Shown: positions 1 to 64,000 of the stretch, piece by piece
How the letters are laid out: the number at the start of each line of letters is the position of its first letter
How positions within the stretch are numbered: the stretch's first letter is position 1
Assembly: GCA_041678665.1 (NCBI GenBank)
Contig: JBAYNU010000003.1
Location: 12,008-76,007 of the forward strand
Source of the DNA: Candidatus Magasanikiibacteriota bacterium
GTDB taxonomy: Bacteria > Patescibacteriota > Patescibacteriia > Magasanikbacterales > GWA2-37-8
Reading direction: 5' to 3'
Length of the DNA: 64,000 nt
The notes under the pieces: generated by a model
The model's input: only the letters and a program-made list of their open reading frames with translations
Databases searched by the model: none
Told to the model about the DNA's origin: nothing
Position numbers and translations under genes: made by a program

Positions 1-45
1 TTTATTGAGCTATATTTTTATAATTTTTTAAATTATTTAATTACT

Positions 46-1116
46 ATGGAAATTAGTAGTTTGGCTTTTCAAAACTTACCGGAATACGATCATCATAAAT
101 TAGTAGTCAAGGTGGAAGATGAATCGGTGGGCTTGAAAGGTTTTATAGCCATCCACTGTTTTAATGGTGCCTTCCCGGCATTAGGAGCTACGCGTTTGTG
201 GAACTATCATTTTGAGGAGGAGGCGTTACGCGATGCTCTGCGTTTGTCAAAATTGATGACGTACAAATCGGTATTGGCTGGTTTGCCTTATACTGGAGCC
301 AAAGCCGCCCTTATCCTTAATCCAAAATCACAAATTAATCGCGAGGCAATGTTTCGTTCTTATGCTAAAAAAGTTAATGAGTTGAAGGGGCAATTCGTTA
401 CTGGCACAGATGTGGGGGTGAGCAATAAAGATTTAGATATAATGTGCACAGAAAGCAGTTTTATGATTGGCGAGGGAGTAGACTCCGGTTATTTTACCGC
501 CATCGCGGTACTTGACGGTATTAAACGCGCGCTTAAAGATCGTTTTGGCACCGACGATGTTTCGCGCCGCACTTTTGCTATTCAAGGTTTGGGAAAAACC
601 GGATATCCTTTATTAAAATTCTTGGTAAAAGCCGGCGCAGAAAAAATTTATGTAACCGATATCAACCCGCGCAAGGCATGGTATGCCAAAATTCGTTTTC
701 CGCATATTAAATTGATAAATCCAGTGGAAATACATTGTCAGGCGGTGGATGTTTTTTGTCCTTGCGCCATGAGTCATTCTATTAACGAAGACAGCGTTTC
801 ACAGTTGCAATGTAAAATCGTAGCCGGGTCGGCTAATAATCAATTGGATAGCAAGGAGACCGGGGAATTATTATTTAAAAAAGGTATTTTATATGCGCCC
901 GATTTTGTGATTAATGCCGGTGGAATAATTAGTGTGGTTGACCAGTATGAAAACAAAACACACAGTGAAGAGAGGATTTTGGAAAAATTAAAGAAAGTGG
1001 GAGAAAATTTATCCAAGATTTTTGAGACTAGTCGCCAAGAGAATAAAGCGCCCAATTTCGTCGCTACAGAAATTGCGGATAAAATTATTACTAATTATGC
1101 CAAAGCCAATAATTGA
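46..1116 (+). CDS. Glu/Leu/Phe/Val amino-acid dehydrogenase family protein
   Basis: 356 aa; N-terminal substrate domain with G-A-K-A-A motif and C-terminal Rossmann G-L-G-K-T-G NAD-binding motif typical of Leu/Val/Phe dehydrogenases. Confidence 0.65.
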   Translation: MEISSLAFQNLPEYDHHKLVVKVEDESVGLKGFIAIHCFNGAFPALGATRLWNYHFEEEALRDALRLSKLMTYKSVLAGLPYTGAKAALILNPKSQINREAMFRSYAKKVNELKGQFVTGTDVGVSNKDLDIMCTESSFMIGEGVDSGYFTAIAVLDGIKRALKDRFGTDDVSRRTFAIQGLGKTGYPLLKFLVKAGAEKIYVTDINPRKAWYAKIRFPHIKLINPVEIHCQAVDVFCPCAMSHSINEDSVSQLQCKIVAGSANNQLDSKETGELLFKKGILYAPDFVINAGGIISVVDQYENKTHSEERILEKLKKVGENLSKIFETSRQENKAPNFVATEIADKIITNYAKANN

Positions 1117-2629
1117 TTGGCAAAAAATATCGGCAAAGAAATTTATTAAATTACTCGGCATCAAGCCGGAAAGTTTTTGGGTTAAGCGTGGCGAGGCGAT
1201 GACACTTCAGTTGTTTAATCAAATGGCGACACGCGTGCCCGCTTATCGAAATTTTTTGAGAAAAAGCGGTATTAAACCCCAAAGAATAAAATCAATTAGT
1301 AATTTCAAAAAAATACCAACCATTAGCAAAGATAGTTATCTCAAGAAATATGATTTAGGCAATTTGTGTTGGGACGGCGAATTTTCCTCGCGTCATTGGG
1401 ATGTTTCTTCTACCTCTGGCTCTACCGGCGTGCCTTATTATTTTCCCAGATCCGACAGGCAAAATGCTCAATATGCTTTTACCGCTGAATTATATTTGCG
1501 CAATAATTTTTTCATACACAAAAAGACGACCCTGTATGTTAATTGTTTTGCTTTGGGTGTGTGGATTGGGGGATTGTTTACTTACGAAGCGCTTAAGCTT
1601 TTGACACGTCACGGCGTATATGGTTTAACAGTTATTAATCCAGGGTTAAACAAAATAGAAATTTTGAAAGCCATCTCTCGATTAGGCGGCGATTTTGACC
1701 AGGTGATTATTGGCGGGTATCCTCCTTTTGTTAAAGATGTAATTGATGACGGTTCAACCCATGGCGTTGATTGGAAAAAATATAATATAAAATTTATTTT
1801 CTCTGCCGAAGGATTCAGTGAAAAATTTAGAGATTATATTTTTGCTTGTTCCGAAGCAAAAAATATTTATTTGGACTCACTCAATCATTATGGCACGGTT
1901 GATCAAGGGACTTTAGCTCACGAAACCCCACTTAGCGTGATGATTAGGAGGCTGGCGTTGAAAGACGCTAAATTATATTCGGCAATTTTTGGCGCAAACG
2001 ATAGCCAGCTTCCCACTTTGGCCCAATATCATCCGGAATTGTTTTATTTTGAAGAAATCAATGGGAGTTTATTATGTTCGGCTTATAGTGGGTTGCCTTT
2101 GGTGCGGTATGATTTAAAAGATTATGGTGGTGTAGTAGGTTTTGAAGAGATGAAAAATATTTTTTTTGAGCACGGTTATGATTTGTGGCGTGAGGCCAAA
2201 AAAGCAAAAATAAATAAAACTGTCTGGCAGATTCCGTTTGTGTATGTGCGCGCGCGTAAGGATTTGAGCGTAAGTTTATCCGGGGCTAATATTTATCCAG
2301 AAACGATTAAAAATGTTTTGATTTATCCAGAGTTTAGTAAAACGTTGACAGGAAAATTTACTTTGTTAGTAAAGCATGACAAAAATCAAAATCCTTTTTT
2401 AGAGCTTAATATAGAATTAAAGAAAAATGTTTCCATGCCCAGTTTGAATTTTAAAAAAAGGTTAGTAGCCACAGTCGTCGCCCAGCTCTTAAAAGAAAAT
2501 TCGGAATATAAGATTATACACGATACTCACAAACGAAAACGCGGGGCTTATCCTGTTGTAGTTTTTCATTATTACGAAAGTGATCCATATTTTAGGAGTG
2601 GCGGAAAACAAAAATGGGTAATTAAATAA
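1100..2629 (+). CDS. adenylate-forming enzyme, phenylacetate-CoA ligase (PaaK)/F390-synthetase-like
   Basis: S-S-T-S-G-S-T-G-V-P-Y AMP-binding P-loop-like motif; N-terminal region resembles PaaK family; start chosen at ATG 1100 overlapping upstream stop (alternative 1199); ORF-track start 1022 would overlap the previous gene by 95 nt. Confidence 0.5.
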   Translation, partial: PKPIIDWQKISAKKFIKLLGIKPESFWVKRGEAMTLQLFNQMATRVPAYRNFLRKSGIKPQRIKSISNFKKIPTISKDSYLKKYDLGNLCWDGEFSSRHWDVSSTSGSTGVPYYFPRSDRQNAQYAFTAELYLRNNFFIHKKTTLYVNCFALGVWIGGLFTYEALKLLTRHGVYGLTVINPGLNKIEILKAISRLGGDFDQVIIGGYPPFVKDVIDDGSTHGVDWKKYNIKFIFSAEGFSEKFRDYIFACSEAKNIYLDSLNHYGTVDQGTLAHETPLSVMIRRLALKDAKLYSAIFGANDSQLPTLAQYHPELFYFEEINGSLLCSAYSGLPLVRYDLKDYGGVVGFEEMKNIFFEHGYDLWREAKKAKINKTVWQIPFVYVRARKDLSVSLSGANIYPETIKNVLIYPEFSKTLTGKFTLLVKHDKNQNPFLELNIELKKNVSMPSLNFKKRLVATVVAQLLKENSEYKIIHDTHKRKRGAYPVVVFHYYESDPYFRSGGKQKWVIK

Positions 2630-2634
2630 ATTTT

Positions 2635-3729
2635 ATGGTTAAAGATAATTTTGACAGACATACTTGGCAACCGGTGAAAGTAAGCGTAAAGGGGTGTGCG
2701 TTAGAAGATTTTATTAAGAAATATCCCGGCATACAAATAGTTGATCAATTGGAGGCTCAGTTGGAAGAGTTGTTTTTATTACGTCACCCTCAATATCGCT
2801 TTAATAGAGAATACCAAAAAGATTGGCTGGATTATTTAAAAAAGAATTATAATATTGAGGATTTGTCATTGGAAGGGGAATGGTTTTATTTTCCTTGGTC
2901 TAATCGCCTTGTTCATTATTTGGGAGAGTCGTTTCACAATGAATTGCGCACTGGAAGAAATCGCAATTTAATTACGGCGGAAGAACAAGAAAAATATTAT
3001 CGTTCCAGTATTGGTATTTTAGGGATGAGCGTGGGTAGCCACGTAGCTTTGACTATCGCCATGACGGGTGGCGCTAAATTTTTGAAATTAGCCGATCCAG
3101 ACACTATATCGGGCTCAAATTTAAATCGTATTCGTAGCGGTTTTGATATGATCGGATTGGGCAAGGTAGTAGCCGTAGCCAGGCAAATAGCGGAAATTAA
3201 TCCTTATGTCAAGGTGTCTGTTTACGAAAAAGGATTAACCGAGGAAAATATTGACGATTTTTTGCGGGGTGAAAAAGAACTTGATTTAGTGGTGGAAGAA
3301 ATGGATAATCCTTATTTAAAATTATTAGTCAGAGAAAAAGCTCGTTTCCAAGGTTTGCCGGTTATTATGGCTGCCGATAATGGGGATGGAGTGGTGGTGG
3401 ATGTGGAACGATTCGATTTTGATAAAAATTATCCCATTCTTCATGGTATTTTAGGGAATAAGGGTGCTACCGAATTAAAACAAGTTGAGCACCGTGATTT
3501 GCCTGGGATTATAGCTAAAATGGCGGGGGCAGAATTTGCGGCGCCAAGGATGATGGAATCAGTTTCCGCCGTAGGCAAGAGTTTGTATTCTTGGCCTCAG
3601 CTAGGGACGGCTGCCACTTTATGTGGTTCTGTTTTGACTAATTTGGGTCGGCGGATATTATTAGGAGATAGTTTTTCCAGCGGACGTTATGTAGTGGGTG
3701 AAAAAGAAATGTTTAAAAAAGTTATATAA
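2635..3729 (+). CDS. ThiF/MoeB/E1-like adenylyltransferase family protein
   Basis: Rossmann G-x-G-x-x-G (GILGMSVGSHVA) followed by D-x-D-x-I-S-G-S-N-L-N-R motif diagnostic of ThiF/E1-like enzymes; about 110-aa N-terminal extension. Confidence 0.65.
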   Translation: MVKDNFDRHTWQPVKVSVKGCALEDFIKKYPGIQIVDQLEAQLEELFLLRHPQYRFNREYQKDWLDYLKKNYNIEDLSLEGEWFYFPWSNRLVHYLGESFHNELRTGRNRNLITAEEQEKYYRSSIGILGMSVGSHVALTIAMTGGAKFLKLADPDTISGSNLNRIRSGFDMIGLGKVVAVARQIAEINPYVKVSVYEKGLTEENIDDFLRGEKELDLVVEEMDNPYLKLLVREKARFQGLPVIMAADNGDGVVVDVERFDFDKNYPILHGILGNKGATELKQVEHRDLPGIIAKMAGAEFAAPRMMESVSAVGKSLYSWPQLGTAATLCGSVLTNLGRRILLGDSFSSGRYVVGEKEMFKKVI

Positions 3730-3732
3730 GAT

Positions 3733-4779
3733 ATGAAAAAAAATTACGAAGCTTGGTTAGTGGATGAAAAAGATTATCCTCGGCAAGGTGGACTTAGACA
3801 GAAGTTGGAGTTTATTTTAAGATATGCTATTTTAGCGCCGTCAGCTCATAATACCCAGCCTTGGTGTTTTAAAATTATTGATAATAAAATTTTAGTTTAT
3901 ATCAATCAAAATCGAGCGTTAGGCGTATCGGATATTGTTAGGCGTCAGACCTATGAAAGCATAGGAGCTTGTTTGACTAATTTGCAATGCGCCTTGTGTC
4001 ATTTTGGTTTTAAAAATAATTTAGACTATCACATAGATTCTGCTGTTGATGATAATAATCATAGGCAATTGGTAGCCACAATATTTATCGGTGATGAGTG
4101 TGAGAGTAGTTGCGAAATTAAACGTTTTTTTACTTTTATACAAAAACGGCACAGTGCTAAGTTGGCTTATTTACCTGATAAATTATCGGATGAGAATATG
4201 GGGATAATGCAGACATTAGTGGCTGACAAAAGTGGAATTAATTTACATTTTTTTAGCGGTGCCGATGTAATAAAAAATTTTTCTCAGATTGTGGCATTGG
4301 GAACGATTGAAGCGTTCAATAATAAAGAATTTTGTAGAGAGTTAAGCGAGTGGGTGCGCCCTAGTTGGACTAAACGGGGAGACGGCATGCCGGCTAGTAC
4401 GGTTGGAATCCCTTTTATTTTATCTGGTTTGGTGCCATTCGTCATCGCGCATTTTAATACCGGAAAAATGCAAGCGCGTGATGTTGCCGTATTAGTTAAG
4501 AATACTCCCACGGTTGGTATTATAAGTGTTGACCATGAAACGCCTTTGGCGTGGATTCAGGTCGGAGAAGGTTATCAGTTGTTGTCATTGTTTTTAACCA
4601 GTATCGGTTTTGACAATGCTCCTATGGGGGCGCCGATTGAATCTGACGCCGCCAAGTACGAACTAAAGATATCCGCAGGGATAACCGGTTATCCGGCAAT
4701 ATTTTTTAGGATAGGCGTACAAAAAAAAGTAGTAGATTTAGCCCCGCGTTTGTCAGTGCAGTCTTGTATTACTGTTTAA
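3733..4779 (+). CDS. nitroreductase-fold protein (SagB/ThcOx-like dehydrogenase candidate)
   Basis: S-A-H-N-T-Q-P-W motif typical of nitroreductase superfamily; 348 aa, about twice single-domain nitroreductase size. Confidence 0.55.
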   Translation: MKKNYEAWLVDEKDYPRQGGLRQKLEFILRYAILAPSAHNTQPWCFKIIDNKILVYINQNRALGVSDIVRRQTYESIGACLTNLQCALCHFGFKNNLDYHIDSAVDDNNHRQLVATIFIGDECESSCEIKRFFTFIQKRHSAKLAYLPDKLSDENMGIMQTLVADKSGINLHFFSGADVIKNFSQIVALGTIEAFNNKEFCRELSEWVRPSWTKRGDGMPASTVGIPFILSGLVPFVIAHFNTGKMQARDVAVLVKNTPTVGIISVDHETPLAWIQVGEGYQLLSLFLTSIGFDNAPMGAPIESDAAKYELKISAGITGYPAIFFRIGVQKKVVDLAPRLSVQSCITV

Positions 4780-4783
4780 TTTT

Positions 4784-6436
4784 ATGCTTTATTCTTTGAA
4801 CTTTGATTTATTATCAGTGGGGGTAGCGGTAGCGGCCATTGGAATTTTTGGTTTTGTAGTTTTTTTCAATAATCGTGAAAGCTCAACTACTAGAGCATTT
4901 TTGTTTTTGTCATTAATTACCATATTTTGGGGTATAATAAATTATACGGCCTGCAATTCTTCTTTAATAATAACAGCATTATGGCTAATGAGATTAGTGA
5001 TGTTTTTTGCTGTTTGGCAAGCTTTTGCTTTATTTTTATTTTTTTATATTTTCCCTAATAATCATTATACTTTGTCAAAATTACCAGTTTACATATCCAC
5101 GGCCGTCACCATTTTAGTTTCGTTTTTAACTTTGACTCCTTATGTTTTTACCGGAGTAGACCATTTTATTCCAATGACCCCCCCGGTAGGTATAGTAGGA
5201 CCGGCCATGCCATTTTTTGGGATTATGGCAATAGGATTAGTAATTGCTGGGTTGGTAGTATTTTTTGCCAGAACTATTAAATCTGATAAAAAATCACGGC
5301 GTCCTTTTATTATAATTTGGACGGGTGCTTTAATGACCTTTTCTCTTATTATTATTTTTAATTTTATTTTTCCATCGGTTTTTAACGATTCAAGTCGAGT
5401 ACCATTGGGCGCGGTTTTTACTTTTCCTTTTATATTGTTTACTGCTTATGCCATTATAAAACATCGTTTATTAAATATCAGAATTATCGGTACTGAAGTT
5501 CTTACTTTTGCCCTTTCCTTAACAATTTTGTTGGAAGTATTATTGACCGACAGTTGGCCTTTAATTGTTTTTCGTTTTAGTTTGTTTATATTAGTAGTAA
5601 TATTTGGAGTATCTTTAATTAGAAGCGCCATCAAAGAAGTACGTCAGCGTGAGGAATTACAAAAGCTTACCGAAGAGCTTCAATCCGCCAATCTACGCCT
5701 TAAAGAGCTTGATCAACAAAAGACTGACTTTTTATCCATTGCCAGCCATCAATTGCGTACACCCCTTACTATTTTTAAAGGTTTTATTGAGCTTTTACAA
5801 GATGGTGCTTATGGTAAAATTACTAAAGAAACAAATAAAGTGTTAAAAGATTTTGATACTAACAATGAGCATTTAATAAAATTAGTAGATGAATTTTTGA
5901 ATGTATCACGTATTGAACAGGGGCGTACCAAATGGGAGTATGCCAATGTTGACATAGGTACGCTCATCGGGGAAGTGGTGCATGAGCTGCAGGTTAAAGC
6001 TAAAGGAAAAAATATGGAGGTAGTTTGGCACGGTCTCAGCAAGCCTTTGTCTGCCACAGTGGATAGAGAAAAGATTTACCAGGTGGTATACAATTTTGTC
6101 GACAATGCTATTAAGTATTGTGATCGTGGGAAAATAAATGTTAATTTAGCAGAAGAGAATGGCGGTTTGTCGGTTCGGGTAAAAGATCAGGGGGTTGGGT
6201 TTGGTAAGATTGATCAAGCGAATTTTTTTCAGAAATTTTATCGCGGGGATAATGTCAAGAAATCGAATGTTACCGGCACCGGTTTGGGTATTTATATGTG
6301 CAGTAAATTCATTGAAGGGCACAATGGCAAGGTTTGGGCTCTCTCTCCAGGACTTGGTAAAGGCAGTGAGTTTGGTTTTTGGATACCATTTGATGGTCAG
6401 CCTAAAGCATCAACGGGAACAGTAGTAACTGAGTAG
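4784..6436 (+). CDS. membrane sensor histidine kinase
   Basis: About 7 N-terminal TM helices, coiled coil, HisKA H-box (S-I-A-S-H-Q-L-R-T-P-L) and HATPase_c G-boxes (G-T-G-L-G-I). Confidence 0.75.
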   Translation: MLYSLNFDLLSVGVAVAAIGIFGFVVFFNNRESSTTRAFLFLSLITIFWGIINYTACNSSLIITALWLMRLVMFFAVWQAFALFLFFYIFPNNHYTLSKLPVYISTAVTILVSFLTLTPYVFTGVDHFIPMTPPVGIVGPAMPFFGIMAIGLVIAGLVVFFARTIKSDKKSRRPFIIIWTGALMTFSLIIIFNFIFPSVFNDSSRVPLGAVFTFPFILFTAYAIIKHRLLNIRIIGTEVLTFALSLTILLEVLLTDSWPLIVFRFSLFILVVIFGVSLIRSAIKEVRQREELQKLTEELQSANLRLKELDQQKTDFLSIASHQLRTPLTIFKGFIELLQDGAYGKITKETNKVLKDFDTNNEHLIKLVDEFLNVSRIEQGRTKWEYANVDIGTLIGEVVHELQVKAKGKNMEVVWHGLSKPLSATVDREKIYQVVYNFVDNAIKYCDRGKINVNLAEENGGLSVRVKDQGVGFGKIDQANFFQKFYRGDNVKKSNVTGTGLGIYMCSKFIEGHNGKVWALSPGLGKGSEFGFWIPFDGQPKASTGTVVTE

Positions 6437-6501
6437 CTTTTCGAATTTTTATATTTGTGATATAATATTTGTATATTTAATTTTATTCATTCATTTCAAT
6501 T

Positions 6502-6972
6502 ATGATGTTTCAAAAACCAAATTCCAAACAATTAGCTGATGTTGAAATATTGGCACCCATACAGTCGGTGGTTGCGTCCGAAGATAATGTAGAAACAATT
6601 GTGGGCCCATCGGTGAATGTGGAGGGTGATTTTGCATCAGAAGGTAATATTATCGTAAAAGGTTCAGTAGCCGGAAGCGTGCATACTAGTCGACACCTGG
6701 CGGTTGAGTTCGGTGCAAAAATTATGGCTAATGTTCGAGCTGGAAGCGCACAAGTGGCGGGTGAAGTGCGCGGCAACATGAAAGTTAAAGAGTCGCTGGA
6801 GCTATTATCCACTGCTCGGGTTACCGGTGATATTGAGGCTAAGACACTAGTGATTGAAGCAGGAGCTTTACTTTTTGGTAAAGTGATGATGCCGGGATTG
6901 GAAGAATCTAAACCAAAATCAACGCGTGGTGGTTTTGGTAAAAAGTCAGAAGAGATAGCCGCTGTTGTTTAA
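6502..6972 (+). CDS. bactofilin family cytoskeletal protein
   Basis: Repetitive beta-helix G-x-V-x-G-x-V/I pattern (DUF583-like) across about 110 aa. Confidence 0.65.
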   Translation: MMFQKPNSKQLADVEILAPIQSVVASEDNVETIVGPSVNVEGDFASEGNIIVKGSVAGSVHTSRHLAVEFGAKIMANVRAGSAQVAGEVRGNMKVKESLELLSTARVTGDIEAKTLVIEAGALLFGKVMMPGLEESKPKSTRGGFGKKSEEIAAVV

Positions 6973-6984
6973 GATTTAGAATTT

Positions 6985-7025
6985 GTCCCGACGTTAAGTC
7001 GGGATCCCGATTTGAACATCGGGAG
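6985..7025. repeat. GC-rich nested-hairpin intergenic repeat (copy A)
   Basis: GTCCCGAC-gttaa-GTCGGGATC plus CCCGAT-ttgaa-CATCGGG hairpins; same family as copies at 10196, 10469, 11851, 13214, 15503, 17731, 42505. Confidence 0.6.
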
Positions 7026-7042
7026 TTATTGGAAATTCCGGT

Positions 7043-7807
7043 ATGTATGTTTATATTTACGACAACTTTCTTCGTAATAAAAAGTTTGAGTCAGCCATTA
7101 AAGCCATAGAAGTGAGGTTGACTGATTATGGTATTGCCGGCAAGATTTTACGTCTCAATAATTATACCGATGCTAAGCCAGTAATTGATGACGAAATTAA
7201 GCGTGGAGCTAAAACTATCGTAATAGTTGGCAATGATGAAACTTTTGGACATGTCTTATCGCGTGCTGCCACCTGCGAGTGTGTTTTTGGTTTTTTACCT
7301 ATAGGTCCAAATAATACCATTGCCAATGTTTTGGGAATTTCAGTGGGGGTTGAAGCCTGTGATGTTTTATCGCGTCGGCGCAAAGAGAAATTGGATGTTG
7401 GTTGGATGAATAATCGTTATTTTATTTCTCAATTACATGTATTGCCGGCCAAAGTGGAAGTAATTTACGATGAACGTTTTAAAGCTTATGCCAATGATAA
7501 GATGGAGGTAGTGGTATGTAATTTGCAGCCGTTTTATTGGAAAAAAGACAGTAAAAGTAGGGAGCAATATGTTGTTCATCCTCAAGATAGAAAGTTGGAA
7601 GCGTTTTTGAGGCCATTGACAAAGAAGGGGTGGTTCGGGTATAAATATGAGGAACCAAGTATTTTCCCTTTTGAAGAGATGGAAATAAGTAGCAGAGAAC
7701 CATTTACTGTAGAAGCCGATGGTAAGATTTCTAAAGAAATAAAAGTAAAAATTAAGCTAGCTCACGGAAAAATAGAGATGATTGTTGGCCGTAACCGAAA
7801 ATTTTGA
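7043..7807 (+). CDS. diacylglycerol/lipid kinase catalytic-domain (DAGK_cat) family protein
   Basis: I-V-I-V-G-N-D-E-T and P-I-G-P-N-N-T motifs resembling GGDGT / PxGTxNDFAR of DAGK_cat/YegS-like kinases. Confidence 0.5.
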   Translation: MYVYIYDNFLRNKKFESAIKAIEVRLTDYGIAGKILRLNNYTDAKPVIDDEIKRGAKTIVIVGNDETFGHVLSRAATCECVFGFLPIGPNNTIANVLGISVGVEACDVLSRRRKEKLDVGWMNNRYFISQLHVLPAKVEVIYDERFKAYANDKMEVVVCNLQPFYWKKDSKSREQYVVHPQDRKLEAFLRPLTKKGWFGYKYEEPSIFPFEEMEISSREPFTVEADGKISKEIKVKIKLAHGKIEMIVGRNRKF

Positions 7808-7852
7808 ATTAAAAGTCAATGAATTATAAGGTCAAGTAAATAAAATGCAGTT

Positions 7853-7936
7853 GCCCAGGTGGCGAAATTGGTAGACGCACTACCTTGAGGTGGTAACGCT
7901 CGTAAGGGCATGGAGGTTCGAGTCCTCTCCTGGGCA
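7853..7936 (+). tRNA. tRNA-Leu (anticodon GAG), type II
   Basis: Hand-folded cloverleaf: acceptor GCCCAGG/CCTGGGC, anticodon loop TTGAGGT, long variable arm, T-loop TTCGAGT; no encoded CCA. Confidence 0.75.
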
Positions 7937-7966
7937 CAAATAGGTATTCTTTTAAATGTCGCTATG

Positions 7967-8206
7967 CAATACTTTATTGGCATTATTGCAATTTTAATTG
8001 GCGTATCGCTTATCATAAAGACAGAATGGTACGTAGCTAATTTTGGCGCGAGCGCTTGGGCTGAAGATAAATTTGGCACCACCGGCGGTACGCGCATTAT
8101 GTATAAATTAATCGGTTTGGTTTTTATTTTTGTTGGATTTTTAGCCGTTACCAATATGTGGACCAGTTTTCTTATGGCCACTGTCGGTAAAATTTTTATT
8201 AGGTAA
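7967..8206 (+). CDS. small membrane protein
   Basis: ORF-track start 7910 overlaps the tRNA; internal ATG at 7967 gives a 79-aa two-TM protein. Confidence 0.3.
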   Translation, partial: QYFIGIIAILIGVSLIIKTEWYVANFGASAWAEDKFGTTGGTRIMYKLIGLVFIFVGFLAVTNMWTSFLMATVGKIFIR

Positions 8207-8241
8207 TATCAGTAATTTTGTTTGTTGATAAATAAAAGTTT

Positions 8242-8790
8242 ATGACTAATGCGGGTGTTGCTTTAATTGATCCGCGTGCGGTATTTGAAAAAATTAATCT
8301 TAGCAAAGGCATGCGGGTGGCCGATCTTGGCTGTGGTCGCACCGGTCATTTTGTTTTTTCTGCTTCGCGCATTGTTGGCGACACTGGTGTAGTTTATGCG
8401 GTTGACGTTATAAAAGATATTTTAGAAAGTTTAAAAAGTCGAGTGCGTTCCGAAGGGTTCGATAATGTCCAGCCGATTTGGTCTGATATCGAAATACTTG
8501 ACAAAACCCCAATTCCTAGCAGTAGTTTGGATATTTGTTTTTTTGTTAATGTAATGTTTTTGCTTGGAGATAAGGTTTCAGCGCTCAAAGAATCAACTCG
8601 TATGCTCAAGCCGGGCGGGCTAATCACTGTTATTGATTGGGCAAAAAAACTTGGTCCTCTTGGTCCTGGCCCGGAGTTAATGACTACGCCGGAAGACATT
8701 ATTAATTTGGCTAAAAAATTAGGTTTGACGTTGTTGAATAATTTTTCTTTAGGAGGTTATCATTATTGTTTAATTTTTAAAAAGTGTTGA
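8242..8790 (+). CDS. class I SAM-dependent methyltransferase
   Basis: Motif I V-A-D-L-G-C-G-R-T-G and L-K-P-G-G motif. Confidence 0.65.
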   Translation: MTNAGVALIDPRAVFEKINLSKGMRVADLGCGRTGHFVFSASRIVGDTGVVYAVDVIKDILESLKSRVRSEGFDNVQPIWSDIEILDKTPIPSSSLDICFFVNVMFLLGDKVSALKESTRMLKPGGLITVIDWAKKLGPLGPGPELMTTPEDIINLAKKLGLTLLNNFSLGGYHYCLIFKKC

Positions 8791-8791
8791 T

Positions 8792-9190
8792 ATGAGTATA
8801 TTTAACCTGTTAAAATTGGATTATTGGTTTAGTCAGCCCTATATCGCCTATGGCACTACCAAATGGCTTTGGGTGATAATTTTTTTAGTATTGATTCTAA
8901 CCGGATTAATTTTTCGGATATTACAAAATATAGGCAAAGATAACGCTTACAAAGAAATTTTTCGTCGTGGTTCTAATCTAGGATTAACGATTGGACTTTT
9001 AGGAATCGTTTGGCTATTTTTTCGTCAAGAGAGAGTGCCGTTTTTAGCTTGGAGATTTTGGCTTTTATTTTTGATTATTGGCGGAATTTTTTGGAAGGTT
9101 AAGCTATTGTTTTATTATTTTAAACGTTTGCCGGCGATAAGAGCAGAAAAACAACAGCGTGAGCTGAAAAATAAGTATTTACCGAAGTAA
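8792..9190 (+). CDS. membrane protein, unknown function
   Basis: 132 aa with 3-4 predicted TM helices; start 2 nt after upstream stop. Confidence 0.4.
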   Translation: MSIFNLLKLDYWFSQPYIAYGTTKWLWVIIFLVLILTGLIFRILQNIGKDNAYKEIFRRGSNLGLTIGLLGIVWLFFRQERVPFLAWRFWLLFLIIGGIFWKVKLLFYYFKRLPAIRAEKQQRELKNKYLPK

Positions 9191-9192
9191 TC

Positions 9193-9549
9193 ATGACTAG
9201 GAGGCTAAAAGATATCGGTGATTGGGGTGAGCAGCAGGCTTGTGAATTTTTGTCGCGTCAAGGATTTAAAGTAATTGAAAGAAATTTTTTCACTACTACT
9301 GGTGAGATAGATATTGTCGCCCAAAAAGGTGGCGATTTGTTTTTTATTGAAGTTAAAACTCGTTTGGATCGGGAGTTGGCTAATGATAGCGCGGTAACCA
9401 AATTTAAAAAACATAAATTTGAAAAGGCGGTAAGGGCGTATTGTTACAAACGTCACATCCTGGAAGTCGGCCTAATTATGGCCGGGTTGATTATTTTTGT
9501 GGATAAAATCAACAAGAAAGTAAATTTTCGGTTGGCGGTGTGGGCTTGA
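9193..9549 (+). CDS. YraN/UPF0102 family endonuclease-like protein
   Basis: G-E-x-x-A-x-x-F-L-x-x-x-G-F-x-I-x-x-R-N ... G-E-I-D-I-V-A ... E-V-K-T-R pattern characteristic of YraN. Confidence 0.65.
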   Translation: MTRRLKDIGDWGEQQACEFLSRQGFKVIERNFFTTTGEIDIVAQKGGDLFFIEVKTRLDRELANDSAVTKFKKHKFEKAVRAYCYKRHILEVGLIMAGLIIFVDKINKKVNFRLAVWA

Positions 9550-9574
9550 CTTCGATGTTATTTAATGGTATAAT
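9546..9574 (+). promoter_or_regulatory. sigma70-like promoter upstream of ndk
   Basis: TTGACT - 17 nt - TATAAT. Confidence 0.5.
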
Positions 9575-9603
9575 TTGGTCAAATAAATTTTAATTATAAA
9601 AAT

Positions 9604-10182
9604 ATGCAAAATTTTAAAAAAGAACGCACTTATACCATGATCAAGCCTGATGGTGTAAAAAAAGGTTTGATTGGCGAAATTATTCGTCGTTTTGAACAGC
9701 GCGATCTTAAAATTGTGGCTTTGGAGATGTTTCAGCCCACCCATGATGAGATTGATAATCATTATCCCAAGGATGAAGCATGGATTCGCCGTGTCGGTCA
9801 GAAAACTTTGACCACTTATGCCAAATATGGGGTTGATGCCAAAAAAGAATTGGGCACTGAAGATGATTTGGAAATTGGTAAAATGGTGCGTATATGGTTG
9901 ATAGATTATATGACTTCCGCACCGCTTGTAAAAATGGTGGTGGAAGGCGTGCATGCGGTGGATATGGTTCGAAAGATTTGCGGTGCTACCTTGCCTTACT
10001 TGGCTGATATGGGCACGATTCGCGGTGATTATAGCGCTGATTCGCCGGCTGTAGCCAACGGTGAAAAACGGGCAGTCATGAATTTAATTCACGCTAGCGA
10101 AACTGCTGCCGAAGCCGAACACGAAATTAAACATTGGTTTGGTAAAAAAACTATTTACGATTATAGCCGCTTCACCGATTAG
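9604..10182 (+). CDS. ndk: nucleoside diphosphate kinase (long form)
   Basis: E-R-T-Y-T-M-I-K-P-D-G-V and N-L-I-H-A-S-E motifs; 192 aa with insertions. Confidence 0.7.
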   Translation: MQNFKKERTYTMIKPDGVKKGLIGEIIRRFEQRDLKIVALEMFQPTHDEIDNHYPKDEAWIRRVGQKTLTTYAKYGVDAKKELGTEDDLEIGKMVRIWLIDYMTSAPLVKMVVEGVHAVDMVRKICGATLPYLADMGTIRGDYSADSPAVANGEKRAVMNLIHASETAAEAEHEIKHWFGKKTIYDYSRFTD

Positions 10183-10195
10183 ATTATCATCTTGA

Positions 10196-10262
10196 GCCAT
10201 GCCTACCGGCAGGCAGGCGAAGCCCCGCCTCGGTGGGGTGGAGTCGAAGGATCTGTCATTTA
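10196..10262. repeat. GC-rich hairpin repeat (copy B)
   Basis: Contains CCCCGCC-tcggt-GGGGTGG and GGAGTCGAAGGATCTGTCAT, shared with copies at 11851 and 13214. Confidence 0.55.
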
Positions 10263-10468
10263 CAAATTTAAAAACACGCCTTAATTGGTGTGTTTTAGTT
10301 TTGTCCGCGGGCGGTCTATTTGTCCCTGGAATATAAGTGGTAAACCGCATGTTTAACCCACGGGTTAAACAGATATAGGTAAACCGATAATTCTAGTTGT
10401 AGAACAGTTTGCACCGCCCGCAGCAAAACTTAATTATATTATACCACTTCGGAGGAAAAAGTTATCCA

Positions 10469-10504
10469 CAGGGCTTCGTCCGCCGACTGGCGGACTACGC
10501 CCTG
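10469..10504. repeat. GC-rich nested hairpin (copy C)
   Basis: CAGGGC-ttc-GTCCGCC-gact-GGCGGAC-tac-GCCCTG nested perfect stems. Confidence 0.55.
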
Positions 10505-10515
10505 TAAACATTGAG

Positions 10516-10878
10516 TTATAAATTACTTGCTAGCCAGTTAATAATATCCGTATCACCAGTGTAGCACTTGGTGCCATCCCAAAGGAATGGTACACCCACA
10601 GTCGCCGTTGGTAATCCACAAATATTGGCCTTGTTAATCATTTCGGCGGCATTGGCTTGATTATACCAGATTTCTTTTTTAGTGATTTGGATTTTAGTAT
10701 CTAAATTATTATTTTTGATAAATTCTTCCACTTTAATACAATGAGGACACTGTTGACCGTAATAAAGAATCGTTCCAGAGGTAGGGGCGGATGTTTTGTT
10801 GAACATAAATAAAGTGCCAACTATTACGATAGTAACAAAAGCGATAAGAATGATGAGATTTAGAGATTTTTTGGTCAT
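10516..10878 (-). CDS. membrane-anchored thioredoxin-fold protein
   Basis: N-terminal TM helix and C-P-H-C redox motif. Confidence 0.55.
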   Translation of the reverse strand: MTKKSLNLIILIAFVTIVIVGTLFMFNKTSAPTSGTILYYGQQCPHCIKVEEFIKNNNLDTKIQITKKEIWYNQANAAEMINKANICGLPTATVGVPFLWDGTKCYTGDTDIINWLASNL

Positions 10879-10990
10879 ATTTTATTGTCATCCCGAATTT
10901 GATTTGGGATCTTGTCTATATTATAGCATAGTTGGTTGTGTTGAGTAAAATAAAATCACCCACCAATGGTGAGTGATTTAAGAAATTATT

Positions 10991-11167
10991 TAAGCGGATT
11001 TTTTGGCATTGGTGCGGCGACAAGTGGAACAAGCGCGAAGGCGTTTGCCATTTATAGTCAAAAATTGTAAGTTGGGTTTTTGGCGTCGCGGAGTTTTGAT
11101 ATTAGAGTGAGAAACGCGGTTGGCGCGAATTGCTTTTTTACCGCAGATAGTACAAGTTCTAGACATA
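10991..11167 (-). CDS. rpmB: 50S ribosomal protein L28
   Basis: Manual translation of minus strand gives MSRTCTICGKKAIRANRVSHSNIKTPRRQKPNLQFLTINGKRLRACSTCRRTNAKKSA, the canonical L28 pattern; 58 aa, below the ORF-track cutoff. Confidence 0.8.
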
Positions 11168-11235
11168 TTTTATGATTGTAAAATTGTTAGTAAAGTAGTA
11201 TAATAATACCATCATTCTTTATTTTTGTCAATACT

Positions 11236-11841
11236 ATGTCTTTTATTAATTTGGTATTTTACTTTCTAGTAATCGTCCCCTCGGCTATTATTCACGAATA
11301 TGCCCATGGTTGGATGGCCGAGCGTTTGGGTGATAAAACCGCGCGTTATGCCGGTCGTCTTACCCTTAACCCGATTAAGCATATTGATCTGTGGGGTACG
11401 ATTTTGATGCCGATTGTTTTGTCGCTTTTAACTCAAGGCTCATTTATGTTTGCCTATGCCAAACCAGTGCCGTATAACCCATATAATTTAAAAAATCAGA
11501 AATGGGGACCGGCTTTGGTGGGTTTAGCGGGACCTTTGGCCAATTTTATGTTGGCTTTGGCATTTTCTATCGTAATTAGAATAATTCCAACCGCGCCCAT
11601 TTCGGAATTTTTGGGCATTATCGTTTACGCTAATTTGCTTTTGATGATTTTTAATTTAGTACCATTGCCACCTTTGGATGGCTCCAAGATATTGCTCGCG
11701 GCCTTGCCCGATGCTACTGCCTATAAAGTCCAACATTTTTTTGATCGTTGGGGATTTTTTATCTTATTACTTTTTGTTTTTTATTTATTCGATTTTATCG
11801 CGCCGATTATTACTGGGTTGTTTAGGGTGCTGGTCGGATAG
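11236..11841 (+). CDS. site-2 protease (peptidase M50) family protein
   Basis: H-E-Y-A-H-G HExxH zinc motif in TM helix, multiple TM segments, L-D-G motif. Confidence 0.65.
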   Translation: MSFINLVFYFLVIVPSAIIHEYAHGWMAERLGDKTARYAGRLTLNPIKHIDLWGTILMPIVLSLLTQGSFMFAYAKPVPYNPYNLKNQKWGPALVGLAGPLANFMLALAFSIVIRIIPTAPISEFLGIIVYANLLLMIFNLVPLPPLDGSKILLAALPDATAYKVQHFFDRWGFFILLLFVFYLFDFIAPIITGLFRVLVG

Positions 11842-11850
11842 TGTCTCACT

Positions 11851-11984
11851 GTCATCCTGAGCTTGCCCCGCCATGGCGGGGCGGAGTCGAAGGATCTCTT
11901 GCGCTTGTCATCCCCGCGAAAGCGGGGATCTGCCCTAATAAGTCGGGGATTCCCTCCGCCAGCTGGCGGATCGTGGGAATGACA
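11851..11984. repeat. composite GC-rich hairpin repeat cluster (copy D, 3 units)
   Basis: GTCATCCTGAGC...GGAGTCGAAGGATC; TGTCATCCCCGCGAAAGCGGGGATC; CCGCCAGCTGGCGG...GGGAATGACA. Confidence 0.6.
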
Positions 11985-12024
11985 TCGAGTGGTTACTCGT
12001 TTCGTTCAGAATGACAAACAAATT

Positions 12025-13224
12025 ATGCTCACTGTTCTATCCGTCTCCGAATTTATCTCTCAAATCAACGACATTATCGCCGGTGAATTTGTAGTGGAAG
12101 GTGAAATATCCGGCTATAAAGTATCCCAAGGCAAATGGGTATTTTTTGATCTCAAAGATGATCGTTCGGTTTTGAATTGTTTTGCAGTGTTGTATCAAAT
12201 CGGACAACCTTTGGAAGATGGCATGAAAGTACGAGTGGTGGGGTATCCGAAAATTTACGACAAATCAGGCCGATTTAGTTTGACGGTGCAGAAAGTAGAA
12301 ATGGTAGGCGAGGGGTCGCTCAAAAAAGCATATTTGCTCTTAAAGAAAAAATTAGAAGAAGAGGGGTTGTTCGCGTCCGCGCGCAAAAGAAATTTGCCGG
12401 AATTACCGGCGTGCATCGGAGTGATTGCTTCGCGCGATAGCGCCGCGTTTGGGGATTTTAAACGCATTATTAATAATCGTTGGAGCGGGCTCACGATTGA
12501 ATTATTTAATGTGGCGGTGCAGGGCGAACAAGCGGTGGGCGAAATTATCGCGGCGTTTGATTATTTTAATAACACCGCAGATAAGCCCGAAGTTTTGGTG
12601 CTCACGCGCGGTGGTGGGTCGCTGGAAGATTTGGGGGCGTTTAACAATGAACAAGTGGTGCGCGCGGTGTATGGCAGTAAAATTCCAGTAGTGTGCGGAG
12701 TGGGGCACGAGCGCGACGAATCACTTTGCGATTTTGCTGCTGATGTGCGCGCCTCCACCCCCAGCAATGCCGCCGAGATTGTGGCGCCGGACAAAAAAGA
12801 TTTTATCAATCAGTTGGAATTTTCTATGGATAATGCTTTGGGTAATTTAGAACACACTTTGACAAAAATGCGTCACGGTATTGATCAAGGATTTTTCGCT
12901 ATCATCAGTCGTTTAGAAGCGCCTTTGAATGGCTGCCGCAGATTGATTGATTCGTTTGTTGGATTAGTTGGTGATTTGGGAGCGAAGATTGAGAGACAAA
13001 GAGAATTTGTTTTGGGCGCGGAAAGATTATTTAACAATATCAACCCCAAGCGTGTTTTACAGCGTGGTTATAGCATTACGCGCGATAAATTAGGCCGAAT
13101 TATTCGTTCGGCCACCCAAGTGGACGCGGGCGACAAAATCATGGTAGAATTGAGCGAAGGAAGTGTGGGGGCGGAGGTGGTTGGTAACAAACCCAAACCC
13201 GCCCAAACACGATTGTCATTCTGA
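12025..13224 (+). CDS. xseA: exodeoxyribonuclease VII large subunit
   Basis: N-terminal OB-fold region (S-V-S-E-F-I-S-Q-I-N...G-E-I-S) and catalytic core; XseB is encoded 1.2 kb downstream; start moved to ATG 12025 to clear the repeat. Confidence 0.8.
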   Translation: MLTVLSVSEFISQINDIIAGEFVVEGEISGYKVSQGKWVFFDLKDDRSVLNCFAVLYQIGQPLEDGMKVRVVGYPKIYDKSGRFSLTVQKVEMVGEGSLKKAYLLLKKKLEEEGLFASARKRNLPELPACIGVIASRDSAAFGDFKRIINNRWSGLTIELFNVAVQGEQAVGEIIAAFDYFNNTADKPEVLVLTRGGGSLEDLGAFNNEQVVRAVYGSKIPVVCGVGHERDESLCDFAADVRASTPSNAAEIVAPDKKDFINQLEFSMDNALGNLEHTLTKMRHGIDQGFFAIISRLEAPLNGCRRLIDSFVGLVGDLGAKIERQREFVLGAERLFNNINPKRVLQRGYSITRDKLGRIIRSATQVDAGDKIMVELSEGSVGAEVVGNKPKPAQTRLSF

Positions 13225-13258
13225 GCGACCCGCCCATGGCGGGGAGTCGAAGAATCCC
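13214..13258. repeat. GC-rich hairpin repeat (copy E) overlapping xseA stop
   Basis: TGTCATTCTGAGCGACCCGCCCATGGCGGGGAGTCGAAGAATCCC. Confidence 0.55.
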
Positions 13259-13306
13259 TTTCGCCACCATTGTTAAATTGCTAAACTGTTAAATTGTTAT
13301 ATTGCT

Positions 13307-13807
13307 ATGAAAATTTTAGTTATATCCGACAGCCATGATAATGTGGCCAATTTGGAAAAAGTTTTAAAGTGGGCGAATAAAAATAATATTGAGGCGTTGA
13401 TTCACGCCGGAGATTTGAGCGCGCCCGGAGTTTTAAAAAATACTTTGGCGCCAGGATTTACCAAAGATATTTATATTATCAACGGCAATGTTTCTGATCC
13501 GGAATTATTGGCCAAAATTAGTTTGGATTTTTCTAATGTTAAATATCTTGGCGGTGAGGGCGAAGCCGAAATCGATGGGAGGAAGATTTATATTACTCAT
13601 TTTCCGCCACGCGCCCAAGCCATTGCCGGTGCCAGTGTGTATGATTTGGTGGTATTCGGGCATACGCACAAATCAGAAACAAGCCAATCCGGAAGTACTA
13701 AGCTGATCAATCCGGGGTCGGTGGGCGGTCTTTACAATCCTGCCACCTTCGCCACTTACGATACCCAAAATGGAGAAGTAAAGATTTTTGAAGTAAACAA
13801 AATATAA
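13307..13807 (+). CDS. metallophosphoesterase (YfcE/MJ0936-like)
   Basis: I-S-D-S-H-D, H-A-G-D-L, G-N-x-S-D, G-H-T-H motifs. Confidence 0.7.
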   Translation: MKILVISDSHDNVANLEKVLKWANKNNIEALIHAGDLSAPGVLKNTLAPGFTKDIYIINGNVSDPELLAKISLDFSNVKYLGGEGEAEIDGRKIYITHFPPRAQAIAGASVYDLVVFGHTHKSETSQSGSTKLINPGSVGGLYNPATFATYDTQNGEVKIFEVNKI

Positions 13808-13808
13808 T

Positions 13809-14417
13809 ATGTCGAAAAAAATCGCTATTGATGTAGTATTATTACTTCCACCAAAAGTTTCGAATTTATCTATCAAGGTAAATAATAAAGCGCTTAAAAA
13901 TGGCTGTAAAGGTGTTTTGTTAAACAAGAAGGATAATTTACCCCACATATCGTTATTTATGGGGGTAATAAATCAAAAAGATATCAATTTAATTGGTGAA
14001 AAAATTAAGATAACAGTTAAAAATTTTAGTCCAATTGTAACTGCCATTACAAAATTAAATTCAGCACCACATGCAGATGGGTTGCGAATGTATGATTTTT
14101 CTTTAAAAAATAATAAGCAATTTCAGTTGCTTCACGAAACTGTGGTTAAAGGGCTTAAAAAGTTTGTCTGTGGCAAGGCAATTTCCGGCATGTTTTATAA
14201 AGACAAAGGGGAGATATTAACAGGCGGCTGGAACTGGGTAAATAATTTTATTAAAAATGCGAGTTTTAAAAATTTTTATCCCCATATTACTTTGCGCACT
14301 TCTTGCGCTTCTTACAATAAATTTCCTGTAAGATTTACAGCTAGTAGATTAGTCATCTGCCATTTAGGTGATCATTGTACTTGCCGTAAAATTTTATGGG
14401 AAACAGAATTAAAATAA
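13809..14417 (+). CDS. 2H phosphoesterase superfamily (LigT-like) candidate
   Basis: Two H-x-S/T-x motifs (P-H-I-S-L and P-H-I-T-L) about 110 aa apart. Confidence 0.4.
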   Translation: MSKKIAIDVVLLLPPKVSNLSIKVNNKALKNGCKGVLLNKKDNLPHISLFMGVINQKDINLIGEKIKITVKNFSPIVTAITKLNSAPHADGLRMYDFSLKNNKQFQLLHETVVKGLKKFVCGKAISGMFYKDKGEILTGGWNWVNNFIKNASFKNFYPHITLRTSCASYNKFPVRFTASRLVICHLGDHCTCRKILWETELK

Positions 14418-14418
14418 T

Positions 14419-14613
14419 ATGACCAAAGACAAGTACAACTTTTCGCAATCGTACAAAAAACTCCAAACCATTGTAGAATGGTTTGAGAAAGAGGATGTGG
14501 ATTTGGAAGAAGGGATTAAAAAATTCGAGGAGGGGATTGGGCTGGTAAAAGAGATGAAGGATTATTTGGGCAAGATGGAAAATAAAATTAAAGAGTTAAA
14601 AAAAGAAGTATGA
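14419..14613 (+). CDS. xseB: exodeoxyribonuclease VII small subunit
   Basis: 64-aa helical protein with F-E-x-x-L-x-x-L-E-x-I-V pattern; operonic near xseA. Confidence 0.7.
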   Translation: MTKDKYNFSQSYKKLQTIVEWFEKEDVDLEEGIKKFEEGIGLVKEMKDYLGKMENKIKELKKEV

Positions 14614-15152
14614 CGGTGTCGATTACCTATTTCGTCCACGGCACTACCACAGACAATGAAAAAGGTTTGGCTACTGGTTGGAATCAAGGTGAATTATCCG
14701 AAACCGGCAAACAACAAGCCGTAAAACTTGGAGAGTTGACGAGCGGGGAGAATTTTGACGTAGTATTTTGTTCTGATTTAAAACGTGCGGTTGATTCAGC
14801 TAATTTGGCATTTGGAAAAAAATATAAAATTATTACCGACAAACGTTTGCGCGAATGTAATTATGGCGAGCGGTCGGGGCTATCTAGCATAAAACCTGAT
14901 GAAATGAAAGCACATGTTGACCAGCCTTTTCCTGGCGGCGAGAGTTATCGTGATGTGGAAAAACGCGTGGTCGAGTTTGTAGAATTTTTAAAAAATAATT
15001 TTTCCGGCAAACATGTGGCGACTGTTGCTCACCAAGGTCCGCAATTGGCCTTGGAAGTGATATGTAATCACTTATCTTGGACAGATGCCATTACCAGCGA
15101 CTGGAGGCGTGTAGGCAAGTGGCAGCCGGGTTGGAAGTATATTATTAATTAA
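14610..15152 (+). CDS. histidine phosphatase superfamily (PGM-like) protein, atypical
   Basis: V-H-G-T-T N-terminal motif (R of RHG missing) and downstream V-A-H-Q-G. Confidence 0.45.
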   Translation: MTVSITYFVHGTTTDNEKGLATGWNQGELSETGKQQAVKLGELTSGENFDVVFCSDLKRAVDSANLAFGKKYKIITDKRLRECNYGERSGLSSIKPDEMKAHVDQPFPGGESYRDVEKRVVEFVEFLKNNFSGKHVATVAHQGPQLALEVICNHLSWTDAITSDWRRVGKWQPGWKYIIN

Positions 15153-15159
15153 AAAATAT

Positions 15160-15501
15160 ATGAAATTATTATTACGTTGGTTAATTTCGGCCGGTACTCT
15201 CATGATGCTGGCGTATTATATGCCCGGCATATCTGTGCATAGTTTTTATAGCGCGCTTATCGCCGCATTGGTTTTGGGTTTAATAAATGCTTTGGTACGC
15301 CCGGTCGCTTTATTATTATCTTTGCCGGTAAACATTCTTACGCTGGGTTTGTTTACATTTGTGATCAACGGTTTAATGTTTTGGTTGGCATCGAGTATTG
15401 TCAAAGGATTTTATGTGGATGGTTTTTGGACGGCTTTTTGGGGAGCTCTCGTAATGTGGATTGTTGGCTGGGTAGTGAGTGCGATGCTTAAAAAATCGTA
15501 A
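15160..15501 (+). CDS. DUF360/YvlD-like 4-TM membrane protein (holin-like family)
   Basis: 113 aa, four hydrophobic helices, pattern resembles YvlD/phage-holin-4 superfamily. Confidence 0.5.
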   Translation: MKLLLRWLISAGTLMMLAYYMPGISVHSFYSALIAALVLGLINALVRPVALLLSLPVNILTLGLFTFVINGLMFWLASSIVKGFYVDGFWTAFWGALVMWIVGWVVSAMLKKS

Positions 15502-15502
15502 T

Positions 15503-15568
15503 GTCATTCCCGCGAAAGCGGGAATCCGCGACTTAAAGGGGCAGATCCCCGCTTTCGCGGGGATGACA
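15503..15568. repeat. GC-rich palindromic repeat (copy F)
   Basis: TGTCATTCCCGCGAAAGCGGGAATC ... GATCCCCGCTTTCGCGGGGATGACA, near-perfect large palindrome with internal hairpins. Confidence 0.6.
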
Positions 15569-15740
15569 AATAAATATGCGTAACTATTCAAGTAACCGAG
15601 CGCAGAAAGGCAAGACGGCGTATCGCACGCCGAGTTTGTATAAGGCGAACAAAGCCATCAAAGCGGCTGATACCAAGGCGCGGATCGCGACGGTAACCAA
15701 TACCATTGATAATTTTTACCTAAGATTTAAAAAGTGATTT

Positions 15741-16427
15741 ATGCCCAGCAATTACAAAATTCTTTCCGTCGGCGGATCAATAATTATTCCCAAAACCGGT
15801 TTTGATATTGAGTTTTTAAAAAAGTTTCGCGAGCTAATTTTGGCTCGAGTGAAAAAAGGCGACAAATTTATTTTAATAATCGGCGGGGGAGCGACTTGTC
15901 GCAATTATCAAGCGGCAGCCAAGGCGGTGGCTGGGCTAAACAATGAAGAATTGGATTGGCTCGGTATCCAGACCACTTGGTTTAATGGGGGGTTTGTAAA
16001 AAGTTTGTTTGGTAAATTAGCGCATAGCGAAGTGATAAAAAATCCCACTAAAAAAATAAAGACCAGTAAGCCGATTATTATTGCCGGCGGTTGGAAGCCG
16101 GGGTGCAGTACCGACAATGATGCTGTGCTTTTGGCCAAGGCCTACAGAGCCAAAACTGTGGCCAATTTGTCCAATATAGATTTTGTATATGACAAAGACC
16201 CAAATAAATTTTACGACGCGAAGAAAATAGAAAAAATTTCGTGGGTTGAATTTAGAAAGATAGTGGGGGATAAGTGGGTAGCTGGCGCCAATGTTCCGTT
16301 TGATCCTAAGGCCGCGAAGCTCGCGCAGAAATTAAAATTAAAAGTAGTTTTTGTCAAAGGTACGGATTTGGGTGAGGTGAAAAAAATGTTGAATGACGAG
16401 GCGTGTCGTGGAACGGTGATTGGGTGA
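15741..16427 (+). CDS. pyrH: UMP kinase, archaeal type
   Basis: I-L-S-V-G-G-S, I-I-G-G-G, G-I-Q-T-T and T-D-N-D motifs of amino-acid-kinase-fold UMPK. Confidence 0.75.
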   Translation: MPSNYKILSVGGSIIIPKTGFDIEFLKKFRELILARVKKGDKFILIIGGGATCRNYQAAAKAVAGLNNEELDWLGIQTTWFNGGFVKSLFGKLAHSEVIKNPTKKIKTSKPIIIAGGWKPGCSTDNDAVLLAKAYRAKTVANLSNIDFVYDKDPNKFYDAKKIEKISWVEFRKIVGDKWVAGANVPFDPKAAKLAQKLKLKVVFVKGTDLGEVKKMLNDEACRGTVIG

Positions 16428-16550
16428 TTTTGTTTTACTTTTGTAACCAAAAGTAACAAAAGTTTTGAGAGGCCTCAAAACTCGCTCGGCCTGCAGAGCC
16501 GGCCGAGCTCAAACATTTCGGCCTCCCAAACCCACCAAGGAATAAAATAT

Positions 16551-16588
16551 AAAAAAAAGCCGGGCGACTGGTGTTGTCGCCCGGGAAA
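16551..16588 (-). terminator. Rho-independent terminator for 16594-16905 gene
   Basis: CCCGGGCGAC-aacacc-AGTCGCCCGG followed by T8 on minus strand. Confidence 0.6.
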
Positions 16589-16593
16589 GAGCC

Positions 16594-16905
16594 TTAGAAT
16601 TTCGGTGGCAGTCCGCACATAGTGCGGAAGAGTCCGGTGATCACCGCGAACGGCGACTGACTCTGCGCGATATACTCACCCCACTTCTTCCCGAACTTCC
16701 TGGAGAAGTTCCAAGCAAATATCGGACGCCACGCATACTTGCCGAGGCATGCGTCCTCGGCGGAAGTAATTCGACGCCATCGCTCGACGTCTTTCCATCC
16801 TGCCAGGTCTTCGAAGCTCGGCATAGGGCAGAAAATGACGGCGAAAACGGTGATAAGAAGCATCACCAGACGCTGACCGATGATATTTTGAAGCAGCTTT
16901 TTCAT
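16594..16905 (-). CDS. hypothetical small membrane/secreted protein, GC-rich
   Basis: 103 aa, N-terminal TM; locally much higher GC than surroundings. Confidence 0.4.
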   Translation of the reverse strand: MKKLLQNIIGQRLVMLLITVFAVIFCPMPSFEDLAGWKDVERWRRITSAEDACLGKYAWRPIFAWNFSRKFGKKWGEYIAQSQSPFAVITGLFRTMCGLPPKF

Positions 16906-17056
16906 GGCCGCCTCCTTTCTATTCTATGAAAGTTGTTTAAAGAACGTAGTAGAACAAAATATTATACTCCCAAAATAAGAGGTTGTCAAGTATTTTGTTG
17001 TTTTTAATGCTTATTTTAGCCAAAATTAAGGTGGATAACTTTTTTAATTTAGGGTA

Positions 17057-17085
17057 TTGACATTTCTCGGCTAATAATGTATATT
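17057..17085 (+). promoter_or_regulatory. sigma70-like promoter of rplJ-rplL operon
   Basis: TTGACA - 17 nt - TATATT, followed by about 110-nt leader (candidate L10 autoregulatory leader). Confidence 0.5.
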
Positions 17086-17197
17086 AATCACATCCATAGA
17101 CAGCAGGTGCCAATTGGCTTAATTTCCTGCCGAGGTACAAAGCAATCGCATCGGTCGATTTGTGCTTATTGGTCTGTGGTAATACACAGATTTTTTT

Positions 17198-17722
17198 ATG
17201 CCAAAAAATAGACAACAAAAAGAAACTACAGTAAAAACTTTGTTAGATGGGCTCAAAGCGGGTAAATCCGCCGTGTTTGCTAATTTTCAAGGTCTCACTG
17301 TTTCACAGACCGAAGAGCTGCGTAAGAGCTGTCGCCAAGAAGGCGTAAGCGTGCTCGCCGCCAAAAAAACTTTGGTCCACCGAGTATTTGAAGAATTGGG
17401 TATCAAAGATGTTGACCCTCAGGCGTTTACTGGAGGCATTGCGACTTTTATTGGCACTGCCGATGAGGTTGCTCCGGCCAAGCTGGTAAACACTTTTGGT
17501 AAGACCCACGAAGTGGTTCAGATTTTTGGCGGACTTTTGGAAGGTAAGTATATTACCGCCGCGTCCGTAAAAAGTTTGGCCGCTTTACCAAACAAGCAAC
17601 AGTTGCTTGGTCAGTTGGTTGGCACACTCAACGCTCCGGTATCCGGATTCGTCAATGTGCTCGCCGGCAATTTACGCGGGTTGGTTGGTGTACTTAATAA
17701 TATCGCGAAAGCGAAAGTTTAA
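17198..17722 (+). CDS. rplJ: 50S ribosomal protein L10
   Basis: 174 aa with conserved L10 N-terminus; immediately upstream of L7/L12. Confidence 0.85.
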   Translation: MPKNRQQKETTVKTLLDGLKAGKSAVFANFQGLTVSQTEELRKSCRQEGVSVLAAKKTLVHRVFEELGIKDVDPQAFTGGIATFIGTADEVAPAKLVNTFGKTHEVVQIFGGLLEGKYITAASVKSLAALPNKQQLLGQLVGTLNAPVSGFVNVLAGNLRGLVGVLNNIAKAKV

Positions 17723-17730
17723 TTAACAAC

Positions 17731-17788
17731 TGTCATTCCGGACTTGATCCGGAATCTGCACAAGATCCCGACTTTCGTCGGGATGACA
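17731..17788. repeat. GC-rich nested hairpin repeat (copy G) between rplJ and rplL
   Basis: TGTCATTCCGGA-cttga-TCCGGAATC ... GATCCCGAC-tttc-GTCGGGATGACA. Confidence 0.6.
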
Positions 17789-17802
17789 ATTAAAATAATT
17801 TT

Positions 17803-18207
17803 ATGTCCGATGAACAAAAAGTAGTAGAGGTGCCGGAAAAATTCAAGGCCCTCGTGGAACAAGTAGAAAAAATGTCTGTTCTTGACCTTTCCGAACTTGT
17901 GAAAGTTCTTGAAGACAAATTTGGTGTGTCTGCTGCCGCTCCGGCCATGATGATGGCCGCTGCTCCGGCTGCCGCTGGTGCTGCCGCCGAAGAGAAGACT
18001 GAGTTCAATGTGGAACTCACTGATGCCGGCGCGAGCAAGATTAATGTGATCAAAGCCGTGAAAGAAATTACCGGTTTGGGATTAGCCGATGCCAAAGCTT
18101 TGGTTGATGGCGCCCCGAAGGTTATTAAAGAAGCCGTGAAGAAAGATGAAGCCGAAGCTATGAAGAAGAAAATTGAAGAGGCTGGTGGTAAAGCCACATT
18201 GAAATAA
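17803..18207 (+). CDS. rplL: 50S ribosomal protein L7/L12
   Basis: Ala-rich hinge, C-terminal [18 protein letters not shown]. Confidence 0.9.
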
Positions 18208-18220
18208 TATTTCATTCAAA

Positions 18221-18250
18221 AAACGGGGTTAAGCATGCCCCGTTTTTTGT
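18221..18250 (+). terminator. Rho-independent terminator after rplL
   Basis: ACGGGG-ttaagcatg-CCCCGT followed by TTTTTTGTT. Confidence 0.8.
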
Positions 18251-18286
18251 TGTCAAAAAGGCGGTAGGGGAGTAAAATACTGGGGT

Positions 18287-18706
18287 ATGCTTTGGCATTT
18301 TATTAAGGTATATTTTTCTACCGGGTTTGTCATGGTTCTAATTGATGTTATTTGGTTGGGTTTTTTTGTTGATAAGTATTATCATCCCAAACTAGAAAAG
18401 GTGGCACGGCAAAATACTGGCAAGTCATTTAGTCCGGTTTGGTACGCTTCGGTCTTGATTTATGTAGTTTTAACTCTCGGAATAGTATTGTTGGTTTTGC
18501 CTCGGGCGTATGGATTATCGGTTTTTGATACTTTTACTATTGGCGCGTTTTATGGTTTAATTGTTTATGGAATATATAACTTGACTAATTATTCCATATT
18601 AAAAGGCATATCTCTAAATTTAGTATTAATTGACATTATTTGGGGTTCAGTACTTTGTGGTGTCGTATCTATGGCTGCAACTTGGTTTAATAATTTTTTT
18701 GTTTAA
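18287..18706 (+). CDS. membrane protein, unknown function
   Basis: 139 aa, 4 TM helices. Confidence 0.4.
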   Translation: MLWHFIKVYFSTGFVMVLIDVIWLGFFVDKYYHPKLEKVARQNTGKSFSPVWYASVLIYVVLTLGIVLLVLPRAYGLSVFDTFTIGAFYGLIVYGIYNLTNYSILKGISLNLVLIDIIWGSVLCGVVSMAATWFNNFFV

Positions 18707-18716
18707 CTTATTTTGT

Positions 18717-19145
18717 ATGACAGATAACAAATTTGAATTGGCCAAGCTTGAATACGAGTTAGTACAAAAACAAGTCGACAAATATGATGATATTTCTTCC
18801 AAAATTAAAACATGGTCAATAACATTGTGGATTGGTATTTTAGGATGGTCATTTCAATCCAAGCGTCACGAGCTATTGTTGCTGGGTATAGTGGCGATTG
18901 TGATTTTTTGGATTTTAGATACGGTAAACAAAAATTTCCGGCAAGATTATCGTGCCAGACGTGAGGACGTTGCCGCTGCCTTACGACAGTTTTCGGAAAG
19001 TAGTAGTTGGCCTAGTAGTTTTTCTACTCCGCAAAATTATACGCACAGATTTAGAGGAATCTTTAAACAGTTATTTATTTTACATTTAACATTGGTCTAT
19101 TTACCTTTGGCATTATTAACTTTGTGGGCTTATTTTAGTTATTAA
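18717..19145 (+). CDS. membrane protein, unknown function
   Basis: Start at ATG 18717 (MTDNKFELAKLEY); 2 TM helices. Confidence 0.35.
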   Translation: MTDNKFELAKLEYELVQKQVDKYDDISSKIKTWSITLWIGILGWSFQSKRHELLLLGIVAIVIFWILDTVNKNFRQDYRARREDVAAALRQFSESSSWPSSFSTPQNYTHRFRGIFKQLFILHLTLVYLPLALLTLWAYFSY

Positions 19146-19199
19146 TTATATTGGTGCGCGTTCATACCTTTGTTTTTGGATTAGTGGGAAATATTATCT

Positions 19200-19988
19200 A
19201 TGTTGCAGGTTTTAAATTTAGTCAAAAAATTTGGTGATTTTATTGCTGTTGACGACATTTCCTTTAACGTTGCCAAGGGAACGATTTTTGCATTTCTTGG
19301 CCCTAATGGCGCAGGTAAATCTACAACTATCAAAATGCTTACCACACTTTTGCATCCGACTAGCGGTCATATGACCATCGCTGGGTTTGACCCCGTGAAA
19401 GACCCGGGCAAAGCGCGGCAGAATTTTGGCATTGTTTTTCAGGACCCAAGTGTGGACGACGAGCTTACTGCCTACGAAAACATGGAATTTCACGGTGTGC
19501 TTTATGGGGTAAAAAAAGAATTGCGTCGCGCGCGTATTGAAGAATTACTTAAAGTGGTTGAGTTATGGGATAGGCGCGACGATTTGGTAAAACATTTTTC
19601 GGGTGGGATGAAACGCCGGCTGGAAATCGCTCGTGGACTTTTGCATCACCCAAAAGTTTTATTTTTAGATGAGCCAACCATTGGTCTTGATCCGCAAACC
19701 CGTAATCATATTTGGGAACATGTTAAAGAGATTAATGAAAAAGAAGGTGTGACAGTATTTTTTACCACTCATTACATGGAGGAAGCCGATCGGGTGGCGC
19801 GCCAAGTGGCGGTAATTGATCACGGAAAAATTATTGCCACTGGTACGCCGGCTGAATTAAAGACCCAAACTCAATCTGCTAATTTAGAAGATGCCTTTAT
19901 TAAGTTAACTGGCAATGCCTTGCGTGCCGAACAAGGGAACGTTTTGGATAATATGCGCATGAATCGTCGTGCCTGGACGCGAAAATAA
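19200..19988 (+). CDS. ABC transporter ATP-binding protein
   Basis: Walker A G-P-N-G-A-G-K-S-T, signature F-S-G-G-M-K-R-R, Walker B L-F-L-D-E-P. Confidence 0.85.
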   Translation: MLQVLNLVKKFGDFIAVDDISFNVAKGTIFAFLGPNGAGKSTTIKMLTTLLHPTSGHMTIAGFDPVKDPGKARQNFGIVFQDPSVDDELTAYENMEFHGVLYGVKKELRRARIEELLKVVELWDRRDDLVKHFSGGMKRRLEIARGLLHHPKVLFLDEPTIGLDPQTRNHIWEHVKEINEKEGVTVFFTTHYMEEADRVARQVAVIDHGKIIATGTPAELKTQTQSANLEDAFIKLTGNALRAEQGNVLDNMRMNRRAWTRK

Positions 19989-19994
19989 ATTTTT

Positions 19995-20741
19995 ATGCGA
20001 GCAATATATATACTCTGGCTAAGACAATTAAAACGATATTTTAGATCCAAGTCGCGTATTATTGGTTCTTTGGGCCAGCCGCTTTTATTTTTAGTCGCTT
20101 TGGGCTTTGGATTTGGTCCGATTTATCAAAAAGCTGGAGCCGGTGACTATATGAGTTTTCTTGCCCCCGGTGTGATCGCCATGAGTGTACTTTTTTCCGC
20201 CACATTTTTTGGTATTGAATTGATTTGGGATAGGCAGTTTGGATTTTTAAAAGAAACTTTGGTAGCGCCAGTATCGCGCCTTAGCATTATGATTGGGCGA
20301 ACACTGGGTGGCGCGACTGTATCGGTTTTACAGGGTATTATTGTTTTAGGCCTAACACTTTTAGTTGGTTTTCGTCCGCACAATCTTATTGAATTGCCAG
20401 TTATGCTTTTGTTTTTAATTTTTATCGCTTTAATATTTACCGCTTTGGGTACGGCGATCGCTTCGTTTTTGGAAGATATGCATGGGTTTCAATTAATCAT
20501 GAATTTTCTTATCATGCCCACCTTCTTTTTGTCGGGGGCTTTGTTTCCGCTTAATGCCGCTCCCCGCGCGCTTTCGATTATTGCCCAGTTTAATCCGCTT
20601 ACTTATGGTGTTGATGGCTTACGTTTGAGTCTTACTGGTATTGGACAGTTTACCATGTCTCATGATATTGTAATTTTAACAGGAGTAACTTTGGTGATTT
20701 TTGCTATAGGCAGTTACTTATTTAATAAAATTCAAGCATAG
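19995..20741 (+). CDS. ABC-2 type transporter permease
   Basis: 248 aa, 6 TM helices, immediately downstream of the ATPase. Confidence 0.7.
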   Translation: MRAIYILWLRQLKRYFRSKSRIIGSLGQPLLFLVALGFGFGPIYQKAGAGDYMSFLAPGVIAMSVLFSATFFGIELIWDRQFGFLKETLVAPVSRLSIMIGRTLGGATVSVLQGIIVLGLTLLVGFRPHNLIELPVMLLFLIFIALIFTALGTAIASFLEDMHGFQLIMNFLIMPTFFLSGALFPLNAAPRALSIIAQFNPLTYGVDGLRLSLTGIGQFTMSHDIVILTGVTLVIFAIGSYLFNKIQA

Positions 20742-20762
20742 ACAAGTATTAATCCAAAAAAT

Positions 20763-21770
20763 ATGTTGAATAAGATTGGTTGGGGAATATTATTGATAGC
20801 GGTTTTAGTTTTGGTGGGTGTGGCTTTTTTTCAAAAATATACCATCGTGCCTCGTTTAGTGGCGCCAAAAGAAGAGGCTTTGATTGATACGGTCCAAACA
20901 GTGGTTTCTTCTACCAGCCCGATAGCTACCCCTGTCGCCGTTCAGTTGATCTCTTTGGATATTGGCGAAGAAACTGCGTCTTATACTATCAAAGTATTTT
21001 ATCCGGCCATGATTGGAGGAGAAGAAAAGATTAGAAACAGTTTTAACGCGGAGATTAAAACTTTGGCGGAAGGAATGGTAGTTAATTTTAAAGAAGCTTC
21101 TCTAGACGCCGTTTCATCTACCGACAGCAAAAATTTTCTAACCGGAGCATATGATGTCAAAGAACAGAATGATAATTTTATCAGTATATTTTTAAGCGGC
21201 GAACAATACGTTGCTGGCGCGGCTCATCCCAGCCATTCTGTGGCTGTGTTTAATTTTAATTTAAAGACTGGCCAGATTATCAAACTTAAAGATTTATTTG
21301 TTGCTGACGCTAAATATTTGGAAGTTTTGTCCAATTATTGCAAAAAAGAATTATTGGTGCGTAATGGCGAAGAGGAATTTACTAATCGAGAAAACATTCA
21401 GTCAGGTACTCTAGCCAAAGAAGATTTGTATGATGTGTTCAGTATTACTTTGAGCGGGCTTGTAGTTATTTTTCCAGAGTATCAAGTGGCGCCTTATGTG
21501 GCCGGAGCACAGATGGTGACAGTGCCGTGGTCTGATCTAAAAGAAATTATTGACGTGAACGGTCCAGTGGCGATCTATTTACCGGCAGAGAAGGTGAGCA
21601 CCGCTACCAGCGCCTCTTCACCCCAGCTTATTGGTGGACAAAAAGATGAGCATGGTTGTTTAGTTGGCGCGGGTTATTCTTGGTGCCCTTCTACCAACAA
21701 GTGTCAGCGTATGTGGGAAGAGTATTGTGTCGAATACAAAGATATTTTTCGTAGTTCTACAAAAAAATAA
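20763..21770 (+). CDS. membrane-anchored secreted protein, unknown function
   Basis: N-terminal TM anchor, C-terminal Cys-rich tail (C-L-V-G-A-G-Y-S-W-C-P-S-T-N-K-C). Confidence 0.4.
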   Translation: MLNKIGWGILLIAVLVLVGVAFFQKYTIVPRLVAPKEEALIDTVQTVVSSTSPIATPVAVQLISLDIGEETASYTIKVFYPAMIGGEEKIRNSFNAEIKTLAEGMVVNFKEASLDAVSSTDSKNFLTGAYDVKEQNDNFISIFLSGEQYVAGAAHPSHSVAVFNFNLKTGQIIKLKDLFVADAKYLEVLSNYCKKELLVRNGEEEFTNRENIQSGTLAKEDLYDVFSITLSGLVVIFPEYQVAPYVAGAQMVTVPWSDLKEIIDVNGPVAIYLPAEKVSTATSASSPQLIGGQKDEHGCLVGAGYSWCPSTNKCQRMWEEYCVEYKDIFRSSTKK

Positions 21771-21774
21771 TTAT

Positions 21775-21921
21775 ATGGCAGAGAAAAAATATTGGCGGTG
21801 TTTAGTTTGCGGCGATTTGCATTATGGCGTAGAGGCACCTGAGAAATGTCCGACTTGCGGGCAACCTCGCACCCAAGCTGAAGAAATTACCAAGGAACAA
21901 TTTATGACGATTTTAGGATAA
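21775..21921 (+). CDS. rubredoxin-like zinc-ribbon protein
   Basis: C-L-V-C-G ... C-P-T-C-G, 48 aa; start at ATG 21775. Confidence 0.45.
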   Translation: MAEKKYWRCLVCGDLHYGVEAPEKCPTCGQPRTQAEEITKEQFMTILG

Positions 21922-21939
21922 TTTTTATTTTAAAATAAT

Positions 21940-22433
21940 ATGGCCATACCCATGATTTTGGTGGATGATAATGATCAAGAGATTGGTCAAAAATTAAAAA
22001 GGGATCGGGTTGTTTCCGATATTTATCGAGTGTCGGCTTTGTGGATTAAAAATTCGCGGGGCGAAAGTCTTTTGGCGCGACGTGGGTTTAACAAAAGAAC
22101 TGACCCAGGAGTTTGGGGGCCCGCAGTGGCTGGGACAGTGGAAATAGGCGAGACTTACGATGTAATATTGTCAAAGAGGCGCAAGAAGAATTGGGGCTCA
22201 AAAATATTTCTCCGGTTCGCATGGAAAAATACCGCGTTGCTTTGTCGCACGACAATCATTTTACCCAATGGTATGCCATGGTCATGGATCAACCGGCAGA
22301 AGATTTTAAAATAAAAAGAGACGAAGTGGAAGAAGTAAGATGGTTTGGTAAAGCGGATTTACAAGATGCGGTTAATAAAACTCCGCAGGAATTTTTACCT
22401 AATATTAAAAAGTGGGTAGAGATATTCGCATAA
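21940..22433 (+). pseudogene. NUDIX hydrolase, apparent +1/-1 frameshift
   Basis: NUDIX box split across two overlapping ORFs: G-T-V-E-I-G-E-T-Y-D in frame A (21940-22314) and I-V-K-E-A-Q-E-E-L-G-L in frame B (22113-22433); junction near 22150-22170. Confidence 0.5.
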
Positions 22434-22455
22434 TAATATTATTTACAAATAAAAT

Positions 22456-22490
22456 AAAACACCGTCATAAAGACAGTGTTTTATTTTTGT
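22456..22490. terminator. bidirectional hairpin terminator
   Basis: AAAACAC-cgtcataaagacag-TGTTTT followed by ATTTTTGT. Confidence 0.5.
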
Positions 22491-22562
22491 GGGTCGGCCG
22501 GGGCTCGAACCCGGGACCGTCTCCTTAAAAGGGAGCTGCTCTACCAGCTGAGCTACCAACCC
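22490..22562 (-). tRNA. tRNA-Lys (anticodon UUU)
   Basis: Reverse complement folds: acceptor GGGTTGG/CCGACCC, D-loop AGCTGGTA, anticodon loop CTTTTAA, T-loop TTCGAGC. Confidence 0.75.
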
Positions 22563-22672
22563 ATCATTATTTATGATGGACTTTTAGTGCCGATATGATA
22601 TACTAAAAATACTTCAAAGTCAAGAGCTATTTTGTTAATATCCTAATGTTTTTAATTATAACATAAAACTTT

Positions 22673-23245
22673 ATGCTTTCCAAGACCTATATTAGCAAGA
22701 TTAAAAAGGAGTATTTAGATTACGCCGAAAAACGGCGTGAGGTGATCAAAATGTCAGGTGACGCTTTGCATTGTGCCAAACGGGTAATTTTTACTGTTCA
22801 TCGCCACGATTATGAAGGTGCCAAAGTTAAGATGGATGAAACCGAGGAGTTATTAAAAGATATTAACAAAAAATTTGCCAATCATAAAGAATTATTTGAT
22901 GAAGGCGCTTATCGAGCGGCCTTGGAAGAATATGTGGAGGCCAAATTATTTTTTGAATTTGTCGCGACCATGAAAATGAGTGAAATTAAAACTGTGCCGA
23001 TCGACAGTGATGTATTTTTGGCCGGGTTATGCGATGTGCCGGGAGAGTTGTATCGGTTCGCAGTCAACAGCGCCACCAACCGCAAGTTTGATGCCGTAAC
23101 TGATTGCAAAAATGCGGCCGAAGAAATTATTGGCGAACTCATGGAATTTGATTTGACTTCATATTTGCGCAATAAATTTGATCAAGCCAAAGGAGCTTTG
23201 CACAAGTTGGAACAAATTCAATATGAAGTGTCTTTAAGAAAATAA
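22673..23245 (+). CDS. hypothetical helical protein
   Basis: 190 aa; no confident motif recognised. Confidence 0.35.
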   Translation: MLSKTYISKIKKEYLDYAEKRREVIKMSGDALHCAKRVIFTVHRHDYEGAKVKMDETEELLKDINKKFANHKELFDEGAYRAALEEYVEAKLFFEFVATMKMSEIKTVPIDSDVFLAGLCDVPGELYRFAVNSATNRKFDAVTDCKNAAEEIIGELMEFDLTSYLRNKFDQAKGALHKLEQIQYEVSLRK

Positions 23246-23251
23246 TTTTTT

Positions 23252-24466
23252 GTGTTGAAAAAATTATATCATTATCTGTTGTCGTTGTGGGCTTATCTTT
23301 ACTACGGCCGTCCCAGCCGTCAGTTGATTGTTGTTGGTGTAACTGGCACTAAAGGCAAAAGCACCACTTGCCGGTTTATTGCCAGTGTTTTGGAAGCCGG
23401 TGGTTTTAAAGTCGGCCTGCTTTCTACGGTAGAATTTCAAGTTGCAGAAAAGCGTTGGCTCAACAAGCGTAAAATGACCATGCTTGGTAGGGGTGAAATT
23501 CACAAAATGTTACGTGATATGGTTCGGGCGGGATGTCAATATGCAGTGGTGGAAACTTCGTCCGAAGGAATACTGCAATACCGTCATAAATTTTTAAATT
23601 ACGACATTGCTGTGTTTACTAATCTCGGCACCGAGCACAGTGAGCGTCATGGTGGATTTGAAAATTTAAAACAAGACAAGGGTAAATTATTTGCTGCGCT
23701 TTCGAAAAATCGTAAGAATATTAATGGGCAAGAAATTAAGAAAGTGATAGTGGTAAATGGTGACGACATCAATGCGCAGTATTATTTAAATTTTCCCGCC
23801 ACTGAAAAAGTCATTTTTCATCAATCTGATTATGATCCGAAGTTTAAAATTAACATTGTTGGAGATTTTAATATCCCTAACGTTTTGGCCGCGATTGCAG
23901 TGGGTCGTTCGCAAAATATTTCCGAAGAAAAAATTAAGCAGGGGATAGGGGATGTAAAATTGATAGAAGGTCGGATGGAATTTATTGATGAAGGGCAACT
24001 TTTTAAAGTAGTTGTAGATTATGCGCATGAGCCGATGAGTTTGTCGGCTTTGTTTGACTCGCTTAATAATTTAAAAGCCCCCAGTTCCAAATTAATAGCC
24101 ATTATTGGGTCCGATGGTGGCGGGCGTGACAAGGGTAAACGCGCTAAAATGGGTGAGATTGCCGGCAAACTATGTGATATTGTAATTATTACGGATGTTA
24201 ATTGTTTTGACGAGGACCCCAAACAAATTGCGGAGATGTTAGCGGTGGGCGCGCGTCAAGCTGGTAAACAAGAGGGAAAAAATTTGTTTATCGAGGTGGA
24301 TAGGCGCCAAGCTATCGCTATGGCTATAAGGCTTGCCGAATCTAATGATGTTGTGGCTATCACCGCCAAAGGGACCGAGCCGTGTATGGTTGTGGCCGGT
24401 GATAAAAAATTATCATGGGACGATCGCGAGGTGGCGCGTGCAGCCATTAAAACATTAAAATATTAA
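23252..24466 (+). CDS. Mur ligase family protein (MurE/MurT-like)
   Basis: G-V-T-G-T-K-G-K-S-T-T ATP-binding P-loop of Mur ligases, central and C-terminal Mur ligase domains. Confidence 0.65.
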   Translation: MLKKLYHYLLSLWAYLYYGRPSRQLIVVGVTGTKGKSTTCRFIASVLEAGGFKVGLLSTVEFQVAEKRWLNKRKMTMLGRGEIHKMLRDMVRAGCQYAVVETSSEGILQYRHKFLNYDIAVFTNLGTEHSERHGGFENLKQDKGKLFAALSKNRKNINGQEIKKVIVVNGDDINAQYYLNFPATEKVIFHQSDYDPKFKINIVGDFNIPNVLAAIAVGRSQNISEEKIKQGIGDVKLIEGRMEFIDEGQLFKVVVDYAHEPMSLSALFDSLNNLKAPSSKLIAIIGSDGGGRDKGKRAKMGEIAGKLCDIVIITDVNCFDEDPKQIAEMLAVGARQAGKQEGKNLFIEVDRRQAIAMAIRLAESNDVVAITAKGTEPCMVVAGDKKLSWDDREVARAAIKTLKY

Positions 24467-24477
24467 AACAACCGGCG

Positions 24478-25110
24478 GTGTCTATGTCATTGGCTTCCAA
24501 AATTCATTTGCGCTCGGAAGAAAGAATGGTTATTGTAATACGGCGGCACGGCCTCGTTTATGGCTGGAAGTATTTGTTGGGGTTAGGAATGTTGTTTGCT
24601 AGCGCTTTTTTTGCTTCTTGGCTGTTGGCGCAGAATTGGTGGGGGCAGATGTTATTAGTAGTCGGTTTGGTTGTCGGTTTATTAGTTATTTTTTTAGTTT
24701 GGTTTTTTAATTACACCAATGTCTTGGTGGTTACAGACGAACGGGTGGTGGATATTGTTCGACCGGGCTTATTTGAGGAATATCTTACTACTATTGGTTT
24801 TTTTGATATTAAAGATATTTTCGTTTCACGTCGGGGGGTATTGTCCACTTTATTTGGTTGTGGTCGAGTAACCATTGCTACCAAAAGCGGTGAGCTGATG
24901 ATTGAAACCGATATAATTGCTCGTCCGCAATCGGTAGTTAATACTATTTTAGAAACGCGGGATGACTATCGGCAAAAAAGAAGAGTAGGTACTAATGAAG
25001 CTATTTATAAAAATTTTATTAAAATTATTCCCGAATTATCCGAAGAGGAATTGTGCGAGGTAAAAGATTTAGTGGATGTTCGTTTGTCCGGTTTTGGCGG
25101 GAGTCATTAA
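24478..25110 (+). CDS. membrane protein with bacterial PH (bPH_2/YdbT-like) domain
   Basis: 2 TM helices then D-E-R-V-V-D ... R-R-G-V-L-S pattern of bPH_2. Confidence 0.5.
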   Translation: MSMSLASKIHLRSEERMVIVIRRHGLVYGWKYLLGLGMLFASAFFASWLLAQNWWGQMLLVVGLVVGLLVIFLVWFFNYTNVLVVTDERVVDIVRPGLFEEYLTTIGFFDIKDIFVSRRGVLSTLFGCGRVTIATKSGELMIETDIIARPQSVVNTILETRDDYRQKRRVGTNEAIYKNFIKIIPELSEEELCEVKDLVDVRLSGFGGSH

Positions 25111-25158
25111 TTGTGGTATAATATTAGCTGGTGTTTTTAAACCAACAATTAAAGAAGT

Positions 25159-25560
25159 ATGTCTGCGCGCGCTGAAACCAATTGGAAAAAGTTTTTTAAA
25201 TCCCGCTGGTTCTTTTTAGTTATGGCGGTAATGTTGTTTGTAATAAGCTTTGCTTATATCCGCGCTTATTATCGCGATTATCAGATTCAGCAAGAAATCA
25301 ATCGTTTACAAGAAGAAGTTAAAAGATTGGAAGCCAAAAAGATAGAAACCGGCGAAGTGCTTAAATATGTCAAATCTTCCGATTTTATAGAAGAAAAGGC
25401 GCGTATCGAATTGAATTTGGTTAAACCGGGGGAACAGGTTGCTGTTATTGATGGGGGTAAGATATCAACAAATACCACTGGACAGGAGAATAAAAAAATG
25501 ATAAAATTTGATCAATTATCCAACCCAATTAAATGGTGGATATTCTTTACTCAAAAATAG
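25159..25560 (+). CDS. FtsB/DivIC-like septum formation initiator
   Basis: Single TM, coiled coil, conserved E-E-x-A-R-x-E-L-N-L-V-K-P-G-E. Confidence 0.6.
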   Translation: MSARAETNWKKFFKSRWFFLVMAVMLFVISFAYIRAYYRDYQIQQEINRLQEEVKRLEAKKIETGEVLKYVKSSDFIEEKARIELNLVKPGEQVAVIDGGKISTNTTGQENKKMIKFDQLSNPIKWWIFFTQK

Positions 25561-25584
25561 TAGTTTTATTTTTATTTATTTATT

Positions 25585-26610
25585 ATGGATAGCCAAAATT
25601 CAGACGAGCAAAAAGTGGGGAAATCATCAAAAAATTTAAGATTATTTTTGTTTGGTTTGGGAGGAATATTACTCACGGCGATAGTAATAATAGTGGGAAT
25701 TTCTTTGTATCGAGTTTATCATTTAGCGGCCACCGACGGTTTTACGGTAGGAGTTGCCAGAGTTTTGCGTTTACCGGCATTCAAGATAAATGGCCGGGGA
25801 GTTGCGTATTCCGAATTTGTGGAAGATTTAAAAGCAATTCATGTAATGCGTGATTTTGAAAAGCAATCCGGCGGAGAAGGGGCGACCCTTACCGAAGAGC
25901 AGATGACTGATCAAGTTTTGTGGCGATTAGCAAATAATGTTTTGATAAATGAAGCGGCTTTGCAAAATAACATAACTGCTGAAGAAAAAGATGTGGAAGA
26001 AATTAAAAGCCAAGTATTGCAACAGTTTGAGACTACAGCTGCCGCCGAAAAAGAGTTACAAGCGCGTTATGGTTGGACCATGGATGTCTATGAGCGTAAG
26101 GTAATTAAACCATATATATTACAAAATAAATTATCCGAGCAGTTTGAGACTAACGAAACGATGCGCATAGATATTCGCAATCAAGCGCAGGCAGTTTTGG
26201 ATGCTATTAAAAATGGCGCTGATTTTGTCACCCAAGCTAAAATTTACGGCAGTGATAGCACCAAAGATTCCGGTGGTGATTTAGGTTGGTTTGGCAGAGG
26301 AGAAATGGTGCCGCAATTTGAAGAAGCGGTGTTTGCTTTAAAGAAAGGGGAGCTGGATCCGGAATTAGTAGAGACTTCGTATGGTTACCATATTATAAAG
26401 TTAGATGATACGAAAACAGAACAAGTTAAAGATGAACAAGGCAAAACCATCGAAGAACAAAAAGTGCGAGCGTCCCATATTTTGTTTAGATTTCCGGATT
26501 TAACACAATATCTTGACAAGGCGGTAACCAAAGCAGAGCTTCACCTTTATTTAAATATTCATAATCCGTTTGTTGAATTCAAAAAACAGCTGGAGACTTC
26601 CACTAATTAA
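25585..26610 (+). CDS. parvulin-type peptidyl-prolyl isomerase (PrsA/SurA-like)
   Basis: TM anchor, chaperone-like region, PpiC domain with G-G-D-L-G-W-F and Y-G-Y-H-I-I-K-L. Confidence 0.7.
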   Translation: MDSQNSDEQKVGKSSKNLRLFLFGLGGILLTAIVIIVGISLYRVYHLAATDGFTVGVARVLRLPAFKINGRGVAYSEFVEDLKAIHVMRDFEKQSGGEGATLTEEQMTDQVLWRLANNVLINEAALQNNITAEEKDVEEIKSQVLQQFETTAAAEKELQARYGWTMDVYERKVIKPYILQNKLSEQFETNETMRIDIRNQAQAVLDAIKNGADFVTQAKIYGSDSTKDSGGDLGWFGRGEMVPQFEEAVFALKKGELDPELVETSYGYHIIKLDDTKTEQVKDEQGKTIEEQKVRASHILFRFPDLTQYLDKAVTKAELHLYLNIHNPFVEFKKQLETSTN

Positions 26611-26619
26611 TAAAAATAA

Positions 26620-26648
26620 ACGGGGCCTCGAGTAATCGAGGCCCTTTT
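26620..26648 (+). terminator. Rho-independent terminator
   Basis: GGGGCCTCGA-gtaa-TCGAGGCCC followed by TTTT. Confidence 0.7.
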
Positions 26649-26650
26649 AC

Positions 26651-26725
26651 GCGGGTGTCGTATAATGGCTATTATGTGGCCTTCCCAAGGCTAAGACGAG
26701 GGTTCGATTCCCTTCACCCGCTCCA
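26651..26725 (+). tRNA. tRNA-Gly (anticodon CCC) with encoded CCA
   Basis: Acceptor GCGGGTG/CACCCGC, anticodon loop TTCCCAA, T-loop TTCGATT, 3' TCCA. Confidence 0.75.
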
Positions 26726-28336
26726 AGATGAAAAAACGGTCTGAAAATGACTGTTTTTTCTTTGTAATAAAGCAAAATTCACTGGTTCTGACGCGATAGA
26801 TTTAATTTCTTTGTTTTCGGTAGCTTCTTTAATTGTTAAGAACGGTTTCTTTATTTCAATGTCTAATCGATTATTTTTTAGAATAAAGTGTTGCCCCAAA
26901 GCGCGTAGCAAAATAGTCTTTTGTTCAAAATCAGCTTTCTCAAACCAGTATTTTGCATAGGTAGCAAAATTAAAAGTGCGTTCGGCCAACTCCATCCATT
27001 CATCCATTCTTTCCTCCAAATTCTTTATTACGCCCTCCAAACGAGCCCTCTCTTTCATTAAGGTGTCTTTTTGAGATATAAATAGGTCGTTAGAAATCAG
27101 TTTGCGATCCATATTTTCGGGAGAAATATATAATCTCATTAAATTGTCCAGACTGCCGACACAGGATTTATAATTCTTTTGTTGGTTTTCCAATAATACA
27201 TCACGGTCGTTTTGTTCAAGCTCGTGCTGTTCTCTTAATACCGAAACGCCCCAATGCAAGAATTCTGGCGGAATGGTTATCTTATCAATAAATGAACTCA
27301 CCTGTTCACATAAATCTTCGTGGCGAATACATTTTTGATTACAACTAACGCCTTTTTTATTTTTTGTGCAATGATGATAAATATAATGCCTTACTTTATC
27401 ATTTGTTTTGTTTTTCTTGAACTTTTCCTCGGATGTTATCATTCCGCCACATTCCCCGCATATTATAAGGCCGTTAAAAGGCAACCGTTTAATCTTAGGA
27501 CGGGATTTCCCGTCCCGCCCTAAGATTTTTTGAACCCGATCAAATTCCTCTTGGGTAATCATCGGATCGTGTCGACCTTGGTATACTTCGCCGTTAAATT
27601 CAAATAATCCAAAGTAAAATGGGTTATTAAAAATTTTACAGCCCGTGCTCATACTAATTTTCATTGGCCCCTTACCTTTACGCTGAATGCTTCTAAGCCC
27701 CCATTCATCATTTGCTATCTTTATTACCTGAGGGACTGAATAGTTGCCTGTTAGCAAATAATCCCACATTTTGCGGACTATATGAAAACGATCTGGGTCA
27801 CGAAAAATTTTCTTTTCACCTTTATCCCCGTATTTATCGTTGAGATATCCGAGCGGAGCGGTGTGCGGTCGCCAACCTTTTACAGCCTTAGCCACCATCC
27901 CTCTTTTAACATCTTTACTCAGGTCAATAATATATTGATTGGCCACACCGAACTCAACACCCATAATTAACACATTGTCCGCTGATAAATACTCACGGCC
28001 GACCGTCATAATGGATTTTATGACTCCGCGTTGTAACAACCATTGGATTAAGCCGCCGTCAATCGGGTTGCGTGATAACCTGTTTAGTTTCCAACAGATT
28101 ATTCCGTCAGCTTTGCCCGATTGGATAATATTCATCATTTCATTGAATTCTGGACGCCCGGGCTTTTTAGCCGATTTCGATTCCTCAAAGATTTTTACAA
28201 CATTGAGGCCCTTCTCATTAACCAGCTTCTTTAATTCATTTCGCTGGTCTTTGATTGATTGAATTTGTCTGTCTTCCGAGTCTGTTGACTTGCGACAGTA
28301 GATAATATATCTATTTTTATTTTCTTCTTTATTCAT
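26714..28336 (-). CDS. large serine recombinase (integrase)
   Basis: N-terminal resolvase catalytic motif Y-C-R-K-S-T-D-S-E-D-R-Q, recombinase domain, Cys-rich zinc ribbon (C-G-E-C-G ... H-H-C ... C); last 3 codons overlap tRNA-Gly 3' end. Confidence 0.8.
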   Translation of the reverse strand: MNKEENKNRYIIYCRKSTDSEDRQIQSIKDQRNELKKLVNEKGLNVVKIFEESKSAKKPGRPEFNEMMNIIQSGKADGIICWKLNRLSRNPIDGGLIQWLLQRGVIKSIMTVGREYLSADNVLIMGVEFGVANQYIIDLSKDVKRGMVAKAVKGWRPHTAPLGYLNDKYGDKGEKKIFRDPDRFHIVRKMWDYLLTGNYSVPQVIKIANDEWGLRSIQRKGKGPMKISMSTGCKIFNNPFYFGLFEFNGEVYQGRHDPMITQEEFDRVQKILGRDGKSRPKIKRLPFNGLIICGECGGMITSEEKFKKNKTNDKVRHYIYHHCTKNKKGVSCNQKCIRHEDLCEQVSSFIDKITIPPEFLHWGVSVLREQHELEQNDRDVLLENQQKNYKSCVGSLDNLMRLYISPENMDRKLISNDLFISQKDTLMKERARLEGVIKNLEERMDEWMELAERTFNFATYAKYWFEKADFEQKTILLRALGQHFILKNNRLDIEIKKPFLTIKEATENKEIKSIASEPVNFALLQRKNSHFQTVFSSWSG

Positions 28337-28456
28337 ATTGGTTTATTTTAGATTAATTACAATAATTTTGTTTGACCATTGGGAGGTCATTTGCCCTATT
28401 TTTAGCCCCTTTTATTATATCGTGTTTAACCGTAATCGTAAGCGGCTAAAAAATGG

Positions 28457-28639
28457 CTACGTGTTGGCAACTTGTTGTAGTAATTCATAGTCTTTTTTAA
28501 GCATTGATTTATAGGATATGCGCAAAGCACTAACCAAGGCCTCGCCAAGTTCGATGGCCCTTTCCTCGCCGACATTCAAACCAAATTTGGTTTGAAATAT
28601 TCTGCGGAATTCCTGAATTTTGTCAGAACTTATGCGCAT
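28457..28639 (-). CDS. hypothetical small helical protein (possible regulator/RDF)
   Basis: 60 aa between integrase and replicase; function not supported by motif. Confidence 0.3.
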   Translation of the reverse strand: MRISSDKIQEFRRIFQTKFGLNVGEERAIELGEALVSALRISYKSMLKKDYELLQQVANT

Positions 28640-28677
28640 ACGGTTAATTAATTTCGACCTTTATTTTATATTTTGCT

Positions 28678-30936
28678 TTAATAATTAATTATTTCGTCAT
28701 CGCTAAGAATGCCGACATTTTTGTTTTCGACCTTTATATCCCCAAAATCAACTGGGGAAATTCTTTCAATAATAATTTTTCTCTCCTTGTCTTTTTTGGC
28801 GTAAAATTTCAGACCGGCCTTTTCAAGATTAACAGAAATTATTTTCATCATCCGCAATAGCCGGCTCGGTGTTTGTGGCCATTGCCAATTTTTTTCAATT
28901 TTTATATTCAAATCTAATGCGACAGATTCCATTTCGGACAATAATTCTGACGGCGTATTTTCGATATAATTTGTCCGACCGTCGTTAAACATTTTCAACA
29001 ACACCAATGCGAGCGGACTTTCTTTTATGACCTCATCGTTTTGTTGTTGGAGTTTTTCGGAGTAGGCATCCAAAAATTTTTGTTTTCCGATATTTAATGC
29101 TTCGGCAATGGCGCAACCCCACTCCGCCCAGTCGGCCATCCGCGGTTTTTCTGCAAGCCTTATTTGAGGTTTGATATTAATCGCTTTCACGAGAGTATCA
29201 AAACACGCCCCGAGTATTTTGGGTTTTATGGCATTAAATTGGACTGATAACTCGGATTCTGTTTTTCTTTCCGTTTCAGAGATTCTCTCTAATTCAATAA
29301 GGAGTGAGCGGTCAAGAAGGTCGGGTTTATTTGCCACTACATTGATACCGTTAACGCCGAGGGGAATTTGAATATTATAAATAAAGTCGTCGTCATCCGA
29401 ATATAGAACGCGTTTACTGAATCCTTCTCCTGTGCACGCACGGCAAAATGCGTCACTTAGGTCATTTGACATTTTCGACAAATTATCAAACAGGCAAAGC
29501 CAGTGGTGGGAAGCTATTTGTGTAAATTCGCGGATATTCTCAATCGGGGGCAAGGTTTTGATTGCGGAAGGATCAACCAAACTTTTCATTATTCTGAACA
29601 CCGTGCTTTTGGATGACCCTTGAAGTCCTGATAAAACAATCACAGGATGAGGGAAGCCGCAAATATAGCAGGATAGAAGATAAACCAAAAAAACAATTTG
29701 ATCGTTTTCCTTTTTTAGATTAATGAATTTCAGCAATTCCTCTATATTGCCACCGCGTTCTGGGGCAACTTGCTTTTGTTGATGTCTAAATCGTTTAAAA
29801 AGTATTGGTGGATTCGATACGATTTCCCAACCGGTAGCACTAATTTTTACCGCTTGCTCACCGAGATCAAACCATAAATTATCCTCACAGTGCGCAATGC
29901 GGACATTAAGAAAAATAGGCATTTCTTTTTGGGCTTCCATTCGTAAATGGGCACAGACATTTTCAATCGTATCCTTACCTATCGTTTTGTTGTTGTTCAA
30001 ATAATACTGGCTGAATATCCAATCCTTAAATTCCCTTGAATCAATGGCAATAACTTTTGTGCCGTCGCCGTTAACCGCCGCCCAAGTCGAATTTTTATCA
30101 TCCACAAACACTTTTAACTTTGTTGTTGCCAAGAAATCAATTAATTCAACGGCCTTGCTTTGTCTGCTCTCATCACCGCCTAATTTATCAACGCCGAGTG
30201 GCTGCGGTGATGTTCTCTCTCGTTCGCAAATACTTTCAAAGACAGATCGGAGTTCGTCGTCAGCCAGCGGGGGAGTATTTTTTTGGTTCAATTTTTGTAA
30301 TCTGAACCAGACATCATTCTCCCAAAGCTGTGGAGGAAATCGTTTTAATAATTTTCCAACTATGGAGGCGGCTTGGGTATTTCTTTGGCCTTCTTTCACC
30401 CCATTATTTAATAGGCCACCAAATTCTTTATCTATTTTTCCTTCCGAATCATTACCTTGTAGACTCAAAAGTATCTCTTTGGGCAACTCGGCAATAGGAG
30501 TGGTATCTGGTGAATTTATCCATTCGTATGTTTTTGTAGAATCGATAATTGACGGCGGTGCTACTACACATCTGCCTTCTGCGCGAATATCAATATTCCG
30601 CCATTTCCTGACATCGTTTTTTATTTTTATATTAGGATTTCTGAAATAATAATGACGCCCGTTGTTTCCGGTTTTTGCCGAAACGGTCAACGGTAAATTA
30701 TCTATTCTACCGTTATCGTCGATGTCAATTACGAGTAAATCAGAAATTTGGCCGGTGATAATTATAATATTGGCTTTATTGGAATCAAACCATTGGTGCA
30801 GCTCAATATCTGTCGGTAATTTTGTTTGATACTCTTTCCACGATTTTAACAACGGCTTTTTTTCTCTATCATCACCGGGAACGACAGAAAAACCCATTGC
30901 TACATATTCTTTTGCCACTTCATATTTTGTTTTCAT
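28678..30936 (-). CDS. replication protein: primase-polymerase (prim-pol) N-terminal domain fused to P-loop SF3/D5-like helicase
   Basis: N-terminal bifunctional prim-pol-like region (V-V-P-G-D-D ... I-D-I-D motif) and Walker A G-L-Q-G-S-S-K-S-T at about aa 435. Confidence 0.65.
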   Translation of the reverse strand: MKTKYEVAKEYVAMGFSVVPGDDREKKPLLKSWKEYQTKLPTDIELHQWFDSNKANIIIITGQISDLLVIDIDDNGRIDNLPLTVSAKTGNNGRHYYFRNPNIKIKNDVRKWRNIDIRAEGRCVVAPPSIIDSTKTYEWINSPDTTPIAELPKEILLSLQGNDSEGKIDKEFGGLLNNGVKEGQRNTQAASIVGKLLKRFPPQLWENDVWFRLQKLNQKNTPPLADDELRSVFESICERERTSPQPLGVDKLGGDESRQSKAVELIDFLATTKLKVFVDDKNSTWAAVNGDGTKVIAIDSREFKDWIFSQYYLNNNKTIGKDTIENVCAHLRMEAQKEMPIFLNVRIAHCEDNLWFDLGEQAVKISATGWEIVSNPPILFKRFRHQQKQVAPERGGNIEELLKFINLKKENDQIVFLVYLLSCYICGFPHPVIVLSGLQGSSKSTVFRIMKSLVDPSAIKTLPPIENIREFTQIASHHWLCLFDNLSKMSNDLSDAFCRACTGEGFSKRVLYSDDDDFIYNIQIPLGVNGINVVANKPDLLDRSLLIELERISETERKTESELSVQFNAIKPKILGACFDTLVKAINIKPQIRLAEKPRMADWAEWGCAIAEALNIGKQKFLDAYSEKLQQQNDEVIKESPLALVLLKMFNDGRTNYIENTPSELLSEMESVALDLNIKIEKNWQWPQTPSRLLRMMKIISVNLEKAGLKFYAKKDKERKIIIERISPVDFGDIKVENKNVGILSDDEIINY

Positions 30937-30955
30937 ATTATTTTTTGATTATTTT

Positions 30956-31198
30956 TTATTGGTAGATAAGATTTTTTAATTCTTTGAGTGCGTAGTAAAA
31001 ATTTGTTGGCTCAACACAGACTTGGCGATTGCGGTATTTTTCGATTAAGTCGTTTAGTTTGGCGTCCGCTTCCGTGTAGAATATTGCCCGACCGCCGACC
31101 TTGCGACTAATGTTGATTGACCGTCCCTGTGTATATAGGTAGGCCATTAGGGGTAAGTCAGTTGTCTCAAAGTTTTTGTTTTGTTTCTCAGTATTCAT
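30956..31198 (-). CDS. small hypothetical protein (DUF5659-like pattern)
   Basis: 80 aa; family assignment tentative. Confidence 0.3.
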   Translation of the reverse strand: MNTEKQNKNFETTDLPLMAYLYTQGRSINISRKVGGRAIFYTEADAKLNDLIEKYRNRQVCVEPTNFYYALKELKNLIYQ

Positions 31199-31282
31199 AT
31201 TTGTTAATTTTTATTTTATTTAAGTCTGTAATTAGTGTAATAAAAATTAGACCAACTTATAATTAATCGCGGCTATCTCTTA

Positions 31283-31318
31283 AAAATTAAAAAAACGGCT
31301 TTGTTTAGCCGTTTCTTT
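31283..31318 (-). terminator. hairpin terminator downstream of 31345-32016 gene
   Basis: AAACGGCT-aaacaa-AGCCGTTT followed by T-run on minus strand. Confidence 0.5.
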
Positions 31319-31344
31319 ATGAAGTTACTAACATTGGCCAAAGG

Positions 31345-32016
31345 TTAACCAGAGGTTTCGGTTATATATTCAACATTATAATGTTTATTTATTCTAAAAC
31401 CGCTTGTTCTGCTCTCAACAATAAAATCCTCGGTGTTATCTACTTTTTCTCTAAAATTTTTATTAATTTTCTTAATAGCATTTGATGTAATAATATCTTT
31501 ATTTTTTTCGCTTTTTTGTTTTTGTGTTTTTTTACCGTCCAATTCGTTATATTCTTTGATTTTTTCAATAATGTCTCTAATTCGTAGGGGTTTTGAAGAA
31601 AGAACCAGCGAGCGAACTAGTTGGAATCTATCGCCGCTTACATTATAAATTTTTGTTTCATCGTCTTTTTTATATATACCATTAATATTCGACAATACGA
31701 CGTCGATTATGTCTGGGCTTACTGAGATAAATTGTTTTTTATTATCACCAGTTTCAGTTGACGAATAATAATTTTGAAAATTTTTTCCTTTACCCACCAA
31801 GACATATCTATTCCAATTACTGGGGGCAAAATCGATGACATTAATAATTTTTCTATTATGTAAACTCCGTAAAATTTTGAAGTATAATTTCAGACTAAAT
31901 CCGTCAGGGCAAACATTGTTGGCGTCTAAAATAATTGAATCTTTCCGCTCGGATTCAATGTTTAGTTTTATGTGTTTGATTATATTGTTTTCAACCAAAT
32001 CAATGTCTGTATTCAT
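31345..32016 (-). CDS. hypothetical protein
   Basis: 223 aa, Lys-rich, no motif recognised. Confidence 0.4.
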   Translation of the reverse strand: MNTDIDLVENNIIKHIKLNIESERKDSIILDANNVCPDGFSLKLYFKILRSLHNRKIINVIDFAPSNWNRYVLVGKGKNFQNYYSSTETGDNKKQFISVSPDIIDVVLSNINGIYKKDDETKIYNVSGDRFQLVRSLVLSSKPLRIRDIIEKIKEYNELDGKKTQKQKSEKNKDIITSNAIKKINKNFREKVDNTEDFIVESRTSGFRINKHYNVEYITETSG

Positions 32017-32061
32017 ATTAGTTTCATTTTATATGTATTTTAAGCCATTATCGGCCCGAGG

Positions 32062-32736
32062 TCAACCCTTTGTATCCCCGTATGTGGGGTAATACTTTTC
32101 ACCGTTTTCCATAGTGACCCCGCCGTCCGCGTTTATCATCTCCTGCATTGCTTCGTGTATTTTGTTAAATTGGTCAGGAAATCTTTTCGCAAGTTCCCCC
32201 AAATTGTTTGGATTATCCGGATTGGTCGCGTCTTCATAAGCCCTCAATTGGTCTCCCTGTCCGCCAGCCATTATCTCCTCAATTTTAATAGTGGTTTTGC
32301 TTTTGCTAAGATTCCAACCCTGAATGTCGGCAAAATTTGTTTGCATTCTCTGAAATTTTTCCAAGGCAATCATTTTTTCAAACGGACGCCAATTTTTTGC
32401 CTTATTTTTCTCCGCGATGTGCATAGCCGCTTGCTCAATTACATCTTCCATTTGAGCAATATATACTTCACGCAATCTTTCAAAGTGGTCGCGGCGTTCC
32501 CACTTGTTTGATACCCGATTTTGCCGATAATATTCGGCGATGTCCCTTTCCAATGTTCTGAGGGTAATTTGTCCCCAATGTTTTGCGGAATTTAACCTGT
32601 TAATCTCGGCCAAAATAGATCGCATAGACAGGCCCGCGACTTTAAGGGAAATTTCCATTTCCCTGCGTTCTTCCAGCAAATTCATTGGCACGGGGTTTCT
32701 ACCCGCGTTGGTGGGGGGTAGCGACATTTCCGACAT
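32062..32736 (-). CDS. hypothetical protein
   Basis: 224 aa helical protein; no motif recognised. Confidence 0.4.
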   Translation of the reverse strand: MSEMSLPPTNAGRNPVPMNLLEERREMEISLKVAGLSMRSILAEINRLNSAKHWGQITLRTLERDIAEYYRQNRVSNKWERRDHFERLREVYIAQMEDVIEQAAMHIAEKNKAKNWRPFEKMIALEKFQRMQTNFADIQGWNLSKSKTTIKIEEIMAGGQGDQLRAYEDATNPDNPNNLGELAKRFPDQFNKIHEAMQEMINADGGVTMENGEKYYPTYGDTKG

Positions 32737-32759
32737 AAAATTACTTTATAAAATACATT

Positions 32760-33731
32760 TTAGGTATTGGCTAAAATTTCTTTTTTAATATGTTCGGCCA
32801 GTGCCCTCATAAAAGGCGGCATTACCGCGTTGCCGATTCTGGCCCATTGCTCTTTGTGGGTGCCGAGAAACTGAAAGTCGTCGGGAAAACCGGCCAACCG
32901 TTTCAACTCCTGAATGGTCAAATATCTGTTTTCAACCCAATGAAAAAGGCAAGCGGTTTTTGTAATGGTCGGGCACGGTTTATGCCTTGCTATTCGTTGG
33001 CAATTAAAATATTTACCGTTGTTATACTTTGCGCCGGTTTCACCCTCTCTACATTTCAACAAAACTTTTTTAATGGTAGTTATTCCGGGTATCTCTCTCG
33101 GTTCGGTAATAATTAAATTTTGTAGCGCCTCTTGAACGGTGATTATTTTGCCAGTCGGTTGAGGAAATGAGGGGATAACATTAAAATCTTTTCTGACGCC
33201 AATCCAAATTAACCTGCGGCGCGATTGTGGCACGCCGTAATTGGCGGTGTTCATCAATTGGCATTTAACATTATAATTCAGGGATTTTAGCCCGGTCATT
33301 ATCTCAATAAATCGTCCGCGCATTTTACCCTTAACCATTCCCGAAACATTTTCCATTAAAAAAACTTTGGGCTGTAATCCGTCAACCAATCGCACAAATT
33401 CCTTGAATAAATTATTGCGCGGATCGTTAACCTGTCTTTTGCCGGCAGTAGAAAAACCCTGACAAGGTGGTGAGCCGTCAAAAACATCTAATTCGCCGCG
33501 TTTGATTTGGCAGAATGACAATATCTCGTCGGTGCTAACGGCGGCAATATTCTTTTGCCATACGGGCACATCGGGAAAATTGCTTTTGAATGTTTGAACC
33601 GAGTTAGATTCCCATTCAATCGCCAGTAATTCCTTAAATTCGGCCATTCGGTATCCCAATGAGCTGCCGCCGCACCCGCTGAATGTAGAAATTACCGTCG
33701 GTGCCGTCGTTGTTGTCGGTAATGTGTTCAT
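32760..33731 (-). CDS. DNA (cytosine-5)-methyltransferase
   Basis: Motif I F-S-G-C-G-G, motif IV G-S-P-P-C-Q-G-F-S, motif VI E-N-V; start taken at internal ATG 33731 abutting upstream stop (ORF-track start 33788 would overlap 56 nt). Confidence 0.8.
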   Translation of the reverse strand: MNTLPTTTTAPTVISTFSGCGGSSLGYRMAEFKELLAIEWESNSVQTFKSNFPDVPVWQKNIAAVSTDEILSFCQIKRGELDVFDGSPPCQGFSTAGKRQVNDPRNNLFKEFVRLVDGLQPKVFLMENVSGMVKGKMRGRFIEIMTGLKSLNYNVKCQLMNTANYGVPQSRRRLIWIGVRKDFNVIPSFPQPTGKIITVQEALQNLIITEPREIPGITTIKKVLLKCREGETGAKYNNGKYFNCQRIARHKPCPTITKTACLFHWVENRYLTIQELKRLAGFPDDFQFLGTHKEQWARIGNAVMPPFMRALAEHIKKEILANT

Positions 33732-33732
33732 A

Positions 33733-34395
33733 TTAATTGAACTTGTAGCCGCACTTCGGGCAAGTGTGCTCGGTCTCAATATTTTCACTAAATTCTGGCT
33801 GCTCTAACTGCGACGGATTGGGAATATAGTCATCGGTTAAGACGGTATCGACGACACCGACATTATTTTTTTGTAATGAGCACCTGTCCAAGATATTGGC
33901 CGTTAATAATTGGCGCAAGTTATTGCCATTCTGAATAAAGTCGGTCAAAAATTCCTTGTTAAAACCCGTGCCCTCTAATTTTGCAAGTTCGCTTTCCTTT
34001 TCGGCCAATTCTCTCAATATTAGGCCCAATTTGTCAATTTCCCAGCCGCCGCTGATGTTATTTGCCGCTAAATTAGCCAATTTTTCGCGTTCTGGGGGCC
34101 ATTCTACCTCACGGTATGCAAATCTATTGCCTTTGGCCTCAATGTAGCCACCGGCGAGAGATTTGGAGTCCGTGGCTTGTTCAAATAGGTCCGTTATGAC
34201 GACTTCTGCGTCCGGGGCTATTTCAAGCAACCATTTGACCCTTTGATGGCCGCCGATCAAGTTGCCGGTGGCGCGGTTGAAAATTATGCCGCTTAAATCG
34301 CCCAGATCCGCTAAACTGGTTTTAAGCAAAGAAAAACTGGAATCTGAAATTTGGCGGGGATTCCAATCGGCGAGGTGTAAATCTTTTACTTTCAT
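33733..34395 (-). CDS. ParB-like nuclease (ParBc/sulfiredoxin-fold) domain protein with C-terminal zinc ribbon
   Basis: N-terminal D-L-H-L-A-D-W-N-P-R-Q-I-S ... G-G-H-Q-R ParB N-domain pattern; C-terminal C-P-K-C-G. Confidence 0.55.
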   Translation of the reverse strand: MKVKDLHLADWNPRQISDSSFSLLKTSLADLGDLSGIIFNRATGNLIGGHQRVKWLLEIAPDAEVVITDLFEQATDSKSLAGGYIEAKGNRFAYREVEWPPEREKLANLAANNISGGWEIDKLGLILRELAEKESELAKLEGTGFNKEFLTDFIQNGNNLRQLLTANILDRCSLQKNNVGVVDTVLTDDYIPNPSQLEQPEFSENIETEHTCPKCGYKFN

Positions 34396-34419
34396 AGAAT
34401 TGATAAATTAATAATAAAT

Positions 34420-34896
34420 TTAGTAGTTAGTTAGACACAAATTACCTACCGAAATTTTGTTTTCAAATAATGACCATTCGATCTCGCCCCAATCCTTAAT
34501 TGGTTTATTTAGATCAAGAATAACGACGGCCAATCTTTCTAAATTTTCATCCCAATTAACATATTTGGTTGGAAAGATTGATTTGCCAACGACAGTCGTC
34601 CCTTTCCAATATGTAAAATTTGTTTCAGAATTAGTATTTTCATAGAGGCGATTGCGGGGTATGTTAATTTGTAAATCGCCACCCTCCAACCCGATCCTTT
34701 GTCTGGTCATTTGGTTTGCGTAAGTATTACCGGTTTTTGTGTTTATAATTATGTGGTCATAATCTACAAAATCCGGCAAAACTTTTGTGTAATAAGACCT
34801 TATTTTGTCTCTAACGCGTTTGAGTTGGATATTAACACGGCCAAATTCATTGGCAATTTGTTTATATTCCCGTCTTGTTTGTGCTTCGTTAGGCAT
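34420..34896 (-). CDS. hypothetical protein
   Basis: 158 aa, no motif recognised. Confidence 0.35.
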   Translation of the reverse strand: MPNEAQTRREYKQIANEFGRVNIQLKRVRDKIRSYYTKVLPDFVDYDHIIINTKTGNTYANQMTRQRIGLEGGDLQINIPRNRLYENTNSETNFTYWKGTTVVGKSIFPTKYVNWDENLERLAVVILDLNKPIKDWGEIEWSLFENKISVGNLCLTNY

Positions 34897-35099
34897 ATTG
34901 TGATTAAATACTTAATAAAAAAAGGGTTCGGGCAAAATGTGTAGCCCGCCAAAATGATAATATTCATTTTGGATTGGACTTTACACATCTCGCCTGAACC
35001 CTTTGGGATCAAGCGTGTGTTGTTTGTTTCAACACACGAGAGTGTTTAGTTGTGATTGTATTATAATCTATGGGGCGGGTGAGTGTCAATATGTCGAAA

Positions 35100-36002
35100 T
35101 TAATTATAAGAATTAATGATACCGTCATCGGCACCATAAAAACACATCGGTGTATAACCAGACCAACACCATTGCCACGATCTCCCAGTTCCGTAGTTAG
35201 AAGGATTAGCCGAGCTCGGATTTCCTCGCTCCGATTTTAACATATCCAAACTCATACCAATCCAAATTTCATTATTTGCCAAGCGGTCGCAGGTTGAATG
35301 TCCCCACTCTGGGTGTTTGTTGCATATACGCCCCGCCCTTGAATTATCCCATTCGGCATCCTCTCTACCGATTTTTGCTGATTCTATGTCATCTTTCTGT
35401 TTCTGATTGGTATATTCTTTGTTTGTCATTAACGCGTCGCTCTCTATCCAAGCCACTATTTTCGTGTTGTCTCTATTGGTAGTTTTTATAAGCGATTTGT
35501 TATTGACTGTATCTTCCTCATACACATCCGCTTTAACTCCCGAATCAACAAAATATTCATCGGCATATTCTTTATTTTCGTAATTAGCTAAATCAAATTC
35601 AGAATAAGTATTATCCGGTCCTATCGGATTAATGAATTTATTATTAATGATACTATAAATCACCATTTCTTTTATAGGTTGTTTGCCATTGATGTATTCG
35701 GTAGTAAATTTTATTTTAGAAGCTATATCCGCCTGTCTTTTCGCAATGGATTGCTTTTGAGATTGCTCTTGTTGCGATTGTAGAAATGTAGTTGATATTA
35801 TGCCGATAAACATCATCGTGATCGTTAGCCAAACTAATATGCCAAGTGGTGATTTAAGAGAAAACCACATTTTAAAAGGATTGCTTTTTTCTTTTATTTT
35901 ATTCACCACTGGTTTGGGTGGAATCTGACTTTTACAATGCTTGCAAATAATAGCGTCTGATAAGACTTCTTCGGCGCAGAATGGGCATTTTATGTTTGAC
36001 AT
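35100..36002 (-). CDS. zinc-ribbon/TM-anchored hypothetical protein
   Basis: N-terminal C-P-F-C ... C-K-H-C zinc ribbon, one TM helix, Trp/Cys-rich C-terminal domain. Confidence 0.4.
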   Translation of the reverse strand: MSNIKCPFCAEEVLSDAIICKHCKSQIPPKPVVNKIKEKSNPFKMWFSLKSPLGILVWLTITMMFIGIISTTFLQSQQEQSQKQSIAKRQADIASKIKFTTEYINGKQPIKEMVIYSIINNKFINPIGPDNTYSEFDLANYENKEYADEYFVDSGVKADVYEEDTVNNKSLIKTTNRDNTKIVAWIESDALMTNKEYTNQKQKDDIESAKIGREDAEWDNSRAGRICNKHPEWGHSTCDRLANNEIWIGMSLDMLKSERGNPSSANPSNYGTGRSWQWCWSGYTPMCFYGADDGIINSYN

Positions 36003-36300
36003 AAAAATAAATTAAAAATAAAAATGGACACCCAAGACCTGCGAACTACAAAGGTGTCCCGAGAGACGCCGTTTGTGTTTGGTCTGGGTGCCCATTCCAA
36101 TACACAAACGACAAAGCGGTTAAGCTTTTTGCTTCTCTCGGTAATAATATCTTGTAGTTCGCAGGGTTATTATAGGCCAAACGGGGTAAAAAGTAAATAG
36201 GGGTAAATATAAAATGAATTTTATATTGTTAAAAATGCTAATTATAGGCAAAAATTCAATATTTTTAAATAGGATTGTCAATGTTGTTAACAGTCGGCAG

Positions 36301-36329
36301 TTGACATAGTTTGGGTTATCGGCTATACT
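36301..36329 (+). promoter_or_regulatory. consensus sigma70 promoter with overlapping short inverted repeat
   Basis: TTGACA - 17 nt - TATACT; TGTCA ... GTTAAC ... TGACA arrangement 36276-36306. Confidence 0.55.
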
Positions 36330-36371
36330 GATATAAATAGTTTCATTATTTATATCAAATTCACATAACTT

Positions 36372-36599
36372 ATGTCAGAAATAAAAGAAGAAAACAGATC
36401 AGCTCGCTTTAAGCGAGTTGCGGAACGCAGAACAAAAGCGGTTTTGCGGTCTATTCGAATTTTGGGTAATTGTTCAAATAAAAGCGCCTATCAATACTCG
36501 GACGAAGAAATAGCCAAAATTTTTAAGGCTATTGAAGATCAAATACGTTTAACCAAGGCTCGATTTCAAAAATCGAAAAATATTAAATTTACCCTATAA
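36372..36599 (+). CDS. hypothetical small protein (operon gene 1)
   Basis: 75 aa, basic/helical. Confidence 0.4.
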   Translation: MSEIKEENRSARFKRVAERRTKAVLRSIRILGNCSNKSAYQYSDEEIAKIFKAIEDQIRLTKARFQKSKNIKFTL

Positions 36600-36602
36600 T
36601 TT

Positions 36603-37220
36603 ATGACAAATAATTTAGCAGGCCTGTCGCGAGCAGAAAAAATTATACTTGTGATGTATAAGATGAGTGAGGGGACAAAAAAAAATTTGAAATACGAGGA
36701 CATTGTGGTCGGTGCATTTAAGATGTTTGCCGAAAATTTTCATTTGAGAGGATACTCTGAATATCCCGATTCTGGGGACTTAGTTCATAAACCACTGTAT
36801 GATTTTAGAAAAAAAGGATTAATAGAAGCTAATAATAAAGTTTTTTCCTTAACCGATCGCGGAATATCCTTTGCAGAACAAGTTGAAATACAAGCAAGCG
36901 GGAAACAAGTTGGTTACAGCGGAAGGTTGTCCAGATTCACGGAAAAGGAAGTGGCGCGTATTGAGACGACGGAAGGATTCCAACTTTTCGTTGATGGCAA
37001 AACAGATAAAATTACGGACACCGATTTTTTTAACTACATTGGGGTAACTCCGCGCACATCAAAAAATGATTTCCTCGGGCGTTTTGATACGGTATGTAGT
37101 GCCGTTGAAGAATTAAATAATCAAAAAAATTTACCATTTATTCGCGAAAAAATTGATCCCTACCATAAATTTATGCTTGAAAAATTTCAAAGTATAATAT
37201 CACATTATCAAACTAAATAA
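36603..37220 (+). CDS. hypothetical protein (operon gene 2), possible N-terminal winged helix
   Basis: 205 aa; 3-nt gap from gene 1. Confidence 0.4.
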   Translation: MTNNLAGLSRAEKIILVMYKMSEGTKKNLKYEDIVVGAFKMFAENFHLRGYSEYPDSGDLVHKPLYDFRKKGLIEANNKVFSLTDRGISFAEQVEIQASGKQVGYSGRLSRFTEKEVARIETTEGFQLFVDGKTDKITDTDFFNYIGVTPRTSKNDFLGRFDTVCSAVEELNNQKNLPFIREKIDPYHKFMLEKFQSIISHYQTK

Positions 37221-37232
37221 CTTCCCTTTACT

Positions 37233-39335
37233 ATGAAAATGAATATGAAACAAAAAAATATTACCATTATTGAAGAACCAAACGTGATAGATGACCATTT
37301 ATTAGATATTATCGGCAACGAATTTAAGTTCGACCACGAAAAAGGAATTGCAGAGTGGATAAAAAATTCAAAAGACGCATATACAAGGTCCGACTTGCCG
37401 GATTCAGAACAAAACATAATATTACGCTTTGTAGACGGAAAACAAGACGACGCTGCTTTTGAATGTATTGATTTTGTTGGTATGAGTGATACGGATATTG
37501 ATAAAGCATTTAAGAGATGGGGTGACCCGGAAGCTGCAAAACGTGGTTTGAAAAAGAGAGTATATGGCGGTCACGGAAATGGCGGAAAATTTTATATGCG
37601 CCAGATGTTTGAGAAATCTCATTTTGTAACCTATAAAGACGGCAAGATCAACATTTTTGGTTTTAATGAAAACCGTAAATACGGTTTCGCTGACGGTTTT
37701 AAGAATAAGAAAGCCAACCCCAAAGAAGCATTTTCTATTGCTAATATCGAAGACTTAAATTTTCCCAAGGGAGTCAAAGAACAGATTGTGGAAGGTAAGA
37801 TTGGTTTTACCGTGGTTAGAGGAATCGGTCCGTCAAAAATGAAAAATAATATTAAATTTGATAAGTTGGTTGAAAAATTAAAAAATCATCCGCAGGCGCG
37901 TCGCATATTAATTCGAATTAGTGTATGGGCCAGCCACAATAATTTTTCTGACGCTACACTTCTTAAACCCGACGACATTAAACCGCTTCCAAATTTTGAA
38001 AAGCCGTATTTTGTTGAAATACCGTCGGTTATTGAGATAATTGAAAGCGGAGAGAAAAATTCGGTAGAAATGGCAAATGCAAAATATCAAGTTGGAAATT
38101 TGGTGTTAAAAACTTCCGAAGAGGCATTCGGTAAGGGCAGCCGGGTAGCCGATCTGAACAGGGTTGATATAATAGGTGAGGTAGGAGTTATAGCTTCATA
38201 TCAATTTTTTGAATTGGGGGTGACCGCATTCCCGCAAGCTTCATTTATTTATGGTGAATGTGAGTGTCCGATATTGGAAGATTCTGAAATGGACGCCGTA
38301 AAGAACGATCGCTCAAAACTTGTAGAAAATAATGTGCGTGCGGTTGCTCTCTTGGGTTGGTTGAGGGAGCAAGTTGATAAATACGCAAACTCAATTGCCG
38401 CATTGGAGAAAAAAGAACAAGAGGTTCAACGAAGACAAATATCGGCTGCTTATAATGATTTTTTGAATAAATGGAAAGATAGGTTTATGTCCAAATTTAT
38501 GGGAGATTTATTCAAAAGCGGCGGTGGTGCTGGCGGCGGAAATAACGATGAGGGAGGGGTTAAGAGAAAAATATTAGAATTACCCAAGGATGGTTTTGCT
38601 TTTAGTTATCCCTATGCTGAAATACAAAATAGCCTTGAAGAGAGGATCACGTTAAAAGCGTCCGTCCCTAATCCAATTCCGCTCGGAAGTATTATAAAAA
38701 TAGAGGCGTCTTCAAATAATATCATCGTTAGTGAACAAAAAATTACAATAAAAGCGGAAAATATAAAAACAACGCCGTCCGGAGACACGGTTGCAGTTAT
38801 AAACTTTATTGTTATTGGTAAAAAAGTTGGAGAAGAGGCGCAACTTATCGCTACCGTCGGTAAATTAAGCACCGAAATGACCGTTAAAACCATTGAAGCT
38901 ACGGGGAAAGATAAAGGTAAGAACCCTAAAACTCCGCAAGTTTTGCTCTCGGGAATACACCCGGATCCATTAATGATAAATCCCGGGGAACAATCGGTTA
39001 TATTGTCCGAACGTGATCCGTTAGTTTACCAACGGTATCAGGATGTGCAAGAAGGGATTTATTGGATCAATACGCAAAGTCCTTTGGCCAAGGCGATACT
39101 TGATAGATATACTGATAATTCAATAAGATGGCGGGATTATCTTTTTCAAAGATATGTTGACATTTTTGTCAAACAAATGCTGCACGAATTGCAAAAAAGA
39201 GATTCGGAAAATTTTCGAGCAGATAGGGTCGACAGCGAACTGGATGAATTAACAAGAAAAGTCCATTTTGCGGCCATTAACGACCTCAACCAATTTTTCT
39301 TTGAGGAAGACTTTACGCCGGTCGAAAAATTATGA
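37233..39335 (+). CDS. GHKL-type (histidine kinase/HSP90/MORC-like) ATPase domain protein
   Basis: N-box E-W-I-K-N-S-K-D-A, G1 I-D-F-V-G-M-S, G2 G-G-H-G-N-G-G-K within first 130 aa; 700 aa total; remainder unassigned. Confidence 0.55.
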   Translation: MKMNMKQKNITIIEEPNVIDDHLLDIIGNEFKFDHEKGIAEWIKNSKDAYTRSDLPDSEQNIILRFVDGKQDDAAFECIDFVGMSDTDIDKAFKRWGDPEAAKRGLKKRVYGGHGNGGKFYMRQMFEKSHFVTYKDGKINIFGFNENRKYGFADGFKNKKANPKEAFSIANIEDLNFPKGVKEQIVEGKIGFTVVRGIGPSKMKNNIKFDKLVEKLKNHPQARRILIRISVWASHNNFSDATLLKPDDIKPLPNFEKPYFVEIPSVIEIIESGEKNSVEMANAKYQVGNLVLKTSEEAFGKGSRVADLNRVDIIGEVGVIASYQFFELGVTAFPQASFIYGECECPILEDSEMDAVKNDRSKLVENNVRAVALLGWLREQVDKYANSIAALEKKEQEVQRRQISAAYNDFLNKWKDRFMSKFMGDLFKSGGGAGGGNNDEGGVKRKILELPKDGFAFSYPYAEIQNSLEERITLKASVPNPIPLGSIIKIEASSNNIIVSEQKITIKAENIKTTPSGDTVAVINFIVIGKKVGEEAQLIATVGKLSTEMTVKTIEATGKDKGKNPKTPQVLLSGIHPDPLMINPGEQSVILSERDPLVYQRYQDVQEGIYWINTQSPLAKAILDRYTDNSIRWRDYLFQRYVDIFVKQMLHELQKRDSENFRADRVDSELDELTRKVHFAAINDLNQFFFEEDFTPVEKL

Positions 39336-40423
39336 ATTTTGAAGGAAACATAATAAACATCGTCTGTGAAAATTACGGGGTTAACAAAGAGGCCGTTTTT
39401 GCACAGGACAGGCAACAAAACATTGCGGAAGTCAGGATGGTTCTTGCCTATTGTTTAAGGTTGGTTGAAAATTTATCTTTTCCGGCAATAGGAAAAATTA
39501 TCGGTAATAGGGATCACACCACGATGATGCACTCTTGTAGTAGGATTGCCAAAAAAATTGAACAAGACAAAAAATTTGCCGTCAGAATCAAATTAATTAT
39601 CGATAAGATTTTGGCTAATAGATATAATGAGGTAGCCAAACCAAAAGTTAATCCGATAGAAATTAATATTGGTGAAGATGAAGAAGAGTCAGAACCAGAA
39701 CCAGATTTGAATTATTATGTGGTGCCTTATGAAAATGAAAAGTTAGAATTATCAGATAGAGAAAGGGGTATTTTAATACGATATCGAAACGGCGAAACTC
39801 TGAGAAAAATAGGTCAAACGGAAAAAGTCACGACACAGCGTATTAGCCAAATAATCATCAAAGCGGTTACCAAGGAAGTTAAAGCAAAAATAAGGGAGGG
39901 ATTTGATATTGATATTGAAGAATCTATAAAAGGCGAAAAAATTGCTCATAATTTTAATTTATCTAAAAAAATATCTGACGAAGATGTTAGAAAACTTACC
40001 CCGGAATTTATATTAAGAGTTGGCAGCGGCACCCAAATAAAAGCCTTGGCAAAAGAAGTCGGACTGTCGGTATCAAAATTTAATAAATTCTTCCCCGAAG
40101 TGTTAGAAGAAGCCGATAATAAAAAAAGACGAGAAAAACAACGATGGACAAAATATTATATTAGTTGTAGGGGGTGCGGAACCACCAAAATACCACACGT
40201 AAAAAAAGGGTATTGTGAGCAATGCCTTGGTGTTTTTCGCGGGAAGAGAAGAGATTCGGTATTGAAGAATAAAAATAAATGCGAAGTATGTAGTATTGAA
40301 CGCGGGAAAGCGATACAAAAGTATAAGAAAGATTTCTATATTACTAAGGACGGACGGGTATTGTGTCGCAATTGTTTTTTACAATTAACCGGCGATAAGC
40401 TTGCGTCAAGCAGGTGGAAATAA
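39332..40423 (+). CDS. DnaA C-terminal (domain IV)-like DNA-binding protein with sigma-70 region-4-like HTH and C-terminal zinc ribbons
   Basis: N-terminal matches DnaA domain IV (L-x-x-x-S-F-P-A-I-G-K-I-I-G-N-R-D-H-T-T-M-M-H-S-C-S-R-I); E-T-L-R-K-I-G-Q-T-E-K-V-T-T-Q-R-I-S-Q-I HTH; C-R-G-C-G ... C-E-Q-C ... C-E-V-C ... C-R-N-C; start overlaps upstream stop (ATGA). Confidence 0.55.
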   Translation: MNFEGNIINIVCENYGVNKEAVFAQDRQQNIAEVRMVLAYCLRLVENLSFPAIGKIIGNRDHTTMMHSCSRIAKKIEQDKKFAVRIKLIIDKILANRYNEVAKPKVNPIEINIGEDEEESEPEPDLNYYVVPYENEKLELSDRERGILIRYRNGETLRKIGQTEKVTTQRISQIIIKAVTKEVKAKIREGFDIDIEESIKGEKIAHNFNLSKKISDEDVRKLTPEFILRVGSGTQIKALAKEVGLSVSKFNKFFPEVLEEADNKKRREKQRWTKYYISCRGCGTTKIPHVKKGYCEQCLGVFRGKRRDSVLKNKNKCEVCSIERGKAIQKYKKDFYITKDGRVLCRNCFLQLTGDKLASSRWK

Positions 40424-40434
40424 ATCGAAATAAA

Positions 40435-41394
40435 TTAATGATTTGCCCCTGTTTCAAGTATTTTACGCACTTTCTTAGCGACTGCCGCAGCCACATTTAC
40501 GGTTACGGCATTACCCAATTGCTGATACGCTCTGGTTATAGAAACAGGCCACTTGTATTTTTCAGGAAACCCTTGTAACCGCGCACATTCCTTAACCGTC
40601 ATTCTTCTAATCCCAAATTTATTTTTCTTAACCGGCCTGTCTTTTATTAAGTTCCTTTCACGGCCCATATTCCCCGCTACCAATGTATTAGAGATGCCAC
40701 CAACATCCAAGATTTGACATCCAAATCCGCTGCCTTTTTTCTCGTGCCGTTTTTTGTGTTTAAGTAAACCCTTGTAGTATTTTTGTGACAGATAATAGAA
40801 TTCATCAATGTCTTTTTCTAAGATGTCAGAAAGAGCAACCGGTTTACAATGGGGTTTAGGGAATTCAAAATCTATACTGTGATCCAAAAAACCAACTATA
40901 TATAGCCGTTCTCTGTGCTGCGGAACGCCAAAGTTTTTCGAATCTAATACGGCTTCTTTTACGCGATACCCGGCCCACTCCAAGTTTTGTTTTAGTCGTT
41001 CATATACCTTGCCCTTGTCATAAAGGCGAAGGTGTTTAACATTTTCTAAAACAAAAGCCCGCGGTTGTTTTGCGGCCAAAATTCGGATGATATGAAAAAA
41101 CGCTTTGGCGCGATCATCGTTAAGCCCTTTTCGTTTCCCTATCATTGAAAATGGCTGGCAGGGAAAGCCGCCCAATAAAATATCAAAATCTGGTATAATA
41201 TCGGTATTGATATTCTTTATGTCATTTTGATCAATGTCACCAAAATTAGCCCTGTATGTCTTACAAGCGTTCGGATCCAAGTCGTTTGAGTAAACAACCT
41301 GAAATCCAGCCTTTTCAAATCCCATCCTCATACCCCCGATTCCGGCGAATAGATCAATGACTTTGAATTTGTTTTTTTTGTTATTTTTCCCCAT
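40435..41394 (-). CDS. DNA (cytosine-5)-methyltransferase
   Basis: Motif I F-A-G-I-G-G, motif IV G-F-P-C-Q-P-F-S, motif VI E-N-V-K-H-L. Confidence 0.8.
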   Translation of the reverse strand: MGKNNKKNKFKVIDLFAGIGGMRMGFEKAGFQVVYSNDLDPNACKTYRANFGDIDQNDIKNINTDIIPDFDILLGGFPCQPFSMIGKRKGLNDDRAKAFFHIIRILAAKQPRAFVLENVKHLRLYDKGKVYERLKQNLEWAGYRVKEAVLDSKNFGVPQHRERLYIVGFLDHSIDFEFPKPHCKPVALSDILEKDIDEFYYLSQKYYKGLLKHKKRHEKKGSGFGCQILDVGGISNTLVAGNMGRERNLIKDRPVKKNKFGIRRMTVKECARLQGFPEKYKWPVSITRAYQQLGNAVTVNVAAAVAKKVRKILETGANH

Positions 41395-41442
41395 AAAACC
41401 TGTTGAACAGTTTGATTATATCATAGATTGTAATTTTAGTAT

Positions 41443-42066
41443 ATGCGTAAATTTGGCCTTCACGATAACCTAACGGATAAAGAAAAGCGGCTTATTAGGA
41501 CGCTGAGACGGCAAGTATTGTCTTGGGCTAAGTCCCAAGATGTATTTTATTATTGGCGAAAAAAGCCGACCGCATACTCAATATTAATGGCCGAGTTGCT
41601 ATTACAAAGGACAAGGGCTCAACAAGCGGAAAAGCAGTTTATTATTTATATGAAAAAATATCCAACCTTTTCAAAATTACAAAAGGCAAAGAAAAGTGGT
41701 TTGTCTAAAATATTTCGACCGTTAGGTTTAGAAAAACGAGTAAATACAGTCACTACCCTCGTTAAAGTGATAAATAAAAATTATAACGGCGATATACCCA
41801 AAAAATATGAAGACTTGATGAAACTACCCGGAGTCGGTGATTATATAGCAAATGCCGTAATGATTTTTGCTCTTAATCGCCCCGGGTGGTTGGTAGATGT
41901 AAATATTATAAAGGTGTTTTCGGATTTGTTCGGGTTGAATATTAGCCGTGAGGAGGGTAAAAAATCAAAATTTATTAAAGAATGTTCTAAATATTTTACA
42001 TCGCTCGGCAATCCGCGTAAATCAAATTGGAATTTATTGGATTATGCGATGAAGAATGGGGGATAA
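41443..42066 (+). CDS. HhH-GPD family DNA glycosylase (EndoIII/MutY/Mig-like, short form)
   Basis: L-P-G-V-G-D-Y-I-A-N-A-V helix-hairpin-helix followed by V-D-V-N-I-I-K-V catalytic-Asp region; no C-terminal 4-Cys cluster. Confidence 0.6.
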   Translation: MRKFGLHDNLTDKEKRLIRTLRRQVLSWAKSQDVFYYWRKKPTAYSILMAELLLQRTRAQQAEKQFIIYMKKYPTFSKLQKAKKSGLSKIFRPLGLEKRVNTVTTLVKVINKNYNGDIPKKYEDLMKLPGVGDYIANAVMIFALNRPGWLVDVNIIKVFSDLFGLNISREEGKKSKFIKECSKYFTSLGNPRKSNWNLLDYAMKNGG

Positions 42067-42206
42067 TATTCGTTGGGGTTCTAACCGGTTTTTTCCAACA
42101 GGCCAAATAACCAAATAACAACATAAAAGGCCCGAAATTGATTTTCAGGCCTTTTACCCAAATAACCCCTGCGGGGTCAAACAAATATTATTAACTAAAC
42201 GGTAAA

Positions 42207-42235
42207 TTGACTTTCGGTCAGTTTCGGAATATAGT
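42207..42235 (+). promoter_or_regulatory. sigma70-like promoter upstream of tRNA-Thr
   Basis: TTGACT - 17 nt - TATAGT. Confidence 0.4.
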
Positions 42236-42366
42236 AAACCAAGCCGTTATACTGCTCGATTTCGGTTCTAACGCGCTTCACAAAGCAGCTCATTGTAAGA
42301 GACCCAATTTTGATGAGGATTTTACTAAATTTAGGTTATTTGTTTCTGCCGTAGATTTTAACTAAT

Positions 42367-42439
42367 GCCATCTTAGCTCAGTTGGTAGAGCGGCACATTC
42401 GTAACGTGCAGGTCTCGGGTTCGATCCCCGAAGATGGCT
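42367..42439 (+). tRNA. tRNA-Thr (anticodon CGU)
   Basis: Acceptor GCCATCT/AGATGGC, D-loop AGTTGGTA, anticodon loop TTCGTAA, T-loop TTCGATC. Confidence 0.7.
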
Positions 42440-42504
42440 CAAAGAAATATCGAGGGTAGTAAGCAGGAAAGGGTGGAAACAATTGTTTTCACTTACTGAG
42501 GAAA

Positions 42505-42575
42505 GCTCACGAAAACCCGAAGGTTTTCGTGAGGACCCCGACTTTACGTCGGGACGAGTGAGATCCCCGAAGAAG
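42505..42575. repeat. GC-rich hairpin repeat (copy H)
   Basis: CTCACGAAAACC-cgaa-GGTTTTCGTGAG and CCCGAC-tttac-GTCGGG hairpins. Confidence 0.55.
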
Positions 42576-42746
42576 GTTCAATTTGTTCATCCACAGGAGT
42601 TCTGTTGTTAAGGGTATTTTTATGTTATAATAGAATTGTAAATCTGATACCCTAACGAATCTCGACTATATTCGTATAAATTCGTGTTATAAATTTCCTA
42701 CCTATCGTCTGCCTGTTCAGTAGGCGGGGTAGGCAGGCGTGGTCCT

Positions 42747-43427
42747 ATGATTAAATTACAAAATATTACCAAAATTTATTCGACCGGCACTATTGCTTTA
42801 CGCAATCTTAACCTTCATGTGAAGCCGGGAGAGTTTATTTCTATCATCGGACAAAGCGGTAGCGGTAAAACCACTCTGGTTAAATTAATGATTGCCGAAG
42901 AACGGCCTAATAAAGGGCAGATCGAAATTGGAGAATGGGACATAACCAAGATTGGTTCCAATGAAGTTCCTTTTTTGCGGCGGCAAATCGGAGTAATATT
43001 TCAAGATTATAAACTTTTACCCAGAAAGACAGTAATGGAAAATGTGTCATTTGCTTTGGAGGTGGCCGGCGAGTCATCTGCTCATATCCAAAAAGTTGTT
43101 CCTCAAGTTTTGGAGATAGTCGGTTTACACAAAAAATCATCTCATTATCCCATGCAATTATCCGGTGGCGAACAACAGCGCGTCGCTATTGCTCGTTCTT
43201 TGGTACATCGGCCAAAAATTATTGTAGCAGATGAGCCTACTGGAAATTTGGACGCTATTAATACCGAAGAAATTATTGAAATTTTAAAAAAGATTAATGA
43301 GGTTGGCACTACAATTCTACTTTTTACCCATAACCGCGAAATTGTTAATCGTTTGCGTCGTCGAGTAATTACTTTGCACAATGGCGAATTAATTATGGAT
43401 CAAGCGGAAGGGAAGTATGTTTTGTAG
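42747..43427 (+). CDS. ftsE: cell division ATP-binding protein FtsE
   Basis: Walker A G-Q-S-G-S-G-K-T-T, signature L-S-G-G-E-Q-Q-R, 226 aa, followed by ftsX. Confidence 0.8.
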   Translation: MIKLQNITKIYSTGTIALRNLNLHVKPGEFISIIGQSGSGKTTLVKLMIAEERPNKGQIEIGEWDITKIGSNEVPFLRRQIGVIFQDYKLLPRKTVMENVSFALEVAGESSAHIQKVVPQVLEIVGLHKKSSHYPMQLSGGEQQRVAIARSLVHRPKIIVADEPTGNLDAINTEEIIEILKKINEVGTTILLFTHNREIVNRLRRRVITLHNGELIMDQAEGKYVL

Positions 43428-43481
43428 CTAATAGCTTTTAGGTTTCTAACAGCTATTAGCTAACAGCTATAAGCTAATACT

Positions 43482-44390
43482 ATGTTATCACTTTGGCGTA
43501 TTATAAAATTTGCTTTTCAAGACATGATTCGCAATATCGGTCTATCTTTTATGACCGTTTTTATTTTGGTGCTCATGTTGTTATCGGTGAATGTACTTTT
43601 GGTAGTAGATACTTTGACCAAAGAGGCGGTGCGCATGGTAAAAGATCAAGTTAATGTTAGTTTGTATTTTGCGCCCGATGCCGGCGATAAAGATATTGCC
43701 GCGATTAGCCAGTACATTAATGAATTTCCCGAAGTAGTGACAGTTGCGCTTTTAAGCCGAGACGAAGTATTATCTTCGTTTAAAGAGCGCCATCAAAATA
43801 ATTCAGAAGTTGAACAGGCATTAGATGAGTTAGGCAACAATCCCTTTGGCCCTACGATGATTATAAAAACTAAAGAGCCGGGTGACTATAAAAAAATATT
43901 TACTGCTTTGGATGTCCCGGAGTATGCCAGTTTAATTGAAGCCAAGAGCTTTGATGGCAACGAAGATGCTATTAATCGCATTCAGAACATCACCAATCGT
44001 ATTGAGCGGGTTGGTTTTGGTTTATCGGTGTTATTTGCCATTATTGCTTTTCTTATTATTTTTAATACGGTTCGCGTGGCTATTAATACTCAGCGTATCG
44101 AAATTGGCATTAAGCGCTTGGTTGGTGCCAGCAATTGGTTCATTCGCGGACCTTATTTGGTAGAGTCACTAGTATTTACCATTATTTCCGTAGGGGTTAC
44201 TATTATTTTGGTATACATTGGGTTGCGCTGGCTCGATCCTTATTTAGCCGTGGTTTTTCCTGCCAGCTTCTCCTTGACAAATTTTTATAATTCGCATATT
44301 CTGTATGTGTTTGGTACTCAGATTCTGTCGGTTTTGCTTTTAACCATTTTATCTAGTGTTTTGGCAATGAGAAGACAGCTTAAGGTCTGA
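43482..44390 (+). CDS. ftsX: cell division permease-like protein FtsX
   Basis: 302 aa, 1 N-terminal TM + periplasmic domain + 3 C-terminal TM, downstream of ftsE. Confidence 0.75.
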   Translation: MLSLWRIIKFAFQDMIRNIGLSFMTVFILVLMLLSVNVLLVVDTLTKEAVRMVKDQVNVSLYFAPDAGDKDIAAISQYINEFPEVVTVALLSRDEVLSSFKERHQNNSEVEQALDELGNNPFGPTMIIKTKEPGDYKKIFTALDVPEYASLIEAKSFDGNEDAINRIQNITNRIERVGFGLSVLFAIIAFLIIFNTVRVAINTQRIEIGIKRLVGASNWFIRGPYLVESLVFTIISVGVTIILVYIGLRWLDPYLAVVFPASFSLTNFYNSHILYVFGTQILSVLLLTILSSVLAMRRQLKV

Positions 44391-44407
44391 TTAAAAATTT
44401 ACTATTC

Positions 44408-44438
44408 AAAAACGGTCGGCTAGGCCAGCCGTTTTTTA
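44408..44438 (+). terminator. terminator after ftsX
   Basis: CGGCTAGGCCAGCCG hairpin followed by TTTTTT. Confidence 0.55.
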
Positions 44439-44441
44439 GAC

Positions 44442-44512
44442 TCCGGGGTCGTCCAACGGCAAGACAGTGGCCTTTGAAGCCATTTATCCTGGTTCGAATC
44501 CAGGCCCCGGAA
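44442..44512 (+). tRNA. tRNA-Gln (anticodon UUG)
   Basis: Acceptor TCCGGGG/CCCCGGA, anticodon loop CTTTGAA, T-loop TTCGAAT; aligns with canonical bacterial tRNA-Gln architecture. Confidence 0.7.
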
Positions 44513-44526
44513 CAGCTAAAATAAAA

Positions 44527-44556
44527 GAAGCGGGCCCATTTGGGTCCGCTTTTGTT
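44527..44556. terminator. bidirectional hairpin terminator
   Basis: GCGGGCCCA-tt-TGGGTCCGC followed by TTTTGTTT. Confidence 0.55.
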
Positions 44557-44577
44557 TATGTTTGGTCCTGCGCCTTT

Positions 44578-44790
44578 CTATGCGGCTACGGAACGTTGAG
44601 GAACCAACTTTGCGTATAAATAAGGTCTTTCTTCGTAAACCAACTGAAGAAGACTTCGTTTAACGCTTTTTGACCAGATATCCAACCCGACCATTTTTCG
44701 AACGGTGGAATCGGAGAATCTTTTGTCGGTGATAGTCTTTTTTGCCCGGACTAATTTTGATCCAGGATACGAATTTTCAACGTGAATCAT
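44578..44790 (-). CDS. hypothetical small basic protein
   Basis: 70 aa, no motif recognised. Confidence 0.3.
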   Translation of the reverse strand: MIHVENSYPGSKLVRAKKTITDKRFSDSTVRKMVGLDIWSKSVKRSLLQLVYEERPYLYAKLVPQRSVAA

Positions 44791-44886
44791 CTTAAAATCC
44801 TTTCAGTCAAAGTTTATGATATGAAGTGAGCCATTATGGCTCTGATTTGGTAAAAGAGCTTATCAATATAGCACATTTTACCAAAT

Positions 44887-44915
44887 TTGTCAAGGGGTGT
44901 AAAATAGTGTAAAAT
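44887..44915 (+). promoter_or_regulatory. sigma70-like promoter upstream of FkbM-family gene
   Basis: TTGTCA - 17 nt - TAAAAT, 8 nt before ATG. Confidence 0.45.
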
Positions 44916-44922
44916 ATACCCT

Positions 44923-45657
44923 ATGGAAAACATTATTTTGAAATTTGAAAAGTCTGAATTTAAATTATCTCTGCGCGGCGAGGCTGATACCAGTGTAATG
45001 CGGGAGATTTTTAAATTACGTGAATATCGTAGAGCGGAAGAGGTAATCAAACAAGCCCAAGATCCGATTTTGGATGTTGGCGCTCATGCTGGCTTTTTTA
45101 GTTTATATTGTCGGGCGCTTAATCCTGTCGTTAAAATTTTAGGATTAGAGCCGGAAAAAAATAATTTAGAGTTTTTTGCTAAGCATTTAAAAAATAATAA
45201 AATTAAAGATGTAGCTATAATTGCCGGGGCTTTGGCTGGTAAAACAGGGGAGAGGGTATTAAAGATTTCTAGTGACAGCCACAATCACCGGCTAAATGAT
45301 AATCGGTTGCCGGAGGTATTTTTGTCAAAAGCCGGCTATCGGGATGAAACCGAAGTGAAAGTGAGAGTGTTTTCATTGTTCGATTTGTGTCGTTTACATA
45401 AAATTAAAAAATTGTCTTTAATTAAAATGGATATTGAAGGTGGAGAATTTGAAGTGTTTGAAAGTTTGATGTCAGAAGATTATTTGCTTTTTCAAAGTAT
45501 AATTTTAGAGTACCACAATAATATCGATCATTATCAAATAATAGAAAATAAATTGCGTGTTAATGGTTTTGGAGTGCAGGTATTTCCTTCCAAATTTGAT
45601 AAAACTATGGGGTTTATTTTTGCTTCTAATAAAAGAGGGGCAAGTATTAGCACTTAA
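44923..45657 (+). CDS. FkbM-family SAM-dependent methyltransferase
   Basis: I-L-D-V-G-A-H-A-G-F-F-S motif and overall Methyltransf_21-like pattern. Confidence 0.6.
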   Translation: MENIILKFEKSEFKLSLRGEADTSVMREIFKLREYRRAEEVIKQAQDPILDVGAHAGFFSLYCRALNPVVKILGLEPEKNNLEFFAKHLKNNKIKDVAIIAGALAGKTGERVLKISSDSHNHRLNDNRLPEVFLSKAGYRDETEVKVRVFSLFDLCRLHKIKKLSLIKMDIEGGEFEVFESLMSEDYLLFQSIILEYHNNIDHYQIIENKLRVNGFGVQVFPSKFDKTMGFIFASNKRGASIST

Positions 45658-45678
45658 ATAATTGCAGCTATTTTTTAT

Positions 45679-47001
45679 ATGAATAAAAAAGCCTGGGTAG
45701 TAACGGTGGATATGGGTTACGGCCATCAGCGCGCCGCTTTTCCTTTGCGCCACCTTTCGCCTTCGGGCAAGGTAATTGTTGCCAATAATTACGCTGGTAT
45801 TCCCGAGCATGATCGGCGGATTTGGGAATCTTCGCGTAAGTTTTACGAATTTGTTTCTCGCTTTACCAATATTCCGTTAATTGGTCGGTATATTTTTAAT
45901 ACTTACGATAAATTACAAAAAATTCCGGAATTTTATCCGCGTCGCGATATTTCTAATTCCAATTTACAAGTGCGGCAAATGTATCGTCTGATAAAAAATG
46001 GCTGGGGTAAAAATTTGATTGAATATTTAAACAGCGAAGATATTCCTCTTATTACTACTTTTTTTACGGTAGCTTTTTTTGCCGAGGAACATAAATTCAA
46101 AAATGATATTTATTGTGTGCTTTGTGATGCTGATGTTTCGCGCGCTTGGGTAGGGCTTTATCCACATCATAGTCGTATTAAATATTTGGCTCCTTGCCGG
46201 CGGGTGGTGGAGCGTCTCAAACTCTATGGGGTCAAGCCGGAAAATATTTTTCTTACTGGTTTTCCTTTGCCCGAAGAAAATTTGGGATCGAATTTAGAAA
46301 TTTTAAAAAATGATTTAGCCGAGCGGATTATCAATTTGGATCCGGAGCATCGTTATCGTCATAAATATGGTGAAACTGTTAAACATTTTTTGGAGAGTAT
46401 TAAAATTAATGATCATCACCATCATCCTCTCACTCTTACTTTTGCAGTCGGGGGAGCCGGCGCTCAGCGTAATTTAGCTTCCAATATTTTGTATAGTTTG
46501 CGGAAAAAATTATTAAAACAGGAAATCAATCTCAATTTGATTGCCGGCGTGCGCAACGATGTCTATATTTATTTTAAGGATCAAATTGCGCGTTTAAAAC
46601 TAGGAAAAGTTTTTGGTGAAAATTTAAATATTCTTTTTTCGGTAGATAAAGAGGATTATTTTTCCAAACTAAATTTTTGTTTGCGCACTACTGATATGTT
46701 TTGGACTAAACCCAGTGAGCTGGTGTTTTATAGCGCTTTAGGGCTTCCTATCGTAATGGCGCCATCGGTGGGGTCGCAGGAAGACTATAATCGGCTATGG
46801 CTCAAGACTATAGGGGCGGGAATTTCGCAAAATAACCCCCGTTATACGCATGAATGGCTGTTTGATTGGATTAACTCCGGTTGGCTCGCCGAAGCCGCTA
46901 TGGCAGGCTTTTTGGATGGTAGGCAATGGGGGGTGCATAATATTGAAGAAGTGGTTTTTTGTGGCGTCAAAGAACCAGCCAAAAATCACCAACTGTTGTA
47001 A
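45679..47001 (+). CDS. putative GT-B glycosyltransferase (MGDG-synthase/MurG-like)
   Basis: N-terminal D-M-G-Y-G-H-Q-R-A-A G-x-G-H motif; 440 aa. Confidence 0.4.
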   Translation: MNKKAWVVTVDMGYGHQRAAFPLRHLSPSGKVIVANNYAGIPEHDRRIWESSRKFYEFVSRFTNIPLIGRYIFNTYDKLQKIPEFYPRRDISNSNLQVRQMYRLIKNGWGKNLIEYLNSEDIPLITTFFTVAFFAEEHKFKNDIYCVLCDADVSRAWVGLYPHHSRIKYLAPCRRVVERLKLYGVKPENIFLTGFPLPEENLGSNLEILKNDLAERIINLDPEHRYRHKYGETVKHFLESIKINDHHHHPLTLTFAVGGAGAQRNLASNILYSLRKKLLKQEINLNLIAGVRNDVYIYFKDQIARLKLGKVFGENLNILFSVDKEDYFSKLNFCLRTTDMFWTKPSELVFYSALGLPIVMAPSVGSQEDYNRLWLKTIGAGISQNNPRYTHEWLFDWINSGWLAEAAMAGFLDGRQWGVHNIEEVVFCGVKEPAKNHQLL

Positions 47002-47016
47002 GAATTATGAACAAAT

Positions 47017-47048
47017 TAAAATCACCACCTTATAGGTGGTGATTTTAA
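47017..47048 (+). terminator. perfect hairpin terminator
   Basis: AAAATCACCACC-ttat-AGGTGGTGATTTT. Confidence 0.6.
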
Positions 47049-47049
47049 T

Positions 47050-47162
47050 TTGTTCACTACTTTTGAAAAAATACGAACCGATTTTACCGAAAATTAATTG
47101 GGCGGGCGGAAGGAAGGGGTGTGGGGAGGGAATTCCGCCCGCCCACCGTGGCCCTGTTCGGA
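47050..47162 (+). repeat. 113-bp inverted repeat, left copy (IR-L)
   Basis: Identical to reverse complement of 50777-50889; contains internal 12-bp-stem hairpin GGGCGGGCGGAA ... TTCCGCCCGCCC. Confidence 0.85.
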
Positions 47163-47196
47163 CTGACGATTTCAAGTTTTTCACGAGATACCGTAG

Positions 47197-47898
47197 TTAT
47201 TTTTTTCCTGTATTTTTGAAACTTTTGAAAAAGTCACGAAATTTGATAATTTTTGGTGCCATGTCGTGGTTAATAGAAAAAATGGCATGTGTAAATATAT
47301 TTGTAAGCTCAGCACGGTTAGATATCTCATTCTTCCAATCTTCACACCATTCTTTAAATTCTTTTTTGCTTTTTTTGATCGGCCTATTCTGCGGTCTTAA
47401 ATAGTGATCAAAATTAATATTATAATATAATTTATGTGTCAGAGTATTTCTTTCCTCAATAATTTTTTTGAGGTTCTTATTTGTCTCGAATTTTTTTATC
47501 GTGGATAACAACTTCGCTTGTTTAATAAAAGGATGATTAATAACATTTTTGATGTTTATATCATTTCCATTATAATTCAGTGGTAATATTTCATTCAAAA
47601 ATAACAACATCTTTTCTCTAAAACAATAAGCACGAAAACAGTAGTTCTCATAATGATAAACAAAATTAACGAGAGCATCGAATACATCTGGTGGGTGAGG
47701 GACAAAGCCGTTGCGCGTGTGTATTGATTTAATATTGAAAATACAAATTTGCGCACCGTGTTGCACTTGTTTATTAGTATAAACCAGCGTGTTCATCATC
47801 CTAATCATTTCTTTTAAACACTCCTTTGCCTTTGTATTTCTCGGAAAGTATTTTTTTGGAATATCTTGAATATGTATACAGTTGCTTTTTTTGGCCAT
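47197..47898 (-). CDS. hypothetical protein with HEPN-like R-x4-H motif
   Basis: 233 aa; E-R-N-T-L-T-H matches Rx4-6H; last gene of the cassette operon. Confidence 0.35.
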   Translation of the reverse strand: MAKKSNCIHIQDIPKKYFPRNTKAKECLKEMIRMMNTLVYTNKQVQHGAQICIFNIKSIHTRNGFVPHPPDVFDALVNFVYHYENYCFRAYCFREKMLLFLNEILPLNYNGNDINIKNVINHPFIKQAKLLSTIKKFETNKNLKKIIEERNTLTHKLYYNINFDHYLRPQNRPIKKSKKEFKEWCEDWKNEISNRAELTNIFTHAIFSINHDMAPKIIKFRDFFKSFKNTGKK

Positions 47899-47907
47899 AT
47901 ATTCAAT

Positions 47908-48672
47908 CTATTTGATTATAAACTTACCAGCTTTCACAAGTTTTATGCTATTATAATCGTTTACATCTTCAAATTTAAACTCCCAAATTGAATAGATATT
48001 TTCTTTGTCATCTTTATCAAAAAATAACGTGACGACCCTCTTTTTTGTATGTATTTGCCATTGTCTAAATGGATAGTATAGCTGGCGAATAATTACATTA
48101 TTTGCACTAAAATTTTTTGCTTCGATTAAAACTATTTGATCTTTGCCTTCGTAACCAGCATCAACTTCGGTCTGCACACTGGACACTTTAATTAACTGCT
48201 TGCCAACATAAAATTCGAAATCCGGTGTGTACTTCCGCCCTCGAATAGTAAGTACTAAACTTGGATCATCCATAAATGTTCGTATCAAACTTGCTGCATA
48301 GGCGTAATCCAAGTGTTGCATTTCAGAATTACCAATAAAAGATGAGTCAAGATGAAAGTTCAACTTACTATCGTAGATAGTAACACCAGTTTTAATTTTT
48401 GGTATACTAACATATCCCTCACCTTTAATAATGTCGTAATAGCCATTTTTTGTTGGTAATAAAAATAAACCGTTGTCTCTAAAAATTTTAGGACGATCTT
48501 CTCTGGTGTCTTGTTTACATAGAATACGCACCTCCTTTTCTGCTGTCTCCTTAAATCTTTGACAAGATTTTTTAATTTGGCCGGCCGATAACGGAAATGG
48601 CCCCTTATTAAAATTGTGCTTGATAATATCGTAGTCCTTAAATATTTTTTCCCAAGAACGAGAGTTTGCCAT
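47908..48672 (-). CDS. putative type II restriction endonuclease (PD-(D/E)xK-like)
   Basis: T-P-D-F-E-F ... I-E-A-K motif; downstream of beta-class MTase in same operon; start at internal ATG with AAGGA-like RBS (ORF-track start 48702 overlaps MTase by 26 nt). Confidence 0.45.
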   Translation of the reverse strand: MANSRSWEKIFKDYDIIKHNFNKGPFPLSAGQIKKSCQRFKETAEKEVRILCKQDTREDRPKIFRDNGLFLLPTKNGYYDIIKGEGYVSIPKIKTGVTIYDSKLNFHLDSSFIGNSEMQHLDYAYAASLIRTFMDDPSLVLTIRGRKYTPDFEFYVGKQLIKVSSVQTEVDAGYEGKDQIVLIEAKNFSANNVIIRQLYYPFRQWQIHTKKRVVTLFFDKDDKENIYSIWEFKFEDVNDYNSIKLVKAGKFIIK

Positions 48673-48676
48673 ATTT

Positions 48677-49468
48677 TTATAGTAATCCTTTTTTAATGTC
48701 ATTATAACGTTTGATAGATAAATCCAAATATTTTTTTTCTAAATCAATGCCGACAAACTTTCGGCCATTCAGTACGGCCGCCAATCCGGTAGTTGATGAG
48801 CCAGTAAAAGGATCTAATACAATATCTCCTTTATCAGTACTGGCCATAATAATACGTACAAGCAAATCAATTGGTTTTTGTGTAGGATGTTTGCCGTGAA
48901 TTTTTTCTTCTTTTTTGGGAGGATAAATAGCCCAAACGCTGCGCATTTGTAAATTTGGCTTTTTAATAAAATCCTCCGGCCAACTGCCGTTTTTCATGTC
49001 GTGATAATTGAACTTATGTTTTGCTTTTTTATCTTTGCGGGCCCAAATAAGCGTTTCATGGCTGGCGGTGAAAAATCGGCAACTTAAATTTGGCGAAGCA
49101 TTTGGTTTAAACCACGCAATATCGTTCAAAATGTGAAATTTTTCTGCTTGTAAAGCGAATCCACATTGGTAAATTGAGTGATAGGTTCCGCTGACCCAAA
49201 TAGTGCCGCTGGGTTTTAAAACTCGTTGGCACGCCCTGATCCAAGATAGTTGGAATTCAAAATCTTTTTTCAGACCATTACTCACATCCCATTCGCCTTT
49301 ATTTACACTTACCATTTTTCCGGCGTGTAGTGTAAAACCGCCGTTCGACAACAAATAAGGTGGATCGGCAAAGATCATGTCCACATAATTTTCCGGCAAC
49401 TTCGCTAAATAATCTATGCAGTTAGCGTGATATAATTTAAAATTTTGTCCAGAAAAATATGGCTTCAT
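48677..49468 (-). CDS. beta-class amino DNA methyltransferase (N6-adenine or N4-cytosine)
   Basis: N-terminal motif IV F-A-D-P-P-Y, C-terminal motif I V-L-D-P-F-T-G-S-S-T-T-G (IV before I = beta class). Confidence 0.8.
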   Translation of the reverse strand: MKPYFSGQNFKLYHANCIDYLAKLPENYVDMIFADPPYLLSNGGFTLHAGKMVSVNKGEWDVSNGLKKDFEFQLSWIRACQRVLKPSGTIWVSGTYHSIYQCGFALQAEKFHILNDIAWFKPNASPNLSCRFFTASHETLIWARKDKKAKHKFNYHDMKNGSWPEDFIKKPNLQMRSVWAIYPPKKEEKIHGKHPTQKPIDLLVRIIMASTDKGDIVLDPFTGSSTTGLAAVLNGRKFVGIDLEKKYLDLSIKRYNDIKKGLL

Positions 49469-49471
49469 AAC

Positions 49472-50392
49472 TTATTTAAAAAGTTTTTCGTGTATCTGCT
49501 TTACTAAAAATATGGCATAATCGATATCGTTTGCCGTTGTTATCGTGGTCATGCAATTGCGACCGTAACCGCGTTCTTCCCATGGCGTATCGACAACCTT
49601 GTTTTCAGGGTCTTTTAAGTCCTTTTTTTCGACGCGCACTAAACACAGATCCAATTTAGATTTGTATATATTAATCGCACATAGATTGTTTGTTCCGATT
49701 TTAAAAGCGACATAATTGCGATTAATTTTTATAATTATGCGACTATCTATACTCATGATTCTTTCCTTGATGTCATCGTAGATATTCGCGGAATTGTGCC
49801 AATCACTTTTGATCAAATCATCAATGGTGTATTTTTTAATTTCTTTACCAACATTTTCGATAGTTTTATTTTTAGAAACTGTTTTTATTGATTCACTTGT
49901 ATCGGGCGACTTCAATTGATTGAAAAGCACCAAATCATTGCTAAATTTTTTCACCTCCCACAATTCAATTGGCAAATCTTTAAAATTTATTGCATTCTGT
50001 TGGTAAGTAGTAAAAGAATTTGCTAAAAATAAGACCCTTGATTGTGACCAGTCAACATCCTCTCTTTTTAAACTCTTCCCTGTCTTTTCATTATATTCTA
50101 ATATAAAATCTGCTTTATTGTTTAACATCAAGGATAGGTAGGCATATCCCTGATCGATTACACTGAAACTCCTATCGCGTTTGAATTCTATTATTACGAA
50201 TGAATTGTTTTCTTCGTCAAAAGCCAATGTATCAATGCGGAAGTTATGTAAACTAAATTCAGAGCTAATAAATTTTACATCAAATACCAGCTCCAAATTG
50301 ATTTCGGTCAAATTTTGTATATCTTTTTCTAAATCTATTTGTAATTCTTTTACGGTTACTAATTTTTGATTTTCAATTTTAAAAATTGACAT
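49472..50392 (-). CDS. hypothetical protein with N-terminal PD-(D/E)xK nuclease-like motif
   Basis: D-T-L-A-F-D ... I-I-E-F-K-R-D pattern; 306 aa; 4 nt after the C-protein gene. Confidence 0.35.
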   Translation of the reverse strand: MSIFKIENQKLVTVKELQIDLEKDIQNLTEINLELVFDVKFISSEFSLHNFRIDTLAFDEENNSFVIIEFKRDRSFSVIDQGYAYLSLMLNNKADFILEYNEKTGKSLKREDVDWSQSRVLFLANSFTTYQQNAINFKDLPIELWEVKKFSNDLVLFNQLKSPDTSESIKTVSKNKTIENVGKEIKKYTIDDLIKSDWHNSANIYDDIKERIMSIDSRIIIKINRNYVAFKIGTNNLCAINIYKSKLDLCLVRVEKKDLKDPENKVVDTPWEERGYGRNCMTTITTANDIDYAIFLVKQIHEKLFK

Positions 50393-50396
50393 AAAA

Positions 50397-50621
50397 TTAT
50401 TTTATCAATTCATCAATACTTATTTCCAATCCCGCGGCGATTTTAACCACGGTTTGTATTGATGGCTTGGTAATGACATTTGATTCAATCTTTGTCAGTG
50501 TGGCATAGGGGATATCACATTTGCGAGCCAATTTATCCTGTGTTAATCCTTGTTTTAATCGCAATTTTTGGATTTTGTCCCCAATGGTCTCGCCTTGCTT
50601 TTTACTTTTTCCACTATCCAT
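50397..50621 (-). CDS. XRE-family HTH controller (C-protein-like) of the R-M operon
   Basis: 75 aa from ATG 50621 (MDSGKSKK...), Q-x-x-L-A-R-K-C-D-I-P-Y-A-T-L-T-K-I-E HTH; upstream ORF-track extension is translated IR. Confidence 0.6.
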   Translation of the reverse strand: MDSGKSKKQGETIGDKIQKLRLKQGLTQDKLARKCDIPYATLTKIESNVITKPSIQTVVKIAAGLEISIDELIK

Positions 50622-50726
50622 AGTATAATAGTATAGTTCGGAAAGTATATGTCGGTTCCCAACTGTGTATATTTTACCACGGTTCGCCAAACCAATCAAT
50701 ATCGAAAAGAAAAGTTTGCTTTTGGC

Positions 50727-50961
50727 CAAAACAAAGTTCGAGCCGACATTTTTACGGGTTCTTTGGCGGTTTTTTATCCGAACAGGGCCACGGTGGGCGG
50801 GCGGAATTCCCTCCCCACACCCCTTCCTTCCGCCCGCCCAATTAATTTTCGGTAAAATCGGTTCGTATTTTTTCAAAAGTAGTGAACAACGTTGGACAGG
50901 TCGGGTTTTCGGCCAAAATTCGCCAGCCCCTTTTCGCTAAAAATTCGATTTTTTTACCTTG
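50727..50961 (-). repeat. inverted duplicate of LSR 3' end/att region, split by IR-R
   Basis: 50727-50753 = revcomp of 52349-52375; 50884-50961 = revcomp of 52376-52453 (1 mismatch); 130 bp (24 bp + IR-R) lie between the two parts. Confidence 0.8.
50777..50889 (-). repeat. 113-bp inverted repeat, right copy (IR-R)
   Basis: Reverse complement identical to 47050-47162. Confidence 0.85.
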
Positions 50962-51013
50962 TCGTGGACACACGACGCCAAAAGCAAACTTTTCTTTTTT
51001 AATCGTTTATCGT

Positions 51014-52462
51014 ATGGCCAAATATATTCTCTACGCTCGCAAATCCACCGATGAGGAAGAAAGACAAGTATTGTCCATTGAAGCCCAACTGGCCGAGTTG
51101 CGCGAATTCGCCCAAAAGGAAAAACTTGAAATCGTCGCCTCGCTGTGCGAGGCAAAAACCGCCAAAGAACCCGGCCGAACCGTGTTCGGCGAAATGTTAT
51201 CCCGGATTTCCGCCGGTGAAGCCGATGGTATTTTGGCTTGGCATCCCGACCGCCTTGCTCGCAATCCAATAGACGGCGGGCAAGTGGTATATATGGTGGA
51301 CACGGGTAAAATAAATTCCCTCAAATTTCCGACTTTTTGGTTCGAAAACACTCCGCAGGGTAAATTTATGCTTAACATTGCTTTTGGCCAAAGTAAATAT
51401 TTCATAGATAACTTAAGCGAGAATATTAAACGAGGGCTAAGGCAAAAACTGCGCAGGGGTGAATGGCCCAGTTATGCTCCCGTTGGATATTTAAATGATC
51501 CCATCAGTAGAAATATTATCGTGGATAAAACCAAAAGCAATTATGTTAAGCAATTATTTGAAATGTACGCGACCGGAGAATACACTCTTTTGCAACTAAA
51601 AGAATATTTTGAAAAAGCGGGATTGGTAAGTCAAACAGGAAAAGTGTTGAGAGTTAGTAATATCCAGTATATTCTCCAGCGTTCAATTTACTGCGGAGTG
51701 TTTAAATATGGCGGCGAAATGTACGAAGGCAAACACGAGCCAATAATCACCAAGAAACTTTTTGACGATGTGCAAGCAGTTATGCGGAACAAAGGGCGAC
51801 CACACAATAAGAAAAATCATGAATATATCTTTGCCAGCAATCTGTTCAATTGTTCCTGTGGCTGTTGCATAACTGCTGAACGACAAAAGGGCCATGTGTA
51901 TTACCGCTGTACCAAAAAGAAAGGGCCCTGCGATGAAAAATATATCCGCGAGGAACTGTTGACCACGGAATTGCAGGCCCTTTTGCAAAAAGTTTCTTTG
52001 TCCGATGATTGGGCCGAAAAAATGCTCGAAATGTTGGATAATGAGAAACAAACCAAGGCCCAATCATCGTCTGCCCTTGTTCAATCGTTAGAGAGCCAAT
52101 TAGAGGCCGTAAAACAGAAGCTGGATAAACTGCTCGACGCCCATTTGGAGGGTACGATAGACAAAGCCATCTACCTCAAAAAGAAAGAGCAGTTTATCTC
52201 GCTGAAAGTCACCCTTGAAGAGCAAATTAAAGAAATTTTGAACAAGGGCACCAATTGGCTCGAACCGATGAGGGAATTTATTTTATCCAGTTGTAGAGCC
52301 AAAAAAATCGCCTTCAAAGGCGATCTGGCGGAAATCCGTACATTTCTCAAAAATGTCGGCTCGAACTTTGTTTTGAAAGGCAAAAAAATCGAATTTTTAG
52401 CGAAAAGGGGCTGGCGAATTTTGGCCGAAAACCCGACCTGTCCAACGTTGTTCCGAGACTAG
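51014..52462 (+). CDS. large serine recombinase (integrase/invertase candidate)
   Basis: Y-A-R-K-S-T-D-E-E-E-R-Q catalytic motif, recombinase domain, zinc ribbon C-S-C-G-C-C ... C-T-K-K-K-G-P-C; start at ATG 51014; last 4 codons overlap tRNA-Gln(CUG). Confidence 0.8.
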   Translation: MAKYILYARKSTDEEERQVLSIEAQLAELREFAQKEKLEIVASLCEAKTAKEPGRTVFGEMLSRISAGEADGILAWHPDRLARNPIDGGQVVYMVDTGKINSLKFPTFWFENTPQGKFMLNIAFGQSKYFIDNLSENIKRGLRQKLRRGEWPSYAPVGYLNDPISRNIIVDKTKSNYVKQLFEMYATGEYTLLQLKEYFEKAGLVSQTGKVLRVSNIQYILQRSIYCGVFKYGGEMYEGKHEPIITKKLFDDVQAVMRNKGRPHNKKNHEYIFASNLFNCSCGCCITAERQKGHVYYRCTKKKGPCDEKYIREELLTTELQALLQKVSLSDDWAEKMLEMLDNEKQTKAQSSSALVQSLESQLEAVKQKLDKLLDAHLEGTIDKAIYLKKKEQFISLKVTLEEQIKEILNKGTNWLEPMREFILSSCRAKKIAFKGDLAEIRTFLKNVGSNFVLKGKKIEFLAKRGWRILAENPTCPTLFRD

Positions 52463-52521
52463 GATTCGAACCTAGATAACGAGATTCAGAGTCTCGTGTC
52501 CTACCATTAGACGATCTCGGA
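52451..52521 (-). tRNA. tRNA-Gln (anticodon CUG)
   Basis: Reverse complement: acceptor TCCGAGA/TCTCGGA, anticodon stem CGAGA/TCTCG with loop CTCTGAA, T-loop TTCGAAT. Confidence 0.7.
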
Positions 52522-52524
52522 GTT

Positions 52525-53352
52525 CTAATCTTTTATTCTCGTTGTGCTTAGTGGTATGGATTCCAGCCATTCTTTACTTACAATTCGCACCCAATTCCAT
52601 TGCCATTTGTGATTTTTAAAAACTTGTGGATTGTTAATGCCATACCTATTTCCATATTGTAAATAGTAGACACCTTTTTCGCCAGCCAATCTTACTAGTT
52701 TAGGCGCCGTGAACAATACCCGTGCTGGGCCATCCGCTTTGCCGGTTTTGTGATTAAAATCGTGTAAACTGCTGGTGATAATATCATATTTGTAGCGATA
52801 GTCAATACCCGACTTGTGATTGCCCGGGTCATCGACAATAAATTCTTTCTTAATGTCATCAAATCCGGTAATAGGCATAACATGATAATACGAGCCCCCG
52901 CGTCGCCAAGGAATATTGGGATTTTTAAGATCGTAACCATAGTGGAATGAAATTACCGGGCGGTCGGATTTTAATTCATTCAAAATATCTTCTAATGTGG
53001 GATCATTTTTGATATAAGCCGAAAAGGAGGTGTAGTCGTTTATCAGTTTAGCGGTGCGGACGGCATCAGTATCGGCGTTATTGTTCCAAAGTTTTGTTTG
53101 GATACCAAACAATGGCCACATTAATTTTTTGGCTTCGGCGCGGGTGAGACGCGCTTTATGATTACCGGCATAAAATTGTTCTATCATTACAATCGCAGCT
53201 TCTTCGCAGGCGTTGTTCCATGGTTTTATCCAGCTACCATCGGGGATTTCGGAAGTGTAGGGGACTCCTAAATTAACCACTGTGGATGTAGTATTAGCCC
53301 AAGCGATAGCGGGTAAAAGTAAACAAAAGAGAGTGGTGACCAACGTTCTCAT
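52525..53352 (-). CDS. secreted papain-like (C39-like/Peptidase_C39_2) domain protein
   Basis: Signal peptide; P-W-N-N-A-C-E-E-A-A-I-V-M putative catalytic Cys region. Confidence 0.45.
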   Translation of the reverse strand: MRTLVTTLFCLLLPAIAWANTTSTVVNLGVPYTSEIPDGSWIKPWNNACEEAAIVMIEQFYAGNHKARLTRAEAKKLMWPLFGIQTKLWNNNADTDAVRTAKLINDYTSFSAYIKNDPTLEDILNELKSDRPVISFHYGYDLKNPNIPWRRGGSYYHVMPITGFDDIKKEFIVDDPGNHKSGIDYRYKYDIITSSLHDFNHKTGKADGPARVLFTAPKLVRLAGEKGVYYLQYGNRYGINNPQVFKNHKWQWNWVRIVSKEWLESIPLSTTRIKD

Positions 53353-53354
53353 AT

Positions 53355-54959
53355 TTAATTACTTACTACTTTGCCGCCAAAATCGGCCGCCACATTATTT
53401 ATTGTTTGGTTATCAATAGTTTCGGTTTGAGGGGCATCTTCTTTCACGGTGCATGATAGCCAAATTTTCTCTCCACAAAGCTGGGTTAGGCAATCTTCAA
53501 TAGTTTTCTTGTTTTTTTTATCTTCAATTTTTTCTTTATGAAAAGAGTAGGGGACGGAAATGTTTAATAGGCCATTTGCAGTGGAACTAAGCTCACAGAG
53601 TTTAAGTACAAAGGTAAGCGAATGGTTAGAGGCGTCTAATTTTTTTATGACCTCGTCCCATTTAGGTTTTATTTCTTCCAAGGGTATTTTTATTTCATGG
53701 TGCGGGTGGGTGATGGCGGAAAAAGCGGATTTAATGGAAGAGGCAATAGTTTTTTTTTCGGTTAAGCCTTCGTCTGTCATCTTGAGTGGGCGTCCCAAAG
53801 GGGTCTTTTCGGGGAAAGATTCCTTATTGTCGGATTCTTTTACTTTTTCATTATGATAATCCGAACCGTTGTTGCCGGCACCGCCCATCTCCACCGCTAA
53901 GAGTTCCAAAGGCAATTGGGGAATTGGAGCGGATTTTATTTCTTGTTTGCGGACAAGCGCTTTGTCAATGAAGCGAATAATTTTATCAGTCGGTATATTA
54001 TCCGCTAATTTTTTTAGTTTTTTTATTGTTTCTTGATTGTAATCGGTATTGGTTAAATTTTGTCCGCTTTGGGTAATCATGATTGTTCTTAGCGCTTCAA
54101 TTAAATTGTGCGCGAATTGATCCAAATTAGCCCCGTCATTTATAGCTGTGTTTACAATCATAATTGCTTCGGCCGGGCTATTGTTCAAAGTTTTTTCTAT
54201 GTAGTTTATTACCGTAATCGAATCCACGCTCGGCAATACCAATTCAGCATCAGCGGTTTTAATTTCTTTTAAGTTTAGAGATAAAATTTGCCCAAGCAGT
54301 GATTCGGCGTCGCGTAGACAGCCGTCGCTTTTGTTGATTATTCTCTCCAATACCGCTTTTTCAACCTTAATATTTTCTTTTTGGCACACCATCTCTAGCC
54401 GCATCATCATTTGGTCGAAAGGAATTCTTTGAAAAGTAAAACGCTGGCATCGCGAAATGATGGTGGGCAAAATTTTGTGAATTTCGGTGGTGGCCAAAAT
54501 AAAGATCACATGCGCCGGTGGCTCCTCAATTGTTTTTAGAAGCGCATTAAAAGAGCTGGTGGAGAGCATGTGCACTTCGTCGATAATAAAAACTTTAAAT
54601 TTGGATTTGGTCGGTTTAAATTGGGCGTTTTCTACTATATTTTCGCGTACATTATCTACGCCTGTATGCGAGGCTGCGTCAATTTCAATCACGTCAATAT
54701 TGCGACTTTCGGAAATTTCTTTACACGAAGAACATTCGTTGCAGGGTTCAAACTGGTCCATGGTACGATTTTGGCAGTTTATTGCTTTTGCCAAAAGGCG
54801 CGCGATGGTGGTTTTGCCCGTGCCTCTGGGACCGGAGAAAAGATAAGAGTGCGTCACTTTATCGGTGGAGATTTCGTTTTCTAAGGTTTGAATTATATGT
54901 TCTTGTCCGGTAATGTCGGCAAAAACTTGTGGACGATATTTTCTATAGAGTGTCGGCAT
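53355..54959 (-). CDS. dnaX: DNA polymerase III subunit gamma/tau
   Basis: Y-R-K-Y-R-P-Q-V-F-A-D-I-T-G-Q, Walker A G-P-R-G-T-G-K-T-T, zinc module C-x-x-C ... C-x-x-C, D-E-V-H-M-L. Confidence 0.85.
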   Translation of the reverse strand: MPTLYRKYRPQVFADITGQEHIIQTLENEISTDKVTHSYLFSGPRGTGKTTIARLLAKAINCQNRTMDQFEPCNECSSCKEISESRNIDVIEIDAASHTGVDNVRENIVENAQFKPTKSKFKVFIIDEVHMLSTSSFNALLKTIEEPPAHVIFILATTEIHKILPTIISRCQRFTFQRIPFDQMMMRLEMVCQKENIKVEKAVLERIINKSDGCLRDAESLLGQILSLNLKEIKTADAELVLPSVDSITVINYIEKTLNNSPAEAIMIVNTAINDGANLDQFAHNLIEALRTIMITQSGQNLTNTDYNQETIKKLKKLADNIPTDKIIRFIDKALVRKQEIKSAPIPQLPLELLAVEMGGAGNNGSDYHNEKVKESDNKESFPEKTPLGRPLKMTDEGLTEKKTIASSIKSAFSAITHPHHEIKIPLEEIKPKWDEVIKKLDASNHSLTFVLKLCELSSTANGLLNISVPYSFHKEKIEDKKNKKTIEDCLTQLCGEKIWLSCTVKEDAPQTETIDNQTINNVAADFGGKVVSN

Positions 54960-55054
54960 ACATTTTTGTCATTGTAAACCCCTAAAGGGGAGAAATAATT
55001 CCGGTGTATTAGGAATACAGGGTGATTGTTTGGTCACTTTATTTTTTGATAATC

Positions 55055-57610
55055 TTACAAGCTTGCTTCACTTAAGTCTATTTCCGCTGATTTTCCAACG
55101 GTGCCCAATTGCGAGTGTTCCATAATTTCGGCCTCTACTATTTCTTTAGGACGGCCATATTTGAGGCGTGATAATTCTTTGATTGCGGCCGCTAATTCTT
55201 TGTTGCCTTTTTGTGGCGGATAGGTCATCATATCAAATGGTTTGCAAGCAGTATTATTAATTAGAAGTTTAATGTAAGCGGTATATTGTTCCACATTAAC
55301 TAAATCATGAGCGTTAAATACCGGCATAAATTCTTTTTGTAAAATTTCGGCATCTTCGGGGCCAATTCGGAAACTGACAATCGTACCGGCGTTACCAATC
55401 ACAGCGTCACGGACGGTATTTTTACCTTTGTTGTCTATTAATTGCCCCATATATTGATGGGCTATAATTAAATCCAAACGATATTTGCGCGCTTCGGATA
55501 GAATTGTGGCGATAGAGTCGGTGATAAAATTTTGGAACTCATCAATATATAAATAAAAATCATGGCGCTCATCTTCGGGTAGAGACGCCCGTTCCATAGC
55601 GGCCATTTGTAGCTTTGACACGATAATCATGCCAAGCATGTTAGAGTTGATTTCACCTACGAGACCTTTGGCCAAATTTACTAAAAGGATTTTTTTCTTG
55701 TCCATTACTTCACGAAAATTAAAACCGGAACGTGATTGGCCAATAATATTACGCATCATTGAATTTTCCACAAAGCGGCCAACTTTGGAAATTAAATATC
55801 CCAGCATCTCTGATTTATGGAAATCGGATGTTTTGGCCATTTCTTTATCCCAAAAAGCCATTACCACCGGATCTTTAAGTTTCTTTTTCCAACCAGCTAC
55901 GAATGTGTCATCAGTAAACATGCGAGGAATTTCGGCAATGGTACCCGGGTTTTCCAGGTCAGACATAAGAGTCAACATTACGTTGCGCATATTATGTTCG
56001 AACATCGGACCAATCATGGATGGGTCGGTAACCATTTTATAAAACATGGAAATCATTTCTTGGGTGGCAAAATCTTTTTGTTCTTCGGTATGAACTTCCA
56101 ACATGTTTAAGCCCACCGGTCGGTCGGTGTCGGAAGGATTAAAATAAATTACATCATCAGCGCGTTCTTTGGGTACGTGTTGTAAAACATATTCTACAAA
56201 ATCACCGTGTGGATCAACCACACAAAGACCTTCGCCGTTAATTACGTCTTGTACGGCCATATTCTGAATAAATACTGATTTACCCACACCGGATTTACCG
56301 ATTGTATAAAGGTGACGACGGCGATCCGGCTTACTCATTCGTACTATTACTTCTTCTCCGCGGTATATCGAACGACCAAGCATAATACCTTCTTTGGGCA
56401 TGTCTATTGGTGGCGGAGCTTTGCGTGCTCCCAGCCAATTGATGCGAGGTGTTTCAGTGTTGGGGTTTGGCATATGCCAAAAAGAAGCCATCTCTTCGGT
56501 GTTCATTACCATATATTTTCCTTCGTGGAAAGAGCGGAAGATTGACTCGCGAATCAAGTTGGCCGGTCGACTGGGAACCGAAGCGGCGAAAGAGTTGCCA
56601 TAACGGTAAATATTATATTGACCGTAGGCATTGATGATATTTTGTAAGTTCATTACCGCTTTTGCTTTAGTACTGGCGGAACTTATTAGGCGAATGGTTA
56701 ATTCTAGACCGCCGTGGCTTATTTTTTCTTCCATGCTTTTTACCATTTCTTCTTCCATTTGAGTAAGGCGGTAAGCTTCACCAAAGCCACCCTGATTAGA
56801 GGCGTCTTTGTGTTTGGGAAACATAATGCGTTTCCAACGATAGATTCCACGAGTAAGCCAGCCGCGTTGAGCTACATATTCAAATTTTTGTCCTTCACGG
56901 ATGTCACGAATCATCCTTACTCCTTGTCGGCGCCACTTGGGCGATGCCGGACGAATTATATATTGGATGACCGCGCCTTCGTCTTCGGCAACTCTACTTA
57001 ATGGATTAAGCAAAGATAGCAAGGGATCACTTTCCATTTTTTTGTAAGTTTTGAAAGGAAAAGCTGGTCGGAATTGACTGAATAGGTAGGCTCCCACAAT
57101 ATGGCTTTGTGGTTTAAAAATATTATAATCAATTTCTTCGGTAATTTCGGCATGTGGGTACTGGGCGTGTATTTGTTGTCCGATAAAATCTTTAAATTTA
57201 TCAGGAATAGCAACATAAAAACAAATCTTACCATCGCGTACCACAATTTCAAAAGACAAGTGATCGTTGCGTCCTCTAAACCAAGAAATAATTCCGCTTT
57301 CACGTTTTAGCCCGGCTATTGCAGCAAATAAAGTATCAGCTACTGCAATTATTTCGCGGGTAAGATTAATATTGTCTTGGTTCATCATGTTGGGATTTTC
57401 GTTCTTTTTTTCTTTAGGTACCTTAATAAGCAAAATAGTGCGATGAAATGCTTTGCTAGTTCGGGTGCGGGCGCGCAAGAAGCCGCGTATCATAAATAGA
57501 ACAATGATAAAAATTAACATTCCAACGGCGTAAAGAAGTACATCAAACATAACGGGATATTGTGATAACCAGTTGAAGAAAATTTTTAGCAAATTGATTA
57601 AATCAGTCAT
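55055..57610 (-). CDS. membrane-anchored P-loop ATPase of FtsK/HerA/VirB4 superfamily (VirB4/TraC-like candidate)
   Basis: N-terminal TM helix, Walker A G-K-S-G-V-G-K-S at about aa 440, Walker B Y-I-D-E-F-Q-N-F at about aa 690; 851 aa. Confidence 0.45.
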   Translation of the reverse strand: MTDLINLLKIFFNWLSQYPVMFDVLLYAVGMLIFIIVLFMIRGFLRARTRTSKAFHRTILLIKVPKEKKNENPNMMNQDNINLTREIIAVADTLFAAIAGLKRESGIISWFRGRNDHLSFEIVVRDGKICFYVAIPDKFKDFIGQQIHAQYPHAEITEEIDYNIFKPQSHIVGAYLFSQFRPAFPFKTYKKMESDPLLSLLNPLSRVAEDEGAVIQYIIRPASPKWRRQGVRMIRDIREGQKFEYVAQRGWLTRGIYRWKRIMFPKHKDASNQGGFGEAYRLTQMEEEMVKSMEEKISHGGLELTIRLISSASTKAKAVMNLQNIINAYGQYNIYRYGNSFAASVPSRPANLIRESIFRSFHEGKYMVMNTEEMASFWHMPNPNTETPRINWLGARKAPPPIDMPKEGIMLGRSIYRGEEVIVRMSKPDRRRHLYTIGKSGVGKSVFIQNMAVQDVINGEGLCVVDPHGDFVEYVLQHVPKERADDVIYFNPSDTDRPVGLNMLEVHTEEQKDFATQEMISMFYKMVTDPSMIGPMFEHNMRNVMLTLMSDLENPGTIAEIPRMFTDDTFVAGWKKKLKDPVVMAFWDKEMAKTSDFHKSEMLGYLISKVGRFVENSMMRNIIGQSRSGFNFREVMDKKKILLVNLAKGLVGEINSNMLGMIIVSKLQMAAMERASLPEDERHDFYLYIDEFQNFITDSIATILSEARKYRLDLIIAHQYMGQLIDNKGKNTVRDAVIGNAGTIVSFRIGPEDAEILQKEFMPVFNAHDLVNVEQYTAYIKLLINNTACKPFDMMTYPPQKGNKELAAAIKELSRLKYGRPKEIVEAEIMEHSQLGTVGKSAEIDLSEASL

Positions 57611-57616
57611 TTTTAT

Positions 57617-57651
57617 AGTTTACAGTTTATAGTTCGTACTATAAACTGTAA
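57617..57651. repeat. perfect 15-bp-arm palindrome
   Basis: TTTACAGTTTATAGT-tcgt-ACTATAAACTGTAAA immediately upstream of the ATPase start. Confidence 0.6.
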
Positions 57652-57675
57652 ATAATTTTGATAATAAAGCGATAT

Positions 57676-58206
57676 TTATTTTTTGTTTTTTAACATCAAT
57701 ATTTTATCGACTTTTATTTTAGCTTCTTGTTCCAAAAAGAAACGATTGATTCCCGGCAGTAGTTTAAGCCATTCAACAATCAATTGAAAAATCTTTTTTA
57801 CTTTAACATGCGTGGATTGCAGGAGTTCTTGAATTTTGGAAGCAGTTTCTTCGCCTTTAATTTTAAATTCCTGGCGGGCGATGGGCGAGAGGTTTTGGTA
57901 GACATCCAAAAGATCTTCCGACATTATTTTTTCAATTTTAACAGTAATTTCATCACGTACTTTCGGTAACGGAGGCGCGCTTTTACGAAAAATCGGCAAA
58001 CGTAGTTTTGGTTTGTTTTTTTCTGTTGACTGAGAATATTTTTGTTCACCGGCAGAAGTGTCAGTTTCTATGGCTTTTTCTGTTTCCATTGTTTTTGGTG
58101 GCTGTTCAGGGGTAATGGGCGCCGGCGGTATTTGTTCTGCAGTGGGCTTTATTGTTTCAGGGAGAATGGATTTTTCTTCTAAATTATCCTTGTTCATAAT
58201 GGTCAT
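57676..58206 (-). CDS. hypothetical protein, Pro-rich N-terminus
   Basis: 176 aa, no motif recognised. Confidence 0.4.
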   Translation of the reverse strand: MTIMNKDNLEEKSILPETIKPTAEQIPPAPITPEQPPKTMETEKAIETDTSAGEQKYSQSTEKNKPKLRLPIFRKSAPPLPKVRDEITVKIEKIMSEDLLDVYQNLSPIARQEFKIKGEETASKIQELLQSTHVKVKKIFQLIVEWLKLLPGINRFFLEQEAKIKVDKILMLKNKK

Positions 58207-58373
58207 ATTATAGCATAATTAAAATAGCGCCGCAAACAGGTGGAGGCGGTAGTTTGGTGGATAAGTGGAAGTATGGTATAATATGATTAGTTGAAAGTTA
58301 TAAAGTTTATCAAGTCGAAAGTATTGGCGGTTCTCACTTCGACTTTATAACTTTATAATTTTATAACTTCGAT

Positions 58374-59300
58374 ATGAAAACAATTCAAGAAATTCAATCC
58401 AATGGCTTGATGTGGGTTGATGTTAGTAAACAAGGGGTAAAAGAATTAGCCGAAATCCAAAAACGTTTTGGATTTTCCGAACAAGACATTAAAGAAAGTT
58501 TGCCTCCTTATCAGCGACCAAAAATAGTCAAACATTTGGATTATTATTTTATGGTATTACATTTTCCAATTTTTGATCGCGATACCAAACGTTTAAGTTT
58601 TACCGAAGTAGACTTCTTTTTAAGTGGTAGCTGTTTGGTTACGATACACAGCAGTCAATTGCATGTTATTGAAATGTTTTTTACCGAATGCCGTAAAAAT
58701 ATCGAAAAACAGAATGAATATTTTCAGGGTACGGCCGTGCATATTTTGTTTGAGCTTGTTAGTCGGTTGCTGGACTCCATTTTTCCGATTCTTTTGCATG
58801 TTAATGAAGATATTAATTTTGTGGATAAAAAATTATTCTCTCAAACGCCCAGTCGCGCCATGGCCGAAGAGATTTTACGCCTCAAAACTAATGTGGTAAC
58901 TTTTAGGCGTACTATGCAAGGGCACCGCACTGTGCTTGAGCGGTTAATTATGTATAGTGGGCATGATTTAGATGTCGGGTCTTTTCAAAGCTATATAAAT
59001 AACTTACGCGAGTTTACTAATGAAATTTGGCACATGTTAGAAAGCCAAAAAGAAAGTATTAATGCTCTGCATGAGACCAATGAATCGCTGGTAAATTTAC
59101 GTACCAATCAAGTCATGAAAACTCTCACTATTATTTCGGTGGTAACTTTTCCGCTTACTTTGTTTGTGGCCTGGACAGATGTAAAAGCCGGGGGTAATTT
59201 CTTTTCTGTTATACCTGGGGGATTTTGGCTTGTTACGGCGCTGATGATTATTGGCGGGCTTTCCATGGTGTATTCGTTCAAAAAGAAGGATTGGCTATAG
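58374..59300 (+). CDS. CorA-like divalent cation transporter family protein
   Basis: Cytoplasmic N-domain then two C-terminal TM helices in CorA-like arrangement; canonical GMN motif not seen. Confidence 0.5.
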   Translation: MKTIQEIQSNGLMWVDVSKQGVKELAEIQKRFGFSEQDIKESLPPYQRPKIVKHLDYYFMVLHFPIFDRDTKRLSFTEVDFFLSGSCLVTIHSSQLHVIEMFFTECRKNIEKQNEYFQGTAVHILFELVSRLLDSIFPILLHVNEDINFVDKKLFSQTPSRAMAEEILRLKTNVVTFRRTMQGHRTVLERLIMYSGHDLDVGSFQSYINNLREFTNEIWHMLESQKESINALHETNESLVNLRTNQVMKTLTIISVVTFPLTLFVAWTDVKAGGNFFSVIPGGFWLVTALMIIGGLSMVYSFKKKDWL

Positions 59301-59352
59301 AGTTTTGTTTTTAAATAAAAACAGCCTCGTATATTTTGAGGCTGTTTTTTAG

Positions 59353-60729
59353 TTATTTTTTTATAATATTCATTCCATCCTTTGTGTCTTTTACCACATA
59401 TCCTGATTTTTCAAGTTCGTCGCGTAGTTCGTCGGATTTAGTCCAGTTTTTTTCGGCGCGGGCGGCAGCGCGTTCGGTGATTAGTTTTTTTACTTCACTT
59501 GGAATCTCAATATTGGTTTCGTTTTTATTTTTTATTTCCTGTTCTTTGATTTGTAAGCCGAGCACTTCGTCGAATTTGTACAATGTTTCTAAGGAAAAGT
59601 CACCATCCTTTAATCCTTGCCACACCCAACTTAGCGCGCCCGGCACGTCAAGATCGTTATTAATTTTTTCTAAAAATTTATTTTTAAAAAACGAACTCGG
59701 TTTTTTATTATCGGATAATTTTTTTGCTTTTTCGTAAAAATTATTAAGTCCATTTTGTGCCGCTTGAAGCGCTTCCCAAGAAAAAGTCAGTTGTTTGCGG
59801 TAATGAGTTTGTAAAAGTAGATAGCGATAGGCGAGCGGGGAGATGCCTCTGTCTTTGATGGTTTGCAAAGTGATAAAGTTTCTTTCGGATTTAGCCATTT
59901 TAGCATCGCCAGTTAGTAAAAATTCTCCATGTAACCAGTAATTTGCCAAGGGCCTGCCGTTAGCCGCTTCGCTTTGGGCTATTTCATTAGTGTGATGCAC
60001 CGGAATATGATCAATGCCACCGCAGTGAATATCAAAGGGTTGTCCTAAATATTTTTCGGCCATAGCGCTGCATTCAATGTGCCAGCCCGGAAAACCGATT
60101 CCCCATGGGCTTTCCCATTCCATTTGGCGCTTGATTAACGGCGGAGAGAATTTCCACAAAGCAAAATCAGTCGGATTTTTTTTGGCGCCCATGCTGATAC
60201 GCACACCCGCTCTAAGTTCTTGTTTTTTTAAATTGGCCAATTTACCGTAGTCGGTTAGTTTGGAAGTGTCAAAATAAATACCATCCAATGTCTTATAGGT
60301 GAATCCCTTTCTTTCCAATTTTTTTATTAATTTAATTTGTTCTTTAATGTGTTCGGTGGCGCGGCACCAGATATTCGGTTCCGAAATATTAAGCTCGGCA
60401 AGATCTTTGCGAAAAGCGATGGTATAGAAACTGGCAATTTCCCAAGCGCTTTTACCTGCGCGCGCCGCCTCGCGTTCCATTTTATCTTCACCCTCATCGG
60501 CATCACTCGTTAAATGTCCAACATCAGTGATGTTCATTACATGTTTGATTTTGTAACCGTTAAATTTAAAAACTCGCTTTAAAATATCTTCAAATACATA
60601 AGTGCGCAGATTGCCGATGTGCGCATAATTATAAACCGTAGGACCGCAAGTATACAAATTCACTTTGCCTTTTTTGAGCGGTTTGAAATTTTCGATTTTA
60701 TGGGAGAGAGTATTAAAGAGAGTAATCAT
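59353..60729 (-). CDS. cysS: cysteinyl-tRNA synthetase
   Basis: [13 protein letters not shown] (HIGH), K-M-A-K-S (KMSKS), zinc-binding Cys. Confidence 0.9.
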
Positions 60730-60886
60730 AGTTTTTAGTTTTTAGCTGTTAGGTAACGATCGGGCGCTGTCTAAAAGCTATAAGCTACAAGCTATCAGCT
60801 ATTATATCTCATTTCTTTCTACTTATCAACTTATCAACAGGGGCTATGGTGGCAATTGGCAAAATTTGATATAATAGACATTAGCT

Positions 60887-62041
60887 ATGTCGTTATTCTT
60901 TAAGCCAAAAGCCTGTCTCGGGGTAGATTTGGGGGCAGGCGGAATTAAAATGGTAGAATTAATCCAAGAAAAAAAGCGGCCGGTGCTGCGTACTTTTGGT
61001 TACACTTCCGATGTTGATAAAAATGCGGTGCAATTAGACATTTTTTTTAAGGCATTTACTTCCAATAATTTATTAGACAAAAAGAATAATGTCGATTCGG
61101 TTAATTCATCAATGACCGATTTGTATTTTAATGCCGACCAAGTTAAAGAGCGCGCCATTGTTTTGAAGGGTGTATATAAAAAATGCAAGGCGACATCCAA
61201 AGCGGCGGTAGTTAGTTTGCCGGCGTCAGCGGTTTTTCATGCTATTGTAACTATCCCCAAAACCGATAAAGATGAATTTAATTCTGTTTTGAAAGCGGAA
61301 ATTACTAAGTTATTACCTATTCCTCTCTCAGAGATGATGCTTGATTATCAGATTATTTCCAAAGAAAAAGAAAGTAATAGCCAAAAAGTATTGGTTAATG
61401 CGGTGCCGCGTTCTTTGGTGGTATTTTATACGCAAATTTTTACTCGAGCAGGACTTCGCTTGGAGGCGTTAGAGCCAGAGTCCACCGCTTTGGCGCGCGC
61501 TTTGGTTGGTAGAGATACCAGCGTCACTATGATTATTGATATTGGCGCCGAGCGTACTAATTTTTTTATTGTCGATCAAGGCATTCCGATTACTCGTCAC
61601 AGTGTTGAGTCGGGAGGCGGCAAAATCACTTCTACCATAAAAGAAATTTTAGGGGTTGAAGATGGTTTGGCGGAACAAATTAAATATGATTTATTTAAGT
61701 TTTTAGAAACAGATCAAGAAAAAACATTGCCAGCTAAGGATTTACTTAAAATATTATCTTCGGTTGTTGATCCAATTACAAAAGAAGTTCAATATGGTTT
61801 TGATCTATATTTGCATCAGATTGGTAACGAGAATAAACGTCCTGAAAAAATCATTTTAACTGGTGGTGGATCATTCTTGCCGTTTTTGTCGGATTATTTA
61901 TCAGAGCAGTTTAAGATGAAATGTTATGTCGGTGATCCGTGGGCGCGTTTGGTTTATCAAGAAGATCTAAAGCCGGTTTTGTCCGAGATTGGACCAAGAA
62001 TGACGGCGGTAATTGGATTGGCTTTGCGTAATATGGTATGA
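60887..62041 (+). CDS. pilM: type IV pilus assembly protein PilM
   Basis: Actin-like ATPase fold, N-terminal G-V-D-L-G-A-G-G-I-K. Confidence 0.75.
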   Translation: MSLFFKPKACLGVDLGAGGIKMVELIQEKKRPVLRTFGYTSDVDKNAVQLDIFFKAFTSNNLLDKKNNVDSVNSSMTDLYFNADQVKERAIVLKGVYKKCKATSKAAVVSLPASAVFHAIVTIPKTDKDEFNSVLKAEITKLLPIPLSEMMLDYQIISKEKESNSQKVLVNAVPRSLVVFYTQIFTRAGLRLEALEPESTALARALVGRDTSVTMIIDIGAERTNFFIVDQGIPITRHSVESGGGKITSTIKEILGVEDGLAEQIKYDLFKFLETDQEKTLPAKDLLKILSSVVDPITKEVQYGFDLYLHQIGNENKRPEKIILTGGGSFLPFLSDYLSEQFKMKCYVGDPWARLVYQEDLKPVLSEIGPRMTAVIGLALRNMV

Positions 62042-62076
62042 TTATTATATAAATCAGTCCACTAAACTTTATTTGT

Positions 62077-62460
62077 ATGTCGATTAATGAGAAAATGCAT
62101 GTATTATTAGTAGAAGACGACGCTTTTTTGTCTCAAATTTATCAAAAGAAGTTTGAAATGGAGGGGTTCAAAATTAGTATTGCCGATAATGGAGAAAAGG
62201 GGTTGTCTGAGGCAAGAAAGAAAAAACCGAGTATTATTTTATTGGATGTTTTGTTGCCAAAAATGGATGGTTTTGTGGTTTTAGAAAATTTAAAAAATAG
62301 TTTAGAAACAAAAGATATTCCCGTAATTCTTCTTACTAATCTTGGCCAGAAAGAAGATGTGGATAAAGGTTTGGCAGTAGGGGCAGTAGATTATCTCATC
62401 AAAGCGCATTTTAAGCCATCAGAAGTAGTGGATAAAGTAAAAAAAGTTTTGAGTTTATAA
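62077..62460 (+). CDS. response regulator receiver domain protein (CheY-like)
   Basis: L-V-E-D-D, phospho-acceptor L-L-D-V-L-L-P, T-N-L-G, conserved K. Confidence 0.75.
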   Translation: MSINEKMHVLLVEDDAFLSQIYQKKFEMEGFKISIADNGEKGLSEARKKKPSIILLDVLLPKMDGFVVLENLKNSLETKDIPVILLTNLGQKEDVDKGLAVGAVDYLIKAHFKPSEVVDKVKKVLSL

Positions 62461-62509
62461 TATTAGAGTAGTATTTTATGGTAAATAATTTTAGAAGGGG
62501 GGTGAAATT

Positions 62510-62944
62510 ATGAACAAGAAAGGCTTTACTTTAATAGAATTATTGGTGGTGATTGCCATTATTGGTTTGCTATCTACTTTGGCCGTCGTAGCTTTGGGTC
62601 AGGCTCGTTTAAAAGCGCGTGATTCCAAGCGTTTAGCCGACCTTAAGCAACTTCAAACCGCTCTTGAGCTTTACTATACCGATAATAATGCCTACCCAGA
62701 TGGGTCGGGATTAGTTTTGGGCGAAGCAGATACCGCTCAGTGTTTGGACAGCACCGGATTTAAGGACACTTGTGCCGCCGATGCATATATGGGACAAGTA
62801 CCAGAGGATCCAAATACCGCTGCTTATCATTATACTTATACCGCCGCCTCTAGTTCTTATGCTGTAGCGGCGACTCTAGAAGGCGCTACCAGCGGTTTAG
62901 ACGCCGGTAGTATCACCTTATCTCCGGCTGGTATCAGAAATTAA
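62510..62944 (+). CDS. type IV pilin / pseudopilin with prepilin N-terminal methylation motif
   Basis: K-K-G-F-T-L-I-E-L-L-V-V-I-A-I-I-G. Confidence 0.85.
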   Translation: MNKKGFTLIELLVVIAIIGLLSTLAVVALGQARLKARDSKRLADLKQLQTALELYYTDNNAYPDGSGLVLGEADTAQCLDSTGFKDTCAADAYMGQVPEDPNTAAYHYTYTAASSSYAVAATLEGATSGLDAGSITLSPAGIRN

Positions 62945-63051
62945 TAGCAAAATTTTAAATAGTGAAAACCACTTCACTCCGAGAATTCGGGATTGAGGTG
63001 GTTTTGTTTTTATTAATGTTATGGTATAATTCTATTATTAAAATATTCAGC

Positions 63052-63864
63052 ATGTTAAATATCGTTTACCATTTTTATATTGTCTTGGGGTGGGGTTTTT
63101 ATTTGGTTTTGTTTTTTTTAGGTACTATTTTGGGCAGTTTTTTGAATTCATGGATTTGGCGTACCCGAGAAAATATTAAGATTTTTACCACTGGTCGCAG
63201 TGTGTGTTATCATTGCCATCGTCAACTCTTGTGGTATGAAAATATCCCCTTATTTAGTTGTATTTTTTTAAAAAGGCAGTGCCACTGTTGTCATAATTTT
63301 ATCCCATTACGTTATCCTTTGGTTGAATTTTTTGCCGGAGTTTTGTTGGTTTTTGTGGGCTGGCATCATATTGAGGTGTTGGGGAAATTTAATTTTTTAT
63401 GGTGGTGTCGGGATATAATGTTTGTGACTTTTTTAATTATAATTTTTGTTTATGATCTTTTATATCAGGAGATTCTTCCTAGTTTAATATGGTTGGGAGT
63501 AACCTTGGGTTTTTTATTAAATTATTATATTTTAGGATATTCGGTAAATACTATGGTGGCGGGTGCATTTGTGGCTGGTGGATTTTTTGGTCTACAGTAT
63601 TTGATTTCGCGCGGGCGTTGGATCGGCGGCGGTGATGTGCGTCTTGGGGTTTTGATGGGTATTTGGCTGGGATTTTATGGCACGCTTGTGGCCATTTTGT
63701 TTGCTTATTTTAGCGGGGCTCTTATGGCTATTATTTTATTACTTACTAAAAAAGCCAATTCTAAAACAGCCATACCATTTGGTACGTTCTTGGCTTTAGG
63801 AACTTTTGTTGCTATGTATTATGGCGGACAGGTAGTTAATTGGTATATTGGGTTAATAAGATAG
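63052..63864 (+). CDS. pilD: prepilin peptidase (A24 family)
   Basis: N-terminal TM then C-Y-H-C ... C-H-C-C zinc motif and multi-TM peptidase domain; start at ATG 63052 downstream of a TGnTATAAT extended -10 (63022-63030). Confidence 0.7.
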   Translation: MLNIVYHFYIVLGWGFYLVLFFLGTILGSFLNSWIWRTRENIKIFTTGRSVCYHCHRQLLWYENIPLFSCIFLKRQCHCCHNFIPLRYPLVEFFAGVLLVFVGWHHIEVLGKFNFLWWCRDIMFVTFLIIIFVYDLLYQEILPSLIWLGVTLGFLLNYYILGYSVNTMVAGAFVAGGFFGLQYLISRGRWIGGGDVRLGVLMGIWLGFYGTLVAILFAYFSGALMAIILLLTKKANSKTAIPFGTFLALGTFVAMYYGGQVVNWYIGLIR

Positions 63865-63867
63865 TTT

Positions 63868-64000
63868 ATGGAAAAAATAGAATTAAAGAACAGGATAAAA
63901 AAAATGCGAGCGCAAATTGATGATTTGCGTTATCGTTACCATGTTCTTAATGATCCCGAAGTAACTGATACCATGTATGATGGGCTAATGAACGAACTAC
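63868..64000 (+). CDS. ligA: NAD-dependent DNA ligase LigA, N-terminal fragment (continues beyond window)
   Basis: L-R-Y-R-Y-H-V-L-N-D-P-E-V-T-D-T-M-Y-D-G-L Ia-domain pattern. Confidence 0.65.
   Translation, partial: MEKIELKNRIKKMRAQIDDLRYRYHVLNDPEVTDTMYDGLMNEL

Follow-up and report, generated by a model that had tools for sequence, protein, structure and literature searches.

Serine-integrase elements and prophages such as A118/LI, phiC31 and Bxb1 are mobilized by recombinases that combine resolvase, recombinase and zinc-ribbon/coiled-coil domains, use a short core shared by the recombining sites and have attP adjoining the recombinase gene. In serine integrases the motif of the zinc-ribbon domain (the ZD motif) is shifted by 5 bp between attP and attB (PMC3783163), lying nearer to the crossover in attB. 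Staphylococcal cassette chromosome elements (SCCmec, ccrAB/ccrC) are non-phage, non-conjugative cargo islands mobilized by large serine recombinases (LSRs); their insertion point is the 3' end of a single conserved gene, and they have modular cargo and occur as tandem or composite arrays and as recombinase-less remnants. Tn4451 and Tn5397 are small LSR transposons that a single enzyme (TnpX or TndX) apparently both excises and inserts, with no accessory factor needed. On the reading given below, the element analysed here resembles each of these systems in the features named.

The window, a 64,000-nt stretch of DNA from a Candidatus Magasanikiibacteriota bacterium, contains at positions 47050–52453 what we take, with a probability of about 0.78, to be an LSR integrative element inserted at tRNA-Gln(CTG) by attP × attB recombination and endowed with a second, inverted attP. 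This 5.4-kb unit comprises cargo genes, a central non-coding region and the LSR gene, and sits in the 3' end of its target tRNA gene (52450–52521, minus strand), whose last nucleotides overlap the right end of the element (arm B) by 4 nt. An earlier note on this DNA had proposed that it is mobile, which is supported, and had placed an LSR gene next to a repeat-bounded cassette, where it indeed lies, outside the right repeat; the mobile unit is, however, not the 3.7-kb repeat-bounded segment suggested there; it includes the LSR and is inserted at the tRNA 3' end. The LSR (482 aa; 51014–52462, plus strand) has Resolvase and Recombinase domains and a Zn_ribbon_recom match under the Pfam cut-off. 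Translation starts from the ATG at 51014 rather than from the GTG at 50882; the reading frame traverses arm B and stops 9 nt past the core, inside the opposite-strand tRNA gene. Its sequence similarity to solved integrases is low (only E~1e-4), and its NCBIfam CcrB/CcrA/CcrC scores are far under the cut-offs (93 versus 900 bits). This protein would perform the recombination reactions proposed below.

Two pairs of inverted repeats organize the element. As had been noted, 47050–47162 (IR-L, arm A) is the exact reverse complement of 50777–50889 (IR-R, arm A'; 113 nt, 100%, spacer of 3614 nt). The internal hairpin reported for each arm is present too, but its GC-rich stem measures 13 bp (GGGCGGGCGGAAT/ATTCCGCCCGCCC, with a 21-nt loop) instead of 12; in arm A it occupies 47100–47144, its stem and G-rich loop are conserved in related elements, and the hairpin core has exactly two copies in the 64-kb window versus 0 expected by chance. 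The second pair, absent from the earlier note, brackets the LSR gene: arm B (Y; 52377–52453) and arm B' (Y'; 50884–50960), an inverted copy of the final 77 nt of the LSR ORF (77 nt, 99%). The hexamer TTGTTC begins arm A (47050–47055), ends arm B (52448–52453) and, inverted as GAACAA (50884–50889), belongs to both A' and B'; this 6-nt core is common to all three junctions. Because IR-R and B' overlap in GAACAA and TTGTTC terminates both arm A (at its outer end) and arm B, the segment 50777–50960 corresponds, in reverse complement, to the junction B.A of the circle. The 113-bp repeats are thus probably two copies of the P' arm of one attP, and 50777–50960 is likely to represent a second attP, complete and inverted, in the intergenic region from which the LSR gene and the cargo operon diverge.

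In the mechanism that we propose, the LSR would insert the circular form of the element into the 3' end of the tRNA gene by canonical attP × attB recombination, with the crossover within TTGTTC. Arm A would represent the P' half-site, now at attL, the left end of the element, and arm B the P half-site, now at attR, the right end; A' and B' would be the corresponding arms of the second, intact attP. The left half of attB is presumed to be the host terminator at 47008–47056 (a hairpin with a 23-bp stem, belonging to the upstream DUF6938 gene), its final 6–7 nt being the crossover core. A T-arm-like CGAAC begins 18 nt from the core in arm A versus 13 nt in the tRNA, and in 42 of 44 loci (27/28 + 15/16) the repeat arm has this motif exactly 5 bp farther from the crossover than the tRNA does. 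This shift matches the canonical serine-integrase attP/attB signature. Against this mechanism, no clear dyad partner of the motif was seen in the left (P-arm) half-site; neither an empty attB nor a circular junction was recovered (the search for the predicted empty-site junction gave 0 hits), and no excision or directionality factor was identifiable.

The cargo is an exchangeable module, here made up of five minus-strand genes between the repeats, as described previously. The first encodes an XRE-type HTH protein (HTH_3, C-protein-like, 75 aa; 50397–50624), which is followed by a candidate defence protein (DUF5655, PADLOC PDC-S18 1e-106, 306 aa; 49472–50392) with a weak NucS_C-like match at its N-terminus, a beta-class N6/N4 DNA methyltransferase (N6_N4, CcrM-like, DPPY then FxGxG; 48677–49468), a putative type II restriction endonuclease (DUF6996+DUF6997, PADLOC REase_II 8e-34; 47908–48702) and a HEPN_Cthe2314 protein (233 aa, motif RNTLTH; 47197–47898). 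The earlier view of a type II restriction-modification (R-M) module with extra defence-type genes is supported. Of the C-protein control postulated for it, the XRE/HTH identity stands; the same subfamily also heads non-R-M cargo (multicopper oxidase, flavodoxin), and the 75-aa protein probably serves the element as a backbone regulator rather than being a C protein dedicated to R-M. A promoter-like site of the operon (TTGATT-17-TAAAAT with TG, a consensus match only; 50671–50699, minus strand) is located between the repeats.

Also observed were four patches (all plus strand), not included in the earlier note, that copy short stretches of the LSR region perfectly and in inverted orientation: s106' (47165–47182, from LSR nt 106–123, 51119–51136), which has an equivalent in 54 of 68 complete loci, Z' (50705–50726, from 50977–50998 just 5' of the LSR start), X' (50727–50753, from LSR nt 1336–1362, 52349–52375) and 20' (50755–50774, from LSR nt 141–160, 51154–51173). 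A small hairpin, hp (GTCGTG-gaca-CACGAC; 50961–50976), whose stem varies in sequence among related loci with pairing kept (the loop is TTCG in L004 and L008), precedes Z (50977–50998), which is rich in A/T and ends 16 nt before the LSR start. The Z sequence recurs just upstream of the operon −35 in the same orientation relative to the gene. Divergence is ~1% in every repeat class and the mismatch spectrum is neutral (G:U-compatible changes number 57 on the plus and 51 on the minus strand, and there are 59 transversions). Because the arms (77–330 nt) far exceed the LSR half-site (~25 bp), their length and near-identity are unexplained by protein binding alone; gene conversion or template switching at the level of DNA may maintain the identity of arms and patches.

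LSR homologues number >7,700 at E<1e-20, and at least 575 LSR loci are found in GTDB species representatives. Of ~165 LSR homologue loci across Patescibacteria, 67 besides the window are complete and have its layout, so that A..cargo..A'.B'-LSR-B is seen in 68 complete loci (39, the window included, plus 29). A' and B' overlap by 1–10 nt in most loci, typically 4–7, and arm B terminates within the 3' end of a tRNA gene in convergent orientation (Gln, Ser, Asn, Trp, Leu, Arg, Glu, Tyr, Met, Val, Ala or Lys). The LSR is the sole protein conserved family-wide, and the sequence of the arms varies together with the LSR element to which they belong. Where close relatives occupy the same site, their cargo differs (an EcoRI-type methylase with GmrSD, a Dam methylase with ThsB-TIR, or ScaI); a census of 130 cargo ORFs yielded many DNA methylases and restriction genes, and single-gene cargos are varied in kind. 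In 52 of the 68 complete loci every cargo gene is on the minus strand, in 8 every one is on the plus strand and in 8 both strands are used. Since only 3 matches were found among 2.9 million viral contigs, the element is not a phage. The family is large and apparently undescribed, and it carries genes, those for R-M among them, from one to another of the ultra-small CPR/Patescibacteria. CPR bacteria, for their part, have ComEC competence genes and a relaxase-less T4SS.

The closest relative, L178, has at the same site a solo arm A that is 90–98% identical to that of the window, with host flanks only ~72% identical, no LSR at that site and, after the tRNA, a ~35-nt stub resembling B' of related elements. 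An alternative isomer, tRNA-Leu|B'-LSR-X-B.A-cargo-A', is found in L123, and L173 is similar; these two loci and L009, with its LSR-HTH fusion P0115, reflect integration via the promoter-side attP or are derivatives of such loci. The standard isomer outnumbers the alternative by roughly 30 to 1, which counts against equivalence of the two attP copies because equivalent copies should give about equal isomers.

One suggestion of the earlier note was an invertible defence cassette. On such a reading the LSR or homologous recombination would flip the 3.7-kb segment and switch the R-M operon on or off. Perfect 113-bp inverted repeats with an adjoining recombinase beside R-M genes do recall phase-variable R-M invertons and shufflons (PMC7672463), the architecture is closed under inversion and the LSR segment is reoriented relative to the tRNA in L123, L173 and L009. 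In invertons, however, the repeats are parts of hsdS genes or surround promoters, and the two orientations occur side by side, whereas here the repeats enclose the complete operon, promoter included, and a single orientation predominates in the family. The promoter-like site and the HTH gene would stay coupled on inversion, a cargo-only flip was seen in 0 of the 68 complete loci, and Z', X' and 20' are central, with s106' at the far end, in all complete type-1 loci; two plus-strand cargo loci that were checked (L061 and L093) still have the central patches. Canonical LSRs do not carry out attL × attP recombination, the neighbouring tRNA gene and the motif shift of 5 bp speak for integration, and the 129-kb contig assembled straight across the repeats. 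We therefore regard inversion as improbable. A further suggestion of the note, a MITE-bounded composite module in which two copies of a multicopy 113-bp unit bracket the R-M cassette by chance, is refuted, as is a composite transposon: the arms are perfect and each has a hairpin, but the 64-kb window has just two copies, each of the 67 other complete loci has the arm together with an LSR centre, the arm varies with its element, and its outer end bears the tRNA-type crossover core and the attP-type motif. That the locus is an artefact of metagenome assembly, a chimeric or fold-back join, is hardly conceivable; the source is a MEGAHIT k141 contig and mis-joins often yield perfect repeats, but the 113-nt repeat is shorter than k, the same architecture is found in >60 independent assemblies that differ in project and assembler, the complete chromosome CP174360.1 among them, and an independent Logan contig (SRR6484787) contains this cargo and breaks off after 30 nt of the repeat.

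A different kind of explanation, unlikely but less so than inversion, is that repeats and patches are nucleic-acid pairing devices. The leader of transcripts from upstream of Z' could pair with the start and coding region of the LSR mRNA and silence the recombinase; or, in single-stranded DNA taken up by competent bacteria, A'.B' could splint both termini for precise, excisionase-free circularization, a route that the competence genes and T4SS of CPR bacteria would suit. The centre shows contiguous complementarity to the two ends of the element, the arms greatly exceed LSR sites in length, only the LSR is conserved as a protein, the patches of type-2 centres are nested and follow the coding sequence collinearly as far as the start codon, the centre folded as RNA closes on Z':Z (z = −5.6) and no good promoter was found between B' and the ATG. 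Against this, G:U-compatible changes are not in excess on either strand, type-1 centre pairings cross and cannot coexist in one fold, and the promoter scan upstream of the mosaic barely exceeds shuffles.

Read as an LSR integrative element, the locus departs from A118/LI, phiC31 and Bxb1 in having attP twice, inverted, with arms of 77–330 nt that are ~99% identical, a P arm formed by the 3' end of the recombinase ORF, tRNA gene 3' ends as targets, and neither phage genes nor a recognizable directionality factor, at sizes down to ~2.5 kb. Recombinase-less loci such as L015, L049 and L178 parallel SCCmec remnants; unlike SCCmec, the element has a single recombinase, tRNA targets and an internal inverted att copy. 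With Tn4451/Tn5397 it shares small size and the lack of a recognized accessory factor, but these use GA-dinucleotide targets, show no specificity for tRNA genes and lack a long perfect inverted copy of the joint inside the element. As a circle, with two unique segments (cargo and recombinase) split by a ~184-bp inverted-repeat pair, the element would resemble the yeast 2-micron plasmid (FLP) and other two-segment replicons that have long perfect inverted repeats as a pair, where the repeat pair likewise holds the recombination site and isomers exist; here the recombinase is of the serine rather than tyrosine type, no replication origin is known and one repeat copy is split by chromosomal integration. 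A serine-recombinase site in a divergent promoter region also has an analogue in Tn3/gamma-delta res between tnpA and tnpR, although res resolves direct repeats with a small resolvase and three subsites. By this analogy, recombinase binding at the divergent-promoter att site could also repress both genes, and the internal attP may double as LSR operator or as an alternative integration site. Finally, the two spurious ORFs that had been attributed to translation of the repeats were found at 47036–47404 (plus strand) and 50397–50876 (minus strand), with 32 residues in common (KKYEPILPKINWAGGRKGCGEGIPPAHRGPVR).

The earlier note had reported perfect 113-nt inverted repeats at 47050-47162 and 50777-50889, and their complementarity was indeed 100%; the hairpin noticed inside each copy is present as well, with a GC-rich stem of 13 bp, and no further copy of its core exists in the 64-kb window. 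We refer to the left repeat as arm A and to its inverted copy as A'. A second pair surrounds the neighbouring large serine recombinase (LSR) gene: B' (50884-50960) is an inverted copy of B (52377-52453), the final 77 nt of the LSR ORF. The sequence TTGTTC is found at the outer end of A (47050-55) and at the end of B (52448-53), and recurs inverted, as GAACAA, at 50884 where A' and B' overlap. Directly beyond B lies a minus-strand tRNA-Gln(CTG) gene (52450-52521), and directly before A the terminator hairpin of the upstream gene. Since this core is common to the three junctions and host DNA lies directly outside, the segment 50777-50960 is B joined to A in reverse complement, i.e. an inverted copy of the circle junction of an element, and the locus (47050-52453) reads flank/A-cargo-A'.B'-LSR-B/tRNA. 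The window belongs to a 129-kb contig, assembled by MEGAHIT, in a Candidatus Magasanikbacteria MAG. Rfam returned only tRNAs for the window, plus chance microRNA matches on the host terminator. The arm hairpin was also considered as an intrinsic terminator and rejected, because the T-run 3' of the window hairpin is missing in two related loci (L004 and L008).

The LSR gene adjoins A', as noted previously, with the ATG at 51014 as its true start. Exact look-ups with the protein, in versions of 482 and 526 aa, gave no match, and the source contig was identified via the flanking gene. The protein has the N-terminus MAKYILYARKSTDEE, contains PF00239 (1e-20) and PF07508 (1e-14) and matches the C-terminal domain of A118 integrase over residues 163-382; PF13408 scored 21.7 bits, under its cut-off of 25.3, and is a precomputed domain in most homologues. 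On these resolvase catalytic, recombinase and zinc-ribbon/coiled-coil features, the protein is assigned to the large serine recombinases. Its ORF extends across the crossover core to a stop codon 9 nt inside the opposite-strand tRNA gene (...PTLFRD, then stop; 52448-52462); in a circular form it would continue into arm A (...PTLFTTFEKIRTDFTEN, then stop), so that the C-terminus of the LSR would differ between the integrated and excised states. The coding region also holds a perfect 13-15-nt inverted repeat, AAGAAACTTTTTG and CAAAAAGTTTCTT, encoding KKLF and QKVS (51749-51781 and 51969-52001), which is conserved in the distant homologue L123 (1144-1158 and 1383-1397; LSR identity 56%); three more perfect inverted repeats of 16-18 nt lie inside the L123 gene. 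The LSR promoter could not be placed, promoter scans being too unspecific in the AT-rich DNA of the window.

A T-arm-like motif, AAATCGGTTCGAAT when read toward the core, is conserved in arm A. Counting from the shared core, the first base of CGAAC is nt 18 in arm A; in the tRNA it is nt 13. This shift, compared between A and the tRNA and hence for right half-sites only, was exactly +5 bp in all but one locus of each of two sets, 27 of 28 and 15 of 16 (42/44). In serine integrases, the zinc-ribbon-domain motif is 5 bp nearer the crossover in attB than in attP (Rutherford et al., PMC3783163). Combined with this rule, the shift identifies arm A as a P' half-site, the tRNA as an attB-type half-site and the central A'.B' as a complete attP, and chiefly on this basis the locus was placed among LSR integrative elements rather than invertase switches. 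The element is bounded by attL (flank/A) and attR (B/tRNA) with canonical half-site geometry, and has a second, intact attP and exchangeable cargo. The LSR would integrate a circular form at tRNA 3' ends, and the internal attP, which lies between divergent genes and is probably bound by the LSR too, could serve as an integration site; upkeep of the long identical arms would be by homogenisation at the DNA level. No directionality factor was recognised among the cargo proteins, such factors being diverse and liable to escape detection.

The three nearest LSR homologues on long contigs (L002, L004-7 and L008; 73-84% identity) have a layout identical to that of the window: the A/A' and B'/B pairs are perfect or nearly so in each, and a tRNA abuts the element (Gln in L002-7, Asn in L008). 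They carry cargo wholly different from that of the window, namely an EcoRI-type methylase with GmrSD/HNH in one set, a Dam methylase and a partner of 277 aa together with CHAP, ThsB-TIR and DUF4231 proteins in another, and ScaI with a LexA-fused methylase in the third. A wider survey covered 80 loci each from GTDB species representatives and JGI metagenomes (LSR identity 51-70%), and yielded 68 complete loci, the window's own included. For most of the complete loci the overlap between A' and B' is 1-10 nt (typically 4-7). Across the surveyed loci B terminates ~5 nt within the 3' end of a convergent tRNA gene, at least 12 tRNA types are used as targets and the cargo ranges from 0.6 to 8.5 kb. 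In a Pfam census of 130 cargo ORFs, small HTH proteins, DNA methylases and restriction components predominate; single-gene cargos are mutually unrelated (radical SAM enzymes, FAD oxidoreductases, a multicopper oxidase and proteins of unknown function), and the LSR is the sole conserved protein across elements. The family comprises >7,700 recombinase homologues, with hundreds of species representatives; it is essentially absent from viral contigs (three matches), and MAG records containing it are overwhelmingly labelled Patescibacteria. The A..cargo..A'.B'-LSR-B layout is therefore a family trait and no accident of the window contig. Extra arm-A-like copies were seen in series in L015 (3201-3304, 4152-4237 and 6352-6483), a complete B.A stands at the left end of L049, and in L072 an A-type arm replaces the tRNA after arm B; these extra arms suggest tandem accretion of elements at one site, as in composite SCC arrays.

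The centre of the window element also contains short inverted copies of the LSR region, which we call patches. Left of A' there are three, abutting and perfect: Z', X' and 20', copies of the 22 nt immediately 5' of the LSR start (Z), of LSR nt 1336-1362 (X) and of LSR nt 141-160, respectively. A fourth, s106', is a copy of LSR nt 106-123 and lies at 47165-47182, just inside arm A. The same patches in the same order were found in about 70 loci (type 1), and about 25 others share a second arrangement (type 2), A'-B'-s1333-s1288-s361-s266-ATG, which is collinear with an inverted LSR gene right up to its start codon; reading the element as a circle minus the LSR unit makes the type-1 patches, too, collinear with the inverted gene. 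Patch lengths range from 12 to 81 nt across loci, and in a four-locus comparison the patch sequences varied by locus, each following its own LSR gene, synonymous changes included. Patches fall on the most conserved protein motifs of the LSR, and the core of X (GGC TCG AAC), which contains CGAAC, has a synonymous-codon identity of 92-100% versus 54% gene-wide. Between B' and Z lies a small hairpin (50961-50976) with equivalents in L002, L004, L008, L009, L042 and L112; its pairing is kept while the stem sequence is wholly changed between loci, with a TTCG loop in two of them, and it is a structural element at the DNA or RNA level.

Several explanations of these repeats were weighed. An RNA structure might be supposed, for the centre folds well, but the mismatches have no wobble bias (57 G:U-compatible on the plus strand versus 51 on the minus strand, and 59 transversions) and the type-1 pairings cross one another, and this reading was rejected; divergence is ~1% in all repeat classes, including A/A', which cannot share one transcript. 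Neither a single inversion nor one LSR-mediated insertion could be made to yield the type-1 patch order. We prefer to regard patches and arms as the remnant of an inverted LSR/attP duplicate, eroded by deletion and permuted by rearrangement; both would persist only at places still open to homogenisation by gene conversion or template switching. As to function, the leader may pair with the coding region and silence the recombinase, the patches may be candidate accessory binding sites of the LSR, or they may act in the folding of single-stranded DNA. The position of the patches also bears on the proposal, made from the adjacency of the recombinase to long perfect repeats, that the cassette is invertible. 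In complete type-1 loci the marker patches are always central and s106' always lies at the far end, none of the 68 complete loci showed an inversion of the cargo alone, and the repeat-bounded segment includes the operon's promoter-like site (TTGATT-17-TAAAAT, 50671-50699); an inverton is not supported. A MITE-bounded module or composite transposon fares no better, as the arm has two copies in 64 kb and the arms of the family are tied to LSR centres. The element also differs from SCC (ccr) elements, since the NCBIfam Ccr equivalogs gave 93, 63 and 41 bits for the window LSR versus cut-offs of 900, 700 and 900, and SCC elements target rlmH whereas the window element targets a tRNA.

A small number of loci, which speak for use of the internal attP, have the order that would be predicted for integration via the promoter-side attP. 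L123 reads tRNA-Leu(+)/B'-LSR(+)-X-B.A-cargo(-)-A', in which both modules are flipped relative to the outer junctions, and L173 begins tRNA-Asn(+)/B'-LSR. A 559-aa in-frame fusion of an LSR with an XRE HTH protein (P0115; L009-L013, on seven contigs) is encoded in the order tRNA-Ser/B'-hp-Z-LSR-X-Z-HTH-cargo, where hp is the small hairpin. This order is that of the L123-type isomer after deletion between two direct copies of X, and the fusion arises because X is followed in the rearranged element by Z and the HTH gene. In L009, a second, partial LSR lies within 147-nt perfect repeats and adjoins a second tRNA-Ser. The alternative isomer accounts for about 3 cases versus ~100 determinable standard loci, which indicates that the two attP copies are used unequally.

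The predicted empty junction, GGTGATTTTAATTTGTTCCGAGACTAGGATTCGAA, had no match in JGI metagenomes, and short patterns do not separate a circle junction from the internal attP copy. A search of the two closest genomes, via the C39 peptidase gene, found no clean empty site, L178 having a decayed element and L179 being ambiguous. The C39 peptidases of L178 and the window share 82% identity, with synteny of the flanking genes. The L178 site contains a solo arm A and two unknown ORFs, no LSR, and, after tRNA-Gln, a stub of ~35 nt that is similar to B' of related elements and nearest to that of L004. The solo arm is 90-98% identical to the window arm versus ~72% for host DNA, and this step in identity at the outer end of arm A supports the left boundary at 47050. 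The arm is interrupted by a 75-nt perfect palindrome, TTGCTTCGCTCGCTCGGAAATGAAAATTAATTTTCATTTCCGAGCGAGCGAAGCAA (L178 12340-12420), which may be a small mobile palindromic element.

The cargo of the window consists of five minus-strand genes between the arms, in agreement with the earlier description. They encode a 75-aa HTH_3 protein; a DUF5655 protein (full-length match to PADLOC PDC-S18, 1e-106); a CcrM-like beta-class N6/N4 methyltransferase (PF01555, 6e-56; PADLOC MTase_II, 5e-95) with DPPY before FxGxG (FTGSSTTG); a DUF6996+DUF6997 protein, a putative endonuclease (PADLOC REase_II, 8e-34); and a HEPN_Cthe2314 protein carrying RNTLTH. A type II R-M system is thereby borne out, the methyltransferase with its catalytic and AdoMet motifs and the REase_II match both being present; the similarity to CcrM suggests a GANTC-type site. 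As to control by a C protein, an HTH_3 protein does head the operon; PADLOC Control_protein matched it at only 3e-8 (HTH_VI at 2e-11), and the window yielded no convincing C-box. Because the same HTH subfamily occupies the same position in elements with R-M and with non-R-M cargo, and classical C-protein-like HTH proteins with C-box-like repeats occur in other elements (L004, L008, L059 and L079), C-protein control of the window module is plausible but unproven, and the HTH protein may equally be the element's own regulator.

How such elements leave the chromosome invites a more speculative proposal. The internal inverted copy of the joined ends could be a built-in splint, although we regard this as improbable. 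In single-stranded DNA, each terminus of the integrated element would find its complement in A'.B', and flap removal and ligation of the aligned termini would give a precise circle with attP and no excisionase; each cycle would homogenise the arms too. The single strands would come from natural transformation or T4SS-type transfer in competent, DNA-scavenging bacteria, and a recent preprint describes ComEC competence genes and T4SS without relaxases in CPR bacteria. If true, the splint would be a new mobilisation strategy, a recombinase plus a fold, and would account for a lone LSR gene spreading cassettes of 1 to 9 genes, at tRNA sites, throughout the CPR.

Patescibacteria (CPR) have tiny genomes with abundant R-M genes and few recognised mobile elements, and we know of no vehicle described for these genes. 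LSR integrative elements are well known, as are R-M systems on mobile DNA. In the searchable literature, neither this family nor a duplicated inverted attP nor the patch mosaic was found described. To our knowledge, a second inverted attP and a maintained patchwork of inverted gene fragments fall outside the textbook serine-integrase cycle, and accounting for them may reveal how these elements excise in the absence of a known directionality factor. The elements are minimal (one serine integrase and an exchangeable cassette at tRNA ends) and very common, and they provide a concrete route for the exchange of defence and metabolic genes in the CPR radiation. They also constitute a large natural set of integrase/att-site pairs in which both attP and attB can be read, raw material for genome-engineering integrases. 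Their interest is real for specialists in mobile elements and integrases and moderate otherwise.

Some features outside the element were also recorded. At ~55000-57600 (L001 19377-21323, L001 being the surveyed locus that covers the window DNA) a gene encodes a VirD4/TraG-like coupling protein of ~850 aa (DUF8128 + TrwB_AAD_bind). It stands beside dnaX in all related genomes (L002, L004, L178 and L179) and, because of this constant position, appears to be a conserved chromosomal gene and not part of a mobile element. At 7853-7937, ARAGORN predicted an 85-nt 'tRNA-???' with a two-base anticodon (tg), which may be intron-containing or otherwise atypical; such tRNAs have been reported for Patescibacteria. 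A C5 DNA methylase gene (PF00145) next to genes for a DnaA C-terminal-domain protein and an HhH-GPD glycosylase, at 39300-41400 (L001 3654-5716), is a further methylase context, unrelated to the LSR element. In L178, past the ABC/FtsX genes, an HTH-led R-M module (16858-20822) encodes a HaeII-type endonuclease, a RadC-fused C5 methylase and a PDDEXK_1 protein, which suggests that genomes of this lineage carry several defence cassettes each.

Follow-up and report, generated by a model that had tools for sequence, protein, structure and literature searches.

A second, inverted attP and abutting short repeats form a conserved scaffold in tRNA-targeting serine recombinase islands

Serine integrases rank among the foremost tools for large-cargo genome engineering; their reaction runs one way and normally requires a directionality factor as a separate component. 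The window analysed here, a 64,000-nucleotide stretch of a Candidatus Magasanikiibacteriota contig, includes an integrative island of 5.4 kb (47056-52453) with a large serine recombinase (LSR) as its driver. Like other serine integrase elements (phiC31, Bxb1, A118/LI, SCCmec Ccr), the island encodes a protein with Resolvase, Recombinase and zinc-ribbon domains and follows the logic of attP x attB around a short core common to the sites, with the attP motif lying 5 nt further out (for the general reaction scheme, see PMC5814800). Unlike those elements, it belongs to a family that targets the 3' end and T-arm of many tRNA genes, has its attP inside the last codons of its own recombinase gene, carries a second, inverted attP upstream of the LSR gene together with four short inverted anchors, and has no conserved directionality factor or other conserved gene besides the LSR.

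Inverted sites that bound a segment next to or containing a recombinase gene also characterize Hin, Gin, Cin and PinQ, whose segments occur in both orientations in nature, as the LSR module does across relatives. These switches use small invertases of about 190 aa with an HTH at the C-terminus, a Fis-bound, Fis-dependent enhancer and short hix/gix sites, whereas the island encodes an integrase of 482 aa, with recombinase and zinc-ribbon domains, and its att sites also serve integration; moreover, it is the recombinase gene itself that would flip and have its C-terminus rewritten. Gene-altering programmed inversions of hsdS, PglX and other genes likewise swap a coding end by inversion, by means of a partial, inverted copy of the gene's 3' end placed upstream or downstream (Milman et al. 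2023, PMC9881135), but there the copies differ, giving protein variants, and a separate recombinase acts; in the island the copy shows no difference up to the core, the residues beyond it would be the only ones to change, and the affected gene is that of the recombinase. That survey does not cover the inverted-attP architecture, and a full-text literature search found no description of such a three-site arrangement. Lastly, the excised island would resemble the 2-micron FLP/FRT system in being a circle whose two long, perfect 190-nt inverted repeats split it into two unique segments, one encoding the recombinase. FLP, in contrast, is a tyrosine recombinase of a eukaryotic replicon in which flipping serves copy-number amplification, and the island has no evident replication function.

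The LSR matches PF00239 (1e-20), PF07508 (1.2e-14) and PF13408 (2.8e-4), the last with 21.7 bits, under its 25.3-bit gathering score; it thus has the resolvase, recombinase and zinc-ribbon composition of a serine integrase, and its N-terminal motif, YARKSTDEE, contains the expected serine. A phage origin was considered and rejected: a phage collection yielded distant integrases only, with at most 25.5% identity among the matches listed, and two IMG/VR contigs carried a truncated LSR.

The island lies between a host terminator hairpin downstream of a DUF6938 gene (45679-47001) and the 3' end of a tRNA-Gln(CTG) gene (Table 1). Three sites share a 6-nt core, TTGTTC, at 47050-47055, 50884-50889 (reverse complement) and 52448-52453, and the flanking arms switch exactly there. 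At attL, a host arm joins the P' arm; at attR, the P arm (the 3'-terminal 77 nt of the LSR gene) joins the tRNA arm. A complete inverted attP, comprising P arm, core and P' arm, makes up the third site a short distance upstream of the LSR gene: the reverse complement of 50860-50900 reads as the LSR end, TTGTTC and the element start. Its parts are p' (50777-50889), core' (50884-50889) and a2' (50884-50960). The last 35 codons of the LSR span 52349-52453, and its stop codon lies within the tRNA gene, 9 nt beyond the core.

Table 1. Positions of the island's features within the window.
Feature	Position	Strand	Description
Host bidirectional terminator hairpin	47008-47055	none	49-nt palindrome; attL B (left) arm; last 6 nt are the TTGTTC core
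Arm p (IR-L of the preliminary description)	47050-47162	+	Core TTGTTC and attP P' arm, 113 nt; 113/113 inverted match to 50777-50889
Anchor n1'	47165-47182	+	18/18 reverse complement of LSR nt 106-123 (51119-51136); 2 nt from p inner end
Cargo	47197-50623	- (all)	HEPN_Cthe2314, DUF6996/6997, N6_N4 methylase, NucS_C/DUF5655-like protein, HTH_3 regulator (Pfam)
Anchor b	50705-50726	+	22/22 reverse complement of B' (50977-50998)
Anchor a1'	50727-50753	+	27/27 reverse complement of LSR 52349-52375
Anchor n2'	50755-50774	+	20/20 reverse complement of LSR nt 141-160 (51154-51173); 2 nt from p'
Internal inverted attP (attI)	50777-50960	-	a2 (77 nt, LSR 3' end), TTGTTC, p (113 nt)
Hairpin y	50961-50976	+	GTCGTG-gaca-CACGAC, between a2' and B'; from sequence
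B'	50977-50998	+	16-37 nt upstream of LSR start codon; pairs with b
Large serine recombinase gene	51014-52462	+	482 aa; Resolvase, Recombinase and Zn_ribbon_recom
n1 51119-51136, hairpin pal 51137-51153, n2 51154-51173	51119-51173	+	Inside LSR coding sequence
a1 52349-52375, a2 52377-52447, core TTGTTC 52448-52453	52349-52453	+	attR P arm and core
tRNA-Gln(CTG)	52450-52521	-	ARAGORN; Rfam tRNA, 67 bits; 3' end and T-arm are the attR B' arm

The half-sites carry related motifs. Arm p holds ACGAAC 18-23 nt from the core, in addition to an internal GC-rich hairpin, and the tRNA arm holds TTCGAAC 12-18 nt from it. Across 52 distinct related elements, the consensus is (T/C)CGAAC at +18..23 in P' versus TCGAAC at +13..18 in the tRNA arm, an offset of 5 nt. 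In serine integrases, the outer recognition motif of attP reportedly lies about 5 bp further from the centre than that of attB, and the 52 elements conform to this rule. Cores overlap by 4-8 nt in 54 of 63 relatives, and the B arm is not conserved across relatives. Exact searches with attP-junction patterns gave no match in genome contigs or metagenome contigs, and exact look-ups found neither an empty attB nor an excised circle of the window element; likewise, look-ups of the window LSR in three forms matched no contig.

The preliminary description had reported that the end of the LSR gene recurs, inverted, upstream of that gene, and this proved correct: 50727-50753 matches 52349-52375 in 27/27 positions, and 50884-50960 matches 52377-52453 in 76/77 (one mismatch). 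The gene therefore does sit between inverted repeats of about 77 nt (78 bp had been proposed), and the GTTGTTC noted as a shared junction is the crossover core. Within a 5.7-kb region, the 77-, 27- and 113-nt repeats gave BLAST E-values of 6e-37, 2e-9 and 8e-61, respectively. Beyond these pairs there are three further exact inverted pairs of 22, 20 and 18 nt that the description did not list, so that four short inverted copies of LSR sequence (18-27 nt) adjoin the long arms, with gaps of 0-2 nt. Anchor a1' includes GTTCGAGCC, which resembles a tRNA T-arm; the junction of b and a1' is a palindrome, TTTTGGCCAAAA; and hairpin pal reads GCCTCGC-TGT-GCGAGGC. A search of 46900-52700 with Rfam 15 gave the tRNA as the sole match above its gathering score, the others being far below and on the host terminator hairpin.

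The same description had read the two upstream pieces as one contiguous inverted duplicate split by insertion of a 113-bp element, possibly as a footprint of serial recombination, which would be particular to this genome. Between the pieces there are indeed 24 + 113 nt, and TTGTTC is shared at the junction (the 113- and 77-nt arms overlap by the 6 nt GAACAA/TTGTTC). Their order, however, is the opposite of what an insertion would leave: in a plain inverted copy, the counterpart of 52349-52375 would have that of 52377-52453 on its left, but has it here on its right, so the pieces are permuted rather than split. In addition, the 113-nt arm runs seamlessly from the 77-nt arm as one uninterrupted attP copy, and the layout is family-wide. 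The piece order and the conservation refute this reading.

Comparison with relatives, which had been proposed as a check, showed that a large family of tRNA-targeting LSR mini-islands, with hundreds of members, is normally built on the three-site, six-repeat scaffold and carries freely exchangeable cargo. Relatives whose LSRs are 51-84% identical repeat the six-pair layout with unrelated cargo and at 14 tRNA species; six of them (L002-L007), from independent NCBI, JGI and ENA assemblies with differing cargo, show the same mosaic. The a2 inverted repeat is present in 133 of 160 further loci and the p inverted repeat in 54 of the 78 relatives whose upstream sequence reaches 2 kb or more, and a tRNA gene adjoins a2 in 86/116 loci. 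Among relatives with the p repeat, n1' has the same position in 48 of 63 (median gap 0 nt). Anchors b, a1' and n2' occur in 60, 67 and 54 of 101 relatives, respectively, with median gaps of 1 nt from b to a1' and 0 nt from n2' to p'. Across the loci the gaps between arms have medians of 0-1 nt, and all six pairs were found in 33 of them. n1 and n2 are invariably 17-20 nt apart, which is as long as the pal hairpin. Hairpin y is palindromic with other sequences in three relatives (L008, L012, L019) and missing in some. Many related contigs break exactly at the a2' arm.

Could this arrangement be a product of assembly, through chimeric joining of the integrated form to the excised one or through folding back at repeats? 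The contig ends at a2' would fit, as would L171, a low-coverage SPAdes contig with an odd junction in a 29-51-nt repeat. The same architecture was nevertheless obtained from NCBI MAGs, JGI, ENA MEGAHIT k141 assemblies and complete genomes, thus with different assemblers and in different species. Furthermore, an independent Logan contig (L001, SRR6484787) ends 30 nt inside p, as a branch in the reads at the repeat predicts; that length is presumably k-1 for an assembly with k=31, in which case the reads also branch at the repeat. We consider an artefact scarcely credible. The shared layout, with arms about 99% identical within an element and differing between elements, rules out both an assembly artefact and a one-off footprint.

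The repeats evolve in concert. Across 12,700 arm nt there were 118 mismatches within elements, and the anchors match their own LSR at 0.99 versus 0.66-0.90 for the LSRs of other elements. By eye, about one quarter of a2 positions differ between the window and L008, and each arm matches its own partner. The long-arm identity needs gene conversion at the DNA level; selection could not hold arms of 77-113 nt at ~99% identity anyway. RNA-level selection on the long arms was considered and rejected since G.T mismatches in the long and short arms have no strand bias (44 versus 38). Hairpin pal covaries in 133 relatives: 86% of cells are paired versus 72% in shuffles (none of 500 shuffles reached the observed value) and 29-49% in slid controls, with 151 double changes and 41 G.T pairs on the sense versus 10 on the antisense strand.

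These values bear on a historical explanation, in which an ancestral element landed within the LSR gene of an inverted second copy (or a rearranged dimer formed), and the outer copy was then hollowed out and replaced by cargo, leaving functionless remnants that are alike only through gene conversion. The minus-strand outer pieces do occur in the circular order of the LSR gene (B' - cargo - n1 - LSR module - n2 - a1 - B'), nested or tandem arrays with decayed LSR copies exist (e.g. L084), and the viral contigs carry truncated LSRs. Yet neutral pieces of 18-37 nt in non-homologous DNA should decay, and these match their own LSR at 0.99 when the LSRs themselves have diverged to 51%; anchor positions are fixed to the nucleotide in at least 33 lineages; and none of the elements found was free of cargo or had an intact outer LSR there. 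An inherited relic thus appears quite improbable to us. Among the relatives, no element was found in which p joins p' directly, the smallest p-to-p' spacer (cargo plus anchors) being 603 nt. The conservation of the six-pair mosaic in dozens of diverged relatives, at ~99% identity within each element, is also what tells against the serial-recombination footprint of the preliminary description.

Simple routes to the mosaic were also tried: the three LSR blocks are each inverted in place, and the block order was never reproduced by a single inversion, a deletion, replicative transposition or a palindromic dimer. The idea that the integrase made the short junctions was dropped, since n1 meets the P' arm distally and not on the core-proximal side.

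The reading we hold to be somewhat better than evens, from the arrangement of the sites, is that the conserved scaffold of attL, inverted attP and attR makes the LSR gene an invertible cassette. The 1.5-kb LSR module has the same P arm and core at both ends in opposite orientation, so that recombination of the internal attP with attR would flip the gene and regenerate both sites, leaving every site undamaged. Such a flip would have three consequences. The LSR tail would change from ...TLF-RD* to ...TLF-TTFEKIRTDFTEN*; its upstream context would switch between the cargo side with antisense anchors and the tRNA gene; and the LSR would be co-oriented with the cargo, no longer divergent from it. 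The window has the common, 'resting' orientation.

The window element occurs in one orientation only, and ~94% of relatives are oriented like it. Two relatives, L172 and L113, have the LSR flipped relative to the tRNA, its 3' end joined to the other arm, and a different C-terminal tail. Contig L172, 55 kb long, has tRNA-Gln(+) upstream; p is joined to the 3' end of its LSR, the four anchors are all direct repeats, and the arms match at 90/90 (p) and 75/79 (a2); L113 and L170 resemble it. In L102, it is the cargo that is flipped. P'-type tails occur in 11/175 LSR proteins; they show that the a2-core-p junction exists and may represent flipped or tandem forms, not circles. Three clusters at 90% identity contain both tail types (P0005/P0134, P0021/P0152 and P0043/P0179). 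The earlier suggestion of an invertible module with a swappable C-terminal end is therefore borne out in relatives, with both orientations known across them and not within one population; for the window itself a single orientation is what stands.

The single orientation of the window and of ~94% of relatives indicates that flipping is rare, strongly biased or selected against. The a2 arms of flipped relatives (L102, L172, L173, L174) are more diverged, at 88-95% versus ~99% for resting ones, and flipped copies could be dead ends rather than a working state. Arrays L084, L057 and L173 contain hybrid a2(A)-core-p(B) junctions, which show that hybrid att sites are used and make attP x attR recombination plausible. 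We favour the LSR itself as the probable catalyst, since the one attB half-site that is conserved, the tRNA T-arm, is retained in attR, which therefore still resembles a target; homologous recombination between the 77-nt arms would be the alternative. To our knowledge, no serine integrase recombines attP x attR without a directionality factor, so that flipping by the LSR is an assumption. A recombination directionality factor conserved across the elements was not found, the LSR being their only common gene, and the smallest cargos lack any shared factor or regulator. These minimal cargos encode unrelated small proteins, and a single cargo might hold an unrecognised factor.

Inversion of the LSR cassette alone does not explain why four anchors of 18-37 nt abut the arms to the nucleotide and stay identical to the LSR. 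The anchors probably silence or structure the LSR transcript of the resting orientation, or act as secondary recombination points, and this is the least certain part of the model. A different proposal is a single-strand folding scaffold, in which one strand (ssDNA or the LSR transcript) would fold on itself through six arm pairs and two hairpins. Pairing of a2-core-p with p'-core'-a2' would give a duplex attP with a four-way junction at each end, one formed by a2:a2', hairpin y, B':b and a1':a1, and the other by p:p', n1':n1, hairpin pal and n2:n2'. The integrated layout would then be a folded single-stranded circle opened in one arm, as in CTXphi attP with XerCD and integron attC with IntI (PMC3442271, PMC4792948). 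As in those sites, two inverted att halves can pair within one strand, and one arm is split between the integrated ends while the other is intact inside. Those systems, in contrast, use tyrosine recombinases, a single strand-pair exchange and imperfect arms, whereas the island's only recombinase is of the serine type, its arms are near-perfect and there is no known ssDNA stage; the hairpin potential is present.

Several regularities agree with such folding. The arms abut (0-2 nt in the window, medians 0-1 nt in relatives), the n1-n2 gap has a constant, hairpin-sized length, pal covaries inside coding sequence with its excess of sense-strand G.T pairs, y is palindromic despite differing sequences, and one orientation is common to nearly all loci. 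A sigma-70-like promoter predicted on the + strand at 50601-50629 would place b, a1', n2', p' and a2' in the LSR leader. On the other side, the two junctions are linked by both the 196-bp duplex and a 48-bp a1/n2 rod, so that all helices cannot form without sharp bending, and the pairing pattern is pseudoknotted. Serine recombinases cut both strands, and a hairpin attP would therefore break the chromosome. Conservation extends to the LSR alone and to no gene that would produce ssDNA; the lack of G.T strand bias in the arms speaks against selection at the RNA level; and the anchors of L172 and L102 are direct repeats yet perfect. We judge the folding scaffold unlikely, though less so than the inherited relic.

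The two ideas might also be combined. Six abutting arm pairs and two covarying hairpins could fold one strand (ssDNA or the LSR transcript) into a duplex attP with two four-way-junction caps, and such a 'folding code', rebuilding attP from ssDNA or sensing whether the element is integrated, flipped or circular so as to gate LSR expression, may operate alongside a self-flip by attP x attR that dispenses with a directionality factor. From sequence, this combination seems doubtful to us, if a little less so than folding by itself; either component would be new for serine integrases.

The LSR mini-islands are widespread and very compact, with the LSR as their only conserved gene and a near-universal target, the tRNA T-arm and 3' end, which makes them relevant to engineering. 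The built-in second attP would make the integrase gene itself invertible. If the integrase flips via attP x attR, it would offer a natural route to reversible reactions from a serine integrase alone, and if the anchors act by base pairing, they would add a new layer of control to such elements.

Patescibacteria have reduced genomes and lack most classical transfer systems. The mini-islands are hosted mostly by this group and may explain how restriction-modification, other defence or surface genes are shuttled as exchangeable cassettes. The window LSR is 100% identical to a Ca. Magasanikbacteria MAG protein, and LSR clusters at ≥90% identity span distant phyla.

Every repeat named in the preliminary description was found at its place (see the table). 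The 77-nt arms, a2 at the 3' end of the large serine recombinase (LSR) gene and its inverted partner a2', differ at one position; the 27-nt piece matches at 27/27, and the 113-nt arms, p and p', are perfect and overlap the 77-nt arms by 6 nt (GAACAA/TTGTTC). Sensitive self-comparison added three exact inverted pieces of 18 to 22 nt. The description had read the 77- and 27-nt copies as one att-like duplicate split by an insertion, but their order contradicts this: the 77-nt copy sits to the right of the 27-nt copy, where a plain inverted copy of 52349-52453 predicts the left, and this is therefore not a single interrupted duplicate. On the plus strand the order is p, n1', cargo, b, a1', n2', p', core', a2', hairpin y and B', followed by the LSR gene (holding n1, the small hairpin pal, n2 and, further on, a1 and a2), core and tRNA; n1', b, a1' and n2' are anchors, short inverted copies of LSR or B' sequence.

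Reverse-complemented, 50777-50960 begins with the LSR gene's final 77 nt, continues through the crossover core TTGTTC and ends with the 113 nt found after TTGTTC at 47050. This is the junction expected of a circularised element: the segment carries an attP, and the window therefore contains a three-site island of 5.4 kb. The final LSR codons extend into tRNA-Gln(CTG), and the protein is identical to one from a Candidatus Magasanikbacteria MAG.

Features of the island and of other parts of the window
Feature	Position	Strand	Description
DUF6938 host gene	45679-47001		left of island; terminator hairpin at its end
Host terminator hairpin	47008-47055		last 6 nt TTGTTC
attL	47050
p and p'	47050-47162, 50777-50889		113 nt, inverted, perfect
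Cargo	between host terminator and LSR	minus	six genes: HEPN, DUF6996/6997, N6/N4 methylase, NucS-like protein, HTH regulator
Extra inverted piece	47165-47182, 51119-51136		18 nt, exact
Predicted sigma-70-like promoter	50601-50629	plus
Extra inverted piece	50705-50726, 50977-50998		22 nt, exact
27-nt piece	50727-50753, 52349-52375		reverse complement
Extra inverted piece	50755-50774, 51154-51173		20 nt, exact
Internal attP	50884-50889		complete, inverted
a2' and a2	50884-50960, 52377-52453		77 nt, reverse complement
LSR gene	51014-52462		482 aa; Resolvase, Recombinase and zinc-ribbon domains
attR	52448
tRNA-Gln(CTG)	52450-52521	minus
GC-rich hairpin repeats	10222-10254, 11865-11897, 13225-13257, 15502-15568
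Inverted pair	11905-11954, 15520-15569		50 nt, 92%

The layout is a family trait and no accident of the window genome. Loci L002-L007, from independent NCBI, JGI and ENA assemblies and with LSRs 83-84% identical, all adjoin tRNA-Gln(CTG), keep six inverted pairs at equivalent places and carry wholly different cargo in each. An assembly artefact is ruled out by this recurrence and by a Logan contig (SRR6484787) that includes the window's methylase and stops 30 nt inside p. We take 30 nt to be k-1 of an assembly at k=31; if so, those reads would branch at the p repeat too. More than 500 relatives were confirmed in each of two collection scans; those fetched from both span 51-83% identity, with hosts mostly in Patescibacteria and some in other phyla. 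Among the 160 fetched loci surveyed, 133 have an a2-type inverted repeat (42-159 nt; mean identity 98.8%) and 33 have all six pairs; of the 78 that extend 2 kb or more upstream, 54 carry a p-type repeat (43-330 nt; mean identity 98.6%). A tRNA adjoins the a2 arm in 86/116 loci. In the fetched loci, neighbouring arms lie a median of 0-1 nt apart and the n1-n2 gap is 17-20 nt in every case; the p-to-p' spacer runs from 0.6 to 7.3 kb, and no gene common to the smallest cargos was found. Relatives occupy 14 different tRNA species because the universal T-arm is recognised.

Across 52 distinct relatives the core complements the tRNA 3' end, the P' arm carries a conserved (T/C)CGAAC 18-23 nt from the core, and the tRNA arm carries TCGAAC (T-loop) at 13-18 nt; the host-side B arm showed no conservation in this set. 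An outer motif shifted 5 nt outward in attP relative to attB was reportedly described by Rutherford et al. in 2013 as a signature of serine-integrase sites, and the att assignment fits the rules for these enzymes.

The arms evolve in concert. Sequences of a2, a1 and n2 differ among the window, L002 and L004, and the internal copies track their own element's LSR: anchors, 18-37 nt long, match it at 0.986-0.998, versus only 0.66-0.90 for the LSRs of other elements. Over all arm classes, 118 of about 12,700 compared positions are mismatched, with transition types exceeding transversion types about 2:1 (82 vs 36) and no G.T strand bias (44 vs 38). Selection on pairing cannot sustain 99% identity over 77-113 nt and was rejected as keeper of the long arms; DNA-level gene conversion must therefore act on them.

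About 94% of loci are oriented like the window (the resting state). In L172, a 55-kb contig, tRNA-Gln(+) lies immediately upstream of a2'-y-B'-LSR and p adjoins the LSR 3' end; beyond p come direct repeats of n2, a1 and B', then co-oriented cargo, and last n1 and p' (arm identities: p 90/90, a2 75/79). The arrangement is precisely that of an LSR module inverted between a2' and a2. L113 also has a tRNA upstream of the LSR; in L170 p is joined to the LSR 3' end and co-oriented cargo follows; in L102 the cargo module is flipped instead of the LSR. The a1 of the L171 LSR runs directly into B' and a second cargo, which indicates recombination at the 29-nt anchor, a low-coverage misjoin being possible. 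Among 175 LSR proteins, the tail is translated T-arm (...DSN...) in 115 and translated P' arm (...IRTxF...) in 11 (6%), and 34 others stop near the core; both kinds of tail occur within three 90%-identity clusters. For the window LSR the predicted flipped tail is TTFEKIRTDFTEN in place of RD. Arrays such as L084 and L057 contain a2(A)-core-p(B) junctions, which shows that hybrid sites retaining the tRNA arm stay usable targets.

From this three-site scaffold, conserved and evolving in concert, and from the occurrence of both orientations, we infer that recombination of the inverted internal attP with attR would flip the LSR module and regenerate both sites. The flip would rewrite the LSR tail and exchange its upstream context, from the cargo side with antisense anchors (resting) to the tRNA gene (flipped). 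The predicted promoter would put the antisense anchors in the resting-state LSR leader, and a strong one-state bias would follow if the LSR were poorly expressed in that state. The orientation bias resembles that of biased fim-type switches (discussed in PMC9881135). The LSR itself may catalyse the flip, because attR retains the sole conserved attB half-site. Recombination of attP with attR is not known from classical serine integrases, which makes homologous recombination across the arms another possible route.

A role for the anchors and hairpins in single strands (RNA or ssDNA) is kept alive by covariation in pal, a hairpin within LSR coding sequence. Over 133 sequences, 86% of pal cells are paired, versus 72% in shuffles (0/500 reach the observed value) and 29-49% in slid controls; double (compensatory) changes number 151 versus 47 in shuffles, and G.T pairs 41 on the sense versus 10 on the antisense strand. 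One folded strand would also form two four-way junctions that leave 0-2 nucleotides unpaired, [a2:a2'] + y + [B':b] + [a1':a1] and [p:p'] + [n1':n1] + pal + [n2:n2']. Against such a role, the complete fold contains a pseudoknot and is under geometric strain, nothing encoded has an ssDNA function, and the anchors are perfect in flipped loci too, though direct repeats there.

The element is a serine-integrase island on every testable criterion except a directionality factor, of which none was identified, and an empty site or circle, of which none was observed. It may work like an inversion switch but is no member of the small-invertase family. In full-text searches, neither an inverted attP inside an element, nor anchors derived from an integrase gene, nor a patescibacterial LSR family that targets the tRNA T-arm was found described. 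The element is widespread and compact, and serine integrases serve as engineering tools.

Several further observations concern the island. The host terminator (47008-47056) is a near-perfect 49-nt palindrome whose ends, GAACAA and TTGTTC, are both core sequence, so the crossover core sits within a host hairpin common to the DUF6938 gene and the tRNA. A palindrome, TTTTGGCCAAA, inside the LSR gene (nt ~365-384; window 51374-51401) matches the b/a1' junction (50716-50735) at 18/20 in direct orientation. A stopless 159-aa ORF (50397-50876, minus strand) runs from within p' through n2, a1 and B' and reads in frame into the HTH regulator gene; it may be due to chance.

Among relatives, L084 (3400-14200) is a tandem or nested array at a single tRNA-Ser, with element A intact, element B carrying a frameshifted LSR, and, to the left of A, a leftover P arm from a third copy. 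A variant subfamily (L033, L036, L038, L039, L056) instead carries, directly before the start codon, anchors of 16-20 nt that correspond to LSR nt ~265 and ~360. The P0039 and P0043 protein clusters, with LSRs at least 90% identical, have recorded hosts that are very distant from one another, among them Hippea maritima, Schleiferia thermophila and a 'Pacearchaeota' MAG, which suggests recent cross-phylum spread or mis-binning. In IMG/VR contigs L168 (1-372) and L169 the LSR copy (75% identity) breaks off after residue ~117 (...PQGKF), and behind it lie a restriction-modification pair, an IS1595-like transposase and phage-like genes. L176 (LSR 73% identical; 11556-13719) shares DUF6938 and methyltransferase host genes with the window (44923-47001), there on the element's tRNA side and in opposite orientation, which hints at larger host rearrangement around islands. 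tRNA-like targets uncalled by ARAGORN (L052 10475-10560; downstream of a2 in L045, L105, L107, L117 and L160) have a T-arm, then ...GGTTACG... and additional sequence, as would fit tRNA genes with introns.

Elsewhere in the AT-rich window genome, a separate GC-rich hairpin repeat family has several copies within 5 kb, with motifs that include GCCCCGCC..GGCGGGGC..GAGTCGAAGGATCT and TGTCATCCCCGCGAAAGCGGGGATC. At 7853-7937 ARAGORN called an 85-nt tRNA with a two-base anticodon, 'tg', and no assigned identity; it may be intron-containing or otherwise unusual, of a kind reported for Patescibacteria (PMC13011429).
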